In this document: piece by piece, positions 1 through 38,677 of the stretch | Layout of the letters: each line of letters begins with the position of its first letter | Position numbering within the stretch: position 1 is the first letter of the stretch | Assembly (NCBI GenBank): GCA_001820215.1 | Contig: MHOW01000011.1 | Coordinates: 13,579-52,255 of the forward strand | DNA length: 38,677 bases | Origin: Candidatus Staskawiczbacteria bacterium RIFCSPLOWO2_01_FULL_33_13 | Lineage (GTDB): Bacteria > Patescibacteriota > Minisyncoccia > Minisyncoccales > Staskawiczbacteraceae | Reading direction: 5' to 3' | The notes under the pieces: model-generated | What the model was told of the DNA's origin: nothing | Database searches by the model: none | The model's input: the letters and a program-made list of their open reading frames with translations, nothing else | Position numbers and translations under genes: made by a program

Positions 1-391
1 TATATTTTAATAATATCACATCGCGATATTTTTCATCCAATAATTTTACAACACCTATTAATTCTTTACCGGTTAACTGATCTTCAATTTTATTGCGAGG
101 GTCAGTGCTTGGGGTAAATCCTTTTTCCATAATCTGGTTTAAAGAGATGCTTTTTTTCTTGCGAGATTCATCAATAATAATATTAGTTGCGGTGCGGTAA
201 AGAAAGGCCCTGATATTTTCTATTTGGTTTCCGTCAGCAATATATTTCCATGTTCGGCAGTAAGCCTCTTGGACCACATCTTTTGCTTTTTCGCTATCAA
301 ACACACGATAATAACAATAGCGGAAAATAGCATCGGAATACTTATCGTAGGCTTGTAAAAATTGTTGCTCTTTTTGGGCTTTTTCTAACAT
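1..391 (-). CDS. ECF-type sigma-70 family RNA polymerase sigma factor, N-terminal ~130 aa (gene runs off the window start)
   Basis: Own translation of the minus strand from the ATG at 391-389 gives MLEKAQKEQQFLQAYDKYSDAIFRYCYYRVFDSEKAKDVVQEAYCRTWKYIADGNQIENIRAFLYRTATNIIIDESRKKK. This matches the sigma-70 region 2 pattern (RAFLY..A.N...D..R). It is absent from the ORF track because no stop lies in the window. Confidence 0.8.
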   Translation of the reverse strand, partial: MLEKAQKEQQFLQAYDKYSDAIFRYCYYRVFDSEKAKDVVQEAYCRTWKYIADGNQIENIRAFLYRTATNIIIDESRKKKSISLNQIMEKGFTPSTDPRNKIEDQLTGKELIGVVKLLDEKYRDVILLKY

Positions 392-431
392 ATATGACGC
401 AAATGTATTATATTACTTACGGTAATTATCA

Positions 432-607
432 TACCTTAAATTACGAAATGCTTTCAAGGGATTTTTTTCCAAATTTAGAAGCGAAAATTTGATAGAATTG
501 TTTTGAGTAGCTAGTCTACCCAAAACAATTATAGCGAATTTGTAGCCTAAATTTGGAGAAAAGACTTGAAATATGCTTCTAAATAGCGCATTTCGTAATT
601 TAAGGTA
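432..607. repeat. 176-bp imperfect palindrome with perfect 20-bp terminal inverted repeats
   Basis: TACCTTAAATTACGAAATGC (432-451) is the exact reverse complement of 588-607. Interior halves are also inverted copies (CCAAATTTAG/CTAAATTTGG, AATTGTTTTG/CAAAACAATT). It lies between a terminator and the sigma gene start. Confidence 0.6.
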
Positions 608-652
608 CATATAGTGCAACTTATTACAACCCTTTAGGCTTTAAAACCTAAA

Positions 653-679
653 GCAAAACCCCCCGCACGGGGGTTTTGC
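653..679 (-). terminator. Intrinsic terminator hairpin downstream of the 710-1198 gene
   Basis: GCAAAACCCCC (653-663) pairs with GGGGGTTTTGC (669-679) as an 11-bp GC-rich stem with a 5-nt loop. Both sides are A/T-rich. Confidence 0.7.
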
Positions 680-709
680 TTTATAATAGAACTATCAAAG
701 GCTATATTA

Positions 710-1198
710 CTATAAGCCTATGCTTGTAGTAATATCTAGAGCGCTATCAGTATTTACTTGTACTGATGATTCGTTACTATAAAGGCTAGCTTGACCCGAC
801 AAGGATGATCCAGCAGATACATCTGTATTATCTGATTCTACTTCAACTAAACCTGAAACCGAAGTATTAGCTTTTGTATCTACGCTAGTTTCTGATTTTA
901 TTTCAGCTTCCACTCGGCCAGTGGCATCATTTTTAACAGAACCTGCGGCATTATTATTATTGCCTTGGGCTTTAATTCTAAAAAGACTATTAAGATCAAA
1001 TCCCATATTTGCATTTGCATCGCTATCTACTTGATTATCAACACCACCATCTACTTGTGTGTTAACTGTAGCTTCAGTTTGCATTGATGTATCAACGGTA
1101 GCTGAATTTTGGGCAGGAGGGGCCAACACTGCTACTCCTCCCGAACCCGCAATCGCAAACGAAAGAAACAACGAGATCGCTTTATTTATCATTATCAT
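710..1198 (-). CDS. Secreted low-complexity (S/T/N/D/V-rich) hypothetical protein
   Basis: 162-aa ORF with an N-terminal signal-like segment (MIMINKAISLFLSFAIAGSGGVAVLA). The rest is compositionally biased. A terminator follows. Confidence 0.55.
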   Translation of the reverse strand: MIMINKAISLFLSFAIAGSGGVAVLAPPAQNSATVDTSMQTEATVNTQVDGGVDNQVDSDANANMGFDLNSLFRIKAQGNNNNAAGSVKNDATGRVEAEIKSETSVDTKANTSVSGLVEVESDNTDVSAGSSLSGQASLYSNESSVQVNTDSALDITTSIGL

Positions 1199-1543
1199 GT
1201 TTTTAGTTTTTTACCCGGTCAAATAATTATGCTTTTTTAAAAAAGCATAATTAAAATCCTTCGGATTTTATTTGATCGGGTGAATTTTATTTATATACAA
1301 TAAAGAAGAGGGCGACTAACCCCTCTTCACAACTTAAGACGAATCCCATAATAAATCCTTACATTGCATTAATATCTTGATTTAATGCGTGCTTTTAGTT
1401 GTAAGATAAGGCCTTTTGTTCCGTCTTTTTTATTACAAAGGCCGAACCTATATAAAAGAAACAATAAAGCATCGCGGGTTTTTTGCATTTGAATCGTCGC
1501 AAAAATTCCAGGTGATTTTATTCGTTTTGTTCCATAAAATCAT

Positions 1544-1684
1544 ATGAACAAAATACTTTCAATTAAATCAGTGAAAAAAAGCGAGTATTCGTACATTGCA
1601 TTTGTGGGAGCTGCATTGATTTTATTAGGCCTAATGATTGCGCTAGCAAGTCCGGTGAGTGCCGCTTGTTGTGTATCATTTTAA
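1544..1684 (+). CDS. Possible 46-aa membrane peptide ending in a CC motif (below the ORF-track cutoff)
   Basis: Own translation gives MNKILSIKSVKKSEYSYIAFVGAALILLGLMIALASPVSAACCVSF. It has one hydrophobic helix. A hairpin follows at 1693-1714. Confidence 0.3.
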   Translation: MNKILSIKSVKKSEYSYIAFVGAALILLGLMIALASPVSAACCVSF

Positions 1685-1746
1685 AAATATAGAAGGTGGG
1701 GACTAGTCCTCCTTGCCAAATTAAATATTAAAACAAAAAATTATTT

Positions 1747-2439
1747 ATGATAAATACTATAACTATGCAAAAAGTAGCAGCAATTACTATTGCAAGTATA
1801 TTAACGGTTTTTGTGATGGCATTTACAGCTCCTCAAGTATTTGCCCAAAATGGAGCAAATGATGGAATGCATCTTTCTATTAATGCATCGGGAGAAGTAA
1901 ATCTTAAAGGAACCGTATCAGCAGTTTCAAGTTCAACTATCTGGCTTACAACTTGGCTTGGAACATGGACAGTTAATGTTTCGGGGGCAACGGTATTGCC
2001 AAATGGAGCTGTGCTTTCTGATATTAAAGTTGGTGATAAAGTAGCAGTTCATGGAACCATGGGAACAGGAATGACAGTTAATGCAACTAAAATAGCAGAT
2101 CATTCTATCAAGGTAAGGACATTGGCAGGGGTTATTAGCAATTTTAATGCCCCCGCTGGTACACTTACTTTAACTGGTAAAAATAATACGAGTGTTGCCG
2201 TAGAAACTAATAGCGCTACTAAAGTGTTTATTAATGGAGTTGCATCGGTGTTTGGCAATTTAGCCAATGGTATGACTGCAGCAATTTCAGGTTCTTTAAA
2301 CACTAGCACTAATGTGGTAGTAGTCGACACTATTAAAAGCCCTGCTCCGCCTGTAGTAAAAAATGATCACGGAAAATTTAAAAGATTCGTAAATCTTTTT
2401 CCAAATTGGCATAAATGGATAAAAGCAGATAAAGACTAG
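1747..2439 (+). CDS. Secreted beta-rich hypothetical protein (DUF5666-like repeats, from memory)
   Basis: Signal peptide (AAITIASILTVFVMAFTAPQVFA). Two GTV/GVI...V.V......T.V..NG segments typical of small beta-barrel repeats. A terminator follows. Confidence 0.65.
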   Translation: MINTITMQKVAAITIASILTVFVMAFTAPQVFAQNGANDGMHLSINASGEVNLKGTVSAVSSSTIWLTTWLGTWTVNVSGATVLPNGAVLSDIKVGDKVAVHGTMGTGMTVNATKIADHSIKVRTLAGVISNFNAPAGTLTLTGKNNTSVAVETNSATKVFINGVASVFGNLANGMTAAISGSLNTSTNVVVVDTIKSPAPPVVKNDHGKFKRFVNLFPNWHKWIKADKD

Positions 2440-2448
2440 TACCTAAAT

Positions 2449-2486
2449 AAAAATCCCCGGCATACTAAAAAGGTCCGGGGATTTTT
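2449..2486. terminator. Bidirectional terminator between convergent genes
   Basis: AAAAATCCCCGG (2449-2460) pairs with CCGGGGATTTTT (2475-2486), with a 14-nt loop. A/T runs on both sides. Confidence 0.75.
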
Positions 2487-2495
2487 ATTTTAAAA

Positions 2496-3590
2496 TTATC
2501 TGATGATTTCTTGAAGTTTTGGTTGTTCAGTAGCATTTTCAATATTAAATTTTATTCTGCCTAATACTTGTCCTCGTTGATTTTCTACATATATTCGCCA
2601 AGTTCCAGCTGCTAATTTGGAGTTCCAAGAATATCCTTTGTAGCCCTCTTTTCGGCCCCCATTAACGCTGAAAGATAATTTATTTTTACTAATCCAATCC
2701 TTTTTTTCTTCATCATAATACTGCCAATGATGCACAATGGTGGTATTTAATTTTGGCGGTGCAAAAATAGCGGTATAAAAATATACCACGCTACCCGTTT
2801 TTATATGCAGCGTTTTTGTAGGAATTAATCTTTGCCAAAAATTTTCGGATTCGGCTAGCATGGTATAAGATTTTCCAGACACCGTAATATTATGATATAA
2901 TCCTGCCTCGCGCAGTGATAATGGAATTGGGGGAATTATATTAGTAAAGTAAAGCAGATTCATTACGATAAGTATTGCAAAAATTGAAACAAAGAAATAA
3001 TTTTTTTGCTGTTTTATTTTATCGTAAGCAAAAGACAAAAAATTAATATATAAATAAAAAACAATAATACTTAAGGCACCGGCCAGGATAAATAACCAAG
3101 CACTTAATGAGTGAAAAAGAAAGGGCAAAATAATAGAAAAAAGTGATATGGTGATAAAAAAGTATAGGCTAGTTTGTAAAATCGGTTTTAAAAAGTAGTG
3201 GCGCAACACTTCGTTAGAAATCATCAATACAGTAATAATAAAAATGAATGGCCAGCTAATAGAAAAAGCGCCCGAAAACCAGTAAAAAATTAAAGAACCT
3301 CCCAGTAATGCACCAAAAGTAAACTGAATTAGCAGTGGAGCAAAAAGGCGGAGGAATTTTAATTTTGGCGATATTTTTTGGGCATCATAAAAATTAATAA
3401 ACGCAATAGCGCCTCCAGTAATCAACCAATAGATAAAAAGCAATATAAGGGTTATTTCAATTTGGATATTGGTAAAGGTAATATAGTCAACCAAAAAACC
3501 AACAAGCAAAGTTGTTGGCATTAGCCATCTTTCATAGCGCGTGTAAATAGTTTTAATTTGTTGGTATTTTGATGTAAAAAATTTTTGCAT
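2496..3590 (-). CDS. Multi-pass membrane protein with a C-terminal soluble beta-rich domain (DUF2914-like, from memory)
   Basis: About 7 hydrophobic helices over the first ~230 aa. The C-terminal part reads ...HHWQYYDEEKKDWISKNKLSFSVNGGRKEGYKGYSW...WRIYVENQRGQVLGRIKF. Confidence 0.7.
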   Translation of the reverse strand: MQKFFTSKYQQIKTIYTRYERWLMPTTLLVGFLVDYITFTNIQIEITLILLFIYWLITGGAIAFINFYDAQKISPKLKFLRLFAPLLIQFTFGALLGGSLIFYWFSGAFSISWPFIFIITVLMISNEVLRHYFLKPILQTSLYFFITISLFSIILPFLFHSLSAWLFILAGALSIIVFYLYINFLSFAYDKIKQQKNYFFVSIFAILIVMNLLYFTNIIPPIPLSLREAGLYHNITVSGKSYTMLAESENFWQRLIPTKTLHIKTGSVVYFYTAIFAPPKLNTTIVHHWQYYDEEKKDWISKNKLSFSVNGGRKEGYKGYSWNSKLAAGTWRIYVENQRGQVLGRIKFNIENATEQPKLQEIIR

Positions 3591-3634
3591 GTATACCGGT
3601 TTTTTAATAAACTAAAATTTTAGAAATGATAGTC

Positions 3635-4663
3635 TTAGTGTTTTACATGTTCAAAATAGTTGGTGCTATTGTAATACTCATCAACCTTTTTGATAATTTT
3701 TTTCATCATGATCACTGATTCCACAGGATAAATTCCGGAAGCCGTTTCATCTGAAAGCATTGTTGCGTCTGCTCCATCAAAAATAGCATTTGCAACATCG
3801 GCGGCCTCTGCTCTGGTTGGAAAAGGATTTTTTGTCATTGAATCAAGCATTTGCGTAGCAACAATTGCGGGTTTGTTGTATTGATGGGCATGCCGTATTA
3901 AGTTTTTTTGGATAATACACAATTCTTCAATTGGCATTTCAATTCCCAGGTCACCCCTAGCTATCATAATGCCATCTGATATTTTTATTATTCCGTCTAT
4001 ATTATCAATAGCTTTAGCTCTTTCTATTTTAGCAATAATATCAACCTTTTTATTTTTAATTACCGATTTTAGCTCTTCAATATCACTGGCCTCCTGCACA
4101 AAAGAAAGAGATAAATAATCGGCACCATTGTTTGAGGCAAATATTGCATCTTCTTTATCTTTTTTACCTAGTGTGTTTTTAATAGTGGTTTCTGGTATAT
4201 TTATTCCTTTTCGGCTAGACACTATGCCGTTTTGCAAAGCCTTAGCATAAATTTTTTTGCCAGTTACTTTTTCAACTCTCAACTCAATTAATTTATTAGA
4301 TAAAAATAATGGTTCTCCTTTTTTTACAAATTTGTAAAGGGTAGGGTAGTCAATAAGCAATTCGTTATTAGTATAGTCTGGATTTTGCAGAGTCAACGCA
4401 TACACTTGGCCTTTAATAATTTTAATATCTTGTGGTAATTTTCCAAATCTTATTCTTGGACCCTGTAAATCAGCCATTATTTCAACGCTAATTCCTGTTT
4501 CTTTCTTTATTTTTGCTAATGAGTTTTTTATTTTAAACCATTGCTCTTGGGTTGCGTGCGAAAAATTAACCCTTGCAATATTCATGCCTTCAAGAGCCAA
4601 TTTTTTTAGTGTTTCGTAATTTTCCGATACTAAACCTATTGTGGCGATTATTTTTGGATTCAT
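3635..4663 (-). CDS. pyk: Pyruvate kinase, short form lacking the C-terminal regulatory domain
   Basis: PK motifs are present: NIARVNFSHATQEQW, DLQGPRIR, MIARGDLGIEMP, ATQMLDSM, MLSDETASG. Only 342 aa, whereas typical bacterial enzymes are about 470 aa. Confidence 0.9.
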   Translation of the reverse strand: MNPKIIATIGLVSENYETLKKLALEGMNIARVNFSHATQEQWFKIKNSLAKIKKETGISVEIMADLQGPRIRFGKLPQDIKIIKGQVYALTLQNPDYTNNELLIDYPTLYKFVKKGEPLFLSNKLIELRVEKVTGKKIYAKALQNGIVSSRKGINIPETTIKNTLGKKDKEDAIFASNNGADYLSLSFVQEASDIEELKSVIKNKKVDIIAKIERAKAIDNIDGIIKISDGIMIARGDLGIEMPIEELCIIQKNLIRHAHQYNKPAIVATQMLDSMTKNPFPTRAEAADVANAIFDGADATMLSDETASGIYPVESVIMMKKIIKKVDEYYNSTNYFEHVKH

Positions 4664-4760
4664 AATTTTTTATTTCATTTAATGGTAGTGATTATAGCAG
4701 AAAGTTATGATTATGAGAAGAGTTGCTACATTTTGACTATGCAATAAAAATGGTGTTACA

Positions 4761-5393
4761 ATGCGTATACTTTATATTATTATGAAAATTACAACGATAA
4801 TAAAATTATTAATCGCGTTGGTTATTTCTCTTTTGGTTATTTATGGATTAATAGCCTTGATTAAATTATTTTCCCCGCAAGGTGTTTTTATATCCTTAAA
4901 ACAACCCTCTGTAGTAACTCAAATTAAATCTTTAAATCGCCTTGAAACAGCTTCTTTTACTATTGAAAAAGTTATTGAGGCGGGGACTGGAGGCAATGCA
5001 TTTCAAAATATTTTGTTTGGAGATAAAATTTTACTTATAGCCCATGGAAATATTATTGCCGGTTTCGATCTCTCAAAATTACAATCTTCTGCTGTTGTAA
5101 TAAAAGGATCTAGTTTGTATATTGAACTTCCTGCGCCAGAAATTCTTGTGAGTAGCCTTGATGAAAACCAAACAAAAGTATACGACCGCAAGCTTGGACT
5201 TTTTACAAAAGGAGATCCAAGCCTAGAGTCAAAAGTACGATTAGCTGCTGAGAATTCAATGAGGCAGGCGGCATGCGATGGGGGAATTTTATCTATTGCT
5301 TCTGATAATGCCCGGAAACAATTTCAAACCACTTTTATCACAGCTGGTTTTAAAGAAGTAATTATAGATATTCCCGTTGGTAAGTGTAATTAA
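4761..5393 (+). CDS. DUF4230-like membrane-anchored protein
   Basis: N-terminal TM helix, then ...LLIAHGNIIAGFDLSKL...LYIELPAPEILVSSLDENQTKVYD, which matches my recollection of DUF4230. The true start may be the internal MKITT. Confidence 0.6.
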   Translation: MRILYIIMKITTIIKLLIALVISLLVIYGLIALIKLFSPQGVFISLKQPSVVTQIKSLNRLETASFTIEKVIEAGTGGNAFQNILFGDKILLIAHGNIIAGFDLSKLQSSAVVIKGSSLYIELPAPEILVSSLDENQTKVYDRKLGLFTKGDPSLESKVRLAAENSMRQAACDGGILSIASDNARKQFQTTFITAGFKEVIIDIPVGKCN

Positions 5394-5410
5394 TAAAAAG
5401 TATAATTTAT

Positions 5411-5449
5411 AAAAAAATCGTACTCCTTAATAATGGGTACGATTTTTTT
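5411..5449 (+). terminator. Intrinsic terminator after 4761-5393
   Basis: AAAAAAATCGTAC pairs with GTACGATTTTTTT around a 13-nt loop. A T-run follows. Confidence 0.7.
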
Positions 5450-5469
5450 CCTGCTTTTTTCATTAATTT

Positions 5470-5745
5470 TTATCGATGAATGCAACCAGCCCAACAACAA
5501 GGCCTGCGCCTTCCTTCTATAAGTTCTGTGCGTGTTCTCTTAATTCTATGAATTCTCGTTTCCGTTTTCTTAGCGCTTTCAATCCAACAGAGCCACTCAT
5601 TGCGTGCGAGTGGCGTAATGTCCTCCCATGCTATTAGGGTTGATGGAGAAGAGTTAAGGACTTTTTGTAAATCCGCTGGCATTTTATGTACCATACTAGT
5701 GGACATTTTCCCGCCCTGAGCGGAGCCGAAGGGTTTTTTAATCAT
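5470..5745 (-). CDS. YdeI/OmpD-associated (OmdA-type) family protein
   Basis: The segment ...LARNEWLCWIESAKKTETRIHRIKRTRTELIEG matches the conserved ...W I..AKK.ETR..RI core of the family. The likely true start is the internal MSTSMVHK. Confidence 0.65.
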   Translation of the reverse strand: MIKKPFGSAQGGKMSTSMVHKMPADLQKVLNSSPSTLIAWEDITPLARNEWLCWIESAKKTETRIHRIKRTRTELIEGRRRPCCWAGCIHR

Positions 5746-5854
5746 ATTTTATTTATTCTATCCCAAATAATTAATATGTAAACAAAAACCCGAAAATAAA
5801 TTTCAATAGCTTTCTAACTCTAAATTAATTTTTAGATAATTATTATGAAATAAT

Positions 5855-5882
5855 AAAAACAGCCTCGTTTGAGGCTGTTTTT
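5855..5882 (-). terminator. Terminator downstream of 5900-6634
   Basis: AAAAACAGCCTC-GTTT-GAGGCTGTTTTT forms a perfect 12-bp stem with a 4-nt loop. Confidence 0.75.
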
Positions 5883-5899
5883 AGGTTTAGTTTGGATAT

Positions 5900-6634
5900 T
5901 TACTTGCCACTTGCAACAAATGACACGCAATCTCCCTGATTTTTAAATTGCGTTCCGTCTGAATGACCCATTGTCATCCAGCCTTCATTTTTGCATTGGT
6001 CTTTGTTAGTTGGAACCGGAATTTCGTAGGTAAAAAGCGTGGTATTAATCAGCGTATTATCTATGTCTAATGCCTGCTCACCGTCTCCAAATGCCCAACT
6101 TGCATCGGCAACTAAGGTAATGCCGGTAACTGTGTAGCTTCCATATTTTGTTAACGCAGCTGCATATGGATCATAGAAGTTACCTGCATCAAGTTGCGAT
6201 GTATCAACGAGGTTTGCCCCTTCAAGGAGGTCTGTGGTATTTAACCAAACTCCTGAAGGACAATTAGTATAGTTTGGCGGCGGACCCATATAAACGAAGA
6301 TATTACCAACATCGGTATTATCTGGGCTTGCCACTTCTATTTGAAACCGAGGAGAACCACCTCCACAAGAATCATCCGCCTCAAAACGGTAATCCGTACT
6401 TAAAGTGGTAATGTCGGCAAAGGTTGTACCGCTCTCGACTCCATATTCAATACCAGCATAACCTGGAGCCGAATCAGATACTAAGTGCACCGCGCGATTT
6501 GAGGCATTTCCGGGTGCAACATATGATGCTTCACCAAAGAATGAATAATGTTCGGGGGAGTGAAATGCGAAGGCCCCGGATGTAAGAGTTAAAAGGGAAA
6601 TTAAGGGAAGGATAATATATTTTAATTTTTTCAT
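5900..6634 (-). CDS. Secreted hypothetical protein
   Basis: 244-aa ORF with a signal peptide (MKKLKYIILPLISLLTLTSGAFA). No recognisable catalytic motif. Confidence 0.6.
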   Translation of the reverse strand: MKKLKYIILPLISLLTLTSGAFAFHSPEHYSFFGEASYVAPGNASNRAVHLVSDSAPGYAGIEYGVESGTTFADITTLSTDYRFEADDSCGGGSPRFQIEVASPDNTDVGNIFVYMGPPPNYTNCPSGVWLNTTDLLEGANLVDTSQLDAGNFYDPYAAALTKYGSYTVTGITLVADASWAFGDGEQALDIDNTLINTTLFTYEIPVPTNKDQCKNEGWMTMGHSDGTQFKNQGDCVSFVASGK

Positions 6635-6819
6635 AATTGTTATGTAATTATTATTTAAATTAAGATTAATATTATGTTCGACCTTTATTCTCGACCTTTT
6701 AAACCTAAAATAATAACATTTTATTATTTTAGGTTATGCAAACGATGACGATTACCAAGGAAAAATCTTACATTAAATCACAAAAATATACATTTATAGT
6801 TATAGCGTAAAAATCGTAA

Positions 6820-6850
6820 AACGAAAACGCCCGAATAGGGCGTTTTCGTT
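6820..6850. terminator. Orphan 13-bp GC-containing hairpin in a gene-free spacer
   Basis: AACGAAAACGCCC-GAATA-GGGCGTTTTCGTT. It is not adjacent to any annotated ORF end. It marks the left edge of the AT-rich cassette. Confidence 0.45.
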
Positions 6851-6991
6851 GTGTTCAAAGACCTGCTCTGGATGTTGCACGAGCTTAGAACTGCTATAAA
6901 TTCAAGGATAGAAAACCCATAGATAAAAAATGTGGATATTTGGTAGTAGAATTATTATTAGATTAAGTTTATAATAACAAAATATATATAT

Positions 6992-7957
6992 ATGATTTAT
7001 AAAAGAAATCCTTATTTAGACAAGATTTTTAAGCATTTAACTATACTTGCTTCCATTGTAAAGAGTAAAAATCAATTGTCTTTAAATGATGATAGTAAAT
7101 CCAGCGAATCTTTTTTTAAAGATTTACTGAATATAATTTTTGGTTATAATTTTATTAATTTAAATAATAAAGAAAAAAATTATGCTGGCATAGATCTAGG
7201 AGATGCTTCTGAAAGAATATGCGTTCAGATCACATCAAGTAATACTTCAAAAAAAATACAGGAAACACTCGATATATCTGATAAACATAAAAGATATGAG
7301 GAATACGACGAAATTACTATCCTAATTATAGGATATAAACAAAAATACAAGAAAATTTTCACTTCGAAATTTAAAAAATGCAATGTTTGGGATATCAGGG
7401 ATGTGTTTCAAAAAATTGATTCATTACCTACGCCTCATATAGAAAAAATTATAGAATATCTCGATAGAGAACTAGACACTGTTATTAAAATAAATCCGAT
7501 TGATTTATTAGATAAGGACATTTCAATTATTATTGATATATTATTTAATTATCTTTCGGAAAAAGGCTTTAAAGGTAAGGTAGGGTCACAACAACAGTAT
7601 AAATTAGTCAGAAGGCAAGACGGATTTATAGATAAAAAAAATAATTTAAACAATGTTAATGAGCTACTTTTTAATAGTGAGATTCGCCCTAGTTTAAAAT
7701 ACGATAAAAAAATCGAGGATTTTCTCAAAAATCCCATTAATGTTAATTTTAAGAAAAAATATTTTGCTATCACTGAAATATTTCAAAAAATATATTCTAA
7801 TAATACTGATGAATTTAACGGTATGGCATCTTTATTCGGCTTCATTTTCGACGAGGTAATAACCTATGAAAATAGAGAAAATCTTGACGATAGCAAGTTA
7901 TTAATATTATTACATAATATGTATTTTAATTGTGATTTAGGTAATAATCCTAAATAA
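6992..7957 (+). CDS. SMEK-domain-like protein; candidate effector component of an ABC-3C-type system
   Basis: The N-terminal ~165 aa follow the SMEK-domain pattern as I remember it: ...SLNDDSKSSESFFKDLLNIIFGYNFINLNNKEKNYAGIDLGDASERICVQITSSNTSKKIQETL...ITILIIGYKQ. The C-terminal ~155 aa are unassignable. The stop lies 1 nt before the next start. Confidence 0.6.
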   Translation: MIYKRNPYLDKIFKHLTILASIVKSKNQLSLNDDSKSSESFFKDLLNIIFGYNFINLNNKEKNYAGIDLGDASERICVQITSSNTSKKIQETLDISDKHKRYEEYDEITILIIGYKQKYKKIFTSKFKKCNVWDIRDVFQKIDSLPTPHIEKIIEYLDRELDTVIKINPIDLLDKDISIIIDILFNYLSEKGFKGKVGSQQQYKLVRRQDGFIDKKNNLNNVNELLFNSEIRPSLKYDKKIEDFLKNPINVNFKKKYFAITEIFQKIYSNNTDEFNGMASLFGFIFDEVITYENRENLDDSKLLILLHNMYFNCDLGNNPK

Positions 7958-7958
7958 A

Positions 7959-8201
7959 ATGTTAAAACCGACAAAATATACAGATCTAAATATTTCCCTG
8001 ATTGCAGTAGTTTCTGAACTTCTTAAGATTTTTAAAGTAAGCAATAGCATTACTTATTCAGAATTACTAAATAAAGTAATACAGAAAAAAGGAATTATTG
8101 CTAAGAATATTTTTTTGCCAGCACTGAGTTTTTTATTTCTTATGGATAAAATTACATACTACGAAAAAAAGGACATAATTGAATATAAAAATGAGAATTA
8201 G
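7959..8201 (+). CDS. 80-aa middle-component-like protein of an ABC-3C-type system
   Basis: Small helical protein (..ISLIAVVSELLKIFK...ITYSELLNKV.....FLPALSFLFLMDKITY), which fits a winged-helix-like shape. Its stop (8199-8201) overlaps the ATG at 8191 of the ATPase gene. Confidence 0.5.
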   Translation: MLKPTKYTDLNISLIAVVSELLKIFKVSNSITYSELLNKVIQKKGIIAKNIFLPALSFLFLMDKITYYEKKDIIEYKNEN

Positions 8202-9957
8202 CAAAATATATTCAAATAATGAATTAATGACACCGATTAGATTTAATCGTGGATTTAATGTGATATATGGAGATATTGAGAACAAGAACGGAGAAAAGAA
8301 TGAACATAATTTAGGGAAATCATCACTAGTTTATCTTATTGATTTTCTTTTATTGAAAAAGGTAACGCAAGAACATTTTTTATCAAGACATAAAGAGCAG
8401 TTTGTCGGCTGGACTTTTTATATAGAAATTGAATTAGGAGAAAATCATTTTTTAACCATCAAAAGATCTGTAAATAATCCAACTCGCATATCTTTCAAGA
8501 AGCATGATACTAAAGATCAAGATTTCTCTTCGTTAGAATTGTGGGACCATGAAGATACTAAATTATACGCAAGGAATGGTATGGATTCACAAGATATATT
8601 AGATAAATATTTAAATTTTAGTATCCTTAAAAATTACTCATATAGACATTTTTTACCATATGCATTGAGGGATCAATATGGCTACGAAGATGTATTTGAA
8701 ATGAGTCAGTTTCAAGGCCTCGACATTAATTGGAAACCATATTTATTTGCTTTATTGGGATATAAAGAGGAGGATGTTATCAACAAATATCTTGTCTATG
8801 ATCAGATTAACAGCTACAGAAAGATGTTGAATATTATTTTGGGGAATAAAAAAATTAATACTAGAGATTCTTATAATCTAAAGGAGGCGATTAATGAAAA
8901 AGAGAACGAAAAGAAAAGCATAATTGAACAAGCCGATAAATTTGATTTTTATTTAAGAGAGAAAAAACTTAGCAAAGAATTAGTTAACGATATAGAAATT
9001 AAAATTAGTGAGTTAAATTCAGAAAGATATAGGCTCGACTATGAAATAAATAAAATAAAAGAGTCGCTAGATAATAATGTTAGTTTTGACATTAAAGAAG
9101 TTGAAGAAATATTTGCGCAAACAGAGATATACTTTCCTGACAAATTAAAAAAGAGCTATCAGGATCTTATAGATTTTAATATCAGTATATCGAATGAAAG
9201 GGCGAGTTATCTAAGAGAAGATCTTGAGGTTAGCCTTGAATATGTAAAAGATATTGAGAGCAAATTAGAAAAATTTAATAAAGAAAAGGAGAGCATGTTA
9301 TCATTTTTGCGGAATACTGATACATTCTCAAAATATAAATCATTTCAAGGGGAGATAATAAAATTAGATGAAGAAATAAATAAATATAAAGCAAAATTGG
9401 ATTCTTTAGGAACCGCAGAGAACTATGAAAAGAAAATAGAGTTATTAAAAATTGATTCCAAGGAACTTGCTTTAAAAATAAAAAAAGTCATCGACGAAGG
9501 AAATGATGTGTTTGATTCAATCAAGAATTTGTTCAAAGATATATTTAAAAAGACCATGGGCTATACGGCATTATTGGTCGTAAAACCTAATAAAGAAGGC
9601 AATCCGCATTTTGAGACAACTACACTTGATAATAAAGATATAGATAAGCTAACCGGACAGGGAGAGGGATACACGGCGACAAAGATTCAGTGCGCCTCTT
9701 TTGTATTAGCTATATTAGCTACATATGCCAAGGAAAGATTTATTAAATTTGCTTATCATGATGGTCTAGTGGAGAGTTGGGGAAATGATCCTAAGATAAA
9801 CTTTTTTGAAGAGATAGCAAATCTATGTAATAGATACGACATTCAATATATAATTAGTGTTATAAAAAGCGATATTCCTGATAAGTTTAAATTCAGAGAC
9901 GATGAAATAATCGCAAGAGTATCACAAGAAAAGCCTCTTTTCGGTTTTAAATTTTAA
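8179..9957 (+). CDS. Coiled-coil ABC/SMC-like ATPase (DUF2326-like); ATPase component of an ABC-3C-type system
   Basis: Degenerate Walker A NLGKSS (aa 44-49, nt 8308-8325). Long K/E-rich coiled coil (aa ~230-450). C-terminal signature-like GQGEGY (aa 493-498) and Walker-B-like FAYHDG (aa 524-529, nt 9748-9765). The track start at 8179 is TTG; the ATG at 8191 (MRISKIYSNN) is the more likely start. Confidence 0.7.
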   Translation: MNIKMRISKIYSNNELMTPIRFNRGFNVIYGDIENKNGEKNEHNLGKSSLVYLIDFLLLKKVTQEHFLSRHKEQFVGWTFYIEIELGENHFLTIKRSVNNPTRISFKKHDTKDQDFSSLELWDHEDTKLYARNGMDSQDILDKYLNFSILKNYSYRHFLPYALRDQYGYEDVFEMSQFQGLDINWKPYLFALLGYKEEDVINKYLVYDQINSYRKMLNIILGNKKINTRDSYNLKEAINEKENEKKSIIEQADKFDFYLREKKLSKELVNDIEIKISELNSERYRLDYEINKIKESLDNNVSFDIKEVEEIFAQTEIYFPDKLKKSYQDLIDFNISISNERASYLREDLEVSLEYVKDIESKLEKFNKEKESMLSFLRNTDTFSKYKSFQGEIIKLDEEINKYKAKLDSLGTAENYEKKIELLKIDSKELALKIKKVIDEGNDVFDSIKNLFKDIFKKTMGYTALLVVKPNKEGNPHFETTTLDNKDIDKLTGQGEGYTATKIQCASFVLAILATYAKERFIKFAYHDGLVESWGNDPKINFFEEIANLCNRYDIQYIISVIKSDIPDKFKFRDDEIIARVSQEKPLFGFKF

Positions 9958-10021
9958 TTGTTTTTGACATATGGAAAACAATACTCACCTATATAGATTT
10001 CGTGGCTCTAATATAGAGCAA

Positions 10022-10183
10022 AATCCGACAGAATCAGACACTTTTTAAGGCTAATTTGTTAGAAAAGGAGATTCGGCATAATTCGGCACTTTTAGTGGAA
10101 GAAATGGGGCAAAACGGGACGAATTTTGTGCTTAAATTAAAACAGAACACCGGTTAAAGCTAAAATGGCACAGAATGGCACAC
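10022..10183 (+). repeat. Three tandem doublets of 10-bp units (iteron-like)
   Basis: AATCCGACAG|AATCAGACAC (10022-10041). ATTCGGCATA|ATTCGGCACT (10071-10090). AATGGCACAG|AATGGCACAC (10164-10183). Confidence 0.55.
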
Positions 10184-10260
10184 TTGATAGTCATAAAAAT
10201 ATGGCTTTTTTGTTTGGTTGTGGCATAATGGATTTACAATTTAATAATTAAGACCTAACC

Positions 10261-10383
10261 CTCCAGATTTTCTGGAGATATGGTCAAAAGTCGTATGAAG
10301 CCCAGAGAACCCATCACGGGGTCGCTTCATACGCCATATCGGGAAACCGGTATGAGTAGCTTCGGCTACTACCTGTGGTGGGC
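10261..10383 (+). ncRNA. Candidate structured leader RNA upstream of 10428-11243 (family unknown)
   Basis: Hairpin at 10261-10277. A 10-bp P1 (10292-10301 with 10324-10333). An 8-bp stem with a GAAA tetraloop (10335-10354). A 5-bp stem with a cUUCGg tetraloop (10356-10369). A possible 8-bp pseudoknot (10310-10317 with 10375-10382). Confidence 0.35.
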
Positions 10384-10427
10384 TTTTTGTTACAAAAAAC
10401 ATACCACGGATATAGCCGGTAAAAATT

Positions 10428-11243
10428 ATGAAAAAACTCATCATATCGTTAGTTTTGTTGTTTGCGCCAATGCTTACTTTTGCGTCCATTGACACTAATC
10501 TTTATTACGGACTTCACAACAATGGAAATGTTAAAGAATTACAGGAATTTTTAATTAGTAAAAGTTTTTTAACGGGCCCGGCTACCGGAAACTTTTATTC
10601 TTTAACCCTTAACGCAGTCAAAAAATATCAGGCAAGCCAAAGCATAAATCAAACTGGATATGTTGGCATTTTAACGAGGACTGCCATCAATGACGATTTG
10701 GCCAACCAATTGCAAGAAAGCAATGTGCAGACCACGAACGAAACTGGCACGAACCCGCCGGCCTCGGAATCGCAGAAAACAATGAATGACGTAGTTTCTA
10801 CCATTCAGTCCCAGATCACCCTCTTACAAAAGCAATTAGAGGCTTTAAAGGCACAACAGACAGTGATTCAGCAGCAAAATCAGGTTATTCAACAGATCCA
10901 ACAAAATACCCAGCAGATAGTGCAAAATACCACGCCAGTTATAACACCAGTCCCGGCTCCGGTGCCGGCATTTGCATTCGAACCAATTTTAACAAATTCC
11001 TATGATCGAGATTTGGTGGTGGTCATAAAAGAAAAATTTGATAAATGCACCTTGCTTATTTTTGATGAAAACGGCAACAAGGTGCGCGAGCAGGACTACT
11101 GGATGACCGATAAAGATGGAAATTCCAGACAGGTATACTCAATGGGAACCTATGGCCAGCACACATATTCAATAACGTGCGACAAATCAGGATTTCTAAC
11201 CACTACAAAGACGGGTCAATTTCCTGCACCTGTAACCCAATAA
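10428..11243 (+). CDS. Secreted protein with an N-terminal peptidoglycan-binding (PG_binding_1-like) domain and a Q-rich coiled coil
   Basis: Signal peptide MKKLIISLVLLFAPMLTFA. The segment VKELQEFLISKSFLTGPATGNFYSLTLNAVKKYQASQSINQTGYVGILTRTAIN fits the PG-binding repeat. Q-rich stretch QQQNQVIQQIQQNTQQIVQN. Confidence 0.7.
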   Translation: MKKLIISLVLLFAPMLTFASIDTNLYYGLHNNGNVKELQEFLISKSFLTGPATGNFYSLTLNAVKKYQASQSINQTGYVGILTRTAINDDLANQLQESNVQTTNETGTNPPASESQKTMNDVVSTIQSQITLLQKQLEALKAQQTVIQQQNQVIQQIQQNTQQIVQNTTPVITPVPAPVPAFAFEPILTNSYDRDLVVVIKEKFDKCTLLIFDENGNKVREQDYWMTDKDGNSRQVYSMGTYGQHTYSITCDKSGFLTTTKTGQFPAPVTQ

Positions 11244-11246
11244 CCC

Positions 11247-11633
11247 ATGAACAGAATACAAGTAAAAAAATGGTTCAGTCATAATTGGTTTGGGTTTTCA
11301 ATTGTCCTCATCCTTATTTTTATAATCGGAGGATATTTTTATTGGTTTCAATTACGACCGGCAAAAATAAAGCATGATTGTTCTTGGGTGCAAAAGCACG
11401 CGGATACTGTGCCAGAACTAACACAAGACCAGCACAACGAATGTATAGACCAGTGTAATTCCAAACCAACTACCACAAACATCCCAATCACGGGAGCCAT
11501 TAACTTTAATAAGTTCGTATCTACCCCTTTTTGTAATTGCCCAAATCCTCGCCCCTATGAACCAGCAAAAAATTGGTGGGAACGAGCAAATAAAAACCAA
11601 TATGATTTTTGTATTCATGAAAAGGGTTTATAG
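11247..11633 (+). CDS. Membrane-anchored Cys-containing hypothetical protein
   Basis: 128-aa ORF starting 3 nt after the previous stop. One TM helix (FGFSIVLILIFIIGGYFYWF). Confidence 0.55.
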   Translation: MNRIQVKKWFSHNWFGFSIVLILIFIIGGYFYWFQLRPAKIKHDCSWVQKHADTVPELTQDQHNECIDQCNSKPTTTNIPITGAINFNKFVSTPFCNCPNPRPYEPAKNWWERANKNQYDFCIHEKGL

Positions 11634-11639
11634 TGATGG

Positions 11640-12125
11640 ATGGAGAATTTAATTAAAATCATAAAAGATCAATTTAAGTTGGGTCTAAACGGAGATCATG
11701 GCCTAAAACACTGGCAACATGTAGAAAAGATAGGTAATTATTTAGCCAGTCATACAGGAGCGGATGGGCAGATTATAAGTTTATTTGCCTATTTGCATGA
11801 TTCAAAAAGAGAGGATGAATACGATGACCCAGAACACGGAAAAAGATCCGCTAATTTTGCAAAAGAACTACACGATAAAAAACTTTTAAGTATCTCTAAA
11901 AAACAATTGGACCAGCTAATTTTTTCATGCGAATTTCATTCTCAACCTAATACTAAGAGCAATGATGTAACAATACAAACCTGTTGGGATGCGGACAGGC
12001 TCGATTTAGTGAGACTTGGAATTACGCCTAAAAATGAATTTCTTTTTACCGAAAAAGCCAAGAAAAAAGAAGCTATTTTATTTGCTATTGAATTAAATAA
12101 AAGTTATCCACAGCAGATATCTTGA
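11640..12125 (+). CDS. Small HD-superfamily-like protein
   Basis: The H...H...LHD pattern is present (GDHGLKHWQHVEKIG...LFAYLHDSKRED...HGKRSA...WDADRLD). Confidence 0.55.
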   Translation: MENLIKIIKDQFKLGLNGDHGLKHWQHVEKIGNYLASHTGADGQIISLFAYLHDSKREDEYDDPEHGKRSANFAKELHDKKLLSISKKQLDQLIFSCEFHSQPNTKSNDVTIQTCWDADRLDLVRLGITPKNEFLFTEKAKKKEAILFAIELNKSYPQQIS

Positions 12126-12416
12126 AATTAAATAATGAAAAACTATAATTAACCCATAGTCAGAACATAGAAAAATTATTTAAAAAATCCTTGGAAGTTG
12201 TGTTGTATAGCGATCGCGAAATACACTACGATCCCTACTCAAACTACGGTGTAATAACAAACGTATGAATTCGAGGTAGAATAACCTCCAGCTCAGCAAG
12301 AACCTATAAGACAACATTATGGTTCTTATTTCAAGGTGTCTTTAAAAGTCGGATAGGGTGTAGAGCCTCTAAATTTTTGATAATCATTTTTTGGTTATTA
12401 GAAGTTTAGAGGTTTT

Positions 12417-12683
12417 TTGTTAGTCCAAGTCGGTTGCATAAGTCCATTCTTTATCGGGTGGGTAGCAACCGACCTGCCCGGCAAAGAGCGGACTTTTTAT
12501 TTTCCCTTGGAACTTAAAAAGAAAACGATCGAAGGATTCAAAAAAATAATGGAAAAAGATTACGGAGTAAAATTGTCTGATGATGAAGCAGATGAATTTG
12601 GCTCCTCGCTTTTAAGATTGACCAGATTAGCTTTGCGGGCGACTGTGAGGAGCATAGAAAACAAAATTGTGAGTGATAGTTAA
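12417..12683 (+). CDS. Doubtful small ORF upstream of the recombinase (if real, probably ATG 12549, 44 aa)
   Basis: The track ORF starts at a non-ATG codon and reads through a 9-bp hairpin (12429-12437 with 12465-12473). The internal MEKDYGVKLSDDEADEFGSSLLRLTRLALRA is acidic and helical. Confidence 0.3.
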   Translation: MLVQVGCISPFFIGWVATDLPGKERTFYFPLELKKKTIEGFKKIMEKDYGVKLSDDEADEFGSSLLRLTRLALRATVRSIENKIVSDS

Positions 12684-12879
12684 CATAACTTCCTGTTACG
12701 TGTAGTATTAGAACAAAGACAACCAAGCTCATCAAATTGCTCAGCATTATCATGGCCAGAACGAAAAGGAACGCCAAACCTAAAAAGCTCTCAAGGACTT
12801 TGGAAATTTTCAAAAAGAATCGTATGGACTTCCTTCATTAGCGCGGCATAATGTAGGTATAAGGAGTCAATAAAATACA

Positions 12880-14604
12880 ATGGAAAAACAAAAAAATAAA
12901 ATCAATCACACTCTTTATGCGAGAAAATCAAGCGAGGAAGAAGATAGGCAAGTCCTTTCAATCGATTCTCAGATAAATGAAGACAAGAAAATTGCATCAA
13001 GTAACGGTGTGATTGTGCCGGATGATGCTATACGCAAGGAATCTTTTTCAGCAAAAACAGAATATGCTCGGCCTGTTTTTGAATCAATGATAAAAGATAT
13101 AGAAGCAGGAAGGGTTCAGGGAATTATTGCATGGCATCCAAACAGATTATCGAGAAATGCCATTGATGCAGCTCGGCTGATATCTTTATTTGACAAAGGA
13201 AAGCTTAAGCAGATAATAACGGCGCAGCAGGTATTCAGAAATACTCCCTCTGATAAATTCTTTTTTAATTTGCTTACGAGTCAGGCAAAAATGGAAAACG
13301 ACAATAAAAGTCTTGATGTGAAAAGAGGATTGAGGAGGAAATACGAAATGGGCTATCCCCCGTGTCTATCAAAGGTGGGTTATATGAATGATGAATCGGG
13401 TAGAAAGGGCGATAAAAAATGGAAGAACGACACGGATCGCCAACCCTTGATAAAGAAAGTTTTTGAGGAATTTTTAACAGCAAGATATTCGGTCAGAAAA
13501 ATTAAAGAGTATGCGGATAAAAATGTATGCTTAAGGACAATCCAACGCAATAAAGAGGGCGGAAAACCTCTTAATGAGTCTGCGATGTATAACTTGCTAA
13601 CAGACCCATTTTATGCCGGATTCTTTTACAGAAACGATGAAAATGAGGAAAAGAAAAGATACGAAGCACACGAGTCTCTGAATAGATTGATTACGGAAGG
13701 ACAATACTGGCAAGTCCAGAGAATTTTAGGTAAAAAAGGAAAACCGTGTCCGACCAAGTATCTTGAATCATTTCCCTATAAAAGATTTATGAAGTGTGGA
13801 TCTTGTGGTGGTTCGGTTACGGCGGAACAGAAACATCAACTGATATGTTCGGAATGTAAATTTAAGTTTTCCTATCCCAACAAAACAGCTTGTCCGAAAT
13901 GTAAAGTGAAAATCGAAAAAATGGAAAATCCAAAATACCTATACTATATTTTTTACCATTGTATAAAAGGCAAGGATCCGAATTGCAAAGAGGGTGCGCT
14001 GCAAGAAATAAAAATCGATGAATATGTAGCAGATTATTTTGCAAAAAACATTAAAATTTCAACTGCATTGAAAGAGTGGTGTCTTAAAAACTTTACTGAA
14101 ATTATCGAAAATGAAAAACAAAATGAATTGGAGGTAAGAATTTCCAAGGAGAGAGAATTGGAGCAGAAAAAGAAAGACTACGACAATCTTGTAAAGATGG
14201 GCTCCAGAGGGCTTATAAGTGATGAGGAAGCGTTTTTAAGGCTTGAGTCGAGTGCCTCAGCGGATATTAAAAAGGCTGAGCAATCATTATCTCGAGCTGG
14301 AGGATCTCCAACAGAGATGATAGATGAGGCAAAGAAAATCTTTAATTTTGCCGTAGGAGTGGCAGAAATTTTCAGAAATGGAGTGTTTAAAGATAAAGAT
14401 GAGGCTCTCACAGAAATTTGTTCGAACCTAACTTTAAAAGGCAAAAAAGTGGAAATTTACGAACAAAACTCATACCTTGCTTTAAAAAAGTGCATCGTGG
14501 AGTCAAAACTGAAAAATAGCAACTTCGAACCTGCGATTTACGGAGAGAATAATGAAAAAACAGAGTCTTTTGACTCTGTTCGTTCAACTTGGCTCCCCGG
14601 GTAG
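12880..14604 (+). CDS. Large serine recombinase (integrase type)
   Basis: Resolvase-type N-terminus with the catalytic-Ser context YARKSSEEEDRQVLSIDSQ, plus AWHPNRLSRN. Recombinase domain. Zn-ribbon Cys clusters (CGSCGG...CSEC...CPKC). C-terminal coiled coil. AGGAG lies 13 nt upstream of the ATG. The last 15 nt overlap the tRNA-Asn 3' end. Confidence 0.9.
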   Translation: MEKQKNKINHTLYARKSSEEEDRQVLSIDSQINEDKKIASSNGVIVPDDAIRKESFSAKTEYARPVFESMIKDIEAGRVQGIIAWHPNRLSRNAIDAARLISLFDKGKLKQIITAQQVFRNTPSDKFFFNLLTSQAKMENDNKSLDVKRGLRRKYEMGYPPCLSKVGYMNDESGRKGDKKWKNDTDRQPLIKKVFEEFLTARYSVRKIKEYADKNVCLRTIQRNKEGGKPLNESAMYNLLTDPFYAGFFYRNDENEEKKRYEAHESLNRLITEGQYWQVQRILGKKGKPCPTKYLESFPYKRFMKCGSCGGSVTAEQKHQLICSECKFKFSYPNKTACPKCKVKIEKMENPKYLYYIFYHCIKGKDPNCKEGALQEIKIDEYVADYFAKNIKISTALKEWCLKNFTEIIENEKQNELEVRISKERELEQKKKDYDNLVKMGSRGLISDEEAFLRLESSASADIKKAEQSLSRAGGSPTEMIDEAKKIFNFAVGVAEIFRNGVFKDKDEALTEICSNLTLKGKKVEIYEQNSYLALKKCIVESKLKNSNFEPAIYGENNEKTESFDSVRSTWLPG

Positions 14605-14664
14605 GATTCGAACCTACGACCCATTCCTTAACAGGGAATCGCTCTACCGCTGAGCTACCGGGGA
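14590..14664 (-). tRNA. tRNA-Asn (anticodon GUU), CCA encoded
   Basis: Folded by hand: acceptor TCCCCGG/CCGGGGA, D arm GCTC-AGCGGTA-GAGC, anticodon arm ATTCC-CTGTTAA-GGAAT, T arm GTAGG-TTCGAAT-CCTAC, discriminator G, then CCA. Confidence 0.92.
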
Positions 14665-14906
14665 ATATATTTTTTAATAAATTGTCTACCTTGAAAACTC
14701 TTTAACTGTTTTTCTCGCTTCAAAGATGCGGCTCTATTTTCTGTTTCTTCAGAATATATTAATACCCACTCACCGTCGAACCTTGAAGTATAAGACTTTG
14801 AGAATCCCTTTTCATTATGTAATCTCAGCCGCTCTTTAAGGTTTATTGTTTGTCCTATATAAATTTTATTATGTTTCTTGTTAAAAATTGAATATACAAA
14901 ATACAT
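14655..14906 (-). CDS. Small GIY-YIG (URI) nuclease family protein, 83 aa
   Basis: MYFVYSIFNKKHNKIYIGQTINLKERLRLHN...REKQLK carries the GIY/YIG, Arg and Glu motifs. The track ORF (to 14978, GTG start) has a 24-aa extension encoded by a tRNA-like fragment, so ATG 14906 is preferred. The stop TAG lies inside tRNA-Asn nt 1-10. Confidence 0.85.
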   Translation of the reverse strand: MYFVYSIFNKKHNKIYIGQTINLKERLRLHNEKGFSKSYTSRFDGEWVLIYSEETENRAASLKREKQLKSFQGRQFIKKYIPR

Positions 14907-14916
14907 AATGTAAATT

Positions 14917-14969
14917 GCTCTACCTCCGCCATCCGCCAACTGGCGGAGGCGGAGAGCTACCGGGGAATA
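14917..14969 (-). pseudogene. Duplicated 5' fragment of tRNA-Asn (acceptor 5' strand plus D arm) with a 29-nt hairpin in place of the D-loop AGC
   Basis: GAGCTACCGGGGAATA at 14954-14969 is identical to 14652-14667. GCTCTACC at 14917-14924 is identical to 14641-14648. Between them lies TCCGCCATCCGCCAACTGGCGGAGGCGGA (14925-14953), a 13-bp stem with one bulge. Confidence 0.65.
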
Positions 14970-15102
14970 CTTAACCACATAATATTATTATTTAAGGTTA
15001 TTTGCAAGAGTGATTTTTAATTTCAAGATTCTTTTTTGTGGTATTATTAAAAATAAGTAATTTTTATTTTAATAAAAAAATTAAATAACATTTTTAAATC
15101 CC

Positions 15103-15789
15103 ATGAAGAAAAAAGTAGCTATTTTTGATATTGATGGAACAATTTTTAGATCAAGCTTATTAATAGAAGTTACAGAATCTCTTGTTTACGAGGGCGTATT
15201 TCCATTAAAGGTAAGAGATATTTATACTAAATCCTATAATAATTGGCTTAATCGTAAAGGTTCTTATGAAAAGTATATTGGTGAGGTGATAAATGCCTTT
15301 GAGCAAAATATGAAAAATATTAAGTATGTTGATTTTGTTAAGGCGTCTAAAAATGTGATTGCTTTTCACAAAAGCAGGGTTTATCGTTATACTAGGCAAA
15401 TCGTCAAGGATTTGAAAAAGAAAAATTATTTTATGCTGGCTATTTCTAATTCTCCCAAAGAGCTTGTTGATGATTTTTGCAGTAATTTAGGTTTTGATAA
15501 AGTATATGGCAGAGTTTATGAAGTTGGCAAAAATGGAAAATTTACTGGAAAAACTTTATATTTGGATCTTGTATCGGATAAGGCGAAAATTTTGCAACGG
15601 GCCGTAGAAAAAGAGGGTTTAACTTTAAAGGGTTCAATTGGTGTTGGAGATACAGAAAGCGATATTAAATTTTTGAAATTAGTCCAAAGGCCAATCTGTT
15701 TTAATCCTAATAAAAAACTTTATAATCATGCAAAATCTGTTGGGTGGGAAATAGTAGTTGAAAGAAAAGATGTTATTTATAAAATCTAA
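15103..15789 (+). CDS. HAD-IB family hydrolase (SerB-like phosphatase fold)
   Basis: Motif I AIFDIDGTIF, motif II ISNSP, motif IV GVGDTESDIKFL. Confidence 0.8.
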   Translation: MKKKVAIFDIDGTIFRSSLLIEVTESLVYEGVFPLKVRDIYTKSYNNWLNRKGSYEKYIGEVINAFEQNMKNIKYVDFVKASKNVIAFHKSRVYRYTRQIVKDLKKKNYFMLAISNSPKELVDDFCSNLGFDKVYGRVYEVGKNGKFTGKTLYLDLVSDKAKILQRAVEKEGLTLKGSIGVGDTESDIKFLKLVQRPICFNPNKKLYNHAKSVGWEIVVERKDVIYKI

Positions 15790-15865
15790 ATTGCAGCATT
15801 GAAAAAAAATAATAAAAAAGCTAATATAAATTCCTATTTCAATTAATTGAAATTTTTTAATTAGT

Positions 15866-16849
15866 ATGATTATCACTTATATTTTGTTTTTTGTTGGTTT
15901 TATATTGCTTATTAAAGGCGCGGATTTATTAGTTGATGGCGCCTCATCTTTAGGGAAACGACTTGGTATTTCTACGCTTATGATTGGGCTTACCATTGTT
16001 GCGTTTGGTACCTCAACCCCCGAATTAATTGTCAATATTTTTGCTAGTATTCAAGGTAATACTGATATTGCAATCGGTAATATATTGGGAAGCAATATCG
16101 CTAATATCTTACTTATTTTAGGAATTTCTGCCATTATTTATCCTTTAGCAGTCAAAAGAGGAACAGTGTGGAAAGAAATTCCCTTTAGTCTTTTAGCGGC
16201 AATAGTAGTTGCGTTTATGGTCAACGATGCTTTTATTGATAATGACTTATGGTCAGGATTAACTAGAATTGACGGTCTTATTTTAATCTCTTTCTTTGTT
16301 ATTTTTCTTTATTATGTATTTGGTATCAGTAAAGCCGATCCTACCAGTCCCAATGAAGATCTGACAAAGCAAACCGATGCAACGCCGCGTGTGTATTCGT
16401 TATGGCGTTCATATTTGATGATTGGCGGCGGTCTATTGGGGTTAGTTATTGGTGGCAAATGGATTGTTGATGGTTCGGTAATGATTGCAACCAATCTTGG
16501 AGTAAGTCAAGCGTTAATCGGCTTAACTATTGTAGCTGTGGGTACCTCTCTGCCAGAGCTTGCTACTTCGGCAGTGGCTGCCTATAAGAAAAATGTTGAT
16601 ATTGCAGTAGGCAATATTGTTGGCTCAAACATTTTTAATATTTTTTGGATTTTAGGATTGAGCGCTGTAGTACGACCATTGCCTTTTCCTCAAATCCTCA
16701 TGAGCGATGTATTTATGACTGTCATTGCCACATTACTTTTGTTTGCAGTTTTATTTGTTGGGAAAAGACATATTATTGAGCGATGGCAAGGATTTTGTTT
16801 TGTAGTCATTTATATTGGTTATATTGCATACTTAGTTATTCGTGGATAA
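15866..16849 (+). CDS. Ca2+/Na+ antiporter (CaCA family, YrbG-like)
   Basis: Two alpha-repeats, GTSTPELIVNI and GTSLPELATS. About 10 TM helices. Confidence 0.9.
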   Translation: MIITYILFFVGFILLIKGADLLVDGASSLGKRLGISTLMIGLTIVAFGTSTPELIVNIFASIQGNTDIAIGNILGSNIANILLILGISAIIYPLAVKRGTVWKEIPFSLLAAIVVAFMVNDAFIDNDLWSGLTRIDGLILISFFVIFLYYVFGISKADPTSPNEDLTKQTDATPRVYSLWRSYLMIGGGLLGLVIGGKWIVDGSVMIATNLGVSQALIGLTIVAVGTSLPELATSAVAAYKKNVDIAVGNIVGSNIFNIFWILGLSAVVRPLPFPQILMSDVFMTVIATLLLFAVLFVGKRHIIERWQGFCFVVIYIGYIAYLVIRG

Positions 16850-16878
16850 TATAATAACCTTGAATTCCCAAATGCCTT

Positions 16879-18249
16879 ATGAAAATATCTTTTTTAAAAT
16901 TTCTACTTCTTTTAATGTTGGCCATAACTGTTATTAGTCCTGTAGCCTTTGCTTCAGAAGGCGAGGGTGTTCACAATTATGCCACCACTTTTTTATTTAT
17001 AGCCATTATTTTAATGATGGCTAAACTTTCTAGTTTAATTGAACGCGTTGGTCAGCCAGCTGTTTTAGGAGAATTGTTAATCGGTGTAATTTTAGGAAAT
17101 ATGGTGCTATTGGGTATAAACTTTTTTGAACCGATTAAAGAAAATCCAATCATTATTTTTTTGGCGGAATTAGGTGTGGTGATTTTGCTTTTTCAAATTG
17201 GCCTAGAATCAAACATTCAAAAAATGAAAGCGGTCGGTTTTAGGGCTTTTTTGGTCGCTTCCGTTGGTGTTATTGCCCCTTTTATTTTAGGAACATATTT
17301 GGTCGGTCCGTGGTTAATGCCAGGACTTAATTTTAGTGCTTATCTCTTTATTGGAGCAACTTTAACTGCCACTTCTGTAGGAATTACGGCGCGTGTTTTT
17401 CGCGATTTAAATAAACTTCAAACTAGAGAAGCTCAGATTGTTTTAGGTGCAGCAGTAATAGACGATGTTCTGGGACTTATTATTTTAGCAGTAGTATCAG
17501 CTATTGTTACCGTTGGTTCGGTTGGTATTGGATTAATTACATTGATTACCGCCAAAGCGATATTATTTTTGGTGGGATCAATTATTATTGGCCAAATTGC
17601 CGCGCCGCGTTTAGGCAAACTTTTTGCTAAAATTAATACTGGTACCGGAATGAAATTTACCTTAGCTATTTCTTTCGGATTGATATTTGCTTTTTTGGCT
17701 CAGAAAATCGGTTTAGCTCCTATTATAGGTGCTTTTGCCGCCGGATTAGTTTTAGATCCGGTGCATTTTCGTTATTTTAAAGATGCTAATATTGTTAAAG
17801 ATTTAAAAGAAAATGTTAAAAATTCTGACGAGGTAACTCGCAAAAAAATATTGGGAATTTTAGAACCTCATGCCGATCGCCATATCGAAGATTTAATTGA
17901 ACCTTTGGGATTATTTTTGGTGCCGATTTTTTTCGTAGTGACCGGTATGGGGGTTAGTTTAAGCACTCTGGCAAATCTGCCAGTTCTTTTAGTTGCTTTA
18001 GGTATTACTGTTGCAGCTTTTATTGGCAAAATTGTTTCAGGGCTTGTTGCGGGAAAAGTTAATAAAGCAGTGGTTGGGTTTGGCATGATACCTCGCGGGG
18101 AAGTTGGTTTAATTTTTGCCATGACAGGCAAGAGTTTAAATGTTATTTCTGATCAAGTTTTTTCCGCCATTGTTATTATGGTTATTATAACCACTCTTTT
18201 AACGCCGCCTATTCTCACATATTTATTAAAAAGAAAAAAAATGGATTAA
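16879..18249 (+). CDS. Monovalent cation:proton antiporter (CPA2 / Kef-NapA type)
   Basis: About 12 TM helices. Typical segments: PAVLGELLIGVILG, LLFQIGLES, AAVIDDVLGLIIL. Confidence 0.85.
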   Translation: MKISFLKFLLLLMLAITVISPVAFASEGEGVHNYATTFLFIAIILMMAKLSSLIERVGQPAVLGELLIGVILGNMVLLGINFFEPIKENPIIIFLAELGVVILLFQIGLESNIQKMKAVGFRAFLVASVGVIAPFILGTYLVGPWLMPGLNFSAYLFIGATLTATSVGITARVFRDLNKLQTREAQIVLGAAVIDDVLGLIILAVVSAIVTVGSVGIGLITLITAKAILFLVGSIIIGQIAAPRLGKLFAKINTGTGMKFTLAISFGLIFAFLAQKIGLAPIIGAFAAGLVLDPVHFRYFKDANIVKDLKENVKNSDEVTRKKILGILEPHADRHIEDLIEPLGLFLVPIFFVVTGMGVSLSTLANLPVLLVALGITVAAFIGKIVSGLVAGKVNKAVVGFGMIPRGEVGLIFAMTGKSLNVISDQVFSAIVIMVIITTLLTPPILTYLLKRKKMD

Positions 18250-18269
18250 ATCCACAAAGGGATTGGCAT

Positions 18270-18298
18270 TTGACTTCTAGCAACTTAAATGCTATACT
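18270..18298 (+). promoter_or_regulatory. Sigma-70-type promoter for csp
   Basis: TTGACT (18270-18275), 17-nt spacer, TATACT (18293-18298). This leaves a leader of ~105 nt, as is usual for cold-shock genes. Confidence 0.5.
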
Positions 18299-18410
18299 TA
18301 ATATACTTATAAAGAGACGGGGTCGGGTTTCTAGAGAGTTCCTAGTTAAATAAAATCTTTTAGATTTTGTGTAATCGGGTAAAAATAAAAATAATAGTAA
18401 AAATATTTTC

Positions 18411-18608
18411 ATGACAGGTACAATTAAAACAATTACCGACAAAGGATATGGATTCATTGCTCGTGAAGGGGAAACAAAAGATCTTTTTTTCCACTCTAAC
18501 GATTTGAATGGCGTATCATACACTGAATTAAAAGTTGGAGATGCTGTTAGCTTCGATGTAGTTGAGGGCGACAAAGGCCCTAGCGCAAAGAATGTAACAA
18601 GAGTTTAA
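18411..18608 (+). CDS. csp: Cold-shock domain protein (CspA family)
   Basis: GTIKTITDKGYGFIAREGETKDLFFHSNDL...GDAVSFDVVEGDKGPSAKNV carries the RNP1 (KGYGFI) and RNP2-like (LFFH) motifs. Confidence 0.92.
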   Translation: MTGTIKTITDKGYGFIAREGETKDLFFHSNDLNGVSYTELKVGDAVSFDVVEGDKGPSAKNVTRV

Positions 18609-18622
18609 TAACTTTTAGTCAA

Positions 18623-18784
18623 TAGACCTACTGATTAAAGATTTTCCTATTGCAATTTCCATATTTTAACCAGGATTTTGTAAAAATTTCTCAACATATC
18701 CACAGGATATGTCTCAAAACTTTTCCAAAACCCTGCTCTAAAATCTGAAAATTTCATAACGGAAACCTTTAATCAGTAGGTCTA
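18623..18784. repeat. 162-bp imperfect palindrome with perfect 18-bp terminal inverted repeats, in the csp 3' region
   Basis: TAGACCTACTGATTAAAG (18623-18640) is the reverse complement of 18767-18784. Central hairpin CATATCC-ACA-GGATATG (18695-18711). Interior arms are ~70% complementary by eye. Confidence 0.6.
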
Positions 18785-18793
18785 ATAGGTATA

Positions 18794-18827
18794 ACAAAAG
18801 CCGCTTCTATATAGAAGTGGCTTTTGT
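18794..18827 (+). terminator. Intrinsic terminator after csp and the long palindrome
   Basis: ACAAAAGCCGCTTCTAT pairs with ATAGAAGTGGCTTTTGT (17 bp, one G-U). T-rich tail. Confidence 0.7.
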
Positions 18828-18915
18828 GTTATAATAATCCAAGGTATAATTTTAAAATACAGAGTAGTTAGAGGTCGACAAATTAAATAATAAAATATAA
18901 TACAATCTAAAAATT

Positions 18916-19353
18916 ATGTTTCAAGTACAAGTAAATTTTTTAGCTATATTAGTTTGTGCAGTAGTTAATATGGCACTGGGTTTTATGTGGTACGGTCCAT
19001 TATTTGGAAAAACATGGACAGATATGATGGGGTGGAGCAAAGAACAAATGGAAGCTGGTAGAATAAAAATGCAAAAAGAAGGCTGGAAAACTTATCTATT
19101 AGCATTTTTTAGTTCTTTAGTAATGGCGCTTGTATTAGCTAAATTCCTATTTTTTGCAAGTGCTTATTTTAATATGAGTGGTATTAAAATAGGTATGGTG
19201 GCGGGTTTTTGGAGTTGGCTTGGTTTTGTAGCGCCAGTTACGCTAAGTTTTGTACTATGGGAAGGTAAATCATGGAAATTATGGCTTTTGACGAATGGAT
19301 ACTATTTGCTTTCTTTATTGATTATGGGATCTATTTTGGCGGTGTGGATGTAG
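18916..19353 (+). CDS. DUF1761-like membrane protein
   Basis: NFLAILVCAVVNMALGFMWYGPLFGKTWTDMMG... matches the remembered DUF1761 N-terminal pattern. 4 TM helices. Confidence 0.7.
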   Translation: MFQVQVNFLAILVCAVVNMALGFMWYGPLFGKTWTDMMGWSKEQMEAGRIKMQKEGWKTYLLAFFSSLVMALVLAKFLFFASAYFNMSGIKIGMVAGFWSWLGFVAPVTLSFVLWEGKSWKLWLLTNGYYLLSLLIMGSILAVWM

Positions 19354-19451
19354 AATTATTAGAAATTAATATTTTTAATCTAAAATTATAAATTCAAAAT
19401 TTAAAAACAATTTAAAAGCACTAAATCTAAAACTTTTTTAAATTTATTATT

Positions 19452-19673
19452 TTGAATTTTAAATTATTTAATATGGATACTATGCAAAATAAGTGCAATT
19501 GCACTCATCATAAAACAATACCAGTATTAGTAATTTTGTTTGGTTTAGCATTCTTACTACAAGCACTAGATGTTATAAGTTCTGGATTTGTGATGATTGC
19601 CTGGCCAATAATTATTATCGCAGTAGGTGTTATGAAACTTGTCGAAAAGTCTGGGGTGTGTAAGTGTTGTTAG
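19452..19673 (+). CDS. Small two-TM protein with terminal Cys/His clusters (CNCTHH ... CKCC)
   Basis: The track start is TTG; an ATG at MDTMQNK is also possible. A strong terminator follows directly. Confidence 0.45.
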   Translation: MNFKLFNMDTMQNKCNCTHHKTIPVLVILFGLAFLLQALDVISSGFVMIAWPIIIIAVGVMKLVEKSGVCKCC

Positions 19674-19687
19674 GTTTAATCACAATC

Positions 19688-19725
19688 GTAAAAGCCCATT
19701 TTAATAAAATGGGCTTTTACTTTTT
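19688..19725 (+). terminator. Intrinsic terminator
   Basis: GTAAAAGCCCATTTTA pairs with TAAAATGGGCTTTTAC (near-perfect palindrome). TTTTT follows. Confidence 0.8.
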
Positions 19726-19777
19726 ATTCTATTTTTGTTAAAATACAATCAATTAATTTTAAATTTAAAATTTTATC

Positions 19778-20173
19778 ATGAAAGGATATATATCAAATAT
19801 TGAAAAAGAGACAGTAGAAAATAATAATTTTCGTAAAGTAATTTATACTGGTAAAAATAGTCAGTTAGTTTTTATGAGCTTAAACCCAAACGAAGATATA
19901 GGCCAGGAAGTACATCAAGTTGACCAATTTATTAGGATTGAGCATGGCAAGGGCCAAGCCATTTTAGATGGGGTTGCGTATGAAGTTGAAGATGATTTTG
20001 CCATTGTGGTTCCTGCGGGAGCAACCCATAATGTAATTAATAATGGAGATGGGCAAATGAAACTTTATACTATTTATTCTGGCCCAGAACATTTAAAAGA
20101 TACGGTTCATCTTACTAAAAAAGATGCAATGGCTGATGTAAATGATAAGTTTGACGGAGTAACAACAGAATAA
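19778..20173 (+). CDS. Cupin-fold protein
   Basis: The two-motif cupin pattern is present (EVHQVDQFIRIEHGKG ... VVPAGATHNVIN). Confidence 0.8.
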   Translation: MKGYISNIEKETVENNNFRKVIYTGKNSQLVFMSLNPNEDIGQEVHQVDQFIRIEHGKGQAILDGVAYEVEDDFAIVVPAGATHNVINNGDGQMKLYTIYSGPEHLKDTVHLTKKDAMADVNDKFDGVTTE

Positions 20174-20192
20174 ATTATCTTGAATTAAAAAA

Positions 20193-20783
20193 ATGATTTT
20201 ATCCGACAAAGATATAAAAAAATCAATAAAAGAGGGGAGAATTACTATTGATCCTCTTTTCCCAAAATCTATACAACCCGCATCAATTGATTTGCATTTG
20301 GGGGCAGATTTTTTAGTATTCAGAACTCACAGAGGTGTTTGTATTGACCCGAAAAATCCCATGGAGGACTTAATGGATAAAGTTATTATTGATAATAAAA
20401 AACAATTTATTATCCATCCTGGTGAATTTGCACTTGGAATGACTTACGAAATTATTGGTGTTGCTAATGACATGGTGGGGCGGCTTGAGGGGAAATCTTC
20501 CATTGGTAGAATGGGTTTGATTATTCATGCTACTGCTGGGTACCTTGACCCAGGCAATAGATTAAAAATGACTTTAGAGCTTCACAATGTTTCAACGCTT
20601 CCTATAAAACTTTACTATAAAATGCCTATTGCTCAAATGTCATTTACTCCGCTTTCTTCAGAAGCCGAGCACCCTTATAATAAGAAACTTTTTGGCAGTA
20701 AGTATTATGGAAACATGAAACCCAAAGCAAGTCAGTATTGGAAAAACTTCACTCAAAATAACGAATGGATTAAGTTTAAATAA
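20193..20783 (+). CDS. dcd: dCTP deaminase
   Basis: MILSDKDIKK...QPASIDLHLG...IIHPGEFALGMTYE...GRLEGKSSIGRMGL matches the trimeric dUTPase-fold Dcd family. Confidence 0.92.
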   Translation: MILSDKDIKKSIKEGRITIDPLFPKSIQPASIDLHLGADFLVFRTHRGVCIDPKNPMEDLMDKVIIDNKKQFIIHPGEFALGMTYEIIGVANDMVGRLEGKSSIGRMGLIIHATAGYLDPGNRLKMTLELHNVSTLPIKLYYKMPIAQMSFTPLSSEAEHPYNKKLFGSKYYGNMKPKASQYWKNFTQNNEWIKFK

Positions 20784-20784
20784 G

Positions 20785-21552
20785 ATGAAGATGAGATCAA
20801 ATTTATATAAATCAGATATTAAAGAACCCTTTAATGTAAGTAGGTCAAAGATCGCATTTTTTTTAGAGTGTCCCCAGTGTTTTTGGCTTGATAGAAAACT
20901 TGGCATTACAAGGCCCGATATGCCAGGGTGGTCTTTAAATAGCGCCGTAGATAATTTACTTAAAAACGAATTTGATCTTTTGCGAGAAAAAAAAGAACCT
21001 CATAGACTTATGCAGCTTTACAAAATAGATGCGGTGCCTTTTTCGCACCCCAGTTTTCATATTTGGCGAGATGATCATAATATGAAAGTTGGGGCATCTT
21101 TTTTACATAAAAAAACAAATTTAAATATTTGCGGAATTATTGATGATATTTGGATTAATAACAAAACAAACGAACTTCATATCGTGGATTATAAATCTAC
21201 GAGCACCGATTACCCAATTTCTTTAGATAGTAAATATAAAGAGGAGTATAAAAAGCAAATGGAAATATATCAGTGGATTTTTTTGCAAATGGGTTTTTCG
21301 GTTTCTAAAACAGGATATTTTTTATTCGCTAATGGAAATAAAAATCTTCCGGGATTTCATGGAAAACTTGAATTTGAAACATCTATTATTTCTTACCCGG
21401 GCGATACCTCATGGATTGAGCCCGTTATTTTAGAGATTAAAAAATGCCTTGATTCGGACGATATTCCCGAATCGGCCAAATCTTGCCAGTATTGTTCTTA
21501 TAGAAAACTTATTCAAAGCCAATCATTAAAAAATCAAATTATTTTAATTTAA
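20785..21552 (+). CDS. PD-(D/E)XK nuclease with four Cys (Cas4/AddB-nuclease-like)
   Basis: N-terminal CPQC and C-terminal CQYC. Nuclease core IIDDIW...LHIVDYKST. QMEIYQW (QxxxY) motif. The start lies 1 nt after the dcd stop. Confidence 0.75.
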   Translation: MKMRSNLYKSDIKEPFNVSRSKIAFFLECPQCFWLDRKLGITRPDMPGWSLNSAVDNLLKNEFDLLREKKEPHRLMQLYKIDAVPFSHPSFHIWRDDHNMKVGASFLHKKTNLNICGIIDDIWINNKTNELHIVDYKSTSTDYPISLDSKYKEEYKKQMEIYQWIFLQMGFSVSKTGYFLFANGNKNLPGFHGKLEFETSIISYPGDTSWIEPVILEIKKCLDSDDIPESAKSCQYCSYRKLIQSQSLKNQIILI

Positions 21553-21607
21553 AATCAATTTGTGCCATAAATACTACGATCGTGGTATTTATGGCACAAA
21601 TTGATTT
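21552..21607. repeat. Perfect 23-bp-arm palindrome (56 bp) between two genes
   Basis: AAATCAATTTGTGCCATAAATAC (21552-21574) is the reverse complement of 21585-21607. The 10-nt loop TACGATCGTG is itself palindromic. It may act as a terminator. Confidence 0.6.
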
Positions 21608-21613
21608 AAAAAC

Positions 21614-22279
21614 ATGCTTAAAGGGTTACTTTATAATGTCTATATACAACATAAGAATTTTTGGGTAAAAGATAATTTTTCATTGTTATTACAAGGAATT
21701 TTAATTTTTGGTTTAGCATTAATAGTCCAGCGCTATGCGTATGATTATGTTGACAACCGAGTTAATGGCACTCATGTGGGGGATTTATTATTGGATAATC
21801 TACCAATAGTTAATTTAGATTTTTTCATAGTTGAGGGTGCAATTATCTCAACTTTGATTGTAATATTTTTTCTTTTTACAAATCCTAAATATATTTTATT
21901 TGCAATAAAAACTTTGGCGTTATTTATTATAGTAAGATCTTTTTTTATAAGCTTAACTCATCTGGGAACCAATCTGCACCAAATAACATTAAATGCTAAT
22001 AGTATTGGCTTTAGTATTTATGATTTTTTGTATAATTCTAAAAATGACTTTTTCTTTTCGGGCCATGTAGGAGCTTCTTTTCTGTTTGCCTTGATTTTTT
22101 GGAAAGAGATATTGTATAGGAATTTATTTATTGTCATTTCAATCATTTTTGGGGTAAGTATGGTGTTGGCAAAAATGCATTATTCTATTGATATTTTTGC
22201 AGCTCCCTTTATAGTGTATGGGATTTACGAAATTTCAAAGAGGTTATTCCAAAAAGATTTTAAACTCATAAGACCTTGA
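21614..22279 (+). CDS. PAP2_C / sphingomyelin-synthase-like membrane phosphatase-fold protein
   Basis: Six hydrophobic helices. Motifs SGHVGASF and MHYSIDIF (the SGH...HYxxD pattern). Confidence 0.6.
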   Translation: MLKGLLYNVYIQHKNFWVKDNFSLLLQGILIFGLALIVQRYAYDYVDNRVNGTHVGDLLLDNLPIVNLDFFIVEGAIISTLIVIFFLFTNPKYILFAIKTLALFIIVRSFFISLTHLGTNLHQITLNANSIGFSIYDFLYNSKNDFFFSGHVGASFLFALIFWKEILYRNLFIVISIIFGVSMVLAKMHYSIDIFAAPFIVYGIYEISKRLFQKDFKLIRP

Positions 22280-22324
22280 CTCTCTATTTTTTCAGTGTAG
22301 GCTGAATTTATTAAAGGTAATTTA

Positions 22325-25300
22325 ATGGGTATGGCTTATAAATCATTCAAAAAAACAATTAAGGCACTACAAAAAACAGTAGTGTTGTTTTTAGTTTTTG
22401 TATTTTTTATAACTCCCTTGGCTCCAGTGTTTGCTGAGGTTTTAGATAGTACTCCTGCTTTTGAAACTACAGAAGCTTCAACCGAAATTTTGGTTTCATC
22501 AGACATTTTTCCAACAGTTGACCCGGTGCCTTCGGATACTTCGTCTGATGTTGCGGTTTTTTCAGATGCTTCTAGTCCAAGTCCCGTTGATTCAACTATT
22601 CCTGGCGACAAAACCGACCCAACCAGTACTTCTTACAATAAAAATTCTACATCTTCGTCCATGGGTGCTAGCACAACTAGTTCGTCGTCTTCATCTGAAG
22701 TTTCAGATTCATTTAGTACAATAAAACAGTCTATTCCAGAACCTGATCCCGCAACCGGCGCTTTGATATATAGCTATCCAATTACAGTACCCCTTGGGCG
22801 CAATGGTATGCAGCCCGATTTAAAATTACACTACAATAGTCAAAGTGCCGCTCAGGACGGTATTTTTGGTTATGGTTTTGAGGCTAATATTCCTAAAATA
22901 GAAAGAATAAATAAACATGGCGTCAATAAGCTATATGATTATAAAGATTTTAGATCTTCTTTATCAGGAGAACTTGTAAATATATCTTCCGAAGATTATG
23001 TGGCAAAAATAGAAAATGGTTCATTTTTAAAATACAAGCTAATTGATGGCGTATGGATTATTACCGACAAGAAAGGCACTTTATATAAGTTTGGACGCTT
23101 TGATTCTTCAAAAATTTATGATTTTTCAAACACAGATAAAATTTATGCGTGGTATTTAGATGAGGTTGTAGATACCAACGGCAACTCAATAAAATATTTT
23201 TATACAAAAAATGTTGCTGATAATTTTTTATATCCCGATAAGATAGTCTATACTGGTAGTGGGGCAGAGGCAGGAATTTTTTCAGTTGAATTTAAAAAAG
23301 AATTTAGACCAGATTCTTATACAAAAAATAGTACTGGTTTTACTCAAAAAATTAATGAGCGCATTAAGTCCATAGAAACATATGTCTTTGGTACATTAAG
23401 TAGAAAATATGATTTGATTTACAAAATAGGGGATAATGGCAAGCGCTCTATGCTTGAAAAAATTATTGAAAGCGGAACGGATGGGTTTGGTGTTACTACT
23501 ACATTACCATCTTTTAATTTTGCTTATACTAAAGGAGATGTTGGTTTAGTAAATACGCCTTCTATAAATTATCCAATGGTTGTTGAAGATGGAGCATCTG
23601 TGCCATTTTCATTTGCTGACAACGCAGTTAAGATTATAGACATTAATGGTGATGGATTAAAAGATATTGTAAAATCCAGCATCATTATAAAAGATGGGGT
23701 TGATCGGCCAGTCTTTTGGGTTTTAAAAAATAATGGGTCAGGATGGGTGGTGGACAATTCTTACCTTCAGCCGATGTACTCTTTTGTTAATAGTTTGGGA
23801 AATACCGTTAACGAATATTTTACTTTTTCAAACTCAATTGATGTTGGCGATTGGAATGGAGATGGTAAAGATGACTTAATTAAATTTTGGGTTGAGATTA
23901 ATGGCGCAAAAGATAAACAACACGCTGTAGTATTGCTAAATACTGGTACAGCCTGGGTGCAAAATACTAATATAACAACAGATATACCCTACACTCAAGC
24001 CGGAAGTCCAATATATGTATACTCAGGTTCCTATGGTTCACAAAATCATTTTATTGATTTAAATGGCGATGGATTGATTGACTATATTAATGCTTCAAAT
24101 TATCAACAAAACGGCATAAATTATCCAAGTTTTGCAGTTTTATATAACGATGGCGAAGATTTAAAGTGGGATGCAACAATGCCTCAACCATATGCAAAGC
24201 CAAATCTTGCTTCAGCCAGTGAGCCACTTGCATTAAGTAATAGTACAAAAATACTAGATATTAATGGAGATGGCCTTGTTGATTTTATTTTTGCAAATAA
24301 TTACCAAATTAATGGCATTGATAATCCATCTTTTTGGGTTTTGATAAATAATGGGCATGGGTGGGATCAGGATTTAACTATTACTCAGGCGCAATATATC
24401 TCTCTTGATGTGAATGATAATGCAAAAACAAATTATTTTACCAGCACCCAGGGTTGGCGTGTGGTTGATATTAATGAAGATAGTCTGCCAGATTTTATTA
24501 TGTTTGGAACAATTGATACTGGCGCAAATACCTATAAAAAAAGGAAAACGGTTTTAGTAAACACTGGCAAGGGATGGATTCAAGATGACAGCTTGATTAC
24601 TATTGGAGATTATACTTATGTAGATTCCAATGGCACGCAAACCAATTATCCTAACTCTGGCGCAGGCGATATTGTATTACTTGATATTAACGGTGACGGA
24701 CTCTTTGATATTACTCGTCCGGGTTCTTACTATCAATCAGGAGTTTTTCGGGCAAGCAACTGGACACTTTTAAATAATGGCAAAATTGCCAACACTTTGG
24801 CAAAAATTGAACTGCCCCAGGGCGGCTCTTATGATTTTTCTTATAAAATGACAAGCGCCTATAAAGATGCTTCGGGAAACTTACTGAATAATAATTTACC
24901 ATCAGCACATAATACAATTAAAAAGATAATTCAAAATGATAGCAATGGCGCCGCCTCCACAAAAGATTATGAGTATTCTGGAGGGCGCTTTTTTTACGAA
25001 AACTCTTTTAATAAGCGTTTTGCAGGATTTGAAAAAATCACCAAAATAAATCCTGTAGGAGAAAAATTTATAACATATTATCATCAGGGAAACACCACAA
25101 ATTCAACTCAGGGAGAATTTGACGACCAAGAATCTAAAATAGGAATGATTTATAGGTCTGAATTATACGATAACTCTAATAATATTTACTCTAAAAATAT
25201 ACAAAAATGGGATAGTGCTGACTTAGGCGGTGGTGTAAAATTTGTGAAATTGGCTCAAACGGTAAATTTTATACATGATGGCGAGGCTACTCATCGCGAT

Positions 25301-28300
25301 ACCACAGAAAGCTACACTTATGATACTTATGGCAACACCACTCAAAAAATTGAATATGGCGAAGTTTTGGGAAATGATGATGGCGCATTTTTAGATATTG
25401 GAAGTGATAAATTTATAACTAATTATTCTTATGCTTCCAATGGGGAATATATTGTTGGTTTTCCTTCACAGGTAACAGTAAAAAATCAAAGTGGAGAAAA
25501 AGTAAAAGAAAGTAAATTTTACTATGACCTAGAGGCCATTGGTAGTGTAACAAAAGGAAATCTTACAAAACAAGAAGATTGGAAAAATGGCGTCGTCTAT
25601 ATTAACAACCAAAAAACCTACAACAACTATGGTTTGGTGACCGCGTCAATTGACCCAAGTGGAAATGCAACGCAATATGGTTACAATTCTTATAATCTTT
25701 ATCTAGCAATATTAACCAATGCTTTAAATCAGATTACACAATATATTTATGATTACTCTTCGGGACAAGTAACACAAAAGACAGATATTAACGAAAGAGT
25801 ATTTCAACACACCTACGATGGCGTGGGTAGGTTAATAGAAGAAAAACAGCCAGATTTGGCCGTGCCATCAATCTTAGTTACTAAGGCCACATACGCTTAT
25901 ACAGATACTCCAAATGCAGTAAGTGTTAAAAAATCAATTTACCTGGATGCATCAAATTCTGTTGACAGCTATATCTATTTTGATGGGCTTGCTAGAAAAA
26001 TTCAAGAACGCCAAGAGGCTGAAGGAATAAATTTTACAGTAAAAGATTATGTGTATAATAATGTTGGACAACTTGCAAAAGAATCTTTACCTTATTTTTC
26101 AACTGGTTTAAATAAAACTTCACCAACGAATGATTCTACACTTTACATAAATTATAGTTACGATGCTATGGGTCGCATGGTTACTTTAACCAATGCAGTT
26201 GGCAATACTTCAAATACTTACAACAATTGGAAATTTACCACAACGGATGCAAATGGAAAATCTAAAGATTTATACAAAGATGCGTATGGTAATGTACTAC
26301 AAGTTGATGAGCATAATGCTGGCAACACTTATAGTACTTTTTATAGCTATAATTATTTGGGAAATGTAATAAAAATTACTGATGCGTTAAATAATGTGCG
26401 CACCTTTACTTACAATGGGCTTGGCCAAAGATTAATTGCACAAGACCTTCATGCGCCAACAGATACCTCGTTTGGTATTTGGAATTATACTTATGACGAT
26501 TCGGGAAATATAATCCAAGTTGTAAATCCTAATAATCAAATAATTAATTACACCCATGATGATTTACATAGGCAGTTAACCGAGGATTATTTGGGACAGG
26601 AAGGAATAGAAGTAACCAATTCTTACGATAATGGCATTGATGGCAAGGGTCGGCTTACAGGCGTTGTATCTTCAAGTGTAATTCAGAATAATACTTACAA
26701 CGCTTTGGGATTTTTAAAAACTGAATCAAAAATTATAGATTCTGTAACCTACCCAACAACCTATGATTATGACAGGCAGGGGAGTCAAACTATGATTACA
26801 AATCCCGATAATTCACAAGTAAAAAATATTTACAATAGCGCAGGATTGCTTGATAAAACTCAAAGAAAGGAAAGTTCTGATGCAAACTTTATTGATGTAG
26901 TTTCAAATTTTGACTATTCGCCAATAGGACAAATTACCATCCAACAAAACGCAAACGGAACTGTCACAACAAACATCTACGACGCCACCAAACTTTATAG
27001 ATTAATTAATAAAAAAACTACAACTTCGGCTACTCCACCAGCACCACCTTCGCCTCCCGGACCGGTTTCATATTCATCATCTGATATTAATAGTTTTGTA
27101 GATATTAAAATTTCACAAAATCGTCTTAGCGATTTAATAACAAATATTAAAAATGGTGTTTTGGGTTTTGCTTCTAATTTTACCTCCGCTGTAAAATCAT
27201 TCTTTACTGTTCCTGTTGCTATGGCTGTCAGTCCTCCCATCATCTCCACATTCATAAGAGACCCTACCAGCATATTATACGACCAATCATCCAGATTATC
27301 ATGGACTCTTTCTGGCGGAGCTCCCACCAGTTTATCAATTGATAAATCTGTAGGCTCGGTGCTTGGCACTTCAGCCGTAAGAGTTTATCACATTCTTGAT
27401 ACTACTACTTACACTTTAACCGCTAAAAACTCTGCAGGTACTGTCACTAAAAAAGTCACCGTTACCGTTAATCACAAGCCTCCTATTATTTCAACTTTCA
27501 AGGCAGACACCACCACCATAAATTATGGAGACTCTGTCAGATTATCCTGGACACTTTCAGGCGAAGCTCCAACCAGTTTGTCAATTGATAACGGTGTAGG
27601 TTCGGTTTTAGGTATCTCGGCAATACGAGTCTACAATGTCACAAAAACCACAACCTACATTTTAACAGCCAAAAATTCGTACGGCACCGTCACCAAATCC
27701 GTGAAAGTCACTGTTAATCCCCAGGCTCCAGTGATTAATACATTTAGCGCAAGTCCGATTGCAATTACTTCGGGGCAAAGCGTGACATTGGCCTGGACAC
27801 TTTCTGGCGGGGTCCCCACCACACTTTCAATCAACAACAGTGTCGGCTCGGTTTTAGGAATGTCATCAAAATCCGTTTCACCAACGATAACCACCACCTA
27901 TATTATGACAGCAAAAAATATTTCGGGGACTTCATACAACGCTGTGTTGGTCACCGTCAATCCTGCCGCGCCAATTATTTCTACATTTGTAGCAAGTCCC
28001 ACTACTATTAATGCTGGTCAAGCTGCTATTTTATCATGGACGCTTTCTGGCGGAGCTCCCACCAGCTTGTCAATTAATAATTCGGTAGGGTCAGTGCTTG
28101 GTATTTCGTCCTTAAGGATTTATAATATTCTTAATACAACCACTTACACTCTTACTGCAAGCAACACTACTGGTTTTGTAACTAAGTCGGTCACCGTTAT
28201 TGTAACTTTGCCCCAAGCCGAAGCTCCAACCATCAGCCCAAATGGAGGAACATTTACTAGCGCCCAAACCATCACCCTTGAATCGGCCACCACCGGCGCC

Positions 28301-30034
28301 GATATTTATTATGCGACAGATGATTCAACTCCAACGGCCGCTTCAACAAAATATACTACTCCATTTACGCTTGAGCAAACTGCCACCGTAAAAGCTATTG
28401 CCCAAAAATCTGGTTACACCGATTCAACAATTTCATCGGCAATTTTTACTATTAATATTCCACCAACTTCAATCTGGTCTGGCCAAATTATTCAAGATGT
28501 AAGTTATACCTACGACGCCGTTGGTAATATTACAAAAATTGTAGATAATTCAAATACCAACACCAAAAAAGTTTCAACCTACACCTACGACGATTTGTAT
28601 CGAGTTACCAACGCCACTGTTATCGGCAGTGATGATTCAACTAAAAACTATCAGGAAAGTTATGTGTACGATGCCATCGGAAACATTGTAACCAAAACAG
28701 AAACTATTGGCGCTGGCACCCCAACAACCTCCGTTTATTCATACTCAAATGTTGACTACGCCAATCCGCATGCGGTTACCAGTATTGGTGCTACTGCTTT
28801 TTCGTATGACAACAATGGAAATATGTTGAGTTCAACTGGTGGATTTACCAATGTTTGGGATTACAGTAATCGCTTAACTTCTGCAATCAAGGGAACAATT
28901 ACAAATACTTACGGGTATGACGCCGGAGGTCAGAGGATAAAAGTTGCAAGTCCGACAGTTACCACAATCTACCCCACTAAGTTTTATAACACTGACGGAA
29001 CGAATATCGTAAAACACATTTTTGCCGGCTCTCAAGACTTATCCACCGTGCAAGACACCGGAGCAAGTGCTAAAATATATACAAATCACAGTGATTTATT
29101 GAATTCATCGAGTGTGATGACCGATTCCGCCGGCGTCCCCGCTGAAGTGATGGACTATATGCCATTTGGCGCGATCAGGATAGATGAAAAAGTAGGTTCG
29201 TTTAACGAGCAAAGAAAATACATCGGACAAGAATTTGATGCCGAAACAGGATTAAATTATTTAAACGCGAGGTATTACAACAGCGCACTTGGTAGATTTA
29301 TTTCCCAAGACCCGATGTTTTGGAATTTATCAAATGAATTACTCACTGATCCGCAGCAACAAAATTCATATTCATACGCCAGAAATAATCCGATAGTGGG
29401 AAGTGACCCCACTGGGCTACTGGTTGAATTAATGTCCAGACAGGTTTTTGATGCTAAAGGTCGCGATGTCGGAATACACACATTCTTTAAAGTAACGCCA
29501 GATTATCCAAATGATATTCGTATAGATGGGCTCGCAAGCGGAACAAAAGAGTTTACATTCGGCGCATATCCGAGCAGCTCTGATGGGTGGACTAACAAAT
29601 TATCAAAACAAATTGGCACTACAGAGAATAGCCAAGATAAACAATGGGCATTTGAGGGCGGTAAAATAATAAATCAAACCATTGTAAGCCTACCAGAAGG
29701 GGTTAAAAACGATACTGACTTTATTAATAATATGGGAAAAGCATATAATAATATGGATTTATCGGAAATGAATTATTTTTGGCATGGAAATGTTTCTGGA
29801 TTATATGATGGCAATTCCAATAATTTTACCTATACATTAGGTGTAAAAAGTGGGGCAAAGAGTCAAATGGATTCCTTTGATCCGGGCCCAGGTATAGCTA
29901 AAATAGTCGGTGAATATGGTTATGGCAAGACTTTACCCACCACAAGTATATATCACACAGCGAGGGACATGGCATATTATATGGGGAATAAAATTGGTCA
30001 ATTCGTTTCTTCATTAAAAGCCAAAAAGAAATAA
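22325..30034 (+). CDS. Giant secreted SpvB / FG-GAP / RHS-YD repeat polymorphic toxin (TcB-TcC-fusion-like), 2569 aa
   Basis: Signal peptide (VVLFLVFVFFITPLAPVFA) and an S/T/P linker. SpvB-like YSYPITVPLGRNGMQPDLKLHYNS (aa ~149-172). FG-GAP/VCBS-like DINGDGLxD repeats (aa ~439-795). Many YD repeats (YTYDTYGNTTQ, YIYDYSSGQVTQKTD, HTYDGVGRLIEE). RHS core YIGQEFDAETGLNYLNARYYNSALGRFISQDP. NPIVGSDPTGL motif (DPTGL is aa 2361-2365, nt 29405-29419). Confidence 0.95.
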   Translation: MGMAYKSFKKTIKALQKTVVLFLVFVFFITPLAPVFAEVLDSTPAFETTEASTEILVSSDIFPTVDPVPSDTSSDVAVFSDASSPSPVDSTIPGDKTDPTSTSYNKNSTSSSMGASTTSSSSSSEVSDSFSTIKQSIPEPDPATGALIYSYPITVPLGRNGMQPDLKLHYNSQSAAQDGIFGYGFEANIPKIERINKHGVNKLYDYKDFRSSLSGELVNISSEDYVAKIENGSFLKYKLIDGVWIITDKKGTLYKFGRFDSSKIYDFSNTDKIYAWYLDEVVDTNGNSIKYFYTKNVADNFLYPDKIVYTGSGAEAGIFSVEFKKEFRPDSYTKNSTGFTQKINERIKSIETYVFGTLSRKYDLIYKIGDNGKRSMLEKIIESGTDGFGVTTTLPSFNFAYTKGDVGLVNTPSINYPMVVEDGASVPFSFADNAVKIIDINGDGLKDIVKSSIIIKDGVDRPVFWVLKNNGSGWVVDNSYLQPMYSFVNSLGNTVNEYFTFSNSIDVGDWNGDGKDDLIKFWVEINGAKDKQHAVVLLNTGTAWVQNTNITTDIPYTQAGSPIYVYSGSYGSQNHFIDLNGDGLIDYINASNYQQNGINYPSFAVLYNDGEDLKWDATMPQPYAKPNLASASEPLALSNSTKILDINGDGLVDFIFANNYQINGIDNPSFWVLINNGHGWDQDLTITQAQYISLDVNDNAKTNYFTSTQGWRVVDINEDSLPDFIMFGTIDTGANTYKKRKTVLVNTGKGWIQDDSLITIGDYTYVDSNGTQTNYPNSGAGDIVLLDINGDGLFDITRPGSYYQSGVFRASNWTLLNNGKIANTLAKIELPQGGSYDFSYKMTSAYKDASGNLLNNNLPSAHNTIKKIIQNDSNGAASTKDYEYSGGRFFYENSFNKRFAGFEKITKINPVGEKFITYYHQGNTTNSTQGEFDDQESKIGMIYRSELYDNSNNIYSKNIQKWDSADLGGGVKFVKLAQTVNFIHDGEATHRDTTESYTYDTYGNTTQKIEYGEVLGNDDGAFLDIGSDKFITNYSYASNGEYIVGFPSQVTVKNQSGEKVKESKFYYDLEAIGSVTKGNLTKQEDWKNGVVYINNQKTYNNYGLVTASIDPSGNATQYGYNSYNLYLAILTNALNQITQYIYDYSSGQVTQKTDINERVFQHTYDGVGRLIEEKQPDLAVPSILVTKATYAYTDTPNAVSVKKSIYLDASNSVDSYIYFDGLARKIQERQEAEGINFTVKDYVYNNVGQLAKESLPYFSTGLNKTSPTNDSTLYINYSYDAMGRMVTLTNAVGNTSNTYNNWKFTTTDANGKSKDLYKDAYGNVLQVDEHNAGNTYSTFYSYNYLGNVIKITDALNNVRTFTYNGLGQRLIAQDLHAPTDTSFGIWNYTYDDSGNIIQVVNPNNQIINYTHDDLHRQLTEDYLGQEGIEVTNSYDNGIDGKGRLTGVVSSSVIQNNTYNALGFLKTESKIIDSVTYPTTYDYDRQGSQTMITNPDNSQVKNIYNSAGLLDKTQRKESSDANFIDVVSNFDYSPIGQITIQQNANGTVTTNIYDATKLYRLINKKTTTSATPPAPPSPPGPVSYSSSDINSFVDIKISQNRLSDLITNIKNGVLGFASNFTSAVKSFFTVPVAMAVSPPIISTFIRDPTSILYDQSSRLSWTLSGGAPTSLSIDKSVGSVLGTSAVRVYHILDTTTYTLTAKNSAGTVTKKVTVTVNHKPPIISTFKADTTTINYGDSVRLSWTLSGEAPTSLSIDNGVGSVLGISAIRVYNVTKTTTYILTAKNSYGTVTKSVKVTVNPQAPVINTFSASPIAITSGQSVTLAWTLSGGVPTTLSINNSVGSVLGMSSKSVSPTITTTYIMTAKNISGTSYNAVLVTVNPAAPIISTFVASPTTINAGQAAILSWTLSGGAPTSLSINNSVGSVLGISSLRIYNILNTTTYTLTASNTTGFVTKSVTVIVTLPQAEAPTISPNGGTFTSAQTITLESATTGADIYYATDDSTPTAASTKYTTPFTLEQTATVKAIAQKSGYTDSTISSAIFTINIPPTSIWSGQIIQDVSYTYDAVGNITKIVDNSNTNTKKVSTYTYDDLYRVTNATVIGSDDSTKNYQESYVYDAIGNIVTKTETIGAGTPTTSVYSYSNVDYANPHAVTSIGATAFSYDNNGNMLSSTGGFTNVWDYSNRLTSAIKGTITNTYGYDAGGQRIKVASPTVTTIYPTKFYNTDGTNIVKHIFAGSQDLSTVQDTGASAKIYTNHSDLLNSSSVMTDSAGVPAEVMDYMPFGAIRIDEKVGSFNEQRKYIGQEFDAETGLNYLNARYYNSALGRFISQDPMFWNLSNELLTDPQQQNSYSYARNNPIVGSDPTGLLVELMSRQVFDAKGRDVGIHTFFKVTPDYPNDIRIDGLASGTKEFTFGAYPSSSDGWTNKLSKQIGTTENSQDKQWAFEGGKIINQTIVSLPEGVKNDTDFINNMGKAYNNMDLSEMNYFWHGNVSGLYDGNSNNFTYTLGVKSGAKSQMDSFDPGPGIAKIVGEYGYGKTLPTTSIYHTARDMAYYMGNKIGQFVSSLKAKKK
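27233..28213 (+). repeat. Four tandem ~82-aa (246-nt) Ig-like repeats inside the RHS ORF
   Basis: Units start at nt 27233, 27479, 27725 and 27968. Consensus: (P/A)PIISTF.A.PTTI..G....LSWTLSGGAPTSLSI(D/N)N.VGSVLG.S....Y....TTTY.LTAKN..GTVTK.V.VTVN. Confidence 0.85.
29420..30031 (+). other. C-terminal variable toxin domain of the RHS protein (204 aa), family unassigned
   Basis: It begins right after DPTGL. It contains GIHTFF (His at nt 29477-29479), KEFTFGAYP (from nt 29546) and GNSNNFTYTL (Ser at nt 29816-29818). It has no Cys. Confidence 0.6.
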
Positions 30035-30039
30035 AAGTT

Positions 30040-30333
30040 ATGAAAAACATATTTATCAGTATATTGAAGCAAATAGGGAAATTATTTATCGGGATATTTT
30101 TAGGAATTACCATAGAGCTTTTTACTGGGATTGGTTTATCTTATTTAGTGGAGAAATTCTATACAGTCCATTTTGACCCAGGTCCTTTTGTAGTAGAATA
30201 CCCATTATTAATAATATTATTACTAGGAATATATCTTGTGTTCTGGAAAAAACAATATGCACTAACTATGGGTATGTTTCTTGGTGCCATTATTTTTATT
30301 TTTTCATTGGGAATTGTCCTTACTGGGACTTAA
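30040..30333 (+). CDS. 97-aa three-TM protein; candidate cognate immunity protein
   Basis: It starts 5 nt after the RHS stop, in the canonical position of RHS immunity genes. Confidence 0.5.
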   Translation: MKNIFISILKQIGKLFIGIFLGITIELFTGIGLSYLVEKFYTVHFDPGPFVVEYPLLIILLLGIYLVFWKKQYALTMGMFLGAIIFIFSLGIVLTGT

Positions 30334-30357
30334 ATTTGGTTTTCAGACGAGTAAATT

Positions 30358-30642
30358 ATGAAAAAATCATTTATTATTGGCATCGGATTAATTTCAGGTT
30401 TTATTTTTGAGCTTTTGAATCTTTCGGAATTTTATAGTATTTTTTTCCCGAAAAACTATGTAAACGCCAACGCTTCGCTTTTTCTTTTCATAGGTCCATT
30501 GTTGTTTATAATATCAAGTATTATTTTTACGATATTTATAAAAAAATACAATTGGATGTGGCTAATGGTCGGTTTTTTCGGCGGTTTCTCATTATGTTTT
30601 ATGGGTTTTATGATGTTATTAACTCTTGGTGGAGAAGTTTAG
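30358..30642 (+). CDS. 94-aa three-TM protein, paralog-like to 30040-30333; second immunity candidate
   Basis: Same topology and shared pattern LL.I....I...F.KK.........F.G......G...L..G. Confidence 0.45.
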   Translation: MKKSFIIGIGLISGFIFELLNLSEFYSIFFPKNYVNANASLFLFIGPLLFIISSIIFTIFIKKYNWMWLMVGFFGGFSLCFMGFMMLLTLGGEV

Positions 30643-30670
30643 ATTAGGACAAATATTACCAATAATAGAA

Positions 30671-30838
30671 ATGATAAAGAAAATAATAATTAAAGATGCA
30701 TATAGGACCATTTCGTTAGATTTTTCTCTAGAATTAGAGAAAATGACAATTATCACTGGAAAAAATAATTCTGGGAAGACAAATTTTATTACGAGTAATG
30801 GGGACAGCCACCATTTTATAAAAAATATGATATACTAA
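30671..30838 (+). pseudogene. N-terminal stub of an AAA_15/OLD-type ATPase, truncated just after Walker A
   Basis: MIKKIIIKDAYRTISLDFSLELEKMTIITGKNNSGKTNFI resembles the typical N-terminus of OLD/Abi-type ATPases. The reading frame then runs into REP copy A (30796-30815) and terminates. Confidence 0.55.
30796..30815 (+). repeat. REP-like hairpin copy A
   Basis: TAATGGGGACAGCCACCATT folds as AATGG-GG-ACAG-CC-A-CCATT. Confidence 0.7.
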
Positions 30839-30842
30839 ATAC

Positions 30843-30917
30843 ATGCCAAGAATATCAAGAAGAGTCGGCGTTGGCCAAGAAGTGTATCATATCTTAAACA
30901 GTGAGAATAGAGAATAG
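30843..30917 (+). pseudogene. Duplicated, diverged 5' stub of the RAYT gene
   Basis: MPRISRRVGVGQEVYHILNSENRE* compares with the intact MPRTARVDIGQEVYHILNRANAR. Both lie 42-48 nt downstream of a REP copy. Confidence 0.6.
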
Positions 30918-30939
30918 GGGAGAATAGGGACGGAGAATA

Positions 30940-30955
30940 GGGACAGCCACCATTT
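30940..30955 (+). repeat. REP-like copy B (partial), preceded by an (AGAATAGGG)n micro-tandem at 30903-30940
   Basis: GGGACAGCCACCATTT. Confidence 0.65.
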
Positions 30956-30987
30956 ATTGTTCTAGGTGATTGTGATATGATATCTGT

Positions 30988-31665
30988 ATGCCAAGAACAG
31001 CCAGAGTTGATATTGGACAAGAAGTTTACCATATTTTAAACAGGGCTAATGCCCGTGTGCAGATTTTTGATAATACAAAAGACTACTTAGATTTCGAAAA
31101 AATATTACAGGAGGCAGTGGAGCGCTTTGCAATGAGACTTTTAACTTATTGTGTTATGCCTAACCACTGGCATTTGGTAGTCTATCCAAAACAAGATAAA
31201 GATTTGGCTAAATTTATGGGATGGCTTACCAATACCCATACCCGTCGTTGGCACGCAGCTAAAAAAACCACTGGTCAGGGACATTTATACCAAGGAAGAT
31301 ACAAATCATTTTTGTGTCAGCAGGACGATCATTTTATTACATTAATGCAGTATGTAGAACGCAATCCTAAGAAAGCTGGGCTTTGTAATTTTGCGCAAGA
31401 TTGGAAGTGGGGCAGTATTTGGCGACGTGAGAATGGAAACAAAGAACAGCAGAAAATACTTTCAGAATGGCCAGTTGATATACCGAAGGGTTATTTAGAA
31501 TTAGTGAATCGTGCATCTGATAAAAAAATTGCTGAAATGGAAAAAATAATTGATGTAACTATCGAAAAAGGGAATCCATTTGGAGATAGTGAATGGGTAA
31601 AAAAAATTGTTAAAAAATTCGGACTTGAGCAGACGTTACGAACTGTAGGGAGGCCAAAGAAGTGA
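30988..31665 (+). CDS. rayT: REP-associated tyrosine transposase (RAYT; IS200/IS605-like Y1 HUH enzyme)
   Basis: HUH motif PNHWHLVV. Catalytic-Tyr helix MQYVERNPKKAG. N-terminal YHILNRAN typical of the family. Confidence 0.88.
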   Translation: MPRTARVDIGQEVYHILNRANARVQIFDNTKDYLDFEKILQEAVERFAMRLLTYCVMPNHWHLVVYPKQDKDLAKFMGWLTNTHTRRWHAAKKTTGQGHLYQGRYKSFLCQQDDHFITLMQYVERNPKKAGLCNFAQDWKWGSIWRRENGNKEQQKILSEWPVDIPKGYLELVNRASDKKIAEMEKIIDVTIEKGNPFGDSEWVKKIVKKFGLEQTLRTVGRPKK

Positions 31666-31667
31666 GT

Positions 31668-31687
31668 AATGGTGGCTGTCCCCATTA
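31668..31687 (-). repeat. REP-like hairpin copy C (inverted)
   Basis: AATGGTGGCTGTCCCCATTA. It starts 3 nt after the RAYT stop. Confidence 0.7.
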
Positions 31688-31764
31688 CCCCAAAAAAGGG
31701 GTAAAATACACTTCACTCTTGACAGGTATTGATTGTTTTTTGGGAATGTGCTACTATTAATATA

Positions 31765-31914
31765 ATGGAGAAAATGAAAGAAAATATACTGTTTTTTACG
31801 CATAAAAATTCAAGAAATGGAATTTTAATGTCCTATGTGTTTGTTAGTGTCCCTGATAAGTTTAGAGAGAAGAGCTTCTCTAGTGTTAAGAATTTTTTCA
31901 ACAATTTAATTTGA
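31765..31914 (+). CDS. Doubtful 49-aa ORF
   Basis: An ATG-started part of the track ORF (MEKMKENILFFTHKNSRNG...). A terminator follows at 31921-31945. Confidence 0.25.
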   Translation: MEKMKENILFFTHKNSRNGILMSYVFVSVPDKFREKSFSSVKNFFNNLI

Positions 31915-31920
31915 AATTTG

Positions 31921-31945
31921 CACCCTTTGATGGGTGTATTTTTTT
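31921..31945 (+). terminator. Intrinsic terminator
   Basis: CACCC-TTTGAT-GGGTG followed by TATTTTTTT. Confidence 0.6.
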
Positions 31946-31955
31946 ACGAAAATAT

Positions 31956-32036
31956 ATGTATTTTGGAGAGCATGTAACGATCGACGGCTATAATGGAGAT
32001 TTTGGAAAATTAAATGACAAAGAGCTTGTAGGGTAA
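31956..32036 (+). pseudogene. 26-aa N-terminal stub of an AdoMet-decarboxylase-like gene, cut at REP copy D
   Basis: MYFGEHVTIDGYNGDFGKLNDKELVG* parallels YGAELLVDLHDCDLVGLVNKEKL of the intact gene at 32480. Confidence 0.45.
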
Positions 32037-32044
32037 ATGGGGTA

Positions 32045-32063
32045 AATGGGGTCAGCCACCATT
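32045..32063 (+). repeat. REP-like copy D (one mismatch), preceded by a GGGTAAATG x2 micro-tandem
   Basis: AATGGGGTCAGCCACCATT, compared with copy A AATGGGGACAGCCACCATT. Confidence 0.65.
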
Positions 32064-32113
32064 TAGGATGAGCAAAGAACGAATGAGCGGGGGACAGTCC
32101 TTGCTAAGGGTTA

Positions 32114-32140
32114 TTGTCACTTTTTTATTTGTGGTATAAT
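32114..32140 (+). promoter_or_regulatory. Possible extended -10 promoter
   Basis: TTGTCA (32114-32119), 15-nt spacer ending in TGG, TATAAT (32135-32140). Confidence 0.35.
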
Positions 32141-32203
32141 GAAAGAGTGGATTGGGGGTTGCATATTTTAATATTGTGTGGTAGACTATAATCAATCAAC
32201 AAT

Positions 32204-32353
32204 ATGAATTCAAACATTTTAAGGAATGCCATCTTAATTACTGGCAGTTTAACGCATCGAATGACGATGTGCTATTCTTTTGTTGACTCTCCGGATTCAT
32301 TAAAGGAAAGATTTAATTGTGAATTTAATAATATTTTTAAAAAAATTAGTTAA
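32204..32353 (+). CDS. Possible 49-aa ORF (below the track cutoff)
   Basis: MNSNILRNAILITGSLTHRMTMCYSFVDSPDSLKERFNCEFNNIFKKIS. It is bracketed by the candidate promoter and a terminator. Confidence 0.3.
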   Translation: MNSNILRNAILITGSLTHRMTMCYSFVDSPDSLKERFNCEFNNIFKKIS

Positions 32354-32356
32354 AAT

Positions 32357-32380
32357 CGCCCCTTGTGGGCGTGTTTTTTT
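32357..32380 (+). terminator. Intrinsic terminator
   Basis: CGCCC-CTTGT-GGGCG followed by TGTTTTTTT. Confidence 0.65.
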
Positions 32381-32479
32381 ATAAAATAATCTTAAAAATA
32401 CAATTTTGCCCCGCCAAATATCGAATCGATTTTTAAAAATAGTGTGTCGAAATAAATATAAATAAAAATTATAAAAAGT

Positions 32480-32860
32480 ATGACAAAAAAAACAAAAGAC
32501 AATAATGCTCCTTATGGAGCAGAGCTTCTCGTAGATCTTCATGATTGTGACTTAGTAGGATTGGTTAATAAGGAAAAATTAACCGAATTTTTCGTGACCT
32601 TATGTGAAAAGATTGATATGAAACGGCATGGCAACCCACTTTTTTGGGAGGATTACAGCGATCTGCCTCACCTTAATGGTGTTTCTGCTATGCAGTTTAT
32701 CGAAACGAGCACTATTGTGTGCCACCCTCTTCCAATGTTAAACTCCGTCTATGTTAATATTTTCTCTTGCAAAGAGTTTGATGAACAAGTGGCTCTTGAT
32801 TACTGTATTAATTTTTGGCGAGCCAAAAAAGAGGTACACAATTTAGTAGTGAGAACTTAA
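32480..32860 (+). CDS. S-adenosylmethionine decarboxylase-related (SpeH/SpeD class 1 fold) protein
   Basis: GAELLVDLHDCD ... GVSAMQFIETSTIVCHP ... VYVNIFSCKEFD parallels G.H...D.YGC ... GvS....l.ESHisIHTwPE ... vDvFtCG. ETS occupies the place of the usual ESH processing site. Confidence 0.7.
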   Translation: MTKKTKDNNAPYGAELLVDLHDCDLVGLVNKEKLTEFFVTLCEKIDMKRHGNPLFWEDYSDLPHLNGVSAMQFIETSTIVCHPLPMLNSVYVNIFSCKEFDEQVALDYCINFWRAKKEVHNLVVRT

Positions 32861-32869
32861 ATCTAAAAC

Positions 32870-33187
32870 ATGAACATATTTTATCAGTTTTTATTCATAT
32901 TCGTTACTACTGGATTTTTTGTTGCTTGCAATGTAATAACGGCACAGTGGGCTAAAACGGGCCAAAATTTGCTTTGGATTCCGGTTTTTGTATGTGCCAT
33001 GATCGGATATATACTCTTTGGGCTATTAATAAAGCAAACTAATCTTGCTGTTAGTTCTGGCTTAGTTGATGCTCTTTTGGTTGTGCTTTCCATATCAATT
33101 GGAATCTTTATTCTAAAAGATGCAGTTAACACTCAACAAATAGTGGGGCTTGTCCTTGCTTGCCTTGCCGTAATACTTATGATATAA
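32870..33187 (+). CDS. Small 4-TM DMT/SMR-like membrane protein
   Basis: 105 aa with four hydrophobic helices. It starts 9 nt after the previous gene. Confidence 0.5.
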   Translation: MNIFYQFLFIFVTTGFFVACNVITAQWAKTGQNLLWIPVFVCAMIGYILFGLLIKQTNLAVSSGLVDALLVVLSISIGIFILKDAVNTQQIVGLVLACLAVILMI

Positions 33188-33228
33188 TAATAGCATAGGT
33201 GCTTATTTAATTAGAAAATTTTTTAAAT

Positions 33229-34056
33229 ATGAAATTAAGTAACTCTTCAAAGATTATTATTATACTTTTTTTGTTGACGGTTGTTTTCTGGATTAGTCTT
33301 TTCTTTATTACCGATAGTGCAATCCTCGATAATATTAGGAGATTTACACAGATACCATTAGTTATCATTCCTCTTATTGGTGGTCTTTTGGGACTTAGAA
33401 ATGGTTTAAATTGGGGGGGTATGAAAAGCGTATTAGGAAGATCTGTTTTGGGTATTAGCCTTGGTTTGCTTGCCTGGGCCGGCGGTATGATTATATGGAA
33501 TTACTATCTTTTCTTTACTGTTGTAGAAGTCCCTTATCCATCTTTGGCAGATGTTATTTTCATATTAAGTTGGCCGTTATGGACTTATGGACTTTTGCAA
33601 TTGTCTCGAGCCATTGGTCTCAGATTTGCTTGGAAGAATTTATCACATAAGAAAAGTATATTTTTTATTTCGGGAATCATTATTCTATTATCAGTCTATC
33701 TTATATTCGGCGTAGCTCGCGATTGGGGAGTGTCGTTTACTGATTTAAATATTAAGTTATTTTTTGATATTTTCTATCCCATAGGAAGTATTGTAATATC
33801 CACTCTAGTATTTTTAATATACTGGCTTTCAAAAGGTTTTCTTGGGGGTATTTATAAAACTTCAATTATTGTGCTTTTCTCGGGCTTTATTATGAATTAT
33901 GCTTCGGATTTTACGTTTTCATTAACAACAACTAACGAAACTTACTTTAACGGACATTTTGTTGATTTTATGTTTACTGTGGCAATGTTTATTTTGTCCC
34001 TTGGATTATCAATGTTAAATTCTAGTATTTTAAATATAAGAGAAGATAAAAAGTAA
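33229..34056 (+). CDS. Multi-pass membrane hypothetical protein
   Basis: 275 aa with about 8 hydrophobic helices. Confidence 0.6.
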   Translation: MKLSNSSKIIIILFLLTVVFWISLFFITDSAILDNIRRFTQIPLVIIPLIGGLLGLRNGLNWGGMKSVLGRSVLGISLGLLAWAGGMIIWNYYLFFTVVEVPYPSLADVIFILSWPLWTYGLLQLSRAIGLRFAWKNLSHKKSIFFISGIIILLSVYLIFGVARDWGVSFTDLNIKLFFDIFYPIGSIVISTLVFLIYWLSKGFLGGIYKTSIIVLFSGFIMNYASDFTFSLTTTNETYFNGHFVDFMFTVAMFILSLGLSMLNSSILNIREDKK

Positions 34057-34073
34057 TAATTTTTTAAAAATTT

Positions 34074-34367
34074 ATGAATGACTTAGCTCGATTTCCACAA
34101 ATAGTGCTAAGGATTATAAAAGAACAGGAAGCTGTAATCGGTCCTTTGGCTTGGGACGAAGCGCGGAAGGTGCAGGGAATTGTGGTGGTTGACCAAAAAA
34201 GAGGAGAAATAAATTTACAAAATGGCGATACAAAAGAAATTATTGATAAATTAGTTAACCAATACGAAAGGCTTTTTGGTAGGGCTTCTCGCGAAGTCTG
34301 CAGAGAAGCTGTGCAAGACTTAATTGCCGAGATGCCTCCGGAAGAAATACCATCGAGTTTGAAATAG
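34074..34367 (+). CDS. Small soluble hypothetical protein
   Basis: 97-aa ORF. A diverged copy of its 3' end is found at 34719-34797. Confidence 0.55.
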   Translation: MNDLARFPQIVLRIIKEQEAVIGPLAWDEARKVQGIVVVDQKRGEINLQNGDTKEIIDKLVNQYERLFGRASREVCREAVQDLIAEMPPEEIPSSLK

Positions 34368-34450
34368 AAGTTCATTAAAATGTTTTGTACAAAATTGAAA
34401 AGCCTCATTCGGGGCTTTTTGGGCAAGGCCCGAAAGATTGACATGTCGCT

Positions 34451-34708
34451 TTGGAAGAATATAATGAAAATATGAAAGAGGATTTATCAGAGTTAATAGA
34501 ATATTTAGATAAAAAATTCAATAAAGTTGAGGGTGATTTTACTGAATTAAAAGAAAACTTTCACAGCCTTCAGGCTTCAGTTGATATATATGCGCATAAG
34601 GCAGATACATATTTTCAAGAAATGGTAATGTTAAGTCATAAAGTTGACCGTCATGAAAAGTGGCTCCAAAAACTGGCGGAAAAGTTAGGAGTTAAATTAG
34701 ATTATTAA
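34451..34708 (+). CDS. Small coiled-coil hypothetical protein (likely ATG at 34472)
   Basis: MKEDLSELIEYLDKKFNKVEGDFTELKENFHSLQ... shows a heptad-like pattern. Confidence 0.5.
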   Translation: MEEYNENMKEDLSELIEYLDKKFNKVEGDFTELKENFHSLQASVDIYAHKADTYFQEMVMLSHKVDRHEKWLQKLAEKLGVKLDY

Positions 34709-34718
34709 AATTATTTTG

Positions 34719-34797
34719 GAAGAGTATGCAGGGAGGCGGCACAGGTTTAATAATTGCAAAAATGCTTCCAGGGGAAATCCCATCGAGTTTGAAGTAA
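34719..34797 (+). pseudogene. 3' remnant paralogous to the end of 34074-34367
   Basis: ...GLIIAKMLPGEIPSSLK* compares with ...QDLIAEMPPEEIPSSLK*. The nucleotide match is about 80-85% by eye over ~75 nt. Confidence 0.5.
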
Positions 34798-34876
34798 TAA
34801 TTATTGCTTAATAAATAAAAAAGCGGATAATATGCTATTCGCTTTTTTGTATGTTATAATTTAAAAATAAAAATAT

Positions 34877-35398
34877 ATGAAAAAGTTGATTATTGTTGTT
34901 GGCACCATTTCAGAACCTAAAATTAAATATTTAAAGGATGTTTTAAGGGAACTAAGAATGATAGCAACAATAATTCCGATAAAAGTAAATAGTCAGGTTT
35001 CTGAACAACCAAAAACATCGGTAGAAACTAAAAGAGGCTCAATAAATCGTGCTAAAAAAGCGTTCCAAGAAAAGCCCAATGTGGATTTTGCAGTAGGGAT
35101 TGAAGTTGGATATCATAAAAATTATAAAAGAAAATATGAAATGTTTTGCTGGGTTACTATAATTGGTGAGGATGGTTTCCAGCTATCAAACCAATCGCAT
35201 AAGTTTTTACTCCCTCAATTTCATCAAAATCTTTTGCATAAGGATTTGTATATAGGAGATAATTTAGATGGATACCATAAAAACAAAAAAGATCTTATTA
35301 AAAAACATATAGACGATATTATTCGTCATAGAAAACCATTTATAGAAAATGCACTAAAACACTCATTGATTCACTATTTTAATAGGGAAGATTTTTAA
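34877..35398 (+). CDS. yjjX: Inosine/xanthosine triphosphatase (YjjX / DUF84 family)
   Basis: VGTISEPKIKYL ... VNSQVSEQPKTSVETKRGSINRAKKA ... DFAVGIEVG parallels the E. coli YjjX pattern V.SGV.EQP.G.EET..GA.NRA...DF.V.IE.G. Confidence 0.75.
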   Translation: MKKLIIVVGTISEPKIKYLKDVLRELRMIATIIPIKVNSQVSEQPKTSVETKRGSINRAKKAFQEKPNVDFAVGIEVGYHKNYKRKYEMFCWVTIIGEDGFQLSNQSHKFLLPQFHQNLLHKDLYIGDNLDGYHKNKKDLIKKHIDDIIRHRKPFIENALKHSLIHYFNREDF

Positions 35399-35407
35399 AA
35401 TAAAAAT

Positions 35408-35971
35408 ATGAAAATATATCTTGCAACCACAAATAAAAAAAAGATGTTAACAGCACAAAAAGCATTATCGAAATATAACATTGATTTGGAAATGCTGGAA
35501 TTAGATTATGAAGTTCCCGAAATTCAGTCCTTTTCTGTTGAAGAAATTGCTAAGTTTTCAGCAAAATTTGTTGCAAATAAGGAACATAAGCCAGTATTTG
35601 TAACTGATGCAGCCTTTTTTATTGAAAGTTTGAATGGTTTTCCCGGTCCATTCATGAAACAAATTAATCATTATCTATCAAGCCAAGATATTTTAAACTT
35701 ATTAAAAGATAAAACAAATAGGAAGTTTAAACTTATAGAATGCCTAGCTTTTTGCCAACCTCATCAGGAATCTGTAACTTTTTCATCAACTATGCACGGC
35801 ACAATGACAGAAAAAGCCGAGGGTGAAGGGCTTTCCATTGATAGAATTATGATTTGGGATGGATTGCAAAAAGTTGAAGCCTTGTATTCTGATGATGAAA
35901 TGGTTGAATATTTTCAGAAGCATTTGGATTCTTACCAGCAATTTGGTAAATATTTAGATCATTTAAAATAA
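35408..35971 (+). CDS. rdgB: Non-canonical purine NTP pyrophosphatase (Ham1/RdgB family)
   Basis: MKIYLATTNKKK ... EVPEIQS ... FVTDAAFFIESLNGFPGPFMK. Confidence 0.85.
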   Translation: MKIYLATTNKKKMLTAQKALSKYNIDLEMLELDYEVPEIQSFSVEEIAKFSAKFVANKEHKPVFVTDAAFFIESLNGFPGPFMKQINHYLSSQDILNLLKDKTNRKFKLIECLAFCQPHQESVTFSSTMHGTMTEKAEGEGLSIDRIMIWDGLQKVEALYSDDEMVEYFQKHLDSYQQFGKYLDHLK

Positions 35972-36028
35972 AATGAAAATATGTGTATTGTGTGGTAAAA
36001 TGAATAATTAATTTTAATTCACTAAACT

Positions 36029-37408
36029 ATGTTTGGATTTGGACAACGTAAAAAAATTACTGAAAAGCTCTACCAGCAAAATCTTGAGCTTGCGGTAACA
36101 AACAAAACTCTTTCGCTACTTGAAGAGTTATATCAAAAAAGTACCCTCACTTTGACGCCAGAGGAAATGGCGCAGGAGATTGCCAATGTTATCTGCAAAG
36201 ACTTAAATCTTGAGTTAGCGGGAATACTGATATTTAAGAAAGAAAGCGATTCCCTTGTGCCCCTCGCTTTTTCAAAGTCCGAAAGGCTTGTTAAAACCCT
36301 GCAAAAATTGGGGTTCTTTTTTCGCGACATAACAATTCCAAATATTTCAAAATCAAATTTTCTAAAAAAAGTCGTTTATGAAAAGACGGAAAACATAACA
36401 GATGATCTTTACGAGGTTTTTGGAGATTTAATATTAAAAGATCACTTAAAAGAAGTTAAGTTGCAGTCTCATATTAAGACTATATTAATGTACCCTTTGA
36501 TAAAAAGCGGAGAAGTGCTCGGAGTGCTCATTTTAGCTTTTAATCGCAATTATAATAATTTAAATTCTTTTGAAAAGGCTTCCATAAGAAGCTTTATCAA
36601 CGCAATAGCTCTTTTGCTGGACAAAGCCTATTTATATAAAGACTTGCAGGATTCTTATGAGGTGACAAAAAAGGCGTATGCCCTAGAAAAACAGGCAAAG
36701 AAAGAGATTGAAAAACTGGATAAGTTTAAAGACCAATTTTTGATGACTACCCAGCATAATTTACGAACTCCTTTAACCTCAATGATGGGCTATTCTGATT
36801 TATTGTTAAACGGAACTTTTGGCAAGCAAAATAAAAAAACTACAGAAGTTATTAAAAAATTCCAGACTCTAACACAAGGAATGATAAAAATGGTAAATGA
36901 CTTTTTGGACATGGCGCAATTTGAATTGGGAAAAAGCGTGGTGGTATTAAAACCGGGGGTTGAACTTTTACCTATTTTAGATGAAATAATGGGCGAACTT
37001 GCTTTTAAGTCTGAAACAAAAGGGGTGTATCTTAAATTTCAAAAACCCAAAAAAAATATTTTAATTAACGCGGATAGAGAAAAATTAAAAGCGGCTTTAT
37101 TTAATATTGTTGATAATTCGGTAAAATATACGGTGAAAGGTGGAGTTGATATAAAATTAGAATATAATAGCGGAGTGAAAATTATAGTTTCTGATACTGG
37201 CATAGGTATTTCAGAAGAAAAGATGCACAGTCTTTTTGATAGCATGTTTGAAAGGGGAGATGAAGCTAAAAAAGTATCCACAATAGGTAGTGGAGTGGGG
37301 TTATACTTGTCTAACAAAATTATTAAATTCCACAACGGCAAGCTTTGGGTGGAATCAGGGGGAGAGGGAAAGGGGTCTGTGTTTTATATTGAATTGCCGA
37401 TTAAATAA
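36029..37408 (+). CDS. Cytoplasmic sensor histidine kinase with a GAF-like N-terminal domain
   Basis: H-box QHNLRTPLTSMMGYSDLL. N-box NIVDNSVKYT. G1 DTGIGI. G2 GSGVGLYL. No TM helix and no adjacent response regulator. Confidence 0.9.
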   Translation: MFGFGQRKKITEKLYQQNLELAVTNKTLSLLEELYQKSTLTLTPEEMAQEIANVICKDLNLELAGILIFKKESDSLVPLAFSKSERLVKTLQKLGFFFRDITIPNISKSNFLKKVVYEKTENITDDLYEVFGDLILKDHLKEVKLQSHIKTILMYPLIKSGEVLGVLILAFNRNYNNLNSFEKASIRSFINAIALLLDKAYLYKDLQDSYEVTKKAYALEKQAKKEIEKLDKFKDQFLMTTQHNLRTPLTSMMGYSDLLLNGTFGKQNKKTTEVIKKFQTLTQGMIKMVNDFLDMAQFELGKSVVVLKPGVELLPILDEIMGELAFKSETKGVYLKFQKPKKNILINADREKLKAALFNIVDNSVKYTVKGGVDIKLEYNSGVKIIVSDTGIGISEEKMHSLFDSMFERGDEAKKVSTIGSGVGLYLSNKIIKFHNGKLWVESGGEGKGSVFYIELPIK

Positions 37409-37421
37409 ACAAGTAGTGAAG

Positions 37422-37458
37422 CCACCCTGTGAATAAAATTCATAGGGTGGTTTTTTTT
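37422..37458 (+). terminator. Intrinsic terminator after the kinase gene
   Basis: CCACCCT pairs with AGGGTGG around a 15-nt loop. TTTTTTTT follows. Confidence 0.8.
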
Positions 37459-37583
37459 GCATATAGTATAATTAAACAAAGGCGACCCAAATCTACGAAT
37501 GACACCCTAATGACACGAATACATTTTCGTATTAGTAAATTAGAGTGCAATTAGTAAATTAGTGTCGCATAAGCGAAGCGCTT

Positions 37584-38677
37584 ATGAATGTTGAACCTCA
37601 GCGACTTAAAAAGTTTCTTGTAGATGCCGAACTTGTAAGTGCGGCTGATTTTGATGCTGCATTGGAAATAAGCGTTAAAACCAACAAAAAAGTTGGAGAA
37701 GTTTTAGTTTCAAAAAAACTTATTGATCAAGAAAAGTTAACCAAATTTGAAGCCTACCTTTTGGGAATTCCTTTTGTCAATTTAGGCCAAGAAGCTATTT
37801 TGCCCGAAATACTTAATATTATTCCAGAACAGATTGCAAGGGCCCATAATATAATTGCGTTCAGAAAAGTAGAAAATAATCTTGAAGTTGCTATGCTTGA
37901 CCCGGAAGATTTAACCACTATTGAATTTATAAAAAAACAAAGTCCACTTTTAAAGATTTTACCAAGGCTTACTACTCCTGAAGGCATAAAAAATGCGTTG
38001 CGCCAGTATCAAAAAACTTTGGATATAGAATTTGGAGATATTATGGGTAAAAGTCAAGATATGGCAGGCCATATAGAAAAAAATGGAGAAGTTTTGGATA
38101 AAAAAGAAGAATTAATAAAGGCCTCTCAAGATTTGCCGGTGATAAAAATTGTTGATACTTTATTGAAGCACGCTATTTTGCAACGATCATCAGATGTGCA
38201 TATAGAACCTTTAGAAAAAGATGTTATTGTGCGATTTAGAATTGATGGCATTCTTCACGATATTATGAATTTCCCTATTGCCACTGCGATGGGTATTGTG
38301 GCCAGAATAAAAGTGTTATCTAATTTGAAACTTGATGAGCATAGGTTACCACAAGACGGAAGATTTAAAATTGAAACAGATGATTATAAATATTCTGCCA
38401 GGGTTTCGGTTTTGCCTGTTTTTAATGGTGAAAAAATTGTAATGAGATTGCTTGCTGAAAATTCAAAAGTGCAAAGTTTGGAAAGTTTAGGTCTTGCGGG
38501 AGAAGATTTAAAAACCGTACGCAATAATTTAATAAGGCCTACTGGTATGATATTAATTACAGGGCCAACAGGTTCGGGTAAAACAACCACGCTTTATTCA
38601 ATGATGGATATTCTTAACACCCCAAATGTGAATATATCAACTGTTGAAGATCCTATTGAATATAGAATGCCAAGAAT
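37584..38677 (+). CDS. pilB: Type IV pilus assembly / T2SS ATPase (PilB/GspE family), N-terminal 364 aa (runs off the window end)
   Basis: Own translation from ATG 37584 gives MNVEPQRLKKFLVDAELVSAADFDAALEIS... (GspE_N domain), then SDVHIEP, RFRIDG, LPQDGRF and Walker A GPTGSGKTTT. No stop lies in the window. Confidence 0.92.
   Translation, partial: MNVEPQRLKKFLVDAELVSAADFDAALEISVKTNKKVGEVLVSKKLIDQEKLTKFEAYLLGIPFVNLGQEAILPEILNIIPEQIARAHNIIAFRKVENNLEVAMLDPEDLTTIEFIKKQSPLLKILPRLTTPEGIKNALRQYQKTLDIEFGDIMGKSQDMAGHIEKNGEVLDKKEELIKASQDLPVIKIVDTLLKHAILQRSSDVHIEPLEKDVIVRFRIDGILHDIMNFPIATAMGIVARIKVLSNLKLDEHRLPQDGRFKIETDDYKYSARVSVLPVFNGEKIVMRLLAENSKVQSLESLGLAGEDLKTVRNNLIRPTGMILITGPTGSGKTTTLYSMMDILNTPNVNISTVEDPIEYRMPR

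What the first reader, a model, noticed from the sequence alone, without database searches (positions are those of the whole stretch)
6992..9957. Three translationally coupled genes resembling an ABC-three-component (ABC-3C) conflict system with an unassignable effector half
Seen in the sequence:
- The three co-oriented ORFs are packed with a 1-nt gap (7957/7959) and an 11-nt ATG/stop overlap (8191-8201).
- The block is visibly more AT-rich than the genes on either side (not computed).
- It sits in a gene-free spacer beside iteron-like repeats and, further on, a serine recombinase next to a tRNA.

Gene 1 has an N-terminal region matching my memory of the SMEK domain (ESFF..LLN..FGY.F.NLN.......GIDLGD....ICVQITS). 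Gene 2 is an 80-aa helical protein of the size and shape of ABC-3C middle components. Gene 3 is a 590-aa ATPase with degenerate Walker A NLGKSS, a ~220-aa coiled-coil insert, and C-terminal GQGEGY...FAYHDG, which is DUF2326/SMC-like.

ABC-3C systems were predicted computationally as anti-invader systems, and to my knowledge they remain essentially uncharacterised experimentally. The C-terminal ~155 aa of gene 1 (nt ~7490-7954) shows no catalytic motif I can recognise, so the output of the system is unknown. Finding such a cassette in a CPR-like reduced genome would be notable.
Basis: partly seen in the sequence, partly recalled or inferred. Interest (0 to 1): 0.8.

Follow-up and report, generated by a model that had tools for sequence, protein, structure and literature searches.

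The report
Short Lamassu defence cassette, SMEK nuclease
The three tightly packed genes are a Lamassu (ABC-3C) anti-phage/anti-plasmid defence system of an already catalogued subtype. Its output is a restriction-endonuclease-like SMEK nuclease, so the finding is real but ordinary apart from its host, an ultra-small CPR bacterium.

Summary
Three co-oriented, translationally coupled genes (6992-7957, 7959-8201, 8191-9957) form the most AT-rich block of the window (27% vs 34.5% GC).

The ABC-3C reading is right. All three proteins pass Pfam's curated cut-offs:
- Gene 1: SMEK_N plus CTD12 of ABC-3C.
- Gene 2: middle component MC8.
- Gene 3: DUF2326/YydD. Its AlphaFold model is closest to B. subtilis YydD, then to solved Lamassu LmuB chains, ahead of SMC and Rad50.

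The triad keeps order and adjacency in all 19 sequence-distinct related loci examined.

Two parts of the interpretation are wrong or outdated:
- The "unassignable effector half" is the adaptor, CTD12. It stays constant while the N-terminal domain is swapped (Mrr_cat-like or protease-like in other genomes). The effector is the N-terminal SMEK domain, homologous (E 2.6e-24) to the solved "Mrr domain" of the Kordia short-Argonaute partner.
- ABC-3C is Lamassu/DdmABC. It has been tested against phages and plasmids and solved by cryo-EM in 2025, and SMEK is already listed among short-Lamassu effectors.

Likely mechanism, by homology only: an LmuB dimer plus LmuC holds monomeric LmuA. DNA-end sensing and ATP turnover release it, and CTD-driven oligomerisation switches on the nuclease.

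Verdict: new member of a known kind; low interest.

The parts
6992..7957 (+). lmuA-like effector gene (321 aa). The N-terminal SMEK / Mrr-like restriction-endonuclease-fold domain covers about aa 5-165, and the helical CTD12 adaptor covers about aa 170-321.
   Evidence: Pfam SMEK_N 5.1e-36 (aa 12-142) and CTD12 1.6e-8 (aa 214-317). NCBIfam SMEK_N 2.2e-27. PADLOC Aga_REase 2.8e-32. A profile matches PDB 26bh, the Kordia 'Mrr domain', at 2.6e-24 over aa 8-164. The AF2 model has pLDDT 85, with an alpha/beta N-domain and a bundle of about 7 helices in the C-terminal half. D68 and Q79 are invariant and T81, K88 and K116 are nearly invariant. The CTD motifs KNxxN, FLxxPIN and HxMYFNCDxG are invariant or nearly so.
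7959..8201 (+). lmuC-like middle component (80 aa, MC8).
   Evidence: Pfam MC8 1.6e-11 (44.6 bits, cut-off 25), with weaker MC6 and MC7 hits. It lies between effector and ATPase in all 26 loci. K6, Y33, L59, Y67 and D72 are invariant in 14 sequences down to 33% identity.
8191..9957 (+). lmuB-like SMC/Rad50-type ABC ATPase (588 aa from ATG 8191; DUF2326/YydD family). The head is split by a coiled coil of about 260 aa, with no CxxC zinc hook.
   Evidence: Pfam DUF2326 1.7e-14. PADLOC PDC-M68B 1e-40 and LmuB 5.7e-12, both near full length. AF2 pLDDT 86, helices 194-456. Foldseek: YydD model 9a6c_A 5.3e-22 (TM 0.61), then Lamassu LmuB chains 9uxh_F, 9hqu_A, 9hqx and 9ux7_A at 1e-12 to 7e-10, ahead of SMC, Rad50 and JetC. 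H39, G42, K43 (Walker A), R160, Q162 (Q-loop), G493 and D524 (deviant Walker B, FAYHDG) are invariant. There is no CxxC.
6635..6991 (.). Upstream non-coding spacer, the presumed promoter region of the cassette. It contains a perfect 15-nt inverted repeat (6702-6735), a GC-rich hairpin (about 6819-6853) and one two-copy 9-mer (6678/6691).
   Evidence: Read directly from the sequence. Repeat scans. Promoter-like hexamers at 6968-6996 are a consensus match only. Function was not tested.

Best explanation
The block is a three-gene ('type II', short-LmuB) Lamassu / ABC-3C defence system of the SMEK-effector subtype, carried as an accessory cassette in a CPR (Patescibacteria) genome.

Shown here:
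- Gene 3 is an SMC/Rad50-like ABC ATPase of the YydD/DUF2326-LmuB kind. It has an intact Walker A lysine (K43), a Q-loop and a deviant Walker B.
- Gene 2 is the small middle component (MC8).
- Gene 1 is a two-domain protein. Its N-terminal half is a SMEK/Mrr-type restriction-endonuclease-fold domain. Its C-terminal half is the ABC-3C CTD12 helical domain.
- Across genomes, CTD12, MC8 and the ATPase stay together while the N-terminal domain is exchanged.

Inferred by homology with the solved Vibrio, Salmonella and Bacillus Lamassu complexes:
- An LmuB dimer binds one LmuC and, through CTD12, one monomeric LmuA, and keeps the nuclease inactive.
- DNA ends or replication intermediates of a phage or plasmid are sensed by the LmuB head, probably with LmuC.
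- ATP turnover releases LmuA.
- The freed CTDs oligomerise and pair the SMEK domains into an active site.
- Indiscriminate DNA cleavage then aborts the infection or removes the plasmid.
For: Family assignments are all above Pfam gathering cut-offs: SMEK_N 124 bits, CTD12 35.6, MC8 44.6, DUF2326 54.2. PADLOC LmuB and PDC-M68B models cover gene 3 nearly end to end.

The gene 3 model is closest to YydD and then to four solved Lamassu LmuB chains, ahead of SMC, Rad50 and JetC.

The gene order effector-MC-ATPase, with abutting or overlapping ends, is kept in all 26 loci examined (19 distinct from the window) down to 31-35% effector identity. These include Bacteroidota, Gammaproteobacteria and Firmicutes.

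Modularity: in Arsenicibacter and Yersinia the same CTD12/MC8/DUF2326 set has a weak Mrr_cat-like N-terminus, and in Paenibacillus a weak trypsin-like one.

The N-terminal half is homologous to the solved Kordia 'Mrr domain' of a short-pAgo partner (1.5e-11 for the single sequence, 2.6e-24 for the profile). A paper reports, citing earlier work, that this SMEK-APAZ/pAgo complex cleaves target DNA (PMC10810196).

SMEK_N sits at the N-terminus of NACHT/STAND-TPR, AAA-TPR and TPR-PIN proteins, which is the usual effector position.

Literature: ABC-3C is Lamassu. LmuA consists of an effector domain, a linker and a CTD of 5-6 helices. Short LmuB is about 600 aa with a divergent Walker B. SMEK is listed as a short-Lamassu effector. 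The sequestration, DNA-end sensing and tetramerisation mechanism is described (bioRxiv 10.1101/2025.04.02.646746; bioRxiv 10.1101/2025.06.23.660979; PMC10586767).

Functional constraint: the Gracilibacteria copy is recoded with 31 in-frame TGA codons. In its ATPase gene, eight of the 18 align to Gly in the window protein, including Walker A G42, G493 and G525.
Against: No experiment exists for a SMEK-type Lamassu, nor for any Lamassu in CPR.

Gene 3 has no sequence-level match to any solved LmuB, even with a profile. Foldseek TM-scores to LmuB are only 0.34-0.41, partly because of the flexible coiled coil.

The gene 1 model finds no significant structural neighbour (best E 0.09; a restriction enzyme at probability 0.51). 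One paper states that BcLmuA carries a CTD12, but neither the CTD12 profile nor the Yersinia CTD12 protein finds any solved LmuA chain. Equivalence of this CTD with solved ones is therefore unproven.

The SMEK motif is D68...Q79-x-T81, without the lysine of the canonical (D/E/Q)xK. A catalytic lysine would have to come from K88 or K116.

LmuC here is only 80 aa. Papers report DNA-contacting residues as far along Vibrio LmuC as K149, so that protein must be considerably longer, and DNA contacts by this LmuC are uncertain.

PADLOC has no LmuA or LmuC model that hits genes 1 or 2.
Confidence: 0.88

Rival explanations
1. It has the Lamassu architecture, but the SMEK domain is not a DNA-degrading effector. 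It could be a degenerate endonuclease fold used for nucleic-acid binding or sensing, or it could cut RNA. The output would then differ from collateral DNA cleavage.
For: The canonical lysine of the (D/E/Q)xK triad is replaced by a nearly invariant Thr (T81), and E39 is Gln in part of the family. Foldseek gives no significant nuclease neighbour for the model. The CTD carries strikingly invariant polar motifs (KNxxN, PIN, HxMYFNCDxG) whose role is unknown.
Against: D68 and Q79 are invariant, and K88 and K116 are nearly invariant, as expected for a relocated-lysine PD-(D/E)xK variant. The homologous Kordia SMEK-APAZ/pAgo complex is reported to cleave DNA (PMC10810196). SMEK_N occupies the effector position in STAND and TPR proteins. 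In sister systems the domain at the same position is Mrr_cat-like or protease-like, that is, enzymatic.
Confidence: 0.08
2. It is a housekeeping SMC/SbcC/RecN-type DNA repair or chromosome maintenance module, and the two small upstream genes are unrelated.
For: The gene 3 model also resembles SMC, Rad50 and RecN heads. Lamassu is proposed to descend from SbcCD.
Against: There are no Pfam or NCBIfam hits to SMC_N, RecN, RecF or SbcC models. The best structural matches are YydD and LmuB. The gene is always linked to CTD12 and MC8 genes. Distribution is patchy: in relatives whose 244-aa neighbour is 77% and 66% identical, no cassette gene is found on the contigs, 4.7-5.5 kb on the side where the cassette would lie. 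The block has atypically low GC.
Confidence: 0.02
3. The cassette is a decaying or silent horizontally acquired remnant with no current function in this host.
For: It has the lowest GC in the window, and no clear Shine-Dalgarno sequence or strong promoter was identified.
Against: All three ORFs are intact. The three proteins are 100% identical in the four assemblies examined (L006-L009), and the gene 1 protein was seen on 20 contigs. All family-invariant motif residues are retained. Relatives in code-25 Gracilibacteria are fully recoded, which shows long-term expression in CPR hosts.
Confidence: 0.02

Closest known systems
Short 'type II' Lamassu / DdmABC (Vibrio cholerae LmuACB; Salmonella enterica LmuACB), also called ABC-3C systems (Krishnan et al. 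2020)
   Same: The three-gene order is effector, small middle component, SMC-like ATPase. LmuB is about 590-600 aa with Walker A Lys, a deviant Walker B and no zinc hook. LmuA is an N-terminal effector plus a helical CTD. The genes are tightly coupled. LmuB chains are the closest solved structures after the YydD model.
   Different: The effector is SMEK instead of Cap4. The CTD is CTD12, not CTD7. The middle component is MC8 (80 aa), not MC3, which must be considerably longer since papers cite residues up to K149 in Vibrio LmuC. There is no detectable sequence similarity to the solved chains. The host is a CPR bacterium.
Bacillus subtilis YydB-YydC-YydD (DUF2326 family; PDB 9a6c, integrative YydD-YydB model)
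   Same: YydD is the best structural match to gene 3 (E 5.3e-22, TM 0.61) and belongs to the same Pfam family, DUF2326. JGI names the homologues 'YydD (DUF2326 family)'.
   Different: The partner effector is different: YydB rather than a SMEK-CTD12 protein. I did not examine the yyd locus, so its composition is from memory only.
SMEK-APAZ / 'Mrr-APAZ' partner of the Kordia jejudonensis short Argonaute (PDB 26bh)
   Same: The N-terminal half of gene 1 is homologous over about 160 residues (2.6e-24), including the E..F...LN, IDLxD and QITS..S.KI motifs. PADLOC labels the same domain Aga_REase.
   Different: There the nuclease domain is fused to APAZ and controlled by a guide-loaded Argonaute. 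Here it is fused to CTD12 and controlled by an SMC-like ATPase.
Type I Lamassu (Bacillus cellulasensis LmuAB)
   Same: A paper states that the CTD of BcLmuA belongs to CTD12. BcLmuB (9ux7_A) is among the structural matches to gene 3.
   Different: It is a two-gene system without LmuC and with a Cap4 effector. I could not reproduce a CTD12 match to any solved LmuA chain.

Membership tests
Lamassu / ABC-3C | SMC/Rad50-like ABC ATPase (LmuB) whose head is split by a coiled coil | tested here: met
   AF2 model: head strands and helices at both ends, continuous helices 194-456. Foldseek matches to YydD, LmuB, SMC and Rad50. PADLOC LmuB 5.7e-12 over residues 1-530. Pfam DUF2326.
Lamassu / ABC-3C | Conserved Walker A lysine, with a Walker B that is often deviant in short LmuB | tested here: met
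   H39, G42 and K43 are invariant. D524 is invariant, followed by Gly rather than Glu (FAYHDG), in 26 sequences. Deviant Walker B motifs are described for BcLmuB and VcLmuB.
Lamassu / ABC-3C | Small middle-component gene (LmuC/MC) between effector and ATPase | tested here: met
   Pfam MC8 1.6e-11, above cut-off. The position is conserved in all 26 loci.
Lamassu / ABC-3C | Effector protein made of a variable N-terminal effector domain plus a family-specific C-terminal docking domain (CTD) | tested here: met
   SMEK_N plus CTD12. CTD12 is kept while the N-terminus is swapped for Mrr_cat-like or trypsin-like domains (weak hits) in L010-L012. The helical CTD in the model matches the 5-6-helix bundle described for short LmuA.
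Lamassu / ABC-3C | LmuA1-LmuB2-LmuC1 complex, DNA-end sensing, ATP-regulated release and oligomerisation of LmuA | not testable with these tools
   No complex prediction or biochemistry is available here. This is inferred.
Lamassu / ABC-3C | Protection against phages or plasmids | not testable with these tools
   This needs expression in a surrogate host. No SMEK-type Lamassu experiment was found in the papers searched.
SMEK / Mrr-like PD-(D/E)xK nuclease domain | Sequence membership in SMEK_N | tested here: met
   Pfam 5.1e-36, NCBIfam 2.2e-27, PDB 26bh 2.6e-24.
SMEK / Mrr-like PD-(D/E)xK nuclease domain | Catalytic D...(D/E/Q)xK constellation on the central sheet | tested here: inconclusive
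   D68 (strand 69-71) and Q79 (strand 76-81) are invariant. The third position is T81, not Lys. K88 and K116 are nearly invariant candidates. Model coordinates could not be inspected, so spatial proximity was not checked.
SMEK / Mrr-like PD-(D/E)xK nuclease domain | Structural match to restriction-endonuclease folds | tested here: inconclusive
   A full-length two-domain query gave only weak hits: EcoO109I at probability 0.51, plus BbvCI, BamHI and Can2, all with E above 0.5.
Housekeeping SMC / RecN / RecF / SbcC | Match to the corresponding curated family models and conserved housekeeping context | tested here: not met
   No such Pfam or NCBIfam hits. The gene is always linked to CTD12 and MC8 genes. 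No cassette gene is found on the contigs of the relatives L027 and L028.

The most novel reading that the evidence does not exclude
The SMEK-CTD12 / MC8 / DUF2326 lineage could be a CPR-enriched, minimal Lamassu, with an 80-aa LmuC, no zinc hook, and a nuclease with a relocated lysine. It appears to have lived in Patescibacteria long enough to be fully recoded in code-25 Gracilibacteria. If so, abortive-infection-type immunity would operate in ultra-small episymbionts. Killing the symbiont cell there has different population consequences, and the trigger or target could involve host-derived or naturally taken-up DNA rather than phage replication alone.
Probability: 0.12. Interest if true: 0.5.

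Novelty: new member of a known kind. Interest (0 to 1): 0.2.

Why it matters
The main value is as a correct annotation. The cassette is a Lamassu system whose output is a SMEK-type nuclease, not an unknown effector.

Modest additional value:
- Lamassu-type, SMC-based defence is present and apparently maintained in several CPR lineages with very small genomes.
- It provides compact natural variants (80-aa LmuC, 588-aa LmuB, 321-aa LmuA) that could serve for structural or mechanistic comparison with the Cap4-type systems solved so far.
- No SMEK-type Lamassu appears to have been tested experimentally in the literature I could search.

Tried and rejected
1. Sequence searches of gene 3 against all PDB chains, as a single sequence and as a 26-sequence profile, gave only coiled-coil noise. 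The link to LmuB rests on PADLOC and on structure.
2. Foldseek of the full-length gene 1 model against PDB gave nothing significant.
3. I tried to tie CTD12 to a solved LmuA chain, using profile A2 and the strongly CTD12-positive Yersinia protein. There was no hit, so the published statement that BcLmuA carries CTD12 was not reproduced.
4. Empty-site test. A scan of species-representative genomes with the neighbouring pyruvate kinase found nothing. A metagenome scan with the 244-aa upstream neighbour found relatives at 77% and 66% identity that lack the cassette. However, synteny is rearranged there (OmdA on the other side, different neighbours), so insertion boundaries could not be defined.
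5. I searched for terminal or att-like repeats around the cassette and for a link to the serine recombinase and tRNA-Asn. There was none beyond chance-level AT-rich matches.
6. The 'iterons' are three two-copy short repeats only, so that reading is rejected.
7. A viral-contig scan with the effector profile found no relative, so there is no sign that the cassette is phage-borne.
8. The Krishnan et al. 2020 paper could not be retrieved. Its content is cited only through other papers.
Full report
**Observation**

The ORF scan shows gene 1 at 6992-7957 (321 aa) and gene 2 at 7959-8201 (80 aa). A long ORF ends at 9957; its longest form starts at TTG 8179, but its ATG at 8191 gives a 588-aa protein. 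That N-terminus (MRISKIYSNN) lines up with the MKLSKIYSN start of 25 homologues.

The cassette has 27.4% GC against 34.5% for the rest of the window. Genes 1 and 2, at about 25%, are the lowest of the 31 ORFs measured.

Both flanks lack convincing ORFs. The downstream flank holds a full-length LOOT RNA (10252-10370, 84 bits). The 'iteron-like' repeats are three two-copy 8-9-mers and carry no weight. The serine recombinase (12880-14604) and tRNA-Asn (14590-14664) are real. Three unrelated genes separate them from the cassette, and I found no repeat that ties them to it.

**What the three proteins are**

- Gene 1: SMEK_N (5.1e-36, aa 12-142) and CTD12 of the ABC-three-component systems (1.6e-8, aa 214-317).
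- Gene 2: ABC-3C middle component MC8 (1.6e-11).
- Gene 3: DUF2326 (1.7e-14).

NCBIfam confirms SMEK_N. In PADLOC, gene 3 matches the candidate model PDC-M68B (1e-40) and LmuB (5.7e-12) almost end to end, and the N-terminus of gene 1 matches an Argonaute-associated 'REase' model (2.8e-32). No housekeeping SMC, RecN or RecF model matches.

*Gene 3.* An AlphaFold model built on 26 homologues (pLDDT 86) shows an ABC head split by about 260 residues of coiled coil. Its best structural neighbour is the B. subtilis YydD-YydB integrative model (9a6c_A, E 5.3e-22, TM 0.61). Solved Lamassu LmuB chains follow: 9uxh_F, 9hqu_A, 9hqx and 9ux7_A, at E 1.5e-12 to 6.8e-10. Only then come SMC, Smc5/6, Rad50/SbcC and JetC.

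Invariant residues in the family are:
- H39, G42 and K43 (Walker A).
- R160 and Q162 (Q-loop).
- G493 (signature-like region).
- D524 in FAYHDG, a Walker B without the usual Glu.

There is no CxxC zinc hook.

At sequence level, neither the protein nor its profile finds any solved LmuB. The relationship to the characterised systems is therefore remote.

*Gene 1.* The model (pLDDT 85) has an alpha/beta N-terminal domain (to about residue 165) and an all-helical C-terminal half.

The N-terminal half is homologous to the solved 'Mrr domain' of the Kordia jejudonensis Mrr-APAZ short-Argonaute partner, PDB 26bh. The match is 1.5e-11 with the single sequence and 2.6e-24 with a family profile over residues 8-164. 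The literature calls this same domain SMEK. [quoted passage not shown]

Within the family, D68 and Q79 are invariant, and T81, K88 and K116 are nearly so. The motif is thus D...QxT rather than D...(D/E/Q)xK, and a lysine would have to come from the next helix or strand. I could not check this in three dimensions.

Foldseek with the whole two-domain model found nothing significant.

**Which half is the effector**

The evidence points the other way.

- The C-terminal half is CTD12. It aligns, with invariant KNxxN, FLxxPxN and MYxxCDxG motifs, to proteins from Arsenicibacter, Yersinia and Paenibacillus. Those proteins sit in the same X-CTD12 / MC8 / DUF2326 operon.
- Their N-terminal domains are different. 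Two have a weak Mrr_cat-like match (4.4e-4 and 0.08) with a GPDGGRD...QCKH motif, and one has a weak trypsin-like match.
- Conversely, a profile search of 1.84 billion cluster representatives found 4,040 relatives. In the top 150, only about 30 cover both halves. Most of the others share only the SMEK domain.
- In the ten I scanned, SMEK sits at the N-terminus of NACHT/STAND-TPR, AAA_16-TPR, TPR-PIN and pentapeptide-repeat proteins, among others. That is the usual effector slot of conflict-system proteins.

This matches what is published for Lamassu. LmuA is an N-terminal effector, a linker and a CTD of 5-6 helices that docks on LmuB and LmuC and later drives tetramerisation.

**Conservation of the triad**

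All 26 related loci fetched carry the three genes in the same order, abutting or overlapping. Nineteen are distinct from the window's own species. Effector identity goes down to 31-35%.

A genome scan keyed on the HNMYFNC motif returned 14 species representatives:
- Nine are CPR: Falkowbacteria, Saccharibacteria (two), Minisyncoccia, 'Patescibacteria group', Paceibacterota, Peribacteria, Parcubacteria and Gracilibacteria.
- The others are Marinamargulisbacteria, Caenarcaniphilales, Labilibaculum, and MAGs labelled Alteromonas and Rhizobium.

Because the search started from a CPR sequence, the apparent enrichment is not a measured one.

The window itself is identical to contigs of GCA_000989665.1 and GCA_001820135.1.

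In the Gracilibacteria locus the three genes contain 10, 3 and 18 in-frame TGA codons and read through only with code 25. In the ATPase, eight of these codons align to Gly in the window protein. They include Walker A G42, G493 and G525. That is good evidence for long-term, expressed residence in CPR lineages.

Two relatives have a 244-aa upstream neighbour that is 77% and 66% identical. Neither shows any cassette gene on its contig, but synteny is rearranged there. This shows accessory status without giving insertion boundaries. No relative was found on viral contigs.

**Mechanism**

Shown here: the parts list, the domain boundaries, the conserved ATPase and nuclease-motif residues, the modular architecture and the operon conservation.

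Inferred from the Vibrio, Salmonella and Bacillus work:
- An LmuB dimer with one LmuC holds one monomeric LmuA through its CTD.
- The head, together with LmuC, recognises DNA ends or phage replication intermediates.
- ATP turnover, slow because of the deviant Walker B, promotes release of LmuA.
- The CTDs tetramerise and pair two nuclease domains into an active site.
- Non-specific DNA cleavage then aborts infection or eliminates plasmids.

I put about 0.9 on the family assignment and about 0.6 on each mechanistic step carrying over unchanged. The reasons for caution are the different CTD and MC families (CTD12/MC8 against CTD7/MC3), the very small LmuC and the atypical catalytic motif.

**Comparison and novelty**

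ABC-3C, Lamassu types I and II, and DdmABC are one superfamily (PMC10586767). It has phage and plasmid phenotypes and several 2025 cryo-EM structures. The statement that these systems are uncharacterised is therefore out of date.

Haudiquet et al. list SMEK, with HNH and lipase, as effector domains specific to short Lamassu. NCBI already names the CPR homologues 'ABC-three component system protein', 'SMEK domain-containing protein' and 'DUF2326 domain-containing protein'.

This locus is therefore a new member of a known, catalogued subtype.

What remains mildly interesting is the host range and compactness. Only two held papers mention Lamassu and Patescibacteria together, and neither names either term in its title or abstract. 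I found no experiment on a SMEK-type Lamassu in any held paper.

Interest score: 0.2.

Noticed in passing
window 10252-10370 (+): A full-length LOOT RNA (Rfam RF03000, 84.4 bits against a gathering score of 46.4) lies in the spacer just downstream of the cassette. A terminator-like hairpin with a T-run overlaps its last base (10369-10381), 47 nt upstream of a PG_binding_1 gene (10428). Its relation to either neighbour is unknown.
   Followed up: partly
window 14652-14667 and 14954-14969: An exact 16-nt direct repeat (GAGCTACCGGGGAATA) brackets the small GIY-YIG ORF (14655-14978, minus strand). The repeat includes the 5' end of tRNA-Asn (14590-14664, minus strand). This looks like a partial tRNA duplication left by insertion of a GIY-YIG mobile gene. 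In the related assembly L008 this ORF is shorter (83 aa).
   Followed up: no
window 12880-14604 (+) and 14590-14664 (-): The 3' end of a large serine recombinase (Resolvase plus Recombinase domains, 574 aa) overlaps the convergently oriented tRNA-Asn gene by 15 nt. No matching att-like repeat was found elsewhere in the window, so an integrated element could not be delimited.
   Followed up: partly
L025 6001-8940 (Candidatus Gracilibacteria MAG): The homologous three-gene cassette contains 10, 3 and 18 in-frame TGA codons and is readable only with genetic code 25. In the ATPase, eight of these codons align to Gly in the window protein, including the Walker A glycine.
   Followed up: yes
window 6702-6735 and about 6819-6853: The spacer upstream of the cassette has a perfect 15-nt inverted repeat with a 4-nt loop (AACCTAAAATAATAA/TTATTATTTTAGGTT). 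It also has a GC-rich hairpin (AAAACGAAAACGCCC-GAATA-GGGCGTTTTCGTT) that looks like a bidirectional terminator. No ORF or Rfam family accounts for a transcript ending there.
   Followed up: no
window 22325-30034 (+): There is a single 2,569-aa ORF, a giant protein, with locally raised GC (about 41-44% around 27000-29000). It was not examined.
   Followed up: no
P0181, P0189, P0214, P0225, P0229, P0284 (representative proteins): SMEK_N is a widely reused N-terminal module. It is fused to NACHT/STAND plus TPR, AAA_16 plus TPR, TPR plus a GreAB-C-associated PIN domain, and pentapeptide repeats. It also heads many proteins of about 320-340 aa and about 900 aa whose remaining part has no Pfam match.
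   Followed up: partly
L012 1361-5797 (Paenibacillus sp. HWE-109): Here the CTD12/MC8/DUF2326 cassette has an effector with a weak trypsin-like N-terminus. A Lactamase_B-fold gene directly precedes it, overlapping it by 11 nt. [quoted passage not shown]
   Followed up: no

Follow-up and report, generated by a model that had tools for sequence, protein, structure and literature searches.

A class of polymorphic toxins named 'TcdB/TcaC', in which a signal peptide, an SpvB domain, an integrin-like propeller, RHS repeats and a variable toxin domain are combined and an immunity gene lies downstream, was defined in the survey by Zhang, de Souza, Anantharaman, Iyer and Aravind (2012, Biol Direct 7:18; PMC3482391). 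Natural TcB-TcC fusions have also been published, such as ABA52082.1 from Burkholderia pseudomallei (PMC7861908), and Starr et al. (2018) mentioned, in one sentence, a secreted RHS/YD toxin of 2487 aa from 'T. rhizospherense' (Saccharibacteria), with PA14 and galactose-binding (lectin-type) domains and a neighbouring immunity gene (PMC6031116). Finally, cryo-EM of SGS1 revealed that domains inserted in its Rhs/YD sequence decorate the exterior of the shell (PMC9935623). The 2569-aa protein described here is a giant RHS toxin of this already described kind, predicted to be secreted and shell-forming. It comes from a tiny Staskawiczbacteria-like bacterium of the Parcubacteria/Paceibacteria, within the candidate phyla radiation: the best named hit of the pyruvate kinase was to Ca. 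Staskawiczbacteria (68%), with Paceibacterota next, and cluster members bear the label 'Parcubacteria group bacterium'. Its architecture is not new: the fusion and the Sec signal, which the sequence-only reading had presented as a departure from Tc toxins, are the defining architecture of the 'TcdB/TcaC' class (PMC3482391), with published precedents in fusions (PMC7861908) and in the Saccharibacteria toxin (PMC6031116).

The protein is encoded by a single ORF (22325..30034, + strand) of the window, the whole 38,677-nt stretch of DNA analysed, with an ATG start and a Shine-Dalgarno-like AAAGG motif ~8 nt upstream. The coordinates given earlier run from 22325 to 30642; the ORF stops at 30034, and two small membrane-protein ORFs lie within 30035..30642. 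The modules follow in the order signal peptide, S/T-rich linker, SpvB, FG-GAP propeller, YD/RHS repeats and RHS core, the last leading to DPTGL and a 204-aa tip. All those listed in the sequence-only reading were found, and a 484-aa insertion in the shell had been left out of it. The features of the locus are as follows.

22325..22435, + strand: signal peptide (aa 1-37) with a K-rich n-region, a hydrophobic core and predicted cleavage after VFA (between VFA and E).
22436..22729, + strand: low-complexity linker rich in S/T/D/P (aa 38-135; S 28, T 14, D 10 and P 8 in 98 residues).
22730..23614, + strand: SpvB / TcB-N-terminal-like region (aa ~136-430; Pfam SpvB, E=8e-19).
23615..24814, + strand: FG-GAP/integrin-like beta-propeller region (aa ~431-830) with six DxNxDGxxD motifs.
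24815..27028, + strand: first part of the YD/RHS repeat shell (aa 831-1568; RHS_repeat, E=6e-25).
27029..28480, + strand: 484-aa insertion interrupting the YD shell (aa 1569-2052), its flanks collinear with P0004 at residues 1585/1587.
28481..29419, + strand: last part of the YD shell and RHS-associated core with the aspartyl autoprotease motif (aa 2053-2365; RFISQDP ... NNPIVGSDPTGL).
29420..30034, + strand: C-terminal toxin tip, 204 aa plus the stop codon (aa 2366-2569), of a family absent from Pfam.
30040..30333, + strand: I1, an immunity candidate of 97 aa with three predicted TM helices, starting 5 nt after the toxin stop codon.
30358..30642, + strand: I2, a second small 3-TM protein of 94 aa, a distant paralogue-like immunity candidate.

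Pfam, TIGR03696 and PDB sequence matches bore out both the order of the domains and the TcB/TcC-like character of the ORF, as proposed earlier. The SpvB region matched YenB residues 25-114 (E=5e-4), and the six FG-GAP-type D-x-N-x-D-G-x-x-D motifs of the propeller region are located at aa 439, 509, 576, 645, 715 and 785; its FG-GAP_3 score of 23.2 bits is slightly below the cut-off of 26.9, which is exceeded by homologues, and PF13517/PF01839 are found in homologues as well. Eleven YD-type motifs were counted in the protein, and aa 1276-1514 of the shell matched residues 567-792 of the PDB Rhs entry 7q97. Rhs_assc_core (TIGR03696) scored 68 bits over aa 2278-2365, and the core region matched residues 898-1151 of Rhs 8h8a, the TccC3/YenC2 core (583-690) and SGS1 in PDB sequence comparison, with DPTGL at aa 2361-2365 followed by the 204-aa tail. 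Homologues of 1600-3500 aa number in the hundreds, most of them from Patescibacteria. Homologues can be aligned from residue 1, and the N-terminal part up to aa 1568 is collinear with residues 1-1585 of P0004. The signal peptide was assigned by visual inspection and from a hydropathy profile, which revealed strong hydrophobic segments at aa 11-42 and otherwise just at aa 1626-1644, and equivalent leaders are present in the homologues P0002, P0003, P0004, P0129 and P0144. Neither an LPxTG motif nor a second TM segment was detected in the sequence and hydropathy profile of the protein, so that its earlier description as surface-displayed found no support from an anchor.

The 484-aa insertion comprises a P-rich/helical lead-in, four Ig-like repeats (aa 1636-1965, ~82 aa each, with a mutual identity of 54-72%) and a CHB_HEX_C/Fn3_assoc domain (aa ~1966-2047), with Pfam matches to CHB_HEX_C_1 (E=4e-18) and I-set (E=3e-8). 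At this same site, which is the main insertion hotspot of the protein family, inserts of 200-1100 aa are found in about 40 of 119 relatives, and there are further hotspots as well. These inserts contain a Sortilin/BNR propeller together with the same Ig repeat, Bact_surface_Ig-like, CBM_4_9, Laminin_G_3/DUF2341 or fn3 domains. The segment at 27.0-28.5 kb had been suspected of being an assembly chimera, joined in from another genome, and its composition does change: GC rises from 0.34 to 0.42-0.45 with a negative GC skew, and GC3 is also raised (GC 0.42 and GC3 0.34 in the insertion vs 0.34 and 0.25 in the N-terminal part; GC3 0.39 in 28481..29419). However, as GC2 is 0.545, much of this shift reflects an amino-acid composition rich in S/T/P/A. 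Moreover, the insertion keeps the reading frame and has clean boundaries, its two flanks are collinear with the close homologues P0004, P0002 and P0003, it occupies the family hotspot, and P0011 has Ig repeats of the same type at this site. The intact 2569-aa ORF is also common to four assemblies, the three further ones differing by 0, 1 and 2 substitutions, all outside the insert. The collinear flanks, the hotspot site and the additional assemblies refute the suspicion, and we assign next to no probability to a chimera.

No TcA-type genes were found in the 22 kb upstream or the ~18 kb downstream of the ORF (the window and 10 kb beyond its 3' end), nor beside six related loci from other Patescibacteria, of which one lies on a record of 1.09 Mb. 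A Pfam scan of the window agreed with the earlier reading that it contains no TcA, T6SS or T7SS genes, and a TcA gene immediately outside it, which had been proposed as something to look for, was absent from the 10 kb beyond the 3' end. These results argue against an ordinary Tc (ABC) toxin, in which the fused BC cocoon would dock on a TcA pentamer whose gene lies in another part of the genome. Such a toxin would agree with the homology of the SpvB domain and propeller to TcB parts, the propeller being in contact with TcA in Tc toxins (PMC9935623), and the inspected DNA amounts to ~48 kb around the gene; nevertheless, the BC protein has its own Sec leader, the putative binding modules are on the shell itself, and the candidate immunity genes suggest that the target is bacterial, not animal. 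We consider this explanation highly improbable.

The tip yielded no sequence match in Pfam or PDB. Its family consists of 103 representative clusters, invariably located after an RHS core. One His, at position 25 of the alignment (H25, aa 2385), never varies, and in the motif N-[S/C]-N-N-F (aa 2497-2501) the N-[S/C]-N part is almost fully conserved, a minority of members having Cys. An AF2 model of the tip (pLDDT 93.3) places the His in a strand and the Ser/Cys at the N-terminus of a helix. The tip may be a permuted papain-like hydrolase of the Ser-variant type and related to DUF3750, a family classed as Ser-variant papain-like (PMC10318531), to which its matches are collinear but sub-threshold (E=0.003, 17-19 bits vs a 25-bit cut-off). 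In addition to these scores below the cut-off, the failure of stronger tests weakens the papain-like reading: Foldseek with the model found no match in PDB (best E=0.69) or BFVD, and hhalign against DESI2 and PLA2G16, with approximate sequences for these two proteins, paired the N-S-N-N-F helix alone with the N-C-x-H-F helix at 0.5-2% probability. Relatives carry other tips on the same scaffold after the same cleavage motif, namely Ntox44 with or without LysM, M15 D-Ala-D-Ala carboxypeptidase, Tox-REase-9 and a lipase-like alpha/beta-hydrolase, several of these being wall enzymes. The same tip as here is also found on proteins of 350-520 aa that have a signal peptide of their own but no RHS part beyond the core, too short to form a cocoon. 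Together with the wall enzymes among the sister tips, these proteins make action of the tip from outside the target cell plausible.

I1 has no match in Pfam, and counterparts with 43-57% identity are located directly 3' of the same tip in three independent loci (L011, L015 and L016), the second of which also contains arrayed orphan cassettes of tip plus immunity gene. I2 is ~30% identical to the I1 family and to TM proteins found after diverged tips in L012 and L014, with E-values that are weak as they were computed without composition correction from hydrophobic, composition-biased alignments. Diverged tips are followed by correspondingly diverged 3-TM proteins, and every examined neighbour of this particular tip is a polytopic membrane protein. 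From the K/R distribution of I1 (+3 at the N-terminus, 'KKQY' in loop 2), its conserved FDPGPFVVEYP loop is predicted to face outside. I1, and perhaps I2, are thus candidate immunity proteins for the tip. The two 3-TM ORFs in 30040..30642 were not mentioned in the sequence-only reading, nor were the shell insertion and the tip's lack of a Pfam family.

A teneurin- or SGS1-like surface receptor or adhesin, with the RHS shell as a scaffold and a tip devoid of toxic activity, would account for the adhesion-type modules of the shell, for a tip without a recognised toxin fold and for an organism that is probably host-dependent. Against it, tips are polymorphic across relatives and include recognised toxin families, the small protein after the tip co-varies with it as in toxin-immunity pairs, orphan cassettes exist, and an invariant His with a conserved N-[S/C]-N motif is typical of an active site. 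That the protein is not a weapon is accordingly very unlikely. The same toxin-immunity module could also carry a tip that works inside the target cell and that, like WapA and CDI toxins, would enter after contact by way of a membrane protein of the target; the 3-TM proteins would then block entry or bind the toxin at the membrane. Sister proteins with the same scaffold have restriction-endonuclease-fold tips, which need cytoplasmic access, and some relatives with nuclease tips have soluble immunity-like neighbours without a TM segment, so the family must also have a way across the membrane, through a TcA-independent entry route existing somewhere within it. For the tip described here, the exclusively polytopic neighbours, its presence on short secreted proteins lacking a cocoon, and the lack of any import-domain-like segment between DPTGL and the conserved strand make an intracellular site of action unlikely, although this explanation deserves some weight.

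We regard the locus as a probable toxin-immunity operon of the RHS polymorphic-toxin type ('TcdB/TcaC' class), working as follows. The protein would be exported by Sec, as its leader suggests, and, by homology, the SpvB region, the six-motif FG-GAP propeller and the YD repeats would build a TcB-TcC-like cocoon. Given the conserved motif, the RHS core would cleave after DPTGL, and we propose that the tip is thereby held as a separate chain inside the cocoon. The four Ig-like repeats and CHB_HEX_C, spliced into a shell loop, would project outward and bind a glycan or protein on the target-cell surface, doing the recognition job of TcA, by analogy with SGS1 and with the lectin/Ig nature of the inserts of relatives; a TcA injector would take no part in delivery. 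In the weakest step of the proposal, the tip would be an enzyme using the conserved His and Ser/Cys against the envelope, be it a membrane, lipid-linked or wall substrate. The producer and its kin would be shielded by the three-helix membrane protein I1, perhaps also by I2, encoded directly 3'. Such a toxin would serve to antagonise competitors or to attack the host cell on which the bacterium depends.

Compared with the BC cocoons of Tc toxins (Photorhabdus TcdB2-TccC3, PDB 6H6G; Yersinia YenB-YenC2, PDB 4IGL), the protein, which has sequence matches to YenB, YenC2 and TccC3, shares the SpvB N-terminus, the propeller, the RHS shell and an RHS core with aspartyl autoproteolysis enclosing a hypervariable tip. 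It differs in its own Sec leader, the lack of a nearby TcA, candidate immunity genes, which animal-targeting Tc toxins do not have, putative binding modules on the shell instead of on TcA, and a shorter shell beyond the site of insertion (315 aa up to the point of cleavage vs ~680 aa for the whole TcC shell). Rhs effectors of the T6SS have PAAR/VgrG-linked N-termini and are fired by that system. They share the YD shell and RHS core and gave the best PDB sequence matches (7Q97, 8H8A; also Tse5, 8CP6), whereas the protein described here has a Sec leader and an SpvB and propeller module, with no T6SS genes in the window. The known tips of WapA are nucleases, and its immunity proteins are cytoplasmic; to our knowledge, it has no SpvB and propeller module. 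This Sec-dependent RHS contact-dependent inhibition toxin of monoderm bacteria (Bacillus subtilis; Streptococcus suis, PMC12704120) resembles our protein in its Sec leader, RHS repeats, RHS core, polymorphic tip, cognate immunity gene and independence from an injection machine.

The mosquito salivary SGS1 (PDB 8FJP; PMC9935623), a bacterium-derived Rhs/YD cocoon, likewise combines a propeller and an Rhs/YD shell in one polypeptide, has receptor-type beta-sandwich domains inserted in the Rhs sequence and displayed on its exterior, and matches the core region in sequence; however, it is eukaryotic, has no immunity gene, encloses predicted transmembrane helices rather than an enzyme-like tip, and carries inserts of other kinds at other positions. 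By its description, the 'T. rhizospherense' toxin is also a giant secreted RHS toxin from Patescibacteria with carbohydrate-binding domains and an adjacent immunity gene, from another class of the phylum and with other accessory domains. With respect to the 'TcdB/TcaC' class, all the elements that define it were found at this locus; as to differences, Patescibacteria are absent from the phyla given for the class in Table 1 of the 2012 survey, the available sections of that paper do not describe shell-internal insertion hotspots (PMC3482391), and the tip matches none of the families in Pfam, the Tox/Ntox ones included.

The RHS protein described in the sequence-only reading proved to be a single open reading frame of 2569 aa at 22325..30034 on the + strand. 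The order of modules proposed there (SpvB, FG-GAP, YD/RHS, core, DPTGL motif and C-terminal tail) was borne out by Pfam, TIGR03696 and motif searches. Its end had been placed too far downstream, at 30642: the toxin stops at 30034, and the remainder is taken up by two small ORFs that had not been described. The leader, MGMAYKSFKKTIKALQKTVVLFLVFVFFITPLAPVFA, with EV following its small-x-small site, also has a basic n-region and a hydrophobic core, and was read by eye from the sequence and from hydropathy as a predicted signal peptide. Strong hydrophobicity is limited to this leader and aa 1626-1644, and leaders of equivalent type are found in close homologues, whose alignments start at residue 1. 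Promoter and terminator scans gave counts near those of shuffled sequence and were hence uninformative. The modules of the toxin are the following:

The 98 residues that follow the leader, + strand: S/T/D/P-rich linker, by composition
N-terminal, + strand: SpvB domain (Pfam PF03534, E=8e-19; YenB residues 25-114 matched weakly in the PDB)
aa 439-785, + strand: propeller region with six FG-GAP-type motifs, D-x-N-x-D-G-x-x-D
Shell, + strand: YD/RHS repeats (RHS_repeat, E=6e-25)
aa 2278-2365, + strand: RHS-associated core (TIGR03696, 68 bits), with NNPIVGSDPTGL as its C-terminal end
The 204 aa that follow the RHS core, + strand: C-terminal tip

In Pfam, FG-GAP_3 scored just under the cut-off in this protein and above it in homologues. 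The RHS core aligns with residues 583-690 of TccC3/YenC2, and both Asp positions of the aspartyl autoprotease motif are kept (RFISQDP and SDPTGL).

The suspicion that the ORF was an assembly chimera at 27.0-28.5 kb was refuted. This stretch, with a GC content of 0.42-0.45 vs 0.34 elsewhere, corresponds to 484 aa inserted in frame (aa 1569-2052); its flanks are collinear with homologues, and other assemblies agree on it. P0004, the closest insert-free homologue (61% identical), aligns collinearly on both sides of the insert, its residues 1-1585 with residues 1-1568 of the query and its residues 1587-1915 with 2053-2378, and the homologues P0002 and P0003 are likewise collinear around the insert. 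Three more full-length 2569-aa sequences in the protein cluster, each from a separate assembly, carry 0, 1 and 2 substitutions, none within the insert. In one public MAG, 'Parcubacteria group bacterium', a frameshift near aa 1050 divides the same gene into KKP43030.1, annotated as a 1056-aa 'Virulence plasmid 65kDa B domain protein', and KKP43029.1, a 1524-aa hypothetical protein; the frameshift reflects either an error in sequencing or pseudogenisation of this allele.

The insert begins with a proline-rich stretch and continues with four Ig-like repeats, each of ~82 aa and 54-72% identical to the others, and a CHB_HEX_C/Fn3_assoc domain (E=4e-18). The Ig-like repeats were not picked up by a DNA-level tandem-repeat search because they are too diverged at that level. 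GC at second codon positions reaches 0.545 in the insert, and much of the rise in GC is therefore due to its S/T/P/A-rich composition. At third positions, GC is 0.25 in the first 1568 codons, 0.34 in the insert and 0.39, the highest in the gene, in the last shell segment plus core (28481-29419). This pattern fits a 3' portion gained by recombination, an acquisition that is usual for RHS genes, and hints that the whole 3' third of the gene, beyond the insert alone, may have had a different recombination history.

A search of 5.8 billion proteins at E<=1e-10 returned 391 matches, the best 120 of which, for which features were described, are 1600-3500 aa long and almost all combine SpvB, FG-GAP and RHS domains (plus TEN_YD-shell in some). 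Among the matches listed, the named sources include Parcubacteria, Doudnabacteria, Staskawiczbacteria, Kerfeldbacteria, Nomurabacteria, Ryanbacteria, Vogelbacteria, Uhrbacteria and 'Patescibacteria group', with two named outside Patescibacteria, Bacteroidales and Alphaproteobacteria. In a protein search, the pyruvate kinase of the window was nearest to Ca. Staskawiczbacteria (68%) and next to Paceibacterota, unlike the toxin, whose top genome match was a Saccharibacteria MAG. A Saccharibacteria origin is accordingly rejected, and the host is taken to be a member of the candidate phyla radiation of the Parcubacteria type. Among species-representative genomes, the same pyruvate kinase gave no match.

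Insertions in the shell were mapped by chaining BLAST segments for 119 relatives, with P0004 as the ruler. Insertions of 200-1100 aa at ruler positions 1577-1590 were found in ~40 of the 119, at the exact site of the query insert, which lies ~315 aa ahead of the cleavage motif. Lesser clusters fall at ~1700-1725, ~1778, ~225 and ~1246. The insert of one relative, P0011, carries a Sortilin/BNR propeller followed by the type of Ig repeat seen in the query, and other relatives carry Bact_surface_Ig-like plus a glycine-rich domain, CBM_4_9 plus Ig_Rha78A_N, Laminin_G_3 plus DUF2341, or fn3. By these domain assignments, the inserted shell segments of the relatives are putative extracellular binding modules. 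The query insert is likely to be an outward-facing binding cassette, since in the mosquito protein SGS1, one solved precedent, receptor domains inserted in the Rhs/YD sequence decorate the exterior of the shell (PMC9935623). The main insertion site was also considered as the natural break between TcB and TcC, an idea that was rejected because on YenC2 the site falls near residue 380, within TcC. Our literature searches found no description of a family-wide shell insertion hotspot for binding modules.

Past the cleavage motif the family diverges. P0004 and others are 61-64% identical to the query up to the core and switch at the motif to unrelated tips. Sister tips on the same scaffold include a LysM-linked Ntox44, an M15 D-Ala-D-Ala carboxypeptidase and Tox-REase-9, which has a restriction-endonuclease fold. 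The tip of P0004 (aa 1898-2124) has a GHSHGG motif and sub-threshold matches to alpha/beta-hydrolase, PGAP1 and palmitoyl-thioesterase families, which suggest a lipase-like enzyme. The 204-aa tip of the query matched no Pfam family at E<=10 and no PDB sequence in a profile search. It is shared, at ~50-55% identity, with P0002 and P0003, and is also borne by four short proteins. A profile search of 1.84 billion representatives gave 103 clusters, and in those read the tip follows an RHS core. The same search found it on proteins of 350-520 aa (P0125, P0133, P0134, P0138, P0139, P0155, P0164 and P0169), each with a signal peptide of its own and, from the scaffold, just the end of the shell and the RHS core. 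These would be 'mini-RHS' secreted toxins, too short for a cocoon.

Across 56 diverse tip members one His (H25) is invariant, and the motif N137-[S/C]138-N139-N-F is nearly so, with mostly Ser and a minority of Cys. An AlphaFold2 model built from the 56-sequence alignment (pLDDT 93.3, pTM 0.86) places the His in strand 2 (21-30) and the Ser/Cys at the N-terminus of helix 138-148. Foldseek searches with this model returned no match in the PDB (best E=0.69) or in BFVD (best E=0.04, uncharacterised proteins), and an earlier model from 7 sequences (pLDDT 76) also returned nothing. The tip thus shows the papain-like pattern, in which a beta-strand carries the His and the Cys/Ser opens a later helix; this pattern is necessary but not sufficient for such an assignment. 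DUF3750, which a survey lists as a papain-like family with Ser replacing Cys (PMC10318531), appeared below threshold in three of the 56 members, all of the Cys type; two of these scored 17-19 bits against a 25-bit cut-off (E=0.003), collinear over ~100 residues. With hhalign, the Ser fell on the catalytic Cys of DESI2 and PLA2G16, over 26 columns of the nucleophile helix alone, at 0.5-2% probability and with approximate sequences of the two enzymes. Foldseek against the PDB gave no fold similarity between the model and solved papain-like structures. As the hhalign and DUF3750 matches are so weak, we keep as a low-confidence lead, and not as a finding, that the tip may be a Ser/Cys-His hydrolase, perhaps a permuted papain-like one (DUF3750 / NlpC-P60-LRAT-PPPDE group). 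Literature searches produced no description of this tip family, absent from Pfam and lacking a fold match despite a confident model.

Two small genes follow the toxin on the same strand:

30040..30333, + strand: I1, 97 aa, three predicted TM helices, beginning 5 nt past the toxin stop codon
30358..30642, + strand: I2, 94 aa, three predicted TM helices

I1 has counterparts of 43-57% identity immediately behind the same tip of a full-length toxin (locus L011) and of two short cassettes (L015, L016), three contexts unrelated to one another. At two further loci, L012 and L014, the tips are more diverged, and so are the 3-TM proteins that follow them, which are 37% identical to each other. Such co-variation of a tip with its 3-TM neighbour is the signature of a toxin-immunity pair, and I1 is a candidate cognate immunity protein that tracks the tip. 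A conserved loop of I1 would face outward by the positive-inside rule. No description of 3-TM immunity proteins tracking this tip was found in the literature searched. Positions 10-2737 of L015 contain an array of two orphan RHS-core plus tip cassettes with a small TM protein behind each, and the second tip/TM pair corresponds to the tip and I1 of the window. A gene for a small 3-TM protein (L017 16388-16666) also follows the lipase-like tip of P0004, and suggests that envelope-directed tips with membrane immunity are common in this lineage.

Action of the tip from outside the target cell is supported, because it occurs on short secreted proteins without a cocoon and because the sister tips include the M15 D-Ala-D-Ala carboxypeptidase and the LysM-linked Ntox44. 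The restriction-endonuclease-fold tip, together with the soluble immunity-like neighbours found in some relatives, implies that the toxin family must have a membrane-crossing route too.

The window had been reported to contain no TcA, T6SS or T7SS component. For TcA this holds: no TcA-type Pfam domain was found in it, and its other genes are housekeeping or belong to defence and mobile functions. Nor does a TcA gene lie immediately outside, in the 10 kb past the 3' end, as read on the contig of another assembly with the same genes and a toxin that differs by 1 residue. No TcA-type Pfam domain was found beside six related Patescibacteria loci (flanks of 4-10 kb, less at contig ends), one of them on a 1.09-Mb record.

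Just past the 3' end of the window, ~175 nt after the histidine kinase gene at 36029..37408, there is a type IV pilus cluster (contig L020, 11556-20404) that encodes a PilB-like T2SSE ATPase, a PilC-like T2SSF protein, an N_methyl pilin and PilM. Pilus genes (L019 1-4897) also lie within 10 kb of another RHS locus, that of a Nomurabacteria genome, and this proximity in two loci may be a coincidence. Immediately 3' of the toxin-immunity operon (region 30797-32063) lies a gene for a 225-aa IS200-like Y1 transposase (30988..31665), bracketed by inverted copies of the 19-nt motif AATGGGGACAGCCACCATT. Two further copies occur nearby, giving 4 matches in all vs 0 expected, and the whole resembles a REP/RAYT organisation. 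At ~30846-30902 there is what remains of a second Y1 N-terminus. Orthologues of the transposase with 62-73% identity are found in the same place and orientation, behind an RHS gene and its small TM ORF, at two other Patescibacteria loci (L017 17039-17713 and L019 18434-19108), where the RHS proteins are just 61% and 37% identical to the query; the transposase may have a part in the exchange of cassettes at RHS 3' ends. Elsewhere in the window, 6992-14604 is a candidate defence/mobile island, in which GC falls to 0.25-0.30 at 7-10 kb. It comprises an ABC-3C-type module (an SMEK_N/CTD12 protein at 6992..7957, a small MC8 protein called in contig L022 and a DUF2326 protein at 8179..9957), followed by a PG_binding_1 protein, two proteins without a Pfam match and a large serine recombinase at 12880..14604.

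A large part of bacterial diversity belongs to the Patescibacteria, most of which are believed to live on other cells; to our knowledge, little is established about how they harm or exploit these cells. A joint reading, which we consider unlikely to be right in all its parts, would be that Patescibacteria have a large lineage of cocoon toxins that are self-contained and need no TcA. Swappable binding modules in fixed loops of the RHS shell, with the main hotspot ~315 aa before the cleavage site, would take over target recognition, and the cargo of the query would be an enzyme of a hitherto undescribed fold, directed from outside against the envelope of a host or competitor and countered by the 3-TM immunity protein. 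If this were true and the host cell were a target of the toxins, these would contribute to the way in which the episymbionts break into their hosts or feed on them. The locus bears on whether cocoon toxins work without any injector. A complete toxin-immunity module of a well-known class takes up 20% of a 38-kb Parcubacteria stretch, and combines a putative target-binding cassette on the shell with a tip for which neither Pfam nor the solved structures give a match. The tip and I1 form a small, clonable candidate toxin-immunity pair with a confident structure model, and the shell hotspot, a natural site for binding-domain swaps, may serve the engineering of Tc/RHS cocoons as delivery vehicles.

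The earlier interpretation was right about the parts of the protein, but its claim that their combination is unusual fails, as the TcdB/TcaC class of polymorphic toxins has been published (Zhang et al. 2012, PMC3482391) and natural TcB-TcC fusions are known in the Tc literature (PMC7861908). A secreted RHS toxin of 2487 aa, which bears PA14 and galactose-binding domains and adjoins an immunity gene, has moreover been reported from a Saccharibacteria genome (PMC6031116). The present understanding of RHS toxins is not overturned by the locus.

By its sequence features, the query resembles the BC cocoon of Tc toxins in its predicted SpvB-type N-terminus, in the beta-propeller that precedes the RHS repeats and in the RHS/YD shell and core with an aspartyl autoprotease motif ahead of a hypervariable tip. 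The Tc propeller is the gate that docks on TcA; in the query, the propeller region is predicted from its sequence motifs. Whereas Tc BC has a co-encoded TcA translocator, none accompanies the query in the window, in the 10 kb 3' of it or in the flanks of the six relatives; and whereas Tc BC has no immunity gene and a tip aimed at eukaryotic cells, the tip of the query is followed by a co-varying small membrane protein. On these two features, the lack of a TcA and the presence of a putative immunity gene, the query would fall outside the Tc ABC toxins. It appears instead to share every feature tested of the TcdB/TcaC class: a signal peptide followed by SpvB and an integrin-like propeller, a conserved scaffold whose C-terminal tips switch at the RHS-core cleavage motif, as they do in the query family, and an immunity gene directly downstream that tracks the tip, for which I1 is the candidate. 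The query comes closest to a fused Tc BC cocoon in appearance and to SGS1 in its decoration, and in its working it would be most like the WapA-type Sec-dependent RHS toxins of monoderm bacteria.
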